A DNA stretch of 18,765 nt from IMG/VR virus record IMGVR_UViG_2663762908_000006. One strand, given 5' to 3'. The notes beneath the pieces were generated by a model that was not told where the DNA came from, did not search any database, and worked only from the letters and a program-made list of their open reading frames with translations. Below, in pieces: positions 1-18,765 of this stretch. The translations under genes were made by a program, and so were the position numbers. Source of the stretch: a virus (lineage: Duplodnaviria; Heunggongvirae; Uroviricota; Caudoviricetes). Numbering within the stretch: the stretch's first letter is position 1; the number at the start of each line of letters is the position of its first letter.

Positions 1-216
1 ATGAAATCCATGGACAAGTTAACAACGGGCATTGCCTACGGCACCTCCGCAGGCAGTGCTGGCTACTGGTTTTTACAGTGGCTTGATCAGGTCAGTCCAT
101 CACAGTGGGCTGCTATTGGTGTGCTGGGAAGTCTGGTTCTGGGCTTTCTGACTTACCTGACGAATCTGTACTTCAAAATAAGAGAAGACAAGCGTAAAGC
201 TGCGCGGGGAGAGTAA
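1..216 (+). CDS. Class II holin (pinholin), S21 family, 71 aa, with dual-start motif
   Basis: Translation [71 protein letters not shown] closely matches my recollection of phage 21 S21 and the K-12 EssQ/EssD holins. Two short TM segments; Met1 and Met4 (MKSM) give the classic antiholin/holin dual start. Sits directly upstream of the SAR endolysin. Confidence 0.85.
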
Positions 217-220
217 TTCA

Positions 221-742
221 ATGACTCAAAACTATGAACTGATTGTGAAAGGGATCCGCAATTTTGAGAATAAAGTTACGGTAACTTTAGCGTTACGGGA
301 CAAAAACCGCTTTGACGGTGAAATTTTTGACCTGGACATCTCGCTGGACCGTGTTGAAGGTGCCGCGCTGGAGTTTTATGAGGCAGCAGCCAGAAGGAGC
401 ATCAGACAGGTCTTCCTGGATGTTGCTGCCGGGTTATGTGAAGGGGATGAGCTGTCGCCGGAAAAGCGCCCCATAATTTTAGAGGCGCAGAATGTGTGGA
501 TAACCTACAAAGGAAAGCTACCGGGAAGAATTACTGGTTCTCTGAAGACGCCACCGACGGCATTGCGGTCAGAAAAAGATGATATTGAATCGCCCATTGA
601 AAAACTGGAGGGCAGCGTCGCTGATCTGAATAAAAAATTGTCGGTGCTGATTCCTTCTGAAGATGAAAAAAAACGCCGCGATGAGCAGTTTGCGGCGTTT
701 TACGATTATTGCATTGAAGTTACTCTCGCAGGAATTTTGTGA
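221..742 (+). CDS. Hypothetical protein inserted between holin and endolysin (position of YdfR/DUF1327 in Qin-like prophages; homology not verified)
   Basis: 173-aa ORF starting 5 nt after the holin stop, with a GGGGAGAG Shine-Dalgarno-like stretch about 10 nt upstream. Composition is protein-like over its full length, including the part overlapped by the antisense ORF. No motif I can assign. Confidence 0.5.
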   Translation: MTQNYELIVKGIRNFENKVTVTLALRDKNRFDGEIFDLDISLDRVEGAALEFYEAAARRSIRQVFLDVAAGLCEGDELSPEKRPIILEAQNVWITYKGKLPGRITGSLKTPPTALRSEKDDIESPIEKLEGSVADLNKKLSVLIPSEDEKKRRDEQFAAFYDYCIEVTLAGIL

Positions 743-982
743 AGATTTTTGAGGAGGGTAAATCTCTTCAGTAAGCTTAATGGCGGACGCTGCAATTAAT
801 TCAGGAAGGTCCGCAAGGTCATCTGTCAGTGGATATGATGAAAAATCGGCGGCAGTTCTGTTAAGAAGCGCTTTAACTAATTCCTTTTCCTTCTCCGGCA
901 ACAAGTTGATTAGAGCTACGACTGCTTGCCTGAGTGCGATTAAATCAGCAAAAGTTTGTTTAGGTAGATTTGTGTAATCCAT
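569..982 (-). CDS. Hypothetical antisense ORF; N-terminal ~80 aa look protein-like, C-terminal ~58 aa overlap the 221-742 gene and look non-coding (possible gene remnant)
   Basis: ATG at 982 is preceded by AGAGG about 7 nt upstream on the - strand. The first ~80 residues (MDYTNLPKQTFADLIALRQAVVALINLLPEKEKELVKALL...) are helical and protein-like. The frame stays open to 569, but that part (…KRRKLLIAAFFFIFRRNQ…FNIIFF) is low-complexity. The region looks AT-rich by eye compared with the flanks. Confidence 0.3.
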   Translation of the reverse strand: MDYTNLPKQTFADLIALRQAVVALINLLPEKEKELVKALLNRTAADFSSYPLTDDLADLPELIAASAIKLTEEIYPPQKSSQNSCESNFNAIIVKRRKLLIAAFFFIFRRNQHRQFFIQISDAALQFFNGRFNIIFF

Positions 983-1095
983 AGTCGCCTCTGTGTTTAT
1001 CAGATTGACATCCTCCTCCCGCCAGTGCCCATCACTGGTGAGGTAAGATTTAACATATCCGGGGATTTGAAGCCGATAAATCCTGATAAATATCC

Positions 1096-2123
<1,028 letters not shown>

Positions 2124-2346
2124 ATTAATATTAAATCGGATTATTTTTAGCGCTGAATGTGAAATTTAAATAAAAAGGACTCTTCCATGAGTCAAAATCC
2201 TTGAAATCTTAAGGGTAAGATAAAAGGTCATTAGACAGAATGACACGTTTTATTAATAAATAAAGCTATTGTTTCATTCGTGTGTTTTTCTTTACAAAAG
2301 TAATCCTTGCTATGGTTGGTTAATCATGCGTTAATGGTGTTCTGGT

Positions 2347-2383
2347 TTGTTACAAAATTATCTGAAGCAGTCATTGTTATAAT
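2347..2383 (+). promoter_or_regulatory. Possible promoter and long AT-rich leader of the cold-shock gene
   Basis: TATAAT at 2378-2383 about 100 nt upstream of the csp start; TTGTTA at 2347-2352 has a poor spacer (25 nt), so the -35 is uncertain. Long AT-rich leaders are typical of cspA-family genes. Confidence 0.2.
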
Positions 2384-2486
2384 TTTATTATTTGTACCTC
2401 TTGAGATTTCCTTGTTGGTTTTTCTCTCTGATATTTTTTTTCGGACCATTCTGCCCAAGGGCTAACTTCTTCAAAAGGTAATAATG

Positions 2487-2699
2487 ATGTCTAACAAAAT
2501 GACTGGTTTAGTGAAATGGTTTAACCCTGAAAAAGGTTTTGGTTTCATCACGCCGAAAGATGGTAGCAAAGATGTGTTTGTCCATTTCTCAGCTATTCAG
2601 AGCAACGATTTCAAAACGTTAACTGAGAATCAGGAAGTCGAATTTGGTATTGAGAACGGACCTAAAGGCCCCGCGGCTGTTCATGTTGTGGCACTTTGA
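2487..2699 (+). CDS. cspI: Cold-shock protein, CspA family (CspI-like)
   Basis: 70 aa from the second Met: [38 protein letters not shown]... carrying RNP1 (KGFGFI) and RNP2 (VFVHF) motifs. Matches my recollection of Qin-prophage CspI. Confidence 0.9.
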
Positions 2700-2898
2700 G
2701 GTAGAAAATATTACAAACCATATTCACTTTAGATGCCCGTGTTGCCATGGTTCTCAGTATAGAACATCATCTTTTGATGTTTCTGACAGGAATCCTTTCG
2801 GGGCAAAATGTATCTTTTGTAAATCAATGATGATTACATTTGATAATATTTCACAATACTTAAATGTTAGCCGTCTATCGTTAGATTTAAGAAAGTGA
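2683..2898 (+). CDS. Small Cys-rich (zinc-ribbon-like) protein, start uncertain
   Basis: ORF overlapping the csp 3' end, with motif C-P-C-C-H-G ... C-I-F-C ([34 protein letters not shown]). Ends 6 nt before a strong intrinsic terminator, so it is probably co-transcribed with the csp gene. No clear SD for ATG 2683; the true start may be non-canonical. May correspond to a known small Qin-prophage protein but I cannot verify. Confidence 0.4.
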
Positions 2899-2903
2899 AA
2901 ATG

Positions 2904-2928
2904 AAGGCTCCTTCGGGAGCTTTTTTGC
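2904..2928 (+). terminator. Rho-independent terminator
   Basis: AAGGCTCC-TTCG-GGAGCTT stem-loop (GC-rich stem, TTCG tetraloop) followed by TTTTTT at 2921-2926. Confidence 0.6.
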
Positions 2929-3046
2929 TTAGTGTCTAGTCGATGGATACTCACATATTACGGTAACATTATGAAAAAAAATAATAGTTTTTTTTAACTC
3001 TGAACCAGCAATGGTAGTGCCAGTGATGACCGGAGTTAACACCATC

Positions 3047-3202
3047 ATGCGTGAATATCCAAATGGCGAAACAACACACCTCACTGTAATGGCTGCAGGG
3101 TTTCCATCTCTGACCGGAGATCATAAAGTCATTTATGTAGCAGCGGATCGACATGTAACTTCAGAAGAAATTCTGGAAGCAGCAATGAGACTCTTGAATT
3201 GA
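3047..3202 (+). CDS. ynfN: Small protein, YnfN-like (51 aa from this start; start uncertain, ORF opens at 3011)
   Basis: ORF 3011-3202. A 51-aa product from Met 3047 (MREYPNGETTHLTVMAAGFPSLTGDHKVIYVAADRHVTSEEILEAAMRLLN) matches the size and position of YnfN between cspI and gnsB in Qin. Assignment is by synteny and recollection only. Confidence 0.5.
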   Translation: MREYPNGETTHLTVMAAGFPSLTGDHKVIYVAADRHVTSEEILEAAMRLLN

Positions 3203-3374
3203 TTTGATTCTAATGCATTGATAATAAATGATAATCATCTTTATCTGTTTGTGTGAAATTTAGACCGTCGTATGTTGATTATTGCGATGTTTCATCTTAT
3301 CTTTTATACGTTTGCTCCATATAATTGACACTACTGTGTACCAGGAAAGTCATAACAGACTAAAAGAGGAAATG

Positions 3375-3548
3375 ATGAACATTGAAGAGTTAAAAACAAA
3401 AACAGAAGCAGATATTTCTGAATATATAACAAAAAAAATCATTGAGCTTAAGAAAAAGACCGGGAAAGAAGTTACCAGTATCCAGTTTACTGCACGGGAA
3501 AAAATGACTGGTCTTGAAAGCTATGATATCAAGATTGATTTAATCTAG
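3375..3548 (+). CDS. gnsB: GnsA/GnsB-family small protein
   Basis: 57 aa: MNIEELKTKTEADISEYITKKIIELKKKTGKEVTSIQFTAREKMTGLESYDIKIDLI, closely resembling K-12 GnsB as I recall it. GAGGA SD at 3366-3370. The Qin-like cspI - ynfN - gnsB order is conserved. Confidence 0.8.
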   Translation: MNIEELKTKTEADISEYITKKIIELKKKTGKEVTSIQFTAREKMTGLESYDIKIDLI

Positions 3549-3608
3549 TCTGTTTAGTATTAGCATCAATTTCTCATCAGATGCTATTCAACAATACAAA
3601 TTACCCAT

Positions 3609-3634
3609 AAACCTCGTTTTTACGGGGTTTTGTT
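3609..3634 (+). terminator. Probable rho-independent terminator after gnsB
   Basis: AAACCTCG / CGGGGTTT stem (one G-U pair) with a T-rich loop, followed by TTTT. Confidence 0.45.
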
Positions 3635-3841
3635 ATATTTAAACATTACCGAATAGGTATAAATCTCGATTGTCGATGGTATTGGTTGTGTGACAATACC
3701 TAGTCTTTCCGGTATGCCTGAAGAGAATACAAACGACAGATTATGTAAGGGAAACGCGCTGAATCTTTAACTCTTTCATGCTGAGTGATTTGACGTTATA
3801 TTTTTAGCCGTAAGTGAAGAGCAAACGCATGGAGCGACAAA

Positions 3842-4048
3842 ATGCATAAAGATCAATACACTGATGCCCCCTCCCAGGAGCAGGTTCGTGTAAAAACTAT
3901 GCTTAATAGCACCATTTCGATGGGTTACCCGGATGTTGTAATTGCATGTATAGAACATCAAGTGTCTCTGGAAGCATTCAGGGCAATTGAGGCCGCGTTA
4001 GTAAAGCACGATAAGAATACGAAGGATTATTCCCTGGTGGTTGACTGA
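3842..4048 (+). CDS. Hypothetical small protein (68 aa)
   Basis: ATG preceded by GGAG about 7 nt upstream; protein-like composition ([58 protein letters not shown]...). Last ORF of the accessory island before the cos region. Family not recognised. Confidence 0.4.
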
Positions 4049-4411
4049 TCACCATAACTGCTAACCATTCTGACCATTTCACAAGTGACAGAGTCAATAT
4101 CGTATTCTGTCACTGTCAGGCTAATACAGCAATGCAATTCAACTACAGCAATGCCTCGTATTTAGGTGAATTTACAATATCGTCCAGTTCGGATGCCGGC
4201 TGCATTTCTGAAGATAAGGCATTTCGGTTCTCGTATTTTCCCCTCATGCTCGTCAGTCCTGCGCGTAGTAAGAAACAGGACACTCACACTAATTTGTGTG
4301 GGCATGCTGTGATGTCCTTCTGAATTATCCCCATGCCATTATGTAAAGCTCTGTTTCAGATGCTCGTCACGGTTGTCAGGCTGTCGGGTCCTCCCAGTGG
4401 GGGTCCCTGCC

Positions 4412-4431
4412 ACGGGGCGGGAGCGTCGCGG
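4412..4431 (+). other. Putative cosN (cohesive-end site), with an IHF-like site at 4478-4490 in a putative cosB
   Basis: ACGGGGCGGGAGCGTCGCGG resembles the lambda cosN region as I recall it (ACGGGGCGGCGACCTCGCGG; left end GGGCGGCGACCT). It lies about 195 bp upstream of the Nu1-like gene, matching lambda spacing. TAATTTATTGATA at 4478-4490 fits the IHF consensus WATCAANNNNTTR on the - strand. Confidence 0.4.
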
Positions 4432-4610
4432 AAAAAGGCTAGTTTTTGCATTTCCATGGCGGCGGCAGCATGTTTGGTAATTTATTGATAATTAAAAGTT
4501 ATTTCTCTTTTCAGCTGTACAATATTTTTTTCTCCCTGTCATTAGACTAGTTTGCAATTAATTGAAATATATAAATAAACCTGATTTTCACCTGCCAGAT
4601 GGAGTTGCTT

Positions 4611-5138
4611 ATGTCAAATGTGAGCGGGATCGGTGATGCTTATTACTGGAGTGTTTTTAAAATCGCCGAGGCCTTTGGGCTTCACTGGGACACAGTAAAA
4701 AAACGGCTCCTCGCGGCCAACACTCCTGTGGCTGCGACTGTCAGGGGGAACCCCGTTTACGCCCTGCAGCATGTCGGGCCTGCCCTGTTTAGTGTGAAGC
4801 ATGAGGCAGCAGACTCTGTTCATGATCCATCCCGTATGGAGCCGAAAGAGAGAAAGGACTGGTACCAGTCGGAAAATGAAAGGATCAAGCTGGAAAAGGA
4901 GCAGCGAAAACTCATCCCCGTTGATGAAGTAGTCATCGTCTATTCGTCCATGAGAAAGGCTGTCGTCCAGGTTCTGGAGACAATTCCGGATGTTCTTGAA
5001 CGCGATTGCGCCCTGACTCCTCAGGCCGTTGGCGTTGTACAGCAGGCCATTGATGACCTGCGATACACTCTTCAGGAAAAATCCTACGAGGCTTGTGCTG
5101 CTGAATTAATTCCTGATGAGGAAGGAGAGAGTCTCTAG
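4611..5138 (+). CDS. Terminase small subunit (Nu1-like)
   Basis: Immediately upstream of the gpA-family large terminase, with stop adjacent to the TerL SD. The N-terminal region has a winged-HTH-like pattern comparable to lambda Nu1. GGAG 6 nt upstream of ATG 4611; the ORF opens at 4599. Confidence 0.6.
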   Translation: MSNVSGIGDAYYWSVFKIAEAFGLHWDTVKKRLLAANTPVAATVRGNPVYALQHVGPALFSVKHEAADSVHDPSRMEPKERKDWYQSENERIKLEKEQRKLIPVDEVVIVYSSMRKAVVQVLETIPDVLERDCALTPQAVGVVQQAIDDLRYTLQEKSYEACAAELIPDEEGESL

Positions 5139-5146
5139 GAGGAATA

Positions 5147-7246
5147 ATGGGTTTTTCATCAGCCCGAAATTTGGGAAGGGACATATCGGCAGGATTTTCC
5201 CCACCACGTCGCATGCCGATTTCGGAGGCTGTTAAAAAATTCATGCGTGTTCCCAAGGGGGCTGGTAACTCGGTGCCATGGGATCCTGAACTGACACCCT
5301 ACATCATTGAGCCCATGAACTGCCTGGCATCGCGTGAATACGATGCGGTGATTTTTGTTGGTCCTGCGCGAACAGGGAAGACCATTGGTCTGATCGATGG
5401 ATGGATTGTCTATACCATCGTTTGCGATCCTTCGGACATGCTCGTTGTGCAGATGACCGAAGATAAGGCCCGCGAGCATTCAAAAAAGCGCCTCGACAGA
5501 ACGTTCAGAAGCAGTGCGGCGGTAAAGAAAAGAATGAGTCCACGTCGTAATGACAATAATGTCCATGATAAGACGTTCAGGGATGGCTCGTTCCTTAAAA
5601 TTGGTTGGCCCTCGGTCAACATTATGTCGTCGTCGGATTACCGGTTTGTCGCCTTAACCGATTACGACCGTTTTCCGGAGAATATCGACAGCGAGGGTGA
5701 TGGTTTCTCCCTGGCCTCAAAACGTACCACCACATTTATGTCCGCCGGGATGACTCTGGTGGAGAGCTCGCCGGGACGTGACATCTGCGACAGCAAATGG
5801 CGACGTAAGTCGCCTCATGAAGCGCCACCGACGACTGGTATTCTTTCCCTTTACAATCGTGGTGACCGCCGCCGCTGGTACTGGCCATGTCCGCACTGCG
5901 GTGAATATTTTCAGCCAGCCATGGATGCCATGACCGGCTACCGTAATGAACCGGATCCCTTTAAAGCCAGTGAGGCGGCGTATCTACTTTGCCCGCACTG
6001 CAGCGGCATTATCACGGCGGAGAAAAAGCGTGAGCTCAATAGTGCAGGAGTCTGGTTGCGTGAAGGTCAGGTCATTGATTGTAACGGCAACGTTTCCGGT
6101 GAACCGCGCCGCTCCCGTATCGCCAGTTTCTGGATGGAAGGGCCAGCTGCTGCGTATCAGACCTGGGCGCAACTGGTTTACAAATTACTGACTGCAGAAC
6201 AGGAGTATGAAGCGACAGGAAGTGAAGAAACACTCAGGGCGGTTATCAACACCGACTGGGGATTACCTTATCTTCCCCGCGCCAGCATGGAGCAACGAAA
6301 AAGTGAACTGCTTGAGCAGCGGGCAGAGCCAGTTCCTTCCCGCAGTGTGCCGGATGGCGTTAATTTTCTTGTGGCGACAGTGGATGTGCAGGCGGGACGT
6401 CATCGCCGTTTTGTGGTTCAGGTAACGGGCTATGGCAGCCGTGGCGAACGCTGGATTATTGATCGTTACAACATCACGCAGTCATTGCGCGGTGACAGCG
6501 ACGGGGAGAGCCAGCGAATTGATCCGGCCAGCTATCCGGAAGACTGGGATGTCCTGCTGACGGATGTTTTTCATAAAAGCTGGCCGCTGGCCTCCGATCC
6601 TTCTCAACAAATGCGACTGATGGCAATGGCGGTGGACTCCGGCGGTGAAGACGGGGTCACTGATAATGCCTATAAATTCTGGCGTCGTTGCCGTCGTGAT
6701 GGCCTTGGTAAACGTATTTACCTGTTTAAGGGCGACAGCATCCGGCGCGCAAAACTGATCACCCGTACATTCCCTGATAACACCGGACGAACGGGCCGAC
6801 GGGCGCAGGCCGCAGGTGATGTGCCGCTCTGGCTTCTTCAGACGGATGCACTGAAAGACCGGGTGAATAACGCGTTATGGCGTGACTCGCCAGGTCCCGG
6901 CTATGTGCATTTCCCTGACTGGCTGGGGAGCTGGTTTTACGACGAACTGACGTATGAAGAGCGGAGCAGTGACGGGAAATGGAGTAAGCCGGGTCGCGGT
7001 GCCAACGAAGCTTTTGACCTGATGGTGTATGCCGAGGCTCTGGTCATTCTGCATGGATACGAAAAGATCCGCTGGCCGGATGCACCGGAGTGGGCGAGCC
7101 GGGAAACCTGGCTGGAGTGTGTCCCGGACAGTACCGAACCGTCATCCTCACCGGAACCGGTATCCACGCCTGTTAAAAAACAAAAACGGAAGAAAACAGT
7201 AACTGACGATGTTAACCCCTGGCTGACTTCCGGAGGATGGTTATGA
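5147..7246 (+). CDS. A: Terminase large subunit (lambda gpA family)
   Basis: 699 aa with AGGAGG SD. Walker A-like VGPARTGKT and a zinc-finger-like CPHCGEYF...CPHCSG pair, as in lambda gpA (CPHCGEE...). Size and position fit. Confidence 0.9.
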   Translation: MGFSSARNLGRDISAGFSPPRRMPISEAVKKFMRVPKGAGNSVPWDPELTPYIIEPMNCLASREYDAVIFVGPARTGKTIGLIDGWIVYTIVCDPSDMLVVQMTEDKAREHSKKRLDRTFRSSAAVKKRMSPRRNDNNVHDKTFRDGSFLKIGWPSVNIMSSSDYRFVALTDYDRFPENIDSEGDGFSLASKRTTTFMSAGMTLVESSPGRDICDSKWRRKSPHEAPPTTGILSLYNRGDRRRWYWPCPHCGEYFQPAMDAMTGYRNEPDPFKASEAAYLLCPHCSGIITAEKKRELNSAGVWLREGQVIDCNGNVSGEPRRSRIASFWMEGPAAAYQTWAQLVYKLLTAEQEYEATGSEETLRAVINTDWGLPYLPRASMEQRKSELLEQRAEPVPSRSVPDGVNFLVATVDVQAGRHRRFVVQVTGYGSRGERWIIDRYNITQSLRGDSDGESQRIDPASYPEDWDVLLTDVFHKSWPLASDPSQQMRLMAMAVDSGGEDGVTDNAYKFWRRCRRDGLGKRIYLFKGDSIRRAKLITRTFPDNTGRTGRRAQAAGDVPLWLLQTDALKDRVNNALWRDSPGPGYVHFPDWLGSWFYDELTYEERSSDGKWSKPGRGANEAFDLMVYAEALVILHGYEKIRWPDAPEWASRETWLECVPDSTEPSSSPEPVSTPVKKQKRKKTVTDDVNPWLTSGGWL

Positions 7247-7455
7247 ACCAGAATGATATCGAAGCCATGATTCAGCGTTATACGGAAGCTGAAATGGCGG
7301 TGCTGGACGGAAAATCCGTCACCTTTAATGGTCAGCAGATGACCATGGAAAACTTATCTGAGATCCGGCAGGGACGGCAGGAGTGGGAGCGCCGCCTTGC
7401 GGCTCTGATTACACGACGACGGGGGCATCCCGGGTATCGGCTGGCGAGGTTCTGA
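7243..7455 (+). CDS. W: Head-tail joining protein gpW-like
   Basis: 70 aa, start overlapping the TerL stop (ATGA) with GGAGGA 8 nt upstream. C-terminus ...RRRGHPGYRLARF resembles lambda gpW ...RRRGPAGFYV. Lambda gene order A-W-B. Confidence 0.8.
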   Translation: MNQNDIEAMIQRYTEAEMAVLDGKSVTFNGQQMTMENLSEIRQGRQEWERRLAALITRRRGHPGYRLARF

Positions 7456-8963
7456 TGGCAATTCTTGATGATGTGATTGGCGTTTTTTCACCAGGATGGA
7501 AAGCGGCAAGGCTGCGTTCCCGTGCGGTGATCCAGGCTTATGAGGCCGTAAAAACGACGCGGACACACAAAGCCCGACGGGAGAACCGAACTGCCGACCA
7601 GTTAAGCCAGTACGGGGCCGTGTCGTTACGTGAGCAGGCCCGTTACCTTGATAACAACCACGATCTGGTTATTGGTGTATTTGACAAGCTGGAAGAACGG
7701 GTGGTGGGGAAAAACGGGATTATTGTCGAGCCACATCCGGTATTACGCAATGGGGCCATTGCCCGTGACCTGGCTGCGGAGATTCGCACCCGATGGAGTG
7801 AATGGTCTGTCAGCCCGGAAGTCACCGGGCAGTTTACCCGTCCGATGCTGGAACGTCTGATGCTTCGTACCTGGCTGCGCGATGGTGAGGTGTTTGCCCA
7901 GATGGTTTCCGGGCGCATAAACAGCCTGACGCCTTCTGCCGGTGTTCATTTCTGGCTGGAGGCGCTCGAGCCGGACTTTATTCCCATGACCAGTGATGAG
8001 AGCAACAGGCTGAATCAGGGCGTGTTTGTTGATGACTGGGGGCGTCCCGAAAAATATCTGGTGTATAAAAGCCGTCCCGTATCCGGACGGCAGATGGAAA
8101 CCAAAGAAGTGGATGCAGAGCGAATGCTGCATCTTAAATTTGTTCGCCGTCTGCACCAGATGCGCGGGACGTCTTTATTGTCCGGTGTGCTGATCCGCCT
8201 CAGTGCTCTGAAAGAGTATGAAGATTCTGAGCTGACTGCAGCAAGGATCGCCGCTGCTCTGGGGATGTACATCCGGAAAGGCGACGGGCAGAGCTATGAA
8301 GCGGATGGTAATGGCAGCAAGGATAAGGAACGCGAGCTTACCATTCAGCCAGGCATTATTTACGATGATCTGAAACCCGGCGAAGAAATCGGAATGGTGA
8401 AGTCGGATCGCCCCAATCCTAACCTTGAAACTTTTCGTAATGGTCAGTTGCGTGCCGTGGCGGCGGGCAGTCGTCTGAGTTTTTCCAGTACAGCGCGCAA
8501 CTATAACGGCACTTACAGCGCCCAGCGTCAGGAGCTGGTTGAATCCACTGATGGCTACCTGATCCTGCAGGACTGGTTTATTGGTGCCGTCACCCGTCCG
8601 ATGTATCGTGCCTGGCTGAAACAGGCTGTGGCATCCGGTGTTATCAGGCTACCCCGCGATCTTGACCGTTCTTCACTGTATACCGCGGTGTATTCCGGAC
8701 CGGTGATGCCGTGGATTGACCCTGTTAAGGAGGCTGAGGCCTGGAAAATCCAGATTCGTGGTGGAGCGGCGACAGAATCAGACTGGGTACGTGCTGGTGG
8801 TCGTAATCCGGATGATGTCAAACGTCGGCGCAAGGCCGAAATTGATGAAAACCGCAAGCTGGATCTGGTATTTGATACCGATCCGGCCAGTGATAAAGGA
8901 GGCAGCAGTGCCGCAACGAAACGACATGAGCCGCAGCACACCGACGACCAGTCCGAAGAATAA
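7455..8963 (+). CDS. B: Portal protein (lambda gpB family)
   Basis: 502 aa, ATG overlapping the gpW stop (TGATG). Size and position between W and the protease/capsid gene match the lambda portal. Confidence 0.85.
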   Translation: MAILDDVIGVFSPGWKAARLRSRAVIQAYEAVKTTRTHKARRENRTADQLSQYGAVSLREQARYLDNNHDLVIGVFDKLEERVVGKNGIIVEPHPVLRNGAIARDLAAEIRTRWSEWSVSPEVTGQFTRPMLERLMLRTWLRDGEVFAQMVSGRINSLTPSAGVHFWLEALEPDFIPMTSDESNRLNQGVFVDDWGRPEKYLVYKSRPVSGRQMETKEVDAERMLHLKFVRRLHQMRGTSLLSGVLIRLSALKEYEDSELTAARIAAALGMYIRKGDGQSYEADGNGSKDKERELTIQPGIIYDDLKPGEEIGMVKSDRPNPNLETFRNGQLRAVAAGSRLSFSSTARNYNGTYSAQRQELVESTDGYLILQDWFIGAVTRPMYRAWLKQAVASGVIRLPRDLDRSSLYTAVYSGPVMPWIDPVKEAEAWKIQIRGGAATESDWVRAGGRNPDDVKRRRKAEIDENRKLDLVFDTDPASDKGGSSAATKRHEPQHTDDQSEE

Positions 8964-10935
8964 TTCCTGGTTCAGGATGCAGGCTGGTCACCAGAGTGAC
9001 GCGGATATTTATATTTATGACGAGATTGGTTTCTGGGGTGTTACAGCGAAGCAGTTTATCAGTGATCTGAATGCACTGGGCGATATCACCCACATTAATC
9101 TCCATATTAATTCACCGGGTGGCGATGTCTTTGAAGGCATCGCCATTTTTAATGCGCTGAAAACACATGGTGCGTCCATTACCGTTTATGTCGACGGTGT
9201 GGCGGCGTCAATGGCGTCGGTCATTGCGATGGTGGGAAACCCGGTCATTATGCCGGAAAACACCTTCATGATGATTCATAAACCATTTGGCTTTACGGGC
9301 GGTGATGCGGAGGACATGCGCACCTATGCCGACCTGCTCGATAAAGTTGAGGCGGTTCTGTTACCCGCTTATGCACAGAAAACCGGGAAAACCACCGATG
9401 AAATTGCTGCCATGCTGGCGGATGAGACCTGGATGTCCGGTGCCGAATGTCTGGCACATGGATTTGCTGATCAGGTAACGCCAGCCGTTAAGGCAATGGC
9501 ATGTATTCAGTCAAAACGTACAGAGGAATTTAAAAAGATGCCGGAATCCATTCGAAACATGATTACTCCGCCACGCAACAGTGCTCCACGCGTACAGGAT
9601 AATGAACCTGAAGCCTCCCGGACGCCAGTGCAGGCAGCAGCACCCGTGGTGGATGAAAACAGCATCCGTGCGCAGGTACTGGCAGAGCAAAAAGCGCGTG
9701 TAAACGGTATTAATGATCTGTTTGCCATGTTTGGCGGGCGTTATCAGACGCTGCAGGCTCAGTGTCTTGCCGATCCTGAATGTTCGCTGGAGCAGGCCCG
9801 CGAAAAGCTGTTGAACGAGATGGGGCGCGAGTCCACGCCATCCAATAAAAATACCCCGGCTCATATTTATGCCGGTAACGGTAATTTTGTGGGGGACGGG
9901 ATCCGCCAGGCGCTGATGGCGCGTGCCGGATTTGAAAAAACCGAACGTGATAATGTCTACAACGGGATGACCCTGCGTGAATATGCCCGTATGTCACTGA
10001 CTGAACGGGGTATTGGGGTTTCCAGTTATAACCCGATGCAGATGGTCGGTGCGGCGTTCACACACAGTACGTCTGACTTCGGTAATATTCTGCTGGATGT
10101 TGCGAACAAAGCCATTCTGCAGGGCTGGGAAGATGCCCCTGAAACCTATGAACAGTGGACGCGGAAAGGTCAGTTGTCTGATTTTAAAATTGCCCATCGT
10201 GTGGGTATGGGTGGCTTCAGTGCTCTGCGTCAGGTGCGTGAAGGGGCGGAATATAAATACGTCACCACCGGAGATAAACAGGCCACTATTGCACTGGCGA
10301 CCTATGGCGAGCTGTTCAGTATCACCCGTCAGGCCATTATCAATGATGATCTGAATATGCTGACCGATGTCCCGATGAAACTGGGCCGTGCGGCGAAATC
10401 CACTATTGCCGATCTGGTTTATGCCATTCTGACGTCTAACCCGAAAATCTCCACAGATAATGTAAGTCTGTTCGATAAAGCGAAACATGCAAACGTACTG
10501 GAGAGCGCTGCAATGGACGTGGCATCGCTGGATAAAGCCCGCCAGTTGATGCGCGTTCAGAAAGAGGGGGAGCGTCATCTGAATATTCGTCCTGCGTTCG
10601 TACTGGTACCGACGGCGATGGAGTCTGTTGCTAACCAGGTCATTCGCTCCTCAAGTGTCAAGGGGGCTGACATTAACGCCGGTATTATTAACCCGGTGAA
10701 AGATTTTGCGACCGTTATTGCAGAGCCTCGTCTTGATGATAACAGCCAGACCACCTTCTACCTGGCTGCGTCAAAAGGCTCCGATACGATTGAAGTGGCT
10801 TATCTCAACGGTGTGGATACGCCATATATTGATCAGATGGAGGGCTTCAGTGTGGATGGCGTGACAACGAAAGTGCGTATTGACGCCGGTGTCGCGCCAG
10901 TTGATCACCGCGGTCTGGTGAAATGTACGGCGTAA
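8908..10935 (+). CDS. Prohead protease (ClpP/S14-like) with linker and major capsid domain in one ORF
   Basis: GTG start with AAGGAGG 5 nt upstream, overlapping the portal 3' end by 56 nt. N-terminal ~250 aa is ClpP-like (IYIYDEIGFWG..., INSPGGDVFEG, VDGVAASMASVIAMVG...). The middle is Pro/Ala/Gln-rich; the C-terminal ~350 aa resemble Mu-gpT/HK97-type capsid proteins. Replaces the lambda C-Nu3-D-E block. Confidence 0.75.
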   Translation: MPQRNDMSRSTPTTSPKNNSWFRMQAGHQSDADIYIYDEIGFWGVTAKQFISDLNALGDITHINLHINSPGGDVFEGIAIFNALKTHGASITVYVDGVAASMASVIAMVGNPVIMPENTFMMIHKPFGFTGGDAEDMRTYADLLDKVEAVLLPAYAQKTGKTTDEIAAMLADETWMSGAECLAHGFADQVTPAVKAMACIQSKRTEEFKKMPESIRNMITPPRNSAPRVQDNEPEASRTPVQAAAPVVDENSIRAQVLAEQKARVNGINDLFAMFGGRYQTLQAQCLADPECSLEQAREKLLNEMGRESTPSNKNTPAHIYAGNGNFVGDGIRQALMARAGFEKTERDNVYNGMTLREYARMSLTERGIGVSSYNPMQMVGAAFTHSTSDFGNILLDVANKAILQGWEDAPETYEQWTRKGQLSDFKIAHRVGMGGFSALRQVREGAEYKYVTTGDKQATIALATYGELFSITRQAIINDDLNMLTDVPMKLGRAAKSTIADLVYAILTSNPKISTDNVSLFDKAKHANVLESAAMDVASLDKARQLMRVQKEGERHLNIRPAFVLVPTAMESVANQVIRSSSVKGADINAGIINPVKDFATVIAEPRLDDNSQTTFYLAASKGSDTIEVAYLNGVDTPYIDQMEGFSVDGVTTKVRIDAGVAPVDHRGLVKCTA

Positions 10936-10958
10936 ACGTCGCAGACAACAACTCTGAT

Positions 10959-10978
10959 GGCCCGTAAGGGCTTTTTTT
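10959..10978 (+). terminator. Weak intrinsic terminator after the capsid gene
   Basis: GGCCC-GTAA-GGGCT stem with a GNRA-type loop followed by seven Ts. A second perfect 6-bp hairpin (AGCCCC-TGAAC-GGGGCT, 10991-11007) follows, without a T-run. Confidence 0.4.
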
Positions 10979-11021
10979 GTACCTGAAATCAGCCCCTGAA
11001 CGGGGCTGTGCGGAGACAGTT

Positions 11022-11345
11022 ATGGCAAAGAATTTTGTAGAAGAAGGAAAAACGGTGGCGATTGTTGCCAGTGCAGCCATCAGCAGCGGAGATCTGGTGC
11101 AGGTGGGTGATGTTTTTGCGGTGGCGCTGACCGATATTCCACAGGGTGAAACAGGCGACGGCATGACCGAAGGTGTGTTTATCCTGCCTAAACTGAAAAC
11201 GGATGACATGAAAACGGGTAAGAAGGTTTATCTGAAGTCCGGAAAAGTTCAGCTGACTAACAGCGGCTCTGATCCGCTGGTCGGGGTTGTCTGGGCAGAT
11301 GCCGGAACCAGTGCAGAAGAAGTGCCGGTAAAACTCAATGTCTGA
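11022..11345 (+). CDS. Small head protein (DUF2190-like; at the decoration/FI position)
   Basis: 107 aa from ATG 11022 with GGAG 6 nt upstream; Gly/Val-rich beta-type composition. Lies between the capsid gene and the FII-like gene. Confidence 0.5.
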   Translation: MAKNFVEEGKTVAIVASAAISSGDLVQVGDVFAVALTDIPQGETGDGMTEGVFILPKLKTDDMKTGKKVYLKSGKVQLTNSGSDPLVGVVWADAGTSAEEVPVKLNV

Positions 11346-11613
11346 TCCCTTTTCCCGGCTGGCAGCGCGTATGGATGCGATCACGGTCAGAAAGATGGGA
11401 AAGACAGCCTCGATTAATGATGTCGATATGGCTGTGATCCCGGGCGAAACACTGGCAGAGCTGAATGCTCTGTCCGGACCTGCGGTCTCTCTGGTGGTGT
11501 TTTCTTCGGGATACCGCCCACGGCGCGGGGATCGCGTTGTTTATGACGGACAACAATGGACGGTCACACGGCATGAACGTTTTAACGGTAAGCCAATGAT
11601 CTTTATTGAGTAA
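11338..11613 (+). CDS. FII: Head-tail joining protein, gpFII-like
   Basis: 91 aa. Resembles lambda FII at both ends (DPFSRLAARMDAIT vs DFDNLFDAAIARAD; RPRRGDRVVYDGQQWTV vs RQLRRGDTLTIGEENFWV). Position before gpZ as in lambda. Confidence 0.6.
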   Translation: MSDPFSRLAARMDAITVRKMGKTASINDVDMAVIPGETLAELNALSGPAVSLVVFSSGYRPRRGDRVVYDGQQWTVTRHERFNGKPMIFIE

Positions 11614-11624
11614 AGAGGTGTGGG

Positions 11625-12203
11625 ATGAAGGGGCTTGAGAATGCCATCCGCAATCTGAACAGCCTTGATACCCGTATGGTGCCACAGGCCAGCGCATGGG
11701 CGATAAACCGTGTGGCACAGAAAGCGGTCTCGGTTGCCACCCGGCAGGTTGCCGGGAATACCGTTGCGGGAGATAACCAGGTGAAAGGGATCCCCCTGAA
11801 ACTGGTACGTCAGCGTGTCCGGGTGTTTAAAGCCAGTCCGTCAGGAAAAATGACGGCCAGGATCCGCGTTAACCGGGGCAATCTGCCCGCCATTAAGCTG
11901 GGGACAGCCCGGGTCAGACTGGCCCGGCGTGGTGGAAAACTGCAGTACCGTGGCAGTGTGCTGAAGGTGGGTAAATATCTTTTCCGGGATGCGTTTATTC
12001 AGCAACTGGCGAATGGTCGCTGGCATGTGATGCGGCGTATTGATGGCAAAAATCGTTACCCCATTGATGTGGTGAAAATCCCGCTTTCCGGACCGCTGAC
12101 ACAGGCATTTGAAGATGCCCGCGACCGCATCATTGCTGCGGAAATGCCGAAACAGCTGGGGTATGCACTGAAACAACAACTGAGGTTATGGCTGACCCGA
12201 TGA
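11625..12203 (+). CDS. Z: Tail attachment / tail completion protein gpZ
   Basis: 192 aa, the same length as lambda gpZ, with clear similarity (KGLE..., AINRVA, IKVNRG-LP-IKLG-ARV, FIQQL-NGRWHVM-R--GKNRYPIDVVKIP, LGYAL--QLR). AGAGGTG SD. Confidence 0.85.
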   Translation: MKGLENAIRNLNSLDTRMVPQASAWAINRVAQKAVSVATRQVAGNTVAGDNQVKGIPLKLVRQRVRVFKASPSGKMTARIRVNRGNLPAIKLGTARVRLARRGGKLQYRGSVLKVGKYLFRDAFIQQLANGRWHVMRRIDGKNRYPIDVVKIPLSGPLTQAFEDARDRIIAAEMPKQLGYALKQQLRLWLTR

Positions 12204-12601
12204 ACCGACATACACAAATCCGCCAGGCCGTACTGGCACGCCTTCGGGAACAGTGTGGAGACAGCGCCACGTTTTTTGACGGGCTTCCGGCATTTATTGA
12301 TGCGCAGGAACTGCCTGCCGTGGCGGTGTGGCTGAGTGATGCTCAGTACACCGGAAAAATGACGGATGAAGATGACTGGCAGGCTGTTCTGCATATTGCT
12401 GTCTTCATCCGGGCACAGGCACCGGATTCAGAGCTGGATATGTGGATGGAGAGCACCATTTTCCCGGCTCTGAATGATATACCGGCACTTTCCGGACTCA
12501 TCGACACCCTGATCCCTCTCGGTTTTAACTATCAACGTGATAATGAGATGGCCACCTGGGCGATGGCGGAAATCACGTACCAGATCACGTACACGAATTA
12601 A
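12188..12601 (+). CDS. U: Tail terminator protein gpU
   Basis: Similar to lambda gpU (ATFFDG-PA, FPAVAV-L--A-YTG, ELHI-VF--AQ-PDSELD-WMES-I-P---DIPALS-LI). Overlaps the Z stop. Start 12188 or 12200 is ambiguous. Confidence 0.85.
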   Translation: MADPMNRHTQIRQAVLARLREQCGDSATFFDGLPAFIDAQELPAVAVWLSDAQYTGKMTDEDDWQAVLHIAVFIRAQAPDSELDMWMESTIFPALNDIPALSGLIDTLIPLGFNYQRDNEMATWAMAEITYQITYTN

Positions 12602-12606
12602 AGGAG

Positions 12607-13356
12607 GTGGCAATGACCACACCAAATCCACTGGCAAAAACGAAAGGTGCGGGAACGACGTTCTGGATGTACACCGGCAAGGGCGATGCGTTTGCGAACC
12701 CTTTATCGGACACTGACTGGCTGCGTCTTGCGATGGTGAAGGATCTGCAACCTGGCGAAATGACCGCTGATGCAGAAGATGACACTTATCTCGATGATGA
12801 AGATGCAGACTGGAAAACGACAACCCAGGGGCAGAAATCCGTCGGTGATACTTCGGCGACGCTGGCCTGGCGTCCGGGTGACAGCGGACAGAAAAAACTG
12901 GTTCAGTTGTTCGACTCCGGTGAAGTCTGCGCGTTTCGTATCAAATATCCCAACGGCACTGTTGATGTTTTCCGTGGCTGGCTGAGCTCACTGGGTAAAA
13001 CCATTGCCTCAAAAGACGTGATGACCCACACAGTGAAAATCAGCGGTGTGGGGCGTCCGTATCTGGCAGAGGAAGGCACTGAAACAGTGAGCGTTACCGG
13101 GCTGACGGTGGCACCGGCATCTGCCAGTGTAAAAGTGGGAGCAACCACCACGCTGACCTTTACAGTAAAACCTGACGGAGCCAGTGACAAAGCGATCAGT
13201 GTGCATTCGACAGATCCACAGACTGCCACGGTGACCCTGAACGGGCTTGTGGCCACGGTGAAAGGCGTGAAGCAGGGCAGTGTCAGCATTGTGGGCATGA
13301 CTTCTGACGGCGATTTTGTGGCAGTGGCTGCGGTGGCTGTCAGCGCCGCAGGTTAA
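12607..13356 (+). CDS. V: Major tail protein gpV with C-terminal Ig-like (Big_2-type) domain
   Basis: 249 aa with AAGGAGGT SD. Strong similarity to lambda gpV along its length (KGAGTT-W-Y-G-GD--ANPLSD-DW-RLA-VKDL-PGE-TA, YLDDEDADW, FPNGTVDVFRGW-SS-GK). The C-terminal ~90 aa are Thr/Val/Ser-rich and Ig-like. Confidence 0.92.
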   Translation: MAMTTPNPLAKTKGAGTTFWMYTGKGDAFANPLSDTDWLRLAMVKDLQPGEMTADAEDDTYLDDEDADWKTTTQGQKSVGDTSATLAWRPGDSGQKKLVQLFDSGEVCAFRIKYPNGTVDVFRGWLSSLGKTIASKDVMTHTVKISGVGRPYLAEEGTETVSVTGLTVAPASASVKVGATTTLTFTVKPDGASDKAISVHSTDPQTATVTLNGLVATVKGVKQGSVSIVGMTSDGDFVAVAAVAVSAAG

Positions 13357-13376
13357 CAGGACGATACTCATCATTT

Positions 13377-13400
13377 GCCCCGGTTATCCGGGGCTTTTTT
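13377..13400 (+). terminator. Rho-independent terminator between V and G
   Basis: Perfect GCCCCGG-TTAT-CCGGGGC hairpin followed by TTTTTT. Confidence 0.6.
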
Positions 13401-13413
13401 GCAGGTGGAGAAC

Positions 13414-13803
13414 ATGATGTTTCTGAAACAGGGCACGTTTAATTATGAAAAGCAGTCCGTGGTGCTCAGTGAGCTGTCCGGGCTGCAGAGAATTGAATAT
13501 CTGGCGTTTGTTCAGCAGCGAACGGCAAAGTTTGATGCCGAAGAGGGAGAACTGCCGGAGGCTGAACGACAGATTGCTTTTCTGCGGATGGGGATGGATA
13601 TCAATGCCTGGCTGGTTTCCCGCTCACTGTGGAATGCGGAACAGTCTCAGGATGTTGAGACGCTTTGCGCATCCGTTATTACAACATGGTCGTATGATGC
13701 CCTGGGAGCGGGGGCGGAGATGGTTCTGTCGCTGAGCGGTATGGGAGCCATTGAGAATGCCGGGGATTTGGAGCATGAGGTGCTGACGCCGGAAAAGTCC
13801 TGA
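13414..13803 (+). CDS. G: Tail assembly chaperone gpG
   Basis: Similar to lambda gpG (MFLK..., V-LSELS-LQRIE-LA). GGTGGAG SD. Followed by a -1-frame ORF as in the lambda G/T pair. Confidence 0.85.
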   Translation: MMFLKQGTFNYEKQSVVLSELSGLQRIEYLAFVQQRTAKFDAEEGELPEAERQIAFLRMGMDINAWLVSRSLWNAEQSQDVETLCASVITTWSYDALGAGAEMVLSLSGMGAIENAGDLEHEVLTPEKS

Positions 13804-14141
13804 CGCGGGAAATGCAGTTTGTCATGCGGCTTGCCCGGGAGTTCAGGCGGGCAGACTGGCGGCGGATGCTGTCGGAAATGTCGGCCACTGAGCTTGGTGA
13901 GTGGGGCGATTATTTCCGGATGCAGAGCTTCAGTGATGTGTGGATGGATGCGCAGTTTGCCTCGCTGAAGGCATTGATCGTGAGAATGGTGTCCGGCAGC
14001 AGTGATGCTGCGGTGGCTGATTTCAGCCTTTTACCGGAAGAGAACGGGATACCGGAGCGAACGGACGAAGAACTGATGCATCTTGGGGAAGGTATTTCCG
14101 GAGGTGTGCGTTATGGACCAGATAGCCAACCTGGTCATTGA
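13791..14141 (+). CDS. T: gpT segment of the G-T tail assembly chaperone, reached by a programmed -1 frameshift from G
   Basis: The -1 frame relative to G is open from 13779 to the stop at 14141 and overlaps the last codons of G. Candidate slip site GGAAAAG at 13791-13797 (zero-frame GAA AAG). Conserved G/T arrangement of long-tailed phages. Confidence 0.6.
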   Translation, partial: GKVLTREMQFVMRLAREFRRADWRRMLSEMSATELGEWGDYFRMQSFSDVWMDAQFASLKALIVRMVSGSSDAAVADFSLLPEENGIPERTDEELMHLGEGISGGVRYGPDSQPGH

Positions 14142-17100
14142 TTTGGGGATTGATGCGGCAGAGTTTAAAAATGAAATTCCCCGTATCAAAAACCTTCTGA
14201 ATGGTGCAGCCAGCGATGCAGAACGGTCTTCTGCCCGTATGCAGCGTTTTATGGAGCGTCAGACTCAGGCCGCCCGGCAGACAACGCAGGCGGCGTCTTC
14301 GGCTGCAACAGCCGCATCCGTCCATGCGCAGACGGTGGAGAAGAACGCACAGGCTCATGAACGCATGGCCCGCGAGGTGGAGAAAACCCGCCAGCGTATG
14401 GAGGCACTGAGCCAGAAAATGCGCGAGGAACAGGCGCAGGCCATGGCTCTGGCGGAGGCTCAGGATAAAGCAGCTGCTGCGTTTTATCGTCAGATTGACA
14501 GTGTGAAACAGGCCAGTGCGGGGCTGCAGGAATTACAGCGTATTCAGCAGCAGATCCGACAGGCCAGAAACAGTGGCGGGATTGGTCAGCAGGATTATCT
14601 GGCGCTGATTTCTGAGGTTACGGCGAAAACCCGTGTTCTTACGCAGGCTGAGGAAGAGGCTACCCGACAGAAAGTGGCGTTTATCCGTCAGCTTAAAGAG
14701 CAGGCAACCCGCCAGAATCTTTCTTCTTCTGAGTTGCTTCGTGCTAAGGCTGCCCAGCTGGGGGTAAGCAGTGCTGCAGAAGTGTATATCCGCAAAATGG
14801 AGCAGGCAGGAAAAGCCACGCATTCGCTGGGTCTGAAAAGTGCAGCGGCCCGCCAGGAGATAGGCGTTCTGATAGGTGAACTGGCCCGCGGCAATTTAGG
14901 GGCGCTGAGGGGATCCGGGATAACGCTGGCTAACCGTGCCGGATGGATAGACACTCTGATGTCACCGAAAGGCATGATGCTTGGCGGGGTTATTGGCGGT
15001 ATTGCCGCGTCCGTCTATGGTCTGGGTAAAGCCTGGTATGACGGTCAGAAGGAGGGGGAAGAATTTAACCGCCAGTTGTCGCTGACGGGGCATTATGCCG
15101 GAGTCACTGCCGGGCAGCTGTGGACGCTCAGTCGTGCTATTTCCGGGAATGGTATCACGCAACATGCTGCAGCCGGTGTGCTGGCTCAGGTGGTGGGGAG
15201 TGGTGCATTTCGTGGAAACGATATCGGTATGGTGGCGAGAGCTGCCGCACAGATGGAGCGATCGGTTGGCCAGTCGGTCAGCGATACCATAAATCAGTTT
15301 AAGCGGCTGAAGGATGATCCTGTAAATGCCGCGAAGGCTCTGGACAATGAGCTGCATTTTCTTACTGCCACTCAGCTTGAGCAGATACGTGTCCTTGGGG
15401 ATCAGGGACGGTCCAGTGATGCTGCACGGATAGCCATGTCTGCACTGGCAGAGGAAACCGGTCGGCGTACTGCGGATATTGATAATAACCTCAATGCGCT
15501 TGGCAGTACGCTGAAGTATCTGTCTGATTTATGGAGTCGTTTCTGGGATGCGGCCATGAATATTGGTCGTGAAGACTCGCTGGATGAACAGATTGCCGCT
15601 TTACAGGAGAAAGTGTCGCGGGCGAAAAGACTCCCCTGGACGGCATCATCTTCTCAGGTTGAATACGATCAGCAGCGTCTTAACGATCTTCAGGAGAAAA
15701 AACGCCAGAAGGATTTGCAGGATGCAAAAGAGCAGGCAGAGCGGAATTATCAGGAGCAACAGAAACGACGTAATGCTGAAAATGCTGCACTGAACCGGAT
15801 GAATGAAACGGAAGCAGCACGACATCAGCGTGAAATTGCGCGTATTAATGCCATGCAGTACGCCGATCAGGCTGTCAGGGATGCAGCGATACAACGTGAA
15901 AATGAACGTTACGAGAAAGCCCTGGCATCCGGTAAGAAAAAAACACGCGAAACCCGTAATGATGAGGCCACCCGGTTATTGCTGCAGTACAGTCAGCAAC
16001 AGGCACAGGTGGAAGGACAGATTGCTGCTGCAAGACAGTCAGCAGGCATTGCCACTGAAAAGATGACAGAAGCGCATAAACAGCTTCTGGCTCTGCAGCA
16101 GCGCATCAGCGATCTGGACGGGAAAAAACTGACGGCAGATGAAAAGAGTGTGCTGGCCCGTAAAGATGAACTGATTCAGGCACTGACGCTGCTGGATGTA
16201 AAACAGCAGGAGCTTCAGAAACAGACGGCACTCAACGATCTGAAGAAAAAAACAATTCAGCTGACCAGTCAACTGGCTGAAGAAGAGCTCGCTCAGCGTC
16301 AGCAACATGACCTGGATATCGCCACGGTGGGTATGGGTGATCAGCAGCGGCAGCGATATCAGGTACAACTGAGTCTTCGCCAGAAATACCAGCAACAGCT
16401 GGAGCAGTTGAGGCGGGATAGTGAGCAGAAAGGGACATATAACACGGATGACTACAGAAAGGCCGAGCAGGCGCTGACGGAGAGCCTGAACCGACAACTG
16501 AATGAGAATCGCCGTTACTGGCAACAGCTTGAAGTTGTGCAGGGTAACTGGAAAAACGGAGTCCTGCGTGCATTTCAGGATTTTACCGTGGATGCAGACA
16601 ATACGGCAGGAACAGCAGAACAGGTGTTCTCGTCAGCCTTCAGCAACATGGGAAATGGCCTGGCAACTTTTGTCACTACCGGCAAACTCAACTTCAAATC
16701 CTTCACCTCTTCGGTGCTGTCAGATATGGCGAAAATCCTGGCGCAGGCAACCATGATGAAATCGATAAAAGGGATTGGCAGTGTACTGGGATTTGATCTC
16801 AGCAGCCTTTCCCTGAATGCCAATGGGGGGATTTATCAGTCTGCTGATTTGAGTCGTTACAGTGGCACGGTGGTTAACCGTCCGACGTTTTTTGCTTTTG
16901 CAAAAGGCGCGGGTGTGATGGGGGAAGCGGGACCTGAAGCCATTCTGCCACTGCGTCGTGGTGCTGACGGTAAGCTGGGGGTTGTGGCGGATATTGGTGG
17001 TTCAGGTATGGCGATGTTTGCCCCGCAGTACAACATCGAGATCAATAACGATGGCACGAACGGGCAGATAGGTCCGGCTGCCCTGAAGGTGGTTTATGAC

Positions 17101-17178
17101 CTTGGGAAAAAAGCGGCAGCGGACTTTATGCAACAGCAGGCCCGTGATGGTGGTCGGTTAAGTGGAGCATATCGGTAA
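14113..17178 (+). CDS. H: Tail tape measure protein gpH
   Basis: 1021 aa with GGAGGTG SD 6 nt upstream of ATG 14113 (the ORF opens at 14083 with TTG). Long Gln/Ala/Glu-rich coiled-coil central region; Gly-rich hydrophobic segments near the C-terminal third. Position between G/T and M. Confidence 0.9.
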   Translation: MDQIANLVIDLGIDAAEFKNEIPRIKNLLNGAASDAERSSARMQRFMERQTQAARQTTQAASSAATAASVHAQTVEKNAQAHERMAREVEKTRQRMEALSQKMREEQAQAMALAEAQDKAAAAFYRQIDSVKQASAGLQELQRIQQQIRQARNSGGIGQQDYLALISEVTAKTRVLTQAEEEATRQKVAFIRQLKEQATRQNLSSSELLRAKAAQLGVSSAAEVYIRKMEQAGKATHSLGLKSAAARQEIGVLIGELARGNLGALRGSGITLANRAGWIDTLMSPKGMMLGGVIGGIAASVYGLGKAWYDGQKEGEEFNRQLSLTGHYAGVTAGQLWTLSRAISGNGITQHAAAGVLAQVVGSGAFRGNDIGMVARAAAQMERSVGQSVSDTINQFKRLKDDPVNAAKALDNELHFLTATQLEQIRVLGDQGRSSDAARIAMSALAEETGRRTADIDNNLNALGSTLKYLSDLWSRFWDAAMNIGREDSLDEQIAALQEKVSRAKRLPWTASSSQVEYDQQRLNDLQEKKRQKDLQDAKEQAERNYQEQQKRRNAENAALNRMNETEAARHQREIARINAMQYADQAVRDAAIQRENERYEKALASGKKKTRETRNDEATRLLLQYSQQQAQVEGQIAAARQSAGIATEKMTEAHKQLLALQQRISDLDGKKLTADEKSVLARKDELIQALTLLDVKQQELQKQTALNDLKKKTIQLTSQLAEEELAQRQQHDLDIATVGMGDQQRQRYQVQLSLRQKYQQQLEQLRRDSEQKGTYNTDDYRKAEQALTESLNRQLNENRRYWQQLEVVQGNWKNGVLRAFQDFTVDADNTAGTAEQVFSSAFSNMGNGLATFVTTGKLNFKSFTSSVLSDMAKILAQATMMKSIKGIGSVLGFDLSSLSLNANGGIYQSADLSRYSGTVVNRPTFFAFAKGAGVMGEAGPEAILPLRRGADGKLGVVADIGGSGMAMFAPQYNIEINNDGTNGQIGPAALKVVYDLGKKAAADFMQQQARDGGRLSGAYR

Positions 17179-17507
17179 TGGAGACGTTTCACTGGAAAGT
17201 GCGCCCGGATATGAATGTGGTATCAGAGCCGAAAGTGGTGACAGTGAAGCTGGGCGATGGTTATGAACAGCGTCGTGCGGCGGGACTGAATAACCAGTTG
17301 TCGACTTACAGCGTGACGATACGTGTTCGTAAATGTGAACACCCATCTTTAAAAGCCTTTCTGGAACGGCACGGTGGCGTCCGCGCATTTCAGTGGACGC
17401 CACCTTATGACTGGAAGCCGATCAGGGTGGTTTGTCGTAAATGGTCGGCAAGCGTGGGGGCGTTGTGGGTAACCATAACGGCAGATTTTGAACAGGTCGT
17501 GGCATAG
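17178..17507 (+). CDS. M: Minor tail protein gpM
   Basis: 109 aa, the same length as lambda gpM and clearly similar (F-WKV-P-M-V-S-P-V--V--GDGY-QR-AGLN--L-TYSVT, HGG---F-WTPPY-W--I-V-C-KWS, EFEQVV). Start overlaps the H stop (TAATG). Confidence 0.9.
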   Translation: METFHWKVRPDMNVVSEPKVVTVKLGDGYEQRRAAGLNNQLSTYSVTIRVRKCEHPSLKAFLERHGGVRAFQWTPPYDWKPIRVVCRKWSASVGALWVTITADFEQVVA

Positions 17508-17516
17508 GAGTCTCTG

Positions 17517-17882
17517 ATGCAGGATATTCCACAGGAAACACATCATGAGACGACACGCCTCACTCAGTCAGCCCAGGTGGTGCTCTGGGAAATCGATCTG
17601 ACAGTGGTCGGTGGAGAACGTTATTTTTTCTGTAATGAGCAGAACGAAAAAGGTGAGCCGATCACCTGGCAGGGGCGACAGTATCAGGCGTATCCCATTC
17701 AGGGGACGGGATTTGAACTGAACGGCAAGGGCAGTGCTGCCCGTCCGACACTGACGGTTTCTAACCTGCACGGCATGGTCACCGCGATGGCGGAAGACCT
17801 GCAGAGTCTGGTCGGAGGAACGGTGGTCCGGCGTAAGGTTTACGCCCGTTTTCTGGATGCGGTGAACTTCGTCAACGGAAAC
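17517..17882 (+). CDS. L: Minor tail protein gpL, 3'-truncated by the assembly gap
   Basis: AGGAG SD. The first 122 aa are highly similar to lambda gpL (MQDI-QET..., SVVLWEIDLT-VGGERYFFCNEQNEKGEP-TWQGRQYQ-YPIQG-GFELNGKG---RPTLTVSNL-GMVT-MAED-QSLVGGTVVRRKVYARFLDAVNFVNGN). The ORF runs into the N run at 17883. Confidence 0.85.
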
Positions 17883-17892
17883 NNNNNNNNNN
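17883..17892. other. Assembly gap (run of 10 N)
   Basis: Ten consecutive n characters. Phage sequence (gpL) on one side, chromosomal dnaQ-downstream sequence on the other. Confidence 0.95.
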
Positions 17893-17920
17893 GCGTTGTG
17901 TTCCGTTGGGAACGAGGCGA

Positions 17921-17949
17921 ATATTACGGATTGCCTCGACCTTCGTCAA
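17921..17949 (-). promoter_or_regulatory. Sigma70 promoter-like element on the - strand (TTGACG-17 nt-TAATAT, GC-rich discriminator), likely a tRNA promoter whose gene falls in or beyond the gap
   Basis: The - strand reads TTGACG (17944-17949), a 17-nt spacer, TAATAT (17921-17926), then the GC-rich TCGCCTCG. In E. coli a tRNA-Asp gene (aspV) lies just downstream of dnaQ, but no tRNA sequence is present between 17893 and 17920. Confidence 0.4.
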
Positions 17950-18024
17950 CGGTTTTTCTCATCTTTTGAATCGTTTGCTGCAAAAATCGCCCAAGTCGCT
18001 ATTTTTAGCGCCTTTTACAGGTAT

Positions 18025-18756
18025 TTATGCCCGCCAGAGGCAGCTTCCGCCCTTCTTCTGCACCAGATCAAGACGGGCTTCATGTGCTGCAAGCTCGTCA
18101 TCTGTCGCAAAAACAACGCGTAACTTACTTGCCTGACGTACAATGCGCTGAATTGTTGCTTCACCTTGTTGCTGTTGTGTCTCTCCTTCCATCGCAAAAG
18201 CCATCGACGTTTGACCACCGGTCATCGCCAGATAAACTTCCGCAAGGATCTGGGCATCGAGTAATGCCCCGTGTAGCGTTCGTTTACTGTTATCTATTTC
18301 GTAGCGGGCACATAACGCATCGAGGCTGTTGCGCTTACCAGGAAACATTTTCCTCGCCACCGCAAGGCTATCGGTGACCTTACAGAAGGTATTGGTCTTC
18401 GGAATATCGCGCTTAAGCAACGAAAACTCGTAGTCCATAAAGCCGATATCGAACGCTGCGTTATGGATCACCAACTCCGCGCCGCGGATATAGTCCATGA
18501 ACTCATCGGCTACTTCGGCAAACGTGGGCTTATCGAGCAAAAATTCATCGGCAATACCATGTACGCCAAAGGCTTCCGGATCCACCAGCCGATCGGGTTT
18601 GAGATAAACATGGAAGTTATTGCCCGTCAGGCGACGGTTCACCACTTCAACGGCACCAATCTCAATGATCTTGTGGCCTTCATAGTGCGCACCAATCTGG
18701 TTCATACCGGTGGTTTCGGTATCGAGAACGATCTGGCGTGTAATTGCAGTGCTCAT
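18025..18756 (-). CDS. dnaQ: DNA polymerase III epsilon subunit (3'-5' proofreading exonuclease)
   Basis: The translation matches E. coli DnaQ as I recall it from MSTAITRQIVLDTETTGMNQ... to ...KKGGSCLWRA, 243 aa, with the DEDDh exonuclease motifs. An in-frame ATG also sits at 18763-18765 at the window edge. Confidence 0.95.
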   Translation of the reverse strand: MSTAITRQIVLDTETTGMNQIGAHYEGHKIIEIGAVEVVNRRLTGNNFHVYLKPDRLVDPEAFGVHGIADEFLLDKPTFAEVADEFMDYIRGAELVIHNAAFDIGFMDYEFSLLKRDIPKTNTFCKVTDSLAVARKMFPGKRNSLDALCARYEIDNSKRTLHGALLDAQILAEVYLAMTGGQTSMAFAMEGETQQQQGEATIQRIVRQASKLRVVFATDDELAAHEARLDLVQKKGGSCLWRA

Positions 18757-18765
18757 AGCGGTCAT

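What the first reader, a model, noticed from the sequence alone, without database searches (positions are those of the whole stretch)
221..982. Accessory module inserted inside the lysis cassette: a 173-aa gene and a convergent antisense ORF between holin and endolysin
In phage 21 the holin and SAR endolysin are adjacent. Here about 880 bp separate them, holding a tightly coupled 173-aa ORF and a - strand ORF with a good SD. The two ORFs overlap by 174 bp, yet only the + strand reading looks protein-like in the overlap. That suggests either a real antisense gene with an odd tail or a recombination scar that truncated a gene. The 743-1095 stretch looks AT-rich against the flanks, as expected for a horizontally acquired insert. 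Its function is unknown; lysis-timing modulator, superinfection exclusion or toxin/antitoxin-like roles are all possible.
Basis: partly seen in the sequence, partly recalled or inferred. Interest (0 to 1): 0.55.

Follow-up and report, generated by a model that had tools for sequence, protein, structure and literature searches.

The report
YdfR gene plus antisense moron cassette
Between the holin and endolysin of this Qin-like lambdoid prophage lie a common phage gene of the YdfR family and a small, conserved backward-facing gene of unknown function, and the odd long overlap between them comes from a 2-base duplication; the genes are real, already annotated elsewhere, and only moderately interesting.

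Summary
Both ORFs exist at the stated coordinates and overlap by 174 bp. That overlap is specific to this allele. A CT duplication at 723-724 shortens the + ORF from 183 to 173 aa. The same duplication removes the stop of the - ORF, extending it from 86 to 137 aa. The canonical pair (183/86 aa, 53-bp overlap) is present in most related loci.

The + gene is a YdfR-family protein with an N-terminal DUF1327 domain. Genes of this family are commonly found between S21-type holins and SAR endolysins. A longer 296-aa form fills the whole slot. Here, the part that would encode its C-terminal domain is replaced by block 722-1089.

That block carries the - gene, which I call X (phrog_2572). X is a genuine protein-coding gene. 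It has 40-50% identical homologues in Salmonella prophages and metagenomes, and omega between clades is 0.22-0.34. X travels with its Shine-Dalgarno sequence, a conserved upstream motif and a downstream hairpin. In the E. coli clade that hairpin is followed by a T8 tract and looks like an intrinsic terminator. The unit occurs at three different positions in late operons, always facing against late transcription. It therefore looks like a moron.

The function of X is unknown: there were no Pfam, PADLOC or PDB matches. The K-12 YdfR homologue has been reported to bind the catalytic half of RNase E.

The parts
1..216 (+). S21-type class II holin (essQ-like), 71 aa
   Evidence: PF04971 Phage_holin_2_1, E 3.5e-35. 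RefSeq annotates the E. coli HS counterpart as essQ.
221..742 (+). YdfR-family ORF, 173 aa in this allele (183 aa in the canonical form). Residues 1-112 (221-556) are the DUF1327 domain. Residues 113-168 form a helical linker shared with the 296-aa form. The last 5 codons are out of frame after the CT duplication.
   Evidence: PF07041, 141.6 bits against a cut-off of 25. phrog_2091 positions 1-168 of 183 and phrog_1085 positions 1-163 of 296. Alignment of the length classes. Residues 1-74 are 81% identical to K-12 YdfR.
723..724 (.). CT duplication (CTCT instead of CT). It shifts both reading frames at the recombination junction.
   Evidence: Alignments with E. coli HS, phages 2H10, PhiR5 and PhiR12. 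Shared by L010, L016, L021 and L032.
666..701 (-). Hairpin (AAAACGCCGC / GCGGCGTTTT, 12-nt loop) followed on the - strand by a T tract (T8 in total). It starts about 20 nt after the canonical X stop codon and lies inside ydfR codons for KKRRDEQFAAF. Candidate intrinsic terminator of X.
   Evidence: ViennaRNA folds of seven loci from three clades show a hairpin at the same place. The L093-type clade has ACGCCACC / GGTGGCGT, which differs in the stem but still pairs. The terminator scan missed it because its loop limit is 8 nt.
725..982 (-). X: the canonical 86-codon ORF of phrog_2572. It is an acidic (pI 4.6) protein predicted to form three helices. In this window it reads on to 569 (137 aa) because its stop codon is lost.
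   Evidence: phrog_2572 E 5e-53, full length. RefSeq WP_001557934.1 in E. coli HS. Homologues at 40-50% identity. Omega 0.22-0.34 between clades. AlphaFold2 helices 8-27, 30-48 and 56-74, pLDDT 72.
569..724 (-). Frameshift read-through extension of X (residues 87-137), antisense to ydfR coding sequence. Not part of the conserved protein.
   Evidence: Present in only 5 of 85 sequences, counting the window itself. pI 12. The phrog_2572 profile ends at residue 86.
988..992 (-). Shine-Dalgarno sequence AGAGG, 5 nt upstream of the X start codon
   Evidence: Read directly from the sequence. The other clades have AAGGA in the same place.
1073..1093 (-). Conserved upstream motif ATATTTATCAGGATTTATCGG (a direct repeat of ATTTATC with a 10-bp period). 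It lies about 90 nt upstream of X and abuts the endolysin start codon.
   Evidence: Conserved in all three clades, including contexts with no endolysin next door. It occurs once in the window, with 0 matches expected by chance. Its role as promoter or operator is inferred, not shown.
722..1089 (.). The block that replaces the C-terminal-domain coding part of the 296-aa ydfR form. It comprises X and its 5' region.
   Evidence: blastn against L086: homology covers 1-711 and 1090-1639 only. GC content 43.2%.
1096..1629 (+). SAR-type endolysin (rrrQ-like), 177 aa
   Evidence: PF00959 E 5e-25. Annotated as rrrQ in E. coli HS.
1626..2123 (+). DUF2514 Rz-like spanin (rzpQ-like)
   Evidence: PF10721 E 1.9e-38.

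Best explanation
Region 221-1095 holds two separate things.

(1) A YdfR-family late gene. It is translationally coupled to the holin gene and consists of a DUF1327 domain plus a helical linker. A recombination event replaced the part that encodes the C-terminal domain in longer relatives. By analogy with K-12 YdfR, its N-terminal domain most likely binds the catalytic half of RNase E during late gene expression. That function is inferred from the homologue.

(2) A self-contained unit of the moron type, pointing against late transcription. It comprises a conserved upstream motif, a Shine-Dalgarno sequence, an 86-codon gene (X) and a downstream hairpin. X encodes a small, acidic, soluble protein predicted to form three helices. 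Its mechanism is inferred only: it is most likely expressed independently of the late promoter, for example in the lysogen, and acts by binding another protein rather than as part of the lysis machinery.

The ydfR reading frame simply runs into the 3' end of this unit and stops there, which produces the conserved 53-59-bp convergent overlap. In this particular window a CT duplication at the junction frameshifts both genes. It removes the last 15 residues of YdfR and adds a 51-residue basic tail to X, so this copy is probably impaired.
For: Presence/absence. K-12 has essQ-ydfR-rrrQ with no - strand gene. The 296-aa locus has S-ydfR-R with no - strand gene. Homology breaks at about 711-721 and about 1090. 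X is present in 314 of 5426 complete E. coli genomes, always in the same context.

X is protein-coding. Homologues at 40-50% identity keep an intact ORF, with indels in multiples of three. Between clades dS is 1.1-1.5, dN is 0.30-0.44 and omega is 0.22-0.34.

The unit is mobile. It lies between ydfR and R in E. coli. In Salmonella prophages, which have different holins and a GH19 endolysin, it lies between the DUF2514 spanin gene and terS. In a third context it lies downstream of the Q antiterminator gene.

Features that travel with X are the upstream motif and the downstream hairpin, whose stem differs between clades but still pairs.

Homology among the convergent partner proteins is confined to their last 35 or so residues. 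That is the antisense of the X 3' end plus the hairpin.

The frameshift is documented.

The RNase E link comes from PMC13232886. In that study K-12 YdfR bound the RNase E N-terminal half in two-hybrid and co-purification assays, and residues 1-72 were sufficient. The window protein is 81% identical over residues 1-74.
Against: No sigma-70 promoter conserved across the clades was found upstream of X, so independent transcription is not shown. The T tract after the hairpin is strong only in the E. coli clade.

Polymorphism within E. coli shows only weak constraint on X: 11 synonymous against 18 non-synonymous changes. Several alleles have lost the start codon or gained a stop codon.

All three clades read the hairpin region in the same partner frame, which could mean that the partner tail is itself under selection.

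No structural or family match gives any clue to what X does. The RNase E binding data are for K-12 YdfR only, and overexpressing it had little effect on the transcriptome.
Confidence: 0.6

Rival explanations
1. X and the C-terminal tail of the convergent late-strand protein form a functional two-gene module. The two products might interact, or the 53-59-nt 3' overlap might allow antisense control of the kind seen between lambda OOP RNA and cII (from my own knowledge). Such a module could tune expression of the neighbouring lysis genes or the activity of YdfR.
For: In every context X is paired with a convergent ORF overlapping it by 53 or 59 bp. The partner proteins have unrelated N-terminal parts but end in a similar tail...KRRDE..AA...RNF.K...KS.Q. 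The E. coli and Salmonella-type tails align with E 8e-4. The partner frame relative to X is the same in all three clades. The stand-alone 73-aa partner overlaps the spanin gene by 8 nt, which suggests it is translated.
Against: Tail similarity stops exactly where the X transcription unit (3' end plus hairpin) stops. An overlap of 17-19 codons is about what chance predicts for a frame running into unrelated sequence (my estimate: 3 stops in 64 codons gives a mean of about 21 codons). The partner stop codons are two codons apart between clades. In the hairpin the amino acids change (RRDE to RHHE, AA to GVA) while base pairing is kept, which points to selection on the RNA rather than on the protein. 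The module sits next to different genes in the three contexts, so one consistent regulatory target is hard to see.
Confidence: 0.17
2. The accessory genes modulate lysis. YdfR and/or X would adjust pinholin or SAR-endolysin timing, acting as an antiholin-like or endolysin-regulating factor.
For: The genes lie inside the lysis cassette, and ydfR is translationally coupled to the holin gene. X cassettes are next to lysis genes in two of the three contexts. Helix 1 of X is fairly hydrophobic (Kyte-Doolittle 1.62 over 19 residues). According to PMC13232886, an earlier screen linked ydfR to envelope integrity.
Against: The hydrophobic helix of X contains D, R, Q and N, and AlphaFold2 packs it into a bundle. 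YdfR has no hydrophobic segment (maximum 0.87). X faces against the lysis operon. In one context X lies just downstream of Q, with no called lysis gene on the 3.2-kb contig. Phages with S21-type cassettes exist with no X, and with ydfR forms of very different length, so neither gene is a core lysis component.
Confidence: 0.13
3. The - strand ORF is a chance open frame or a decaying remnant and has no function. Only ydfR matters.
For: There is no family annotation beyond an unnamed PHROG. Within E. coli the dN/dS ratio is about 0.5 and there are disrupted alleles: start codon lost in 7 loci, a nonsense codon in 1 and a frameshift in 5 sequences. No promoter was found.
Against: Between clades omega is 0.22-0.34 while dS is above 1. 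Intact ORFs of 86-93 codons are kept in E. coli, Salmonella and metagenomic phages. Indels are in frame and the Shine-Dalgarno sequence is conserved. The cassette is found at three different genomic positions.
Confidence: 0.05

Closest known systems
E. coli K-12 Qin prophage lysis cassette: essQ-ydfR-rrrQ-rzpQ/rzoQ, followed by cspI
   Same: The gene order and gene families are the same: S21-type holin, DUF1327 YdfR, SAR lysozyme, DUF2514 spanin and a downstream csp gene. The first 74 residues of YdfR are 81% identical.
   Different: K-12 ydfR is 103 aa, overlaps the rrrQ start codon and has no - strand gene after it. Here YdfR carries a different linker, and the X cassette adds about 370 bp.
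Lambdoid morons, for example lambda bor on the opposite strand just after Rz (from my own knowledge; a bor gene lies after rz in Stx2 phage 86)
   Same: A small accessory gene faces against the late operon and is present in some relatives but absent in others. Its GC content is lower than that of its neighbours. It has its own terminator-like hairpin. In Salmonella-type phages it occupies the same post-Rz slot as bor.
   Different: X is a soluble acidic helical protein, not a lipoprotein. No promoter could be recognised. Expression from the prophage has not been shown.
Stx2-converting phage 86 slot: S, YdfR (268 aa), a - strand 104-aa hypothetical protein (phrog_1853), then R
   Same: The slot and architecture are the same: a YdfR-family gene followed by a convergent small gene before the endolysin gene.
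   Different: The - strand protein is unrelated to X (no alignment; different PHROG). The YdfR there keeps the C-terminal domain, and the two genes do not overlap.
296-aa YdfR-family proteins (phrog_1085, e.g. P0049)
   Same: 84% identity over residues 1-168 of the window protein, covering the DUF1327 domain and the linker.
   Different: They continue into a C-terminal region of about 125 residues that fills the slot up to the endolysin gene. In the window this part is replaced by the X cassette.

Membership tests
YdfR family / DUF1327 (PF07041) | Match to the Pfam model above its gathering score | tested here: met
   141.6 bits against a cut-off of 25, residues 1-112, E 9e-42.
YdfR family / DUF1327 (PF07041) | Binding of the N-terminal ~72 residues to the RNase E catalytic half, as reported for K-12 YdfR | not testable with these tools
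   Only sequence identity could be checked: 81% over residues 1-74. The experimental data are in PMC13232886.
phrog_2572 (unnamed phage protein family) | Full-length match to the 86-position profile | tested here: met
   E 5e-53, residues 1-86 to profile positions 1-86. The distant homologue P0140 also matches, E 3.5e-27.
Moron (independent accessory transcription unit within a phage operon) | Present in some closely related phages and absent in others, with sharp homology breakpoints | tested here: met
   The breakpoints lie at about 711-721 and about 1090.
Moron (independent accessory transcription unit within a phage operon) | Own transcription terminator | tested here: inconclusive
   A conserved hairpin lies about 20 nt after the stop codon in three clades. 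A canonical T8 tract follows only in the E. coli clade. No transcript data were available.
Moron (independent accessory transcription unit within a phage operon) | Own promoter | tested here: inconclusive
   A conserved 21-nt motif is present upstream. No sigma-70 consensus promoter is conserved across the clades.
Moron (independent accessory transcription unit within a phage operon) | Base composition different from the neighbouring genes | tested here: met
   43.2% GC for 722-1089, against 50.0% for the holin gene and 51.7% for the endolysin gene. The difference is modest.
Toxin-antitoxin module | Two co-transcribed genes with a recognisable toxin or antitoxin domain | tested here: not met
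   The genes are convergent, not co-oriented. There were no Pfam, NCBIfam or PADLOC matches for X or for the YdfR tail.
Antiholin / membrane lysis regulator | At least one transmembrane or SAR-type segment | tested here: not met
   The YdfR maximum hydropathy is 0.87. Helix 1 of X reaches 1.62 but contains D13, R18, Q19 and N26, and the model packs it in a three-helix bundle. No dedicated transmembrane predictor was available.
Anti-CRISPR AcrIIC4 | Significant sequence or fold similarity | tested here: not met
   Profile against PDB sequences gave only E 0.18-0.21. Foldseek against the PDB found nothing with E below 9.

The most novel reading that the evidence does not exclude
X and the conserved C-terminal tail of the convergent late-strand protein form a previously unrecognised, mobile two-gene unit. 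Its 53-59-nt antisense 3' overlap and embedded hairpin would couple a lysogen-expressed small protein to a late-expressed effector. In the YdfR-fused form that effector binds RNase E, so the unit would link prophage state to the control of RNA decay or lysis genes.
Probability: 0.12. Interest if true: 0.6.

Novelty: new member of a known kind. Interest (0 to 1): 0.33.

Why it matters
The result tidies the annotation. The 137-aa ORF and the 174-bp overlap should not be taken at face value, and RefSeq's 'incomplete YdfR' call hides a 183-aa fusion ORF.

It also defines a small conserved cassette (motif, X, hairpin; phrog_2572) that has moved between three late-operon positions in E. coli and Salmonella prophages. 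About 6% of complete E. coli genomes carry it. Small acidic prophage proteins of this kind often turn out to be inhibitors of host or phage proteins, so X is a reasonable candidate for functional screening.

The YdfR-family length classes (about 115, 176/183, 211, 243, 268 and 296 aa) give context to the recent report that K-12 YdfR binds RNase E. K-12 YdfR looks like a truncated form of longer phage proteins.

Tried and rejected
- **Family searches.** Pfam, NCBIfam and PADLOC gave nothing for X or the YdfR tail. The best Pfam scores were ABATE at E 0.078 and DUF1823 at E 0.11, both below threshold. The 'DUF1823' label used in the PhiR phage records is therefore not supported.
- **Structure of X.** Foldseek of the X model against the PDB found no match. 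A profile search of PDB sequences gave only sub-threshold AcrIIC4 hits.
- **Structure of YdfR.** AlphaFold2 of the 296-aa YdfR form gave pLDDT 42. Only residues 4-67 or so (three strands and a helix) were modelled with confidence, so the Foldseek hits (E at least 0.1) carry no meaning.
- **RNA families.** Rfam found no RNA family in 221-1095. The only hit was GcvB at 18.6 bits against a threshold of 42.
- **Promoter searches.** The tool's scan and my own relaxed scan across the three clades found no shared sigma-70 promoter.
- **Is 743-1095 a diverged copy of the ydfR-long 3' half?** I tested this and rejected it. Neither blastn nor tblastn found any similarity.
- **Is Stx2-86 gp06 a homologue of X?** Rejected.
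- **Species range.** The scan of GTDB species representatives returned one E. coli locus only, so it added little on taxonomic range.
- **Literature.** Searches for WP_001557934, phrog_2572 and PF07041 found nothing useful.
- **Spurious hits.** Two long repetitive proteins (P0142, P0144) from the exhaustive HMMER search were dismissed as repeat or low-complexity matches.

Full report
**What is in the window.** Positions 1-2123 are a Qin-type lambdoid lysis cassette. It contains an S21-type class II holin (1-216, PF04971), a 173-aa ORF (221-742), a 137-aa - strand ORF (569-982), a SAR-type lysozyme (1096-1629, PF00959) and a DUF2514 Rz-like spanin (1626-2123). The closest complete genomes, such as E. 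coli HS, annotate the same stretch as essQ, 'YdfR family protein (incomplete)', an 86-aa hypothetical protein on the opposite strand (WP_001557934.1), rrrQ and rzpQ.

**Checking the observation.** So are the 879-bp spacing between holin and endolysin and the 174-bp overlap. GC content of 743-1095 is 43.1%, against 50-52% in the flanking lysis genes, which is a modest dip.

The overlap itself is peculiar to this allele. E. coli HS is identical across 309-1200 apart from two substitutions and lacks a CT at 723-724. Phages 2H10, PhiR5 and PhiR12 also lack it. Without those two bases the - ORF stops at 720-722 (86 aa), the + ORF continues to about 774 (183 aa), and the overlap is 53 bp.

Four IMG/VR contigs carry the same duplication over 540 identical bases, so it is a real lineage allele and not an error of one assembly. 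It is still a minority form. The listed matches among the 314 complete E. coli genomes that hold this block all span 309 rather than 311 bases. Of the 75 related loci that could be assessed, 62 have the canonical pair of a 169-211-aa + ORF ending in KSLQ and an 86-aa - ORF. The 51-residue extension of the - ORF has pI 12 and is simply the antisense of ydfR coding sequence.

**The + strand gene.** Residues 1-112 match DUF1327/YdfR at 141.6 bits, against a cut-off of 25. A database search shows that the family comes in discrete length classes:
- about 114-116 aa (DUF1327 alone; the most numerous clusters);
- 176, 183 and 211 aa (DUF1327, a helical linker and a short tail);
- 268 aa (DUF1327 and a C-terminal region);
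- 296 aa (DUF1327, the linker and the C-terminal region).

The 296-aa form is 84% identical to the window protein over residues 1-168. In its own locus it fills the whole slot from holin to endolysin, with no - strand gene. Nucleotide homology between that locus and the window runs from 1 to about 711-721 and resumes at about 1090. Nothing in 722-1089 resembles the 3' half of the long gene at either DNA or protein level.

The window gene is therefore a YdfR-family gene whose C-terminal coding part has been replaced. Its reading frame runs on into the replacing block and stops there. K-12 ydfR (103 aa) is yet another truncated form. It matches the first 99 residues of a 243-aa metagenomic relative at 83% identity.

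**A functional lead for YdfR.** A 2026 study found K-12 YdfR in a two-hybrid screen. It confirmed binding to the N-terminal catalytic half of RNase E by two-hybrid assay and by co-purification. Residues 1-72 were sufficient, and RNA co-purified with the protein (PMC13232886). The window protein is 81% identical to K-12 YdfR over residues 1-74. My AlphaFold2 model of the 296-aa form was poor overall (pLDDT 42). It was confident only for a three-strand-plus-helix unit at about residues 4-67, and the fold search on it was uninformative.

**The - strand gene (X).** The first 86 residues match phrog_2572 end to end (E 5e-53). A word-indexed search found only E. coli sequences at 85% identity or more. 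Within E. coli the polymorphism pattern is unconvincing. There are 28 variable sites, spread 8/9/11 over the three codon positions, giving 11 synonymous and 18 non-synonymous changes. Some alleles have lost the start codon or carry a nonsense codon.

The exhaustive HMMER search and a follow-up profile search then found true distant homologues of 89-93 aa at 40-50% identity, in Salmonella enterica prophages and in metagenomic contigs. All keep an intact ORF, their indels are multiples of three, and a Shine-Dalgarno sequence sits in the same place. Between the three clades dS is 1.1-1.5, dN is 0.30-0.44 and omega is 0.22-0.34, calculated outside the overlap. X is therefore a real protein-coding gene under purifying selection.

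The X protein is acidic (pI 4.6). It is predicted with moderate confidence (pLDDT 72) to form three helices at 8-27, 30-48 and 56-74, followed by a disordered Ser-rich tail. It has no significant match in Pfam, NCBIfam, PADLOC, PDB sequences or PDB folds. A sub-threshold resemblance to AcrIIC4 (E about 0.2) is noted but not relied on.

**The unit that moves.** X homologues occur in three different places within late operons:
- between a YdfR-family gene and the SAR endolysin gene (E. coli; L093; L099 and L100 also show the YdfR-family partner, but those contigs end before any endolysin gene);
- between the DUF2514 spanin gene and the small terminase subunit gene, in Salmonella prophages whose holins and GH19 endolysin are unrelated to those here (L094-L097, and also L090-L092);
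- downstream of the Q antiterminator gene, after TerB-like and DUF3927 genes (L098).

In every case X faces against late transcription. Three things travel with it: the Shine-Dalgarno sequence, a conserved upstream motif, and a hairpin after the stop codon.
- The motif is ATATTTATCAGGnTTTATCnG, at window 1073-1093 on the - strand. It occurs once in the window, and it is present even where no endolysin gene is adjacent.
- The hairpin starts about 20 nt after the X stop codon. In E. coli it is AAAACGCCGC / GCGGCGTTTT followed by more T (T8 in all), which looks like a classical intrinsic terminator. In the L093-type clade the stem is ACGCCACC / GGTGGCGT, so pairing is kept while the encoded amino acids on the other strand change.

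I could not find a sigma-70 promoter conserved across the clades. Independent transcription is therefore inferred from orientation and architecture, and has not been shown.

**The convergent overlap.** Every X homologue overlaps, by 53 or 59 bp, the 3' end of a late-strand ORF. These partner ORFs have unrelated N-terminal parts: DUF1327 plus linker, a 144-aa protein, or a 73-aa stand-alone ORF. All end in a similar tail. This could indicate a functional gene pair.

However, the similarity is confined to the last 35 or so residues, which is exactly the antisense of the X 3' end plus the hairpin. The partner stop codons differ by two codons between clades. An overlap of 17-19 codons is also about what chance predicts for a frame reading into foreign sequence. 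I therefore treat the tail as most likely a by-product of X's transcription unit, and I keep the two-gene-module idea as the main rival.

**Interpretation.** A different - strand cargo gene (phrog_1853) occupies the same slot in Stx2 phage 86, which marks this position as a recurrent cargo site.

The evolutionary and structural parts of this account are well supported. The functions are not. For YdfR, RNase E binding is inferred from the K-12 homologue. For X, I can only propose a lysogen-expressed, protein-binding role such as exclusion, defence or host modulation. In this window the CT duplication alters both products, so this copy may be impaired.

**Novelty.** Both genes are already annotated in public records, as a YdfR family protein and a hypothetical protein, and each belongs to an existing PHROG. 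The following points were worked out here:
- the frameshift explanation for the long overlap;
- the recombination breakpoints;
- the deep homologues of X and the evidence of purifying selection on it;
- the cassette's three genomic positions, with its conserved motif and hairpin.

This amounts to a new member of a known kind (a lambdoid moron) of unknown function, and its interest is moderate to low.

Noticed in passing
window 2329-2745 (+), with the ORF at 2484-2699: A full-length cspA-type thermoregulator 5' UTR (RF01766, 109.8 bits against a threshold of 78) precedes a CspI-like cold-shock gene just downstream of the lysis cassette, as in Qin. The region 2100-2450 is very AT-rich (28-31% GC).
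   Followed up: partly
window 666-673: An A8 run inside ydfR, which is also the T tract of the candidate X terminator, appears to be a second frameshift hotspot. Protein P0094 (172 aa) reads out of frame from this point yet ends in the same LAGIL tail as the window protein.
   Followed up: partly
L045, L046, L056, L058, L065, L067, L070 (IMG/VR loci): Seven loci have the X start codon changed from ATG to ACG. All of them also carry the 176-aa ydfR allele, which has a 7-residue deletion in the linker. Gene callers then extend X upstream to 127-128 aa (P0002, P0006).
   Followed up: partly
L005 2477-2791 (Stx2-converting phage 86): The same slot between ydfR and R holds an unrelated 104-aa - strand gene (phrog_1853, function unknown). 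This suggests the position is a recurrent site for antisense cargo genes.
   Followed up: partly
L103 1055-1366 (E. coli K-12 ydfR) compared with L099 443-1174: K-12 YdfR (103 aa), the protein used in the RNase E study, matches only the first 99 residues of a 243-aa phage relative (83% identity). It therefore looks like a truncated remnant of a longer protein.
   Followed up: partly
hits H1-H3 (E. coli 2017-03-3CC, 04A19CPO007, Ec-U7): In three complete genomes an IS2 element is inserted within the region matching window 1-1700, splitting the match into two pieces.
   Followed up: no
window 1073-1095: The endolysin start codon is directly preceded by the AT-rich X-cassette motif, and no purine-rich Shine-Dalgarno sequence is visible. 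In K-12 the ydfR stop codon overlaps the rrrQ start codon. Insertion of the cassette may therefore have changed how endolysin translation starts.
   Followed up: no
window 725-982 (-), X residues 10-28: Helix 1 of X (TFADLIALRQAVVALINLL) reaches a Kyte-Doolittle score of 1.62, which is close to the scores of the holin transmembrane segment and the endolysin SAR segment (1.72 each). It contains D, R, Q and N, so it is probably a buried bundle helix. No dedicated membrane predictor was available to check this.
   Followed up: partly

What the first reader, a model, noticed from the sequence alone, without database searches (positions are those of the whole stretch)
4380..4610. Lambda-like cos site with variant cohesive-end sequence and an IHF site
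ACGGGGCGGGAGCGTCGCGG resembles the lambda cosN region but differs in the middle of the predicted 12-nt overhang (GGGCGGGAGCGT versus GGGCGGCGACCT). It lies about 195 bp upstream of the Nu1-like gene, as in lambda, and an IHF consensus match sits about 60 bp downstream. A variant cohesive end would mark a packaging specificity distinct from lambda and 21.
Basis: partly seen in the sequence, partly recalled or inferred. Interest (0 to 1): 0.5.

Follow-up and report, generated by a model that had tools for sequence, protein, structure and literature searches.

The report
Known cos site of cdtI-type prophage

Summary
ACG|GGGCGGGAGCGT|CGCGG lies at 4412-4431, and lambda's cosQ heptamer GGGTCCT lies 22 bp upstream (4386-4392). 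The small-terminase start is 185 or 197 bp downstream. A perfect IHF core, TATCAATAAATTA, sits on the minus strand at 4478-4490.

It is not new. The GenBank records of phage cdtI (2007) and phage Tritos begin exactly at window 4415 and end at ...CCACG. From 4415 onward the window is 98% identical to their left arms. Parts of the 231-bp finding region match 2122 of 5426 complete E. coli genomes.

An IMG/VR scan separates two lambda-like cos classes, one with Nu1-type small terminases and one with DUF1441-type. This site belongs to the DUF1441 class. In that class bp 1-6 and both flanks are constant and bp 7-12 vary freely, as the Feiss laboratory has described.

The identical cosN is joined to at least four different cosB and small-terminase alleles. 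Lambda and 21 share one cohesive end yet differ in specificity. Specificity is probably distinct here, but because of cosB and the small terminase.

In passing: in sibling prophages a satellite-like island inserted in the large-terminase gene carries a copy of exactly this cos block.

The parts
4386..4613 (+). Complete cos region, from cosQ to the small-terminase start
   Evidence: A satellite-like island in sibling prophages carries a copy of this block and nothing more. BLASTN homology (91.8%) runs from window 4386 to 4618, with unrelated DNA upstream and no small-terminase ORF downstream.
4386..4392 (+). cosQ heptamer GGGTCCT (packaging termination element in lambda)
   Evidence: Only occurrence in the window. 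It is 22 bp before the top-strand nick, against 23 bp in lambda. PMC4669245 calls cosQ highly conserved. It stayed unchanged in nearly all of the 51 upstream variants although those loci were chosen by the small-terminase protein, not by cosQ; the adjacent spacer varies.
4393..4412 (+). Variable cosQ-cosN spacer. It contains a second GGGTCCC at 4401-4407 and ends in the class-conserved CCTGCCA.
   Evidence: More than 50 spacer variants occur among DUF1441-class loci, while the length stays at 20 nt plus CG.
4413..4428 (+). cosN, CG|GGGCGGGAGCGT|CG. Predicted nicks are between 4414 and 4415 on the top strand and between 4426 and 4427 on the bottom strand, giving a 12-nt 5' overhang at 4415-4426.
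   Evidence: The cdtI and Tritos records begin at 4415 and end at ...CCACG. The flanks match lambda. 8 of 16 bp are two-fold symmetric, against 10 of 16 in lambda. Nicking itself was not tested.
4427..4447 (+). Class-conserved right-flank box CGCGGAAAAAGGCTAGTTTTT. It is alignable with lambda's CGCGGGTTTTCGCTATTT.
   Evidence: Nearly invariant across 56 distinct DUF1441-class sequences, whatever the cosB allele. Its function is inferred.
4455..4472 (+). Allele-specific block CATGGCGGCGGCAGCATG at bp 41-58, a candidate small-terminase site equivalent to R3
   Evidence: It occupies the place where sibling alleles carry GTCATCATCATCA or GTCATCACCAC, and where lambda and 21 have R3 at bp 50-65 (PMC9026076). 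It is invariant in 79 loci and in the satellite copy. Binding is an inference.
4478..4490 (-). IHF core consensus TATCAATAAATTA, equivalent to I1 (bp 64-76)
   Evidence: Perfect match, with chance about 2.6%. In 13 of 16 DUF1441-class cosB alleles the best IHF-like core (0-2 mismatches) lies at bp 61-64 on the minus strand. Lambda's best match is at bp 79-91 on the minus strand. Phage 21's annotated I1 is at bp 74-86.
4508..4517 (+). TTTTCAGCTG (TTTTCACCTG in most relatives), first copy of a 10-bp direct repeat and a candidate R-like element
   Evidence: Read from the sequence. The majority variant, with C, equals the second copy. My rough estimate is that a 10-bp repeat arises by chance about 0.1 times in a region of this size, so it is weak evidence.
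4585..4594 (+). TTTTCACCTG, second copy of the repeat, just upstream of the small-terminase ribosome-binding site
   Evidence: Conserved in the satellite copy.
4611..5138 (+). Small terminase subunit, Pfam DUF1441 (alternative start at 4599)
   Evidence: PF07278, E=5e-43. Annotated as small terminase in cdtI and Tritos. hhalign against a Nu1 profile gives 65-73% probability, is collinear, and aligns the N-terminal helix-turn-helix regions.
5147..7246 (+). Large terminase subunit, gpA family (ATPase plus endonuclease domains)
   Evidence: PF05876, E=5e-81, and PF20454, E=2e-86. 99.6% identical to cdtI's large terminase, about 24% to lambda-group gpA proteins, and about 40% to large terminases in Salmonella siphovirus records such as FSL SP-088 and SAP012, which I take from memory to be Chi-like.

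Best explanation
Window 4386-4613 is the cohesive-end site (cos) of a cdtI/Tritos/mEp460-type lambdoid prophage of Escherichia coli. The mechanism is inferred by analogy with lambda. The DUF1441 small terminase binds allele-specific sites in cosB (about 4448-4598). IHF bends the DNA at 4478-4490. This positions two copies of the gpA-family large terminase on cosN. They nick the top strand between 4414 and 4415 and the bottom strand between 4426 and 4427, giving virion DNA with 12-nt 5' overhangs GGGCGGGAGCGT. Packaging then runs rightward into the head and tail genes and stops at the next cos, where cosQ (4386-4392) is needed for the final nick. Positions 7-12 of the overhang are a neutral, freely varying part of cosN. 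They do not determine which terminase packages the DNA.
For: Shown by tools:
- The lambda-type cosQ, spacer, cosN and flanks are present.
- Two independently deposited phage genomes (cdtI, and Tritos, which forms plaques) start at 4415 and end at ...CCACG (Tritos virions and plaques in PMC9928086).
- The window from 4415 to 17882 is 98.1-98.6% identical to their left arms.
- The large terminase has both gpA domains, and the small-terminase gene lies 185 or 197 bp from the end.
- An IHF-like core sits at bp 61-64 on the minus strand in 13 of 16 cosB alleles.
- A satellite-like island copies exactly 4386-4618.
- There is no promoter-like or terminator-like site in 3900-4700.

From the literature:
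- The roles of cosQ, cosN, cosB and I1, and the lack of cosN specificity of the terminases (PMC4669245, PMC9026076).
- The same inference was made for the sibling phages mEp213 and LLS (PMC12315714).
Against: - No physical end mapping could be examined. The cdtI paper (PMC1964815) and Vahanian 2017 are not in the library, so I cannot say whether the deposited termini were measured or placed by analogy.
- Small-terminase binding sites could not be defined. The only repeat, TTTTCASCTG, is not beyond chance, and no R3(+)/R2(-)/R1(+) triplet like that of sibling alleles is evident.
- IHF binding rests on a consensus match in AT-rich DNA.
- Whether this particular prophage is inducible cannot be judged from 18.7 kb.
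Confidence: 0.9

Rival explanations
1. One reading: the variant cohesive end GGGCGGGAGCGT is itself the mark or determinant of a packaging specificity distinct from lambda and 21.
For: The overhang differs from lambda and 21 at 4 of 12 positions. Within the window's own small-terminase allele, cosN is almost invariant: 78 of 79 loci.
Against: The same 24-bp cosN plus flank is joined to at least 4 cosB and small-terminase alleles (clusters of 89, 57 and 14 loci, plus a single locus). Locus L145 has the window's cosB and small terminase with GGGCGGCAGCGG. Near-identical right halves occur in both classes: Gifsy-1 (Nu1 type) has GGGCGGCAGCGT, 1 nt different. Lambda and 21 share one end but not their specificity (PMC4669245). 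Lambda and N15 terminases cut either cosN equally well (PMC4669245).
Confidence: 0.07
2. The sequence is a genuine cos but an inactive relic. The prophage in this genome is defective, so the site is never cut here.
For: Many E. coli lambdoid prophages are defective. Matches to the region occur up to 7 times per genome. Sibling prophages exist with the large-terminase gene split by an inserted island.
Against: In the window, the small terminase, large terminase (699 aa, both domains), portal and protease-capsid ORFs are intact. Every cos element matches that of plaque-forming relatives.
Confidence: 0.12
3. Chance resemblance: a GC-rich stretch that happens to look like cosN, while the phage packages by a headful (pac) mechanism.
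For: None beyond the short length of the motif.
Against: cosQ, spacing, both flanks, position relative to the terminase genes, a gpA-family large terminase and the deposited genome ends all coincide. More than 120 IMG/VR loci carry the exact 24-mer.
Confidence: 0.01

Closest known systems
cos of phage cdtI (AB285204 / NC_009514) and phage Tritos (OV696610)
   Same: Identical cosN and flanks. cosB is 98-99% identical and the small and large terminases are 99-100% identical. The records start at window 4415.
   Different: A few point differences in cosB, for example CAGCTG here against CACCTG. The region left of cos differs in cdtI. In practice this is the same element.
Bacteriophage lambda cos (cosQ-cosN-cosB with R3-I1-R2-R1, Nu1 and gpA)
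   Same: The cosQ heptamer, bp 1-6 of the overhang, ACG and CGCGG flanks, a 12-nt overhang geometry, an IHF-type site between cosN and the small-terminase gene on the same strand, about 190 bp to the small-terminase start, and a gpA-family large terminase.
   Different: Overhang bp 7, 8, 9 and 11. The spacer is 1 bp shorter. cosB has no similarity to lambda's R sites. The small terminase is DUF1441 with only remote profile similarity to Nu1. The large terminase is about 24% identical to lambda-group gpA proteins.
Gifsy-1 cos
   Same: The overhang GGGCGGCAGCGT differs from this one only at bp 7. The Feiss laboratory cites it as an example of right-half variation (PMC4669245).
   Different: Gifsy-1 has a Nu1-type small terminase, the lambda-class flank CGCAGGATTTCAC and lambda-like R sites, so it belongs to the other cos class.
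mEp213 / LLS putative cos (GGGCGGCGCGCT) and the VT1-Sakai, CP-1639 and mEp460 prophage cos regions
   Same: The same DUF1441 class: the CCACG| flank, the |CGCGG(A/G)AAA(A/C)GGCTAGTT box, a 20-nt spacer, an IHF-like core at about bp 62, and a protease-capsid fusion head gene (PMC12315714).
   Different: Different right halves of the overhang. Their cosB alleles are built on TCATCA-type repeats, and their small-terminase N-terminal domains differ.
Chi-like Salmonella siphoviruses
   Same: Large terminases in Salmonella siphovirus records (FSL SP-088, SAP012 and others) are about 40% identical to this one, closer than lambda's. DUF1441 appears in the text of a paper on Chi-like Salmonella phages, which I did not open. 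That these records are Chi-like, and that Chi has 12-nt 5' cohesive ends, rests on my memory and was not checked here.
   Different: These are virulent phages with an unrelated cos sequence, not lambdoid mosaics.

Membership tests
[quoted passage not shown] | cosN with the conserved left half GGGCGG and conserved base pairs flanking both nick sites | tested here: met
   CG|GGGCGGGAGCGT|CG at 4413-4428. Bp 1-6 and both flanks are identical to lambda.
lambda-like cos site | The 7-bp cosQ GGGTCCT about 20-25 bp upstream of cosN | tested here: met
   4386-4392, 22 bp before the nick, and the only copy in the window.
lambda-like cos site | cosB between cosN and the small-terminase gene, with an IHF site (I1) | tested here: met
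   Perfect IHF core at bp 64-76 on the minus strand, conserved in position across cosB alleles. This is a match by sequence only; binding was not tested.
lambda-like cos site | Three small-terminase binding repeats arranged R3(+), R2(-), R1(+) | tested here: inconclusive
   Sibling alleles show TCATCA-type repeats in that arrangement. In this allele I find only the block at 4455-4472 and a 10-bp direct repeat at 4508-4517 and 4585-4594.
lambda-like cos site | Virion DNA ends are 12-nt 5' overhangs at this site | not testable with these tools
   Indirect only: the cdtI and Tritos records start and end at the predicted nick. The primary papers could not be read.
lambda-type terminase | Large subunit of the gpA family (ATPase plus endonuclease domains) | tested here: met
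   PF05876 and PF20454, E=5e-81 and 2e-86.
lambda-type terminase | Small subunit of the Nu1 family | tested here: not met
   The only Pfam hit is DUF1441. BLASTP against Nu1 gives E=3.6. Profile-profile comparison gives only 65-73% probability. It is a positional and probably remote structural analogue, not a family member.
DUF1441-class lambdoid cos (cdtI, mEp213, VT1-Sakai group; my label) | CCACG| left flank, |CGCGG(A/G)AAA(A/C)GGCTAGTT right box, a 20-nt cosQ spacer, and a DUF1441 small terminase downstream | tested here: met
   All four features are present.

The most novel reading that the evidence does not exclude
The cos block itself is ordinary, but it may be the target of an undescribed kind of piracy. 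In sibling prophages a roughly 10.8-kb island is inserted in the helper's own large-terminase gene. The island encodes an integrase, a primase, SSB, a protease-capsid fusion and its own DUF1441 small terminase. It also carries a copy of exactly cosQ-cosN-cosB of this phage type, without the small-terminase gene that normally follows. If this is a satellite packaged through that copied cos, the window's cos defines a helper specificity that satellites exploit. The GC-rich block at 4455-4472 would then be the recognition element of an uncharacterised small-terminase specificity.
Probability: 0.3. Interest if true: 0.5.

Novelty: already known. Interest (0 to 1): 0.12.

Why it matters
For this window it matters little. 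The finding correctly locates the packaging site of a very common E. coli prophage type, and that is useful for annotation: genome ends, direction of packaging, and the spurious small ORFs called across cos in some records. The useful correction is conceptual. [quoted passage not shown] A variant sticky end should therefore not be read as a new packaging specificity. The comparative data also give a clean natural delimitation of the cis-acting cos (4386 to about 4613). They separate a Nu1-class and a DUF1441-class cos architecture that share cosQ and the left half of cosN although their large terminases are only about 24% identical.

Tried and rejected
- Primary papers. Asakura 2007 (cdtI phage) and Vahanian 2017 (cosN natural history) are not held, so the experimental status of the ends is unresolved. 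The Tritos and Ayreon papers do not report cos ends.
- Literature search for the 12-mer, its complement and sibling 12-mers. It returned only unrelated papers, apart from PMC12315714 for GGGCGGCGCGCT.
- Physical-end evidence from contig ends. IMG/VR hits are almost all prophages inside longer contigs, so they say nothing about ends.
- R sites. The repeat finder and inspection by eye gave no convincing R3/R2/R1 triplet. Variation among 79 near-identical loci is too low for footprinting.
- A conserved hairpin or compensatory changes in the cosQ-cosN spacer. The variants show no consistent pairing, so I dropped the idea.
- Direct similarity of the small terminase to Nu1 or to any solved structure. 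None was found.
- A promoter or terminator as an alternative reading of the region. None was found.
- Taxonomic spread. The exact 21-mer occurs only in E. coli and E. ruysiae species representatives, plus two MAGs that are probably mis-binned.

Full report
**1. What is in the sequence.**
Reading outward from it, every element of a lambda-type cohesive-end site is present:
- The only GGGTCCT in the window (lambda's cosQ) is at 4386-4392.
- A 20-nt spacer plus CG follows.
- The predicted 12-nt overhang GGGCGGGAGCGT is at 4415-4426.
- The flank CGCGG follows the overhang.
- Next comes an AT-rich stretch of 22-33% G+C.
- The small and large terminase genes follow.

Lambda's own ends, fetched for comparison, read ...GGGTCCT-N21-CG|GGGCGGCGACCT|CGCGG. 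The two sites therefore share cosQ, bp 1-6 of the overhang and both nick-flanking sequences. They differ at bp 7, 8, 9 and 11, and by 1 bp in the spacer. The lambda-derived 14-base pattern has this single match, with no mismatch; 0.10 matches are expected even with two mismatches allowed.

The IHF core consensus matches perfectly at 4478-4490 on the minus strand. A perfect core appeared anywhere in 2.6% of composition-matched simulations of this 172-bp region. No promoter-like or terminator-like site offers another reading of the region.

**2. It is already in the databases as a genome end.**
Megablast of 4200-4800 against phage records shows that phage cdtI (AB285204 / NC_009514) and phage Tritos (OV696610) begin at query position 216, which is window 4415. 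The first bases of both records are GGGCGGGAGCGTCGCGG, and both records end in ...CCTGCCACG. From 4415 to 17882 the window is 98.1% and 98.6% identical to their left arms.

Tritos is a prophage of strain LF82 that produces virions and plaques (PMC9928086). HannyBb, an isolated phage, is 99% identical across the region, although its record is opened elsewhere.

The 231-bp finding region is 100% identical to E. coli HS. It has at least a partial match in 2122 of 5426 complete E. coli genomes, and in 886 of them the match covers 80% or more of it. The exact 24-mer of cosN plus flank occurs in more than 120 IMG/VR contigs. Among one-per-species genomes it is confined to Escherichia, apart from two MAGs that are probably mis-binned.

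I could not read the cdtI paper, so I do not know whether its ends were measured or placed by analogy.

**3. Where it sits among lambda-like cos sites.**
I scanned IMG/VR for GGGTCCT-N16-28-CGGGGCGG and classified what lies downstream. The real sites fall into two classes:

| Feature | Nu1 class | DUF1441 class (this window) |
|---|---|---|
| Spacer | 21 nt | 20 nt |
| Left flank | TTACG\| | CCACG\| |
| Right flank | \|CGCGGGTTTTCGCTATTT | \|CGCGG(A/G)AAA(A/C)GGCTAGTT |
| Small terminase | Nu1-type | DUF1441 |
| Overhang | mostly GGGCGGCGACCT | bp 7-12 highly variable |

In the DUF1441 class, bp 7-12 read GAGCGT, CGCGCT, CTGGCT, CGGACT, GAGCGG, CAGCGG, AGGACT and CGAACT, among others. In that scan GGGCGGGAGCGT was the second commonest 12-mer overall, with 11 loci against 49 for lambda's.

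This agrees with published statements. [quoted passage not shown] The cos of mEp213 and LLS, members of the same class, has been inferred as GGGCGGCGCGCT, with reference to Vahanian et al. 2017 (PMC12315714).

Gifsy-1, which that laboratory cites as differing from lambda at bp 8, 9 and 11, reads GGGCGGCAGCGT. That is 1 nt from this window's end, but Gifsy-1 belongs to the Nu1 class.

**4. The terminase.**
- *Large subunit.* It has both gpA domains. It is only about 24% identical to lambda-group gpA proteins. It is about 40% identical to large terminases in Salmonella siphovirus records such as FSL SP-088 and SAP012, which I take from memory to be Chi-like.
- *Small subunit.* Its only Pfam hit is DUF1441. 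It has no BLASTP similarity to Nu1 (E=3.6) and no relative among solved structures.
- *Profile comparison.* I built profiles from the ORFs that follow the two cos classes. They align collinearly over about 150 columns with 65-73% probability, and the N-terminal helix-turn-helix regions are in register.

"Nu1-like" is therefore fair for position and probably for architecture. It is not family membership.

**5. Does the variant end mark a packaging specificity? No.**
- The identical cosN plus flank is followed by at least four different cosB sequences. Their small-terminase N-termini also differ: MSNVSGIGDAYYWSVFKIAEAFGLHWDTVKKRL here, against MDRELKNLTLNISQLAALSGVHRQTAAARL and two further variants. 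The clusters hold 89, 57 and 14 loci plus a single locus.
- The divergence between alleles begins about 33-36 bp to the right of the left end.
- Conversely, one locus with this window's cosB and small terminase carries GGGCGGCAGCGG.
- Lambda and 21 have the same 12 bases but different R sites and do not package each other's DNA (PMC4669245).
- Lambda and N15 terminases use either cosN equally well. A mismatch between the two ends costs only about four-fold in yield (PMC4669245).

The specificity of this phage is very probably different from lambda and 21. The reason is that cosB and the small-terminase DNA-binding domain are unrelated to theirs.

**6. Anatomy of cosB and the IHF site.**
Across 16 representative DUF1441-class cosB alleles, the best IHF-like core in bp 45-95 lies at bp 61-64 on the minus strand in 13 alleles, with 0-2 mismatches. 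Lambda's best match is at bp 79-91 on the same strand. Phage 21's annotated I1 is at bp 74-86. That conservation of position is better evidence than the single match, so I rate a functional I1-type site as likely (about 0.65).

Sibling alleles show TCATCA-type repeats in a lambda-like arrangement: plus strand at bp 43-57, minus strand near bp 95-104, and plus strand near bp 118-128. This window's allele instead has the GC-rich block CATGGCGGCGGCAGCATG at bp 41-58 (4455-4472). It also has a 10-bp direct repeat TTTTCASCTG at bp 94-103 and bp 171-180. I could not show that either is a binding site. Variation among the 79 near-identical loci is too low for footprinting.

**7. An independent delimitation of the site.**
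IMG/VR contig L046 and the chromosome of E. coli fS58a contain a prophage 98.8-98.9% identical to the window. Its large-terminase gene is split at window 6127-6136, and those 10 bp are duplicated at the two junctions.

The insert is about 10.8 kb. It encodes an integrase, a BRO-N protein, an Icd-like protein, a DUF4222 protein, a primase, SSB, a ClpP-capsid fusion protein and its own DUF1441 small terminase.

Inside the island is a copy of this cos. By BLASTN the homology (91.8%) starts at the first base of cosQ (4386) and ends at 4618. The DNA upstream is unrelated, and the small-terminase ORF is destroyed. An element that keeps precisely cosQ through the end of cosB, and nothing else, is good comparative evidence that 4386 to about 4613 is the cis-acting unit.

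**8. Verdict.**
The element is a known one, found in a very common prophage family. The proposed significance, a new specificity marked by the cohesive end, does not hold. Interest is low. The island in the large-terminase gene is the only thing I met that may deserve separate follow-up.

Noticed in passing
L331 4870-15683 (E. coli fS58a, NZ_CM176576.1); also L046 1900-10760 and L330. The insertion point corresponds to window 6127-6136.: A roughly 10.8-kb integrative island sits inside the large-terminase gene of a prophage 98.8-98.9% identical to the window, with a 10-bp duplication TTTCTGGATG. It encodes a tyrosine integrase, an HTH protein, BRO-N, an Icd-like protein, DUF4222, a primase, SSB, a ClpP-capsid fusion, its own DUF1441 small terminase and a 93-aa ORF. 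It carries two cos sites in the same orientation. One is a copy of the window's cosQ-cosN-cosB without a small-terminase gene. It looks like a PICI- or cf-PICI-like satellite. Only 4 of 5426 complete E. coli genomes hold 80% or more of it. I did not establish whether this type has been described.
   Followed up: partly
window 4427-4450, and loci: The identical cosN and right-flank box is joined to at least four different cosB and small-terminase alleles, with the sequence break about 33-36 bp right of the left end. This suggests a recombination hotspot or module boundary just inside cosB.
   Followed up: partly
window 8716-10935: A single 739-aa ORF combines a ClpP-type prohead protease with a major capsid protein domain (PF00574 plus PF25209), the fused arrangement reported for Gifsy-2-type heads. 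The ORF start given by the ORF listing overlaps the portal gene, so the true start is probably later.
   Followed up: no
window 3282-3548: An ORF with a GnsA/GnsB toxin domain (PF08178, E=8e-33) lies in the moron region between the lysis genes and cos. The sibling prophage in L331 has cspI, ymcF, ynfN and gnsB there.
   Followed up: no
IMG/VR loci L016, L032, L038, L082, L116, L122: Pairs of lambda-type cos sites (GGGCGGCGACCT) on opposite strands, about 0.6-2 kb apart where both positions are listed, several with no Nu1 gene downstream. They may be PICI-type cos regions or assembly artefacts.
   Followed up: no
L327 (Veillonella parvula MAG) and L329 (Bacillota MAG): The exact Escherichia-type 21-mer of this cos occurs in contigs binned to Firmicutes MAGs. 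This is most likely mis-binned E. coli prophage DNA.
   Followed up: no
L008 1-30 (mEp460_4F5, LR595868.1): The record starts CCACGGGGCGGGAGCGCGG, 5 nt left of the predicted nick, and lacks 2-3 bases of the cosN/flank junction compared with mEp460. This looks like an assembly artefact at the physical ends of linear virion DNA.
   Followed up: no
window 4333-4488, and HannyBb record PP925841 44292-44691: Small ORFs are called across cosQ, cosN and cosB (a 51-aa ORF here, and three hypothetical proteins in HannyBb). They overlap the cis-acting packaging site and are probably spurious.
   Followed up: no
window 4401-4407: A second GGGTCCC, a near-copy of cosQ, lies 7 bp before the nick. This spacer variant is shared by about 40 loci. 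Other loci have GGGGCCC or GGTGGCC at that place, so it is not conserved.
   Followed up: partly

What the first reader, a model, noticed from the sequence alone, without database searches (positions are those of the whole stretch)
8908..10935. Protease, linker and major capsid domains encoded as one 675-aa ORF instead of the lambda C/Nu3/D/E genes
Packaging and tail genes are lambda-like, but the head block is replaced by one long ORF with an N-terminal ClpP-like protease domain, a Pro/Ala/Gln-rich linker (possible scaffold) and a C-terminal capsid domain. The head module is therefore mosaic. The gene starts at GTG with a strong SD inside the portal 3' end (56-nt overlap). If translated as one chain, the capsid would be released by autoproteolysis.
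Basis: partly seen in the sequence, partly recalled or inferred. Interest (0 to 1): 0.5.

Follow-up and report, generated by a model that had tools for sequence, protein, structure and literature searches.

The report
Known fused protease-scaffold-capsid phage gene
This long gene of an E. coli prophage encodes the head-maturation protease, a scaffold-like middle part and the major capsid protein as one chain; the arrangement is real, but it was described for Salmonella phage Gifsy-2 in 2010, is already named in standard annotation and is very common.

Summary
Window 8908-10935 (+) is an intact 675-codon ORF. It starts at GTG 8908, 5 nt after AAAGGAGG, and overlaps the portal gene by 56 nt. Residues 31-191 are a ClpP-fold serine protease; Ser101 and His124 are invariant in 53 of 53 diverse relatives. 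Residues 220-246 are a variable Pro/Ala-rich linker. Residues 250-385 are helical and scaffold-like. Residues ~386-675 are an HK97-fold capsid protein of the Mu gpT / Phage_capsid_4 type.

- The protein scores 985.9 bits (cutoff 475) on NCBIfam NF045540, [quoted passage not shown].
- It is 70% identical and colinear with the Gifsy-2 "tripartite capsid gene" (Effantin et al. 2010).
- It is at least 99% identical to genes of isolated phages mEp460, cdtI and Ayreon.
- It occurs in 2017 of 5426 complete E. coli genomes.
- More than 100 distinct 50%-identity clusters keep the same full-length architecture.

A frameshift artefact is excluded. A family-wide internal restart is not supported. One correction: the head block is not one ORF alone, because a separate decoration (cement) gene follows at 11022-11345. 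Verdict: already known, low interest.

The parts
7455..8963 (+). Portal gene (lambda family). Its last 56 nt overlap the start of the fusion gene.
   Evidence: PF05136 E 5.9e-82. TIGR01539 458 bits against a cutoff of 172.7. Same coordinates in the mEp460 and PGAP annotations.
8895..8902 (+). Shine-Dalgarno sequence AAAGGAGG, 5 nt before GTG 8908.
   Evidence: Read directly. dG -11.6 kcal/mol. The identical motif plus GTG is conserved in phage 1720a-02, which is only 78% identical in DNA. Analogous SD+ATG arrangements occur upstream of the SW(F/Y) motif in Gifsy-2 and F10.
8908..10935 (+). ClpP-like prohead protease / scaffold-like region / major capsid protein fusion gene (675 aa, 73.6 kDa).
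   Evidence: NF045540 985.9 bits, cutoff 475. phrog_133 matched end to end. 70% identity over the full length to Gifsy-2 STM1034.3n. PGAP annotates the same coordinates in CP029164.
8998..9480 (+). ClpP-fold serine protease domain (residues 31-191). Catalytic Ser101 is codon 9208-9210 (TCA) and His124 is codon 9277-9279 (CAT). Glu173 sits at the position of the ClpP Asp.
9493..9564 (+). Conserved segment after the protease (residues 196-219, AMACIQSKRTEEFKKMPESIRNMI). Ala198 and Pro212 are nearly invariant across the family. Function unknown.
   Evidence: A198 48/53 and P212 52/53. Model pLDDT about 70, with short helices at 203-207 and 213-219.
9565..9645 (+). Variable, disordered Pro/Ala-rich linker (residues 220-246).
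   Evidence: Length and sequence vary, with indels, even among relatives 75-96% identical. pLDDT <50. Composition.
9655..9828 (+). Three-helix bundle-like domain (residues 250-307), the scaffold / delta-domain candidate.
   Evidence: Helices 250-273, 280-288 and 294-307 with pLDDT 86-96. R264 is invariant. No Pfam family covers it. The other fusion families NF045541 and phrog_4523 match from about residue 210-223 to the end.
9853..9879 (+). Second low-confidence segment (residues 316-324), one candidate region for the maturation cleavage.
   Evidence: pLDDT <50 between two confident regions. Gifsy-2 has an 8-residue insertion here. That cleavage occurs here is inference only.
10063..10932 (+). 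HK97-fold major capsid domain proper (residues ~386-675, about 32 kDa). The Pfam capsid match starts at residue 377. Helices 327-385 upstream may be scaffold or an extended N-arm.
10959..10979 (+). Terminator-like hairpin plus T-run directly after the fusion gene.
   Evidence: Annotated as a rho-independent terminator at the same place in the mEp460 record.
11022..11345 (+). Head decoration / cement protein gene (107 aa), the functional counterpart of lambda D.
   Evidence: PF09956 E 1.3e-20 and phrog_122 'head decoration' E 1.4e-46. 61% identical to the gene after the Gifsy-2 fusion gene. [quoted passage not shown]

Best explanation
The ORF is the Gifsy-2-type 'tripartite capsid gene' of a lambdoid E. 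coli prophage of the mEp460/cdtI group.

Shown here:
- One translation product of 675 aa carries an N-terminal ClpP-fold Ser/His protease, a flexible linker, a helical scaffold-like centre and a C-terminal HK97-fold coat protein of the Mu gpT type.

Inferred from homology and from the Gifsy-2 literature:
- The full-length chains co-assemble on the lambda-type portal into a T=7 procapsid, with the protease and scaffold parts inside.
- The protease then cuts away everything N-terminal of the coat domain, somewhere between about residue 310 and 390.
- The fragments leave, the shell expands during DNA packaging, and trimers of the separately encoded cement protein (11022-11345) bind the 3-fold positions.
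For: - ORF, start and overlap.
- Domains: PF00574 at 31-191, PF25209 at 377-672; phrog_133 full length; NF045540 985.9 bits against a cutoff of 475.
- Homology to the characterised gene: (70% identity, colinear, to Gifsy-2 STM1034.3n), with the same gene order of portal, fusion gene and decoration gene.
[quoted passage not shown] 2010)' (PMC12315714). The title and the trimeric decoration protein are cited in PMC8538268.
- Functional phages carry the same gene at 99.1% identity or more: mEp460, cdtI, Ayreon, HannyBb, phi458, Tritos.
- Conservation of the architecture: 2017 of 5426 complete E. coli genomes; 80 phage records with at least 80% protein coverage, including Pseudomonas phage F10 at 57%; more than 100 50%-identity clusters matching residues ~20-672 at 35-50% identity.
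- Catalytic residues: Ser101 and His124 in 53/53.
Against: - Nothing here shows translation, cleavage or assembly for this copy.
- The position of the maturation cleavage is not known to me; the full text of Effantin et al. 2010 was not available.
- The third triad position is Glu173, not Asp, and is not invariant.
- The prophage similarity in this window stops at 17882 inside tail gene L and is followed by dnaQ. This particular copy may therefore sit in a truncated prophage, or at an assembly junction.
Confidence: 0.93

Rival explanations
1. The long ORF is an artefact: a frameshift or sequencing error has merged separate protease and capsid genes.
For: Gene-merging frameshifts do occur at this locus. 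At least ten database ORFs of 1159 aa fuse portal, protease and capsid. In one of them the cause is a 1-nt deletion at window 8913.
Against: The same uninterrupted 675-aa frame is present at 98.5% identity or more in 16 phage records and in about 1500 complete E. coli genomes. It is kept at 35-57% protein identity across more than 100 clusters and other genera. It has dedicated PHROG and NCBIfam models of full length.
Confidence: 0.01
2. Most capsid subunits are made without the protease, from an internal in-frame start at Met211 (ATG 9538). This would resemble lambda Nu3 nested inside C, and would give an HK97-gp5-like scaffold-coat protein of 50.7 kDa. The full-length chain would be a minor species that supplies the protease.
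For: Met211 is invariant in 22 enterobacterial relatives. It is preceded by an SD-like (G/C)AGGA(A/G) 9-10 nt upstream in the window, 1720a-02, Gifsy-2 and F10, with dG -6 to -8.8 kcal/mol. Protease-less proteins of 443-468 aa that hold only the centre and coat parts exist in the family (P0166, P0229).
Against: Across 53 diverse members this column is Met in only 5, whereas the next residue, Pro212, is kept in 52. The conservation is therefore a protein motif. The SD-like bases are the codons of the conserved Glu-Glu-Phe. Spacing is long and pairing is much weaker than at 8908. No in-frame start near the capsid domain has a good SD.
Confidence: 0.07
3. The N-terminal domain is a catalytically dead ClpP-like module that serves only as an internal scaffold, and cleavage is done by a host protease or another phage protease.
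For: The canonical Asp of the ClpP triad is replaced by Glu173, and that column is not invariant.
Against: Ser101 and His124 are invariant in 53/53 diverse members, and the GxSxxS and MIH(K/N)P contexts are conserved. No other prohead protease gene lies between portal and tail genes. NF045542, 'head maturation protease, ClpP-related', matches at 215.7 bits against a cutoff of 120.
Confidence: 0.03
4. The gene is what it seems, but this copy is a relic in a truncated prophage and cannot by itself give infectious particles.
For: Prophage similarity ends at 17882. The tail gene L ORF (17517-17969) keeps only 95 of 206 profile positions. From 17893 the sequence is 100% identical to the dnaQ region. 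None of 5426 complete genomes spans the junction.
Against: The fusion ORF and all head genes upstream are intact, and the fusion ORF is identical to that of CP029164, whose prophage continues through L, K, I and J. The junction could be an assembly artefact or a window-construction artefact.
Confidence: 0.4

Closest known systems
Salmonella phage Gifsy-2 tripartite capsid gene (STM1034.3n / STM1033; Effantin et al. 2010, Virology 402:355, PMID 20427067)
   Same: The order of ClpP-like protease, central ~200-residue region and coat protein in one ORF is the same. Identity is 70% over the full length. Both overlap the preceding lambda-type portal gene, are followed by a homologous 107-aa decoration gene (61% identity), and sit among lambda-like packaging and tail genes.
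   Different: The N-terminal ~20 residues and the linker differ in sequence and length. Gifsy-2 has an 8-residue insertion near window residue 316 and Lys instead of Asp172. Host differs: E. coli versus Salmonella.
E. coli phages mEp460, cdtI, Ayreon, HannyBb, phi458, Tritos (same gene); NCBIfam NF045540; PHROG 133
   Same: DNA identity is 99.1-99.7% over the whole gene. The protein is a member of the curated family model.
   Different: Only the annotation differs. Records call it 'protease/scaffold protein', 'head maturation protease', 'Nu3' or 'major head protein'. The mEp460 GenBank record starts it at ATG 8977 (Met24) rather than GTG 8908.
HK97 gp5 (delta-domain scaffold fused to coat protein) with separate gp4 protease
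   Same: A scaffold-like N-terminal part is covalently attached to an HK97-fold coat protein and removed by a prohead protease. This is established knowledge; the fold similarity is.
   Different: The HK97 protease is a separate gene of another family (S78). No PF04586 or PF05065 hit was found here. HK97 uses covalent cross-links instead of a decoration protein.
Lambda C / Nu3 / D / E head genes
   Same: Same position in the genome, between portal B and the head-tail joining and tail genes. Same overall logic: protease plus scaffold, a T=7 shell and a trimeric stabiliser.
   Different: In lambda the protease and scaffold are nested genes, and E and D are separate genes of other sequence families. 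None of those families was detected here.
Pseudomonas phage JBD30 gp38 / Mu gpT-type capsid proteins (PDB 8RKC, 8RKX)
   Same: This is the closest solved structure of the coat domain by sequence profile (E 2e-14). It has the canonical HK97 fold and is decorated by minor capsid protein trimers (PMC11445458).
   Different: In JBD30 the scaffold (gp33) and prohead protease (gp37) are separate genes, and the coat protein is only ~300 aa.
NCBIfam NF045541 / PHROG 4523 'prohead protease/major capsid protein fusion'
   Same: The central and coat parts (residues ~210-674) match these other fusion families: 400.6 bits and E 1.2e-112.
   Different: The match excludes the N-terminal ~200 residues, and the score is below that family's cutoff of 525, so the protease module differs.

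Membership tests
ClpP-like prohead protease/major capsid protein fusion (NF045540; Gifsy-2-type tripartite capsid gene) | Whole-protein score above the curated cutoff of the family model | tested here: met
   985.9 bits against a cutoff of 475, covering residues 32-674 of the protein and 2-651 of 652 model positions. phrog_133 matches positions 3-667 of 668.
ClpP-like prohead protease/major capsid protein fusion (NF045540; Gifsy-2-type tripartite capsid gene) | Single uninterrupted ORF with a ClpP-like domain at the N-terminus and a coat domain at the C-terminus, colinear with the Gifsy-2 gene | tested here: met
   (70% identity over residues 18-674).
ClpP-like prohead protease/major capsid protein fusion (NF045540; Gifsy-2-type tripartite capsid gene) | Synteny: lambda-family portal upstream (overlapping) and DUF2190/cement decoration gene downstream | tested here: met
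ClpP-like prohead protease/major capsid protein fusion (NF045540; Gifsy-2-type tripartite capsid gene) | Proteolytic removal of the protease and central parts, leaving a mature coat protein in a T=7 decorated capsid | not testable with these tools
   Needs virion proteomics or cryo-EM. Known for Gifsy-2 only from the literature (details of the abstract from my own knowledge).
ClpP / peptidase clan SK (family S14) fold | ClpP alpha/beta fold | tested here: met
ClpP / peptidase clan SK (family S14) fold | Catalytic Ser and His at the ClpP positions | tested here: met
   Ser101 aligns with the ClpP GMAASMG Ser, and His124 with the IHQP His. Both are 53/53.
ClpP / peptidase clan SK (family S14) fold | Asp as the third triad residue | tested here: inconclusive
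   The aligned position is Glu173 (E 43, D 6, T 3, V 1 of 53). The neighbouring Asp172 is not conserved.
ClpP / peptidase clan SK (family S14) fold | Double-heptamer barrel working with a Clp ATPase | not tested
   Not expected for prohead proteases. No oligomer modelling was done.
HK97-fold major capsid protein, Mu gpT / Phage_capsid_4 type | Sequence membership in PF25209 / PF10124 | tested here: met
   186.2 bits (cutoff 27) and 33.4 bits (cutoff 20.1).
HK97-fold major capsid protein, Mu gpT / Phage_capsid_4 type | HK97 fold (N-arm, E-loop, spine helix, A and P domains) shared with solved capsids | tested here: met
Lambda head module (gpC S49 protease, Nu3, gpD, gpE) | Sequence membership in the lambda gpC, gpE or gpD families | tested here: not met
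   The Pfam scan at E<=0.01 lists none of Peptidase_S49, Phage_cap_E or the gpD family for the fusion protein or the decoration protein.
HK97 gp4/gp5 system | S78 prohead protease and PF05065-type coat protein with delta domain | tested here: not met
   No such Pfam hits. The resemblance is functional (scaffold fused to coat) and at fold level only.

The most novel reading that the evidence does not exclude
In the enterobacterial/Pseudomonas branch of the family, a second, internal in-frame initiation at Met211 (ATG 9538, with GAGGA 9-10 nt upstream) produces a protease-less scaffold-coat protein. One gene would then yield two products, as lambda C/Nu3 does, and the ratio of the two starts would set the number of protease copies per procapsid. 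The highly conserved A198...F208...P212 segment would be the tether or cleavage motif that separates the two functional units.
Probability: 0.07. Interest if true: 0.35.

Novelty: already known. Interest (0 to 1): 0.08.

Why it matters
It has little value as a discovery. The fused protease/scaffold/coat gene was characterised structurally in Gifsy-2 in 2010, has curated family models and is among the commonest prophage head genes in E. coli.

It is useful as an annotation lesson. Phage records name this gene inconsistently: protease, scaffold, Nu3 or major head. The coat protein of such phages can therefore look 'missing' (PMC8814770 could not retrieve an HK97-fold MCP for Gifsy-2).

Open details remain: the exact cleavage sites, whether cleavage is in cis or in trans, how 415 covalently attached proteases are accommodated, and whether any internal start exists. 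These could be settled easily with the isolated phages mEp460 or Ayreon.

Tried and rejected
- First structure prediction, with 22 close relatives (75-96% identity): mean pLDDT 35.9 and unusable. Repeating it with 71 diverse family members gave pLDDT 85.7.
- Full text of Effantin et al. 2010 is not held, and neither are two HK97-fold reviews. Several literature searches returned only reference-list mentions. Only PMC12315714 and PMC8538268 describe the Gifsy-2 gene or capsid in their text.
- Internal restart: scanning all in-frame ATG/GTG/TTG for SD pairing found nothing near the capsid domain start. The only conserved candidate, Met211, fails in the wider family.
- The alternative annotated start ATG 8977 (Met24, mEp460 record) is rejected as the main start. 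Ser20 and Trp21 upstream are conserved. Position 24 is Ile in Gifsy-2, and neither Gifsy-2 nor F10 has an in-frame start there. 1720a-02 keeps the same SD+GTG.
- Proteins matched in two stretches (P0129, P0141 and others) were suspected of carrying a different protease. Pfam shows they are ClpP fusions with longer linkers.
Full report
**Observation.** The window holds an open frame on the + strand from 8716 to the stop at 10933-10935. Within it, GTG at 8908 is preceded by AAAGGAGG (8895-8902) at a 5-nt spacing. This is the only in-frame start with a full AGGAGG match and has the best predicted anti-SD pairing, -11.6 kcal/mol. Translation gives 675 residues without a stop.

**Start codon.** The GenBank record of phage mEp460 starts the gene at ATG 8977 (Met24), after the portal stop. 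Several results favour GTG 8908 instead:
- PGAP uses GTG 8908.
- Phage 1720a-02, only 78% identical in DNA, keeps the same AAAGGAGG-N5-GTG.
- Ser20 and Trp21, upstream of Met24, are conserved across relatives.
- Position 24 is Ile in Gifsy-2, and neither Gifsy-2 nor Pseudomonas phage F10 has an in-frame start codon there. Both have an SD plus ATG further upstream.

GTG 8908 is the best-supported start, but no experiment was available.

**Domains by sequence.**
- Pfam gives CLP_protease at 31-191 (E 2.8e-36) and Phage_capsid_4 at 377-672 (E 1.8e-54), with a weaker Mu-like_gpT hit.
- PHROG 133 (668 positions) matches end to end.
- NCBIfam NF045540, 'ClpP-like prohead protease/major capsid protein fusion protein', scores 985.9 bits against a cutoff of 475. 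NF045542, 'head maturation protease, ClpP-related', covers residues 32-190.
- None of the lambda head families (gpC/S49, gpE, gpD) appears.
- The genes around it are lambda-like: DUF1441 small terminase, GpA large terminase, a small W-position protein, a lambda-family portal, and tail genes equivalent to Z, U, V, G, T, H, M and L.
- The gene after the ORF (11022-11345) is a head decoration/cement protein (PF09956, phrog_122).

So the head block is two genes, not one.

**Catalytic residues.** In alignments to ClpP structures, Ser101 falls on the GMAASMG serine and His124 on the IHQP histidine. In 53 diverse family members (34-69% identical to the window protein) both are invariant. The position of the ClpP Asp is Glu173 (E 43, D 6, other 4). 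Asp172 is not conserved. The protease is therefore very probably active, at least as a Ser/His enzyme.

**Structure.** A first model from 22 close relatives failed, with pLDDT 35.9. A model from 71 diverse relatives has mean pLDDT 85.7.
- Confident regions are 19-219, 247-315 and 325-675.
- Low-confidence segments are 1-18, 220-246 and 316-324.
- A profile of the C-terminal part hits the solved capsid protein of phage JBD30 (8rkc/8rkx, E 2e-14), with JBD30 residues 10-12 aligned to Leu395.
- JBD30 gp38 has the canonical HK97 fold, and its N-arm (residues 6-25) is a helix in the procapsid (PMC11445458). This corresponds to helix 391-409 here.

The HK97 fold proper therefore starts near residue 386. 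The ~190 residues between protease and coat comprise:
- a conserved tail, 196-219 (Ala198 48/53, Pro212 52/53);
- a variable Pro/Ala-rich linker, 220-246;
- a three-helix domain, 250-307;
- a second flexible stretch, 316-324;
- three more helices, 327-385.

This matches the '~200-residue central domain' that I recall from the Gifsy-2 abstract (my own knowledge, not checked against the text).

**Identity with what is known.**
- The protein is 70% identical and colinear with the Gifsy-2 gene STM1034.3n, which likewise overlaps its portal gene by 86 nt. The following decoration genes are 61% identical.
[quoted passage not shown] 2010; reference seen).
[quoted passage not shown] - The window's gene is 99.1-99.9% identical to that of isolated phages vB_EcoS-569R4, Ayreon, HannyBb, mEp460, phi458, cdtI and Tritos.
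- It is 100% identical to a gene PGAP annotates as 'ClpP-like prohead protease/major capsid protein fusion protein'.
- It occurs at at least 80% coverage in 2017 of 5426 complete E. coli genomes.
- In a library of 50%-identity representatives, more than 100 clusters of 640-700 aa match residues ~20-672 at 35-50% identity. Eighty phage records cover at least 80% of the protein, including Pseudomonas phage F10 at 57%.

The architecture is old, widespread and under selection. That excludes a frameshift artefact.

**Internal restart.** No in-frame start near the capsid domain has a usable SD. One candidate stands out: Met211. It has an SD-like AGGA 9-10 nt upstream in the window, 1720a-02, Gifsy-2 and F10, and it is invariant in 22 enterobacterial relatives. 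In the wider family, however, this column is Met in only 5 of 53, while the adjacent Pro212 is kept in 52 of 53. The purine-rich bases are the codons of the conserved Glu-Glu. I therefore read this as a conserved protein motif, not a start site, and give the nested-gene idea about 7%.

**Mechanism (inferred).** Full-length 73.6 kDa chains assemble on the portal, with the protease and scaffold parts inside. The Ser101/His124 protease removes everything N-terminal of the coat domain; the flexible stretches 220-246 and 316-324 and the region up to ~385 are the candidate cut zones. This leaves a coat protein of about 32-38 kDa. Expansion and binding of cement trimers then follow. Only the sequence, fold and homology steps are shown here. 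Cleavage and assembly rest on the Gifsy-2 work and on general knowledge of HK97-like maturation.

**Context caveat.** Similarity to prophages ends at 17882, inside tail gene L, which keeps only 95 of 206 profile positions. From 17893 the window is 100% identical to the dnaQ region, and no complete E. coli genome spans this junction. This copy may lie in a truncated prophage, or the junction may be an assembly or construction artefact.

**Verdict.** It is an ordinary member of a well-known and already named family, so it is already known and of low interest.

Noticed in passing
window 17882-17893 (and 17517-18765): Prophage similarity stops at 17882 inside the minor tail protein L gene; the ORF 17517-17969 keeps only the first 95 of 206 positions of PF05100. 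From 17893 the sequence is 100% identical to the E. coli dnaQ region on the minus strand. None of 5426 complete E. coli genomes spans this junction, so it is a truncated prophage, a rearrangement, or an assembly/construction artefact.
   Followed up: partly
window 8913; L005 (GCA_012637905.1) 501-3980: Public databases hold at least ten separate 1159-aa ORFs that fuse portal, ClpP protease and capsid (P0005, P0008-P0017). In L005 the cause is deletion of one G (window 8913), 5 nt after GTG 8908 in the portal/protease overlap. This reads the portal through into the protease-capsid frame and sends the GTG-started frame into the portal stop. Whether this is a real lineage mutation or a recurrent error was not resolved.
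   Followed up: partly
window 10959-10979: A GC-rich hairpin followed by a T-run lies directly after the fusion gene and before the decoration gene. It is annotated as a rho-independent terminator in phage mEp460. Presumably it is read through under late antitermination, or it lowers expression of downstream genes relative to the coat gene.
   Followed up: no
window 9493-9564 (residues 196-219): The segment AMACIQSKRTEEFKKMPESIRNMI, between the protease fold and the variable linker, is strongly conserved. Ala198 and Pro212 are nearly invariant even at 35% overall identity. Its role is unknown; a tether, a cleavage site or a targeting motif are possible.
   Followed up: partly
window 8977 versus 8908: Phage records disagree on the start and the name of this gene. 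mEp460 starts it at ATG 8977 (652 aa), whereas PGAP starts it at GTG 8908 (675 aa). Product names range over 'protease/scaffold', 'Nu3', 'head-tail preconnector protease C' and 'major head protein'.
   Followed up: yes
window 1-4600: The left part of the window is a Qin-like late-region cassette: essD holin, ydfR, rrrQ lysozyme, rzpQ, cold-shock cspI, ynfQ, ynfR, ynfN and gnsB. This follows the PGAP annotation of CP029164, whose fusion gene is identical to the window's; I did not align the left part itself, and the window may differ there. The ORF at 221-742 carries DUF1327.
   Followed up: no
database proteins P0068, P0076, P0077, P0019, P0090, P0084, P0086: Several E. coli database ORFs join part of this protease-capsid gene to tail protein L, terminase or tail-fibre domains. 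P0068, for example, is seen on 37 contigs. This suggests recurrent internal deletions in resident prophages of this type.
   Followed up: no
P0166 (443 aa), P0229 (468 aa): Some family members consist only of the central helical region plus the coat domain, with no ClpP domain, like HK97 gp5. They may be genuine unfused versions or truncated gene calls.
   Followed up: partly

Follow-up and report, generated by a model that had tools for sequence, protein, structure and literature searches.

The presence of dnaQ, the gene for the epsilon subunit of DNA polymerase III, directly beside a lambdoid prophage raises the question of whether the two are true neighbours in an E. coli chromosome, or whether they were brought together when the sequence was assembled. 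The window, meaning here the whole stretch of 18,765 nucleotides that was analysed, carries phage genes on one side of a run of 10 Ns and dnaQ on the other, and this run is the only one within it. The same sequence, with 0 mismatches and the same 10 Ns, is part of NCBI record JRRP01000037.1 (assembly GCA_001413455.1), an E. coli short-read draft scaffold of 3,221,730 bp that is heavily scaffolded, and from which loci L136 and L139, discussed below, are also taken. The features that surround the gap are collected in Table 1.

Table 1. Features at and near the N run, numbered from the first letter of the window.
Feature	Position	Strand	Basis or remark
Tail tape-measure gene, 1021 aa	14113-17178	+	Translation; the exact protein served as sibling probe
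gpM-like minor tail protein gene	17178-17507	+	Pfam Phage_min_tail, E=1e-39
Minor tail protein L gene (gpL), 5' fragment, codons 1-122 of 232	17517-17882	+	Pfam
Spurious chimeric ORF, 150 aa	17517-17969	+	Gene called across Ns
66-nt phage-contig overhang (k-1) into a gpL segment presumably shared with a second prophage	17817-17882	+	
12-mer CTTCGTCAACGG, copy 1, gpL codons N-F-V-N-G	17867-17878	+	
Scaffold gap, 10 N	17883-17892		Also in public record
dnaQ-aspV intergenic spacer, 132 nt, with presumed aspV promoter and leader	17893-18024	-	Closed genomes
Sigma-70-type promoter-like site, TTGACG-17 nt-TAATAT	17921-17949	-	Consensus scan, 9/12 matches
12-mer CTTCGTCAACGG, copy 2, reverse complement of aspV -35 region (CCGTTGACGAAG)	17941-17952	+	
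dnaQ (DNA polymerase III epsilon subunit), complete	18025-18756	-	Pfam RNase_T; identity to annotated dnaQ

Up to position 17882, the window corresponds to the late region of a lambdoid prophage, with genes for a holin, a lysozyme, an Rz-like protein, cold-shock and Gns cargo, terminase, portal, a protease-capsid fusion, and tail proteins. A first-pass annotation of the sequence had described gpL as being cut by the N run after residue 122, and the reading frame that opens at 17517 does encode 122 residues before the Ns; residues 29-122 of the truncated product align to positions 1-94 of the 206 positions of Pfam profile Phage_tail_L (PF05100), with E=1.4e-44. The genes that the same annotation reported as missing, namely K, I, J and those of the tail fibres, are all absent from the window, and a full-length gpL followed by K, I and J is likewise not found there, only 122 of its 232 codons being present, while one sibling assembly described below (L135) carries the complete series. 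A 28-mer of gpL is found in at least 120 other phage contigs of IMG/VR, and in the 120 related phage contigs gpL runs on past the motif GGAAAC with AGTGACGCCGATCCGGAGCAGG or a close variant, so that the cut is placed at an ordinary position within the gene. When the IMG/VR viral contigs were scanned for the junction with an N spacer, and for a 43-mer of the aspV promoter, 0 hits were obtained with either, so that the source is not among them. The chimeric reading frame listed in Table 1 consists of gpL residues 1-122, X residues, and read-through of the aspV promoter region, and as a called gene it occurs in exactly one contig of the public collection, JRRP01000037.1 itself. The junction displays none of the hallmarks of a tRNA-integrated prophage that were looked for, since it has neither a tRNA nor an att-like sequence, and its phage side stops in mid-gene at the Ns. 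ARAGORN detects no tRNA anywhere in the window, and neither an integrase gene nor a tRNA 3'-end repeat is present in it, the prophage left arm being excluded from the window; this arm, integrase included, is located outside, behind further N gaps.

The prophage resembles the Qin remnant of K-12, of which it seems to be an intact relative, and several of its features are worth recording in their own right. Between the lysis genes and terminase lies a cargo segment (2484-3548) that encodes a CspI-like cold-shock protein (2484-2699), a small YmcF-like protein, and a toxin of the GnsA/GnsB family. A DUF1327 gene (221-742, + strand) encodes 173 aa, as opposed to 103 aa in the prophage of strain STEC005, which is otherwise collinear but offers no match to window positions 421-1085; within the collection, the exact DUF1327 protein is confined to 3 contigs, each belonging to the sibling series, and an antisense ORF of 137 aa (569-982) overlaps the gene. 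This region could reflect either mosaicism or the insertion of a short segment. Just upstream of the holin gene lies a fragment of IS1 InsA. Within gpL, two rare alleles were detected: C at 17785, a position at which 117 of the 118 related phages have G, and A at 17816, which only 7 of the 118 possess; both could mark this phage lineage for tracing. Lastly, of the 120 IMG/VR loci that contain the gpL 28-mer (L003-L122), 9 stop no more than approximately 100 nt downstream of this gpL break and several others stop within 200 nt upstream of it, these locus ends being perhaps not true contig ends; draft assemblies of E. coli may tend to break repeatedly in this part of gpL.

The sequence to the right of the gap is of a very different, well-conserved nature. 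Of 5426 complete E. coli genomes, 5425 contain a single copy of positions 17893-18765, and in many of them it is 100% identical. In the closed genome CP025851, the 5' end of a 77-nt tRNA-Asp(GTC) directly adjoins the equivalent of 17893, and the distance between the end of dnaQ and this tRNA gene is 132 nt, as in the spacer of the window; the tRNA-Asp is adjacent in the same manner in three other genomes identified through matches to a promoter 43-mer in genome contigs, closed or draft. The consensus-like promoter that the first-pass annotation had seen on the - strand, pointing into the gap and followed by dnaQ, is readily located, with TTGACG at 17949-17944, a 17-nt spacer, TAATAT at 17926-17921, and a G+C-rich discriminator, TCGCCTCG; as read from the sequence, it precedes the 5' end of the mature tRNA by approximately 29 nt. 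Both this site and the 132-nt spacer are the same as in closed genomes, and the tRNA itself is absent from the window. The TTGACG-17-TAATAT element is presumably the aspV promoter, judging from its consensus match and its position. That annotation had also remarked upon a tRNA-type promoter devoid of a gene, and the gene that this orphan promoter would serve is aspV, since in closed genomes tRNA-Asp follows at once and the distance to dnaQ is the same; the mature tRNA-Asp would start at the first base inside the gap. Complete genomes carry a median of 3 copies of the tRNA-Asp gene, and the best copy is at least 99% identical in 5428 of 5429 records. Being multicopy, this gene constitutes a short exact repeat, and the dnaQ contig ends precisely at its edge. 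In the one closed genome examined, the DNA next to aspV is a type VI secretion island; aspV is among the tDNA insertion hotspots most used by mobile elements and islands in E. coli (PMC7545054). A literature search for aspV together with dnaQ returned no papers. It can also be recorded that two complete genomes titled 'Enterobacter hormaechei', CP170191.1 and CP169086.1 (L123 and L125), contain the exact 43-mer of the E. coli dnaQ-aspV spacer with the tRNA adjacent, and that these species labels may be wrong.

Key evidence regarding the origin of the junction is provided by related assemblies. The exact 1021-aa tape-measure protein was employed as a probe, 24 contigs being read and 10 places listed, and the siblings among the listed matches belong to accession series GCA_0014129xx-0014138xx. 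In 9 of these 10 listed siblings the same prophage is present with 0 mismatches up to the break, and gpL is cut by an N run, of 10 Ns in eight cases and of 567 Ns in one, at one of two gpL positions. Beyond the N run, the nine siblings lead to nine different core loci, namely the yncG/ansP/yncE region, purU-ychJ, pflA-pflB-focA, an acrB fragment followed by tomB-hha, the nlpD-pcm-surE region, mhp-lacI-lacZ, kdsA-prmC-prfA, the ybbA region, and a family-4 glycosidase/PTS locus. The tenth (L135; JRRI01000005.1) has a contiguous gpL of 232 aa, followed by K, I, J, lom and a tail fibre gene. The siblings may represent the same clone, as their identical 13.7-kb prophage suggests. Since one gpL end cannot adjoin ten core loci, that of dnaQ included, at the same nucleotide, these joins are best understood as scaffolding artefacts. 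The possibility that a transposable phage could account for the differing partners was rejected, given that the phage is lambdoid and that the break occurs in mid-gene at Ns. In sibling L129, positions 13405-16269 encode a 954-aa gpL-AcrB fusion that covers positions 201-1021 of the ACR_tran profile.

The manner in which the sibling contigs end gives additional indications as to the process at work. Where the phage contig stands to the right of the gap, as it does in five reversed sibling records, it is cut in all five at the equivalent of 17816; where it stands to the left, as in four of four siblings and in the window, it extends 60, 62, 64, 64 or 66 nt further. These overhangs equal k-1 for k values of 61, 63, 65, 65 and 67, all of them odd, the 66 nt of the window corresponding to k=67. 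Velvet retains a k-1 overhang before a gap and writes gaps with a minimum of 10 N, and the assemblies discussed here are presumably Velvet-style output of a de Bruijn graph; we infer that the program involved was a de Bruijn-graph scaffold writer. In the literature searched, no paper citing the WGS accessions was found, nor anything relevant on Velvet 10-N gaps.

The question of why unique sequence should end at 17816 can be addressed by comparison with the 118 related phages, a sample composed of the hits of the 28-mer scan, for which the ungapped identity profile is degraded by indels outside gpL and is qualitative only. Position 17816 is polymorphic among them, with A (the window allele) in 7 and C in 108, and the 68 nt that follow are nearly invariant, with the exception of 17829. 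Among complete genomes, the kilobase that follows the break occurs at 14,782 places (median 3 per genome), with 4336 genomes showing at least 80% coverage, while the kilobase that precedes it occurs at 8,397 places (median 2 per genome), with 1777 genomes at that coverage; the segment after the break is thus both more widespread and more repeated than the one before. These observations suggest that unique sequence ends at 17816, and that the tail module from 17817 onwards is shared with a co-resident lambdoid prophage; if the latter carried the common allele, 17816/17817 would be the transition from unique to shared sequence. The same overhang rule explains the dnaQ contig: it is written after the gap, and its first base coincides with the edge of aspV. 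The evidence therefore supports the involvement of both repeats, one per contig end: the 5' boundary of aspV for the dnaQ contig, and the shared gpL segment for the phage contig. The suggestion of the first-pass annotation that the scaffold had been joined through a repeated element, with tRNA-Asp and lambdoid tail genes as plausible causes, is borne out on both counts by contigs that end at the edge of aspV and at 17817.

Taken as a whole, the evidence indicates, with a probability of roughly 0.93, that the gpL-dnaQ junction, where two contigs that are each bounded by a repeat come together, is an error of scaffolding and does not correspond to a genuine feature of the genome. The 10 Ns would be a minimum-length scaffold gap written between contigs that do not belong together. 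The left contig would consist of the late region of a Qin-like lambdoid prophage, ending where the sequence stops being unique and carrying the usual k-1 overhang (66 nt, k=67) into the tail-tip repeat formed by gpL, K, I and J. The right contig would be the 8-kb dkgB...dnaQ segment between aspU and aspV, which are two of three identical tRNA-Asp genes; by starting exactly at the aspV boundary, it would leave aspV lost in the gap and its promoter without a gene. The error of the scaffolder would then have been to connect these two ends, each bounded by a repeat. In the actual chromosome, gpL would continue past GGAAAC with AGTGACGCCGATCC into K, I, J, lom and the tail-fibre genes, and the dnaQ spacer would continue into aspV and then into whatever island follows it. 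The missing tail genes exist in the identical phage of sibling L135 and not in JRRP01000037.1, and the true right end of the prophage is, by analogy with its close relatives, probably at the Qin/ydfJ site.

The adjacency itself can be confronted with closed genomes. A search for places where the gpL and dnaQ pieces occur together, with a joining distance of approximately 1.5 kb, identified none among 5426 complete E. coli genomes. The first-pass annotation had considered the adjacency of prophage and dnaQ as not established; the siblings, L135 and the complete genomes go further and positively contradict it, and it is almost certainly false. The same scaffold contains further 10-N gaps. A second 10-N join (L136, 18368-18377), located approximately 8 kb to the right of the window gap, links dkgB and 65 nt of aspU, tail-to-tail, to a flank that lies approximately 200 nt downstream of rrfE, the 5S gene of rrnE (yjaB-metA-aceB). 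Both sides of this join are flanks that lie downstream of rrn operons, and they face each other, an arrangement that, we infer, recombination between directly oriented rrn operons cannot yield; the link between dkgB-aspU and the yjaB side was found in 0 of 5426 complete genomes. A third 10-N gap (L139, 6132-6141), approximately 3.65 kb to the left of window position 1, separates a DUF2767 gene from the prophage lipocalin/YbgA cargo genes. In sibling GCA_001413415.1 (L138, 9833-9842), a run of 10 Ns connects the end of an IS1 element to the holin gene, at what corresponds to window positions 53-62, with the icd-phoPQ region on the other side. The second and third gaps and the IS1-holin join indicate that 10-N joins in this assembly series are generally unreliable, and the 10-N breaks of the series fall at IS1, tRNA-Asp, rrn, and shared prophage genes.

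A number of other explanations for the junction can be envisaged. One is that the prophage truly resides at or beside aspV, and that the Ns conceal approximately 13-15 kb or more, made up of the remainder of gpL together with K, I, J, lom, the tail-fibre genes, attR and aspV. Scaffolders can assign a minimum-length gap to a distance that is not known, the orientation is geometrically possible, with the tRNA 3' end facing the tail end of the phage, and aspV is a much-used tDNA insertion hotspot (PMC7545054). Nevertheless, in nine sibling scaffolds this contig end is attached to nine other places in the chromosome, the prophage most closely related to it among closed genomes terminates at pinQ-ydfK-ydfJ, none of the 5426 closed genomes has a lambdoid gpL within approximately 1.5 kb of dnaQ, a type VI secretion island comes after aspV in the closed genome that was inspected, and another 10-N join of the same scaffold is seen in no closed genome; an extensive hidden gap must thus be regarded as very unlikely. 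Were it real, aspV would be a lambda-type attachment site with the tail end, rather than the integrase, beside the tRNA, which would be an unusual orientation. The adjacency could also be true with a short gap, if a prophage remnant deleted from gpL codon 122 onwards abutted aspV and only the tRNA of approximately 77 nt were missing. Such an arrangement would suit the mere 10 N that were written, as well as a dnaQ contig that stops exactly at the tRNA boundary, where a short missing piece would be enough; but an overhang of 60-66 nt that varies with k past a fixed position, 17816, is the signature of a repeat and not of a deletion endpoint, the identical prophage of L135 possesses a full tail module, and the join exists in no closed genome, all of which make a deleted remnant extremely unlikely.

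There is virtually no likelihood that the Ns are a mask placed by a data provider over real, contiguous sequence, for instance in order to hide a tRNA. One of the sequence collections used is said to have a few masked stretches that read as N, but the same 10 Ns reached us through the NCBI record by an independent route, 10 nt are too few to cover a 77-nt tRNA, and identical 10-N runs in the same scaffold and in sibling scaffolds link unrelated loci.

A final candidate cause is the 12-mer CTTCGTCAACGG, which, as the first-pass annotation had pointed out, is present on both sides of the gap, and which it viewed as either a chance occurrence or a feature that had misled the scaffolder. The window contains exactly two copies, while none are expected in shuffled sequence, and among 3480 pseudo-junctions cut inside the window none share 12 nt or more and 27 share 11 nt; identity of this length at a random junction is thus rare, and could evoke either microhomology for a real recombination event or a scaffolder or gap-closer that was led astray. 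Both copies, however, are native to their own contexts, the first being part of the gpL 28-mer found in at least 120 other phage contigs, and the second forming part of the spacer that separates dnaQ from aspV in closed genomes, 48 nt in from the edge of its contig. Had an overlap produced the join, the two copies would have become one, and would not both remain in place with Ns in between. In addition, the nine siblings with the same gpL break have partners that share only 6-9 nt with the gpL end and carry no 12-mer within 1 kb. Since the break thus arises in siblings whose partners share so little, the scaffolder was not misled by the 12-mer; the part of the earlier proposal that invoked chance stands, and the part that invoked a misled scaffolder does not. 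The 12-mer is best treated as a coincidence, though a rarer one than chance usually gives, and a causal role for it, by either route, is close to inconceivable.

The false scaffold join has no biological meaning, and its consequences are solely practical. Taken at face value, the record would suggest that a prophage cut short lies at the aspV hotspot and that a promoter there lacks a gene, both of which derive from the writing of the scaffold. Read-through chimeras such as the 150-aa gpL product and the 954-aa gpL-AcrB product are now part of public protein collections, and joins of this type would mislead predictors of prophage boundaries and integration sites. The geometry described above provides a quick test for false joins that requires nothing but the sequence: a left contig that runs k-1 nt into a repeat, and a right contig that begins exactly at a repeat boundary.

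Comparison with known systems places each side of the gap in a recognizable context. The right side is the dnaQ-aspV locus as it exists in closed E. coli genomes such as CP025851 and ATCC 8739, to which window positions 17893-18765 are 100% identical, with the same 132-nt spacer and promoter-like site, and with the same dnaQ-rnhA-yafS-gloB-mltD order continuing to the right; the difference is that in the window the 77-nt tRNA-Asp and everything downstream of it are replaced by 10 Ns and an unrelated phage contig. The left side is collinear, from holin through gpL, with a Qin-like prophage located at the ydfJ site of STEC005 (NZ_CP041437, 2.31-2.34 Mb), the two being 98.9% identical across the structural genes (13.7 kb) and 84-92% identical in the lysis and cargo region. 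The two prophages share the same cargo, with a cspI-like cold-shock gene, a YmcF-like gene and a GnsB-type toxin. The STEC005 prophage is in turn collinear with that of L135 (98.9%) through K, I, J, lom and the tail fibre, and its tail-fibre end abuts pinQ-ydfK-ydfJ and not dnaQ; in contrast, the window stops at gpL codon 122, which is an assembly break, and its DUF1327 region (approximately 421-1085) has no STEC005 counterpart. The gap itself has the appearance of de Bruijn-graph scaffolds, the window and its series having in common gaps of exactly 10 N, a k-1 overhang on the left, and a right contig that starts at a repeat boundary. Finally, foreign DNA beside dnaQ-aspV is also characteristic of bona fide aspV islands, such as PAI-CFT073-aspV and the type VI secretion islands, which make use of the same hotspot (PMC7545054), and it is because aspV is a recognised site of island insertion that the false junction looks plausible. 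Real aspV islands, however, start after an intact aspV, whereas in the window aspV is missing and its place is taken by DNA from the middle of a tail gene.
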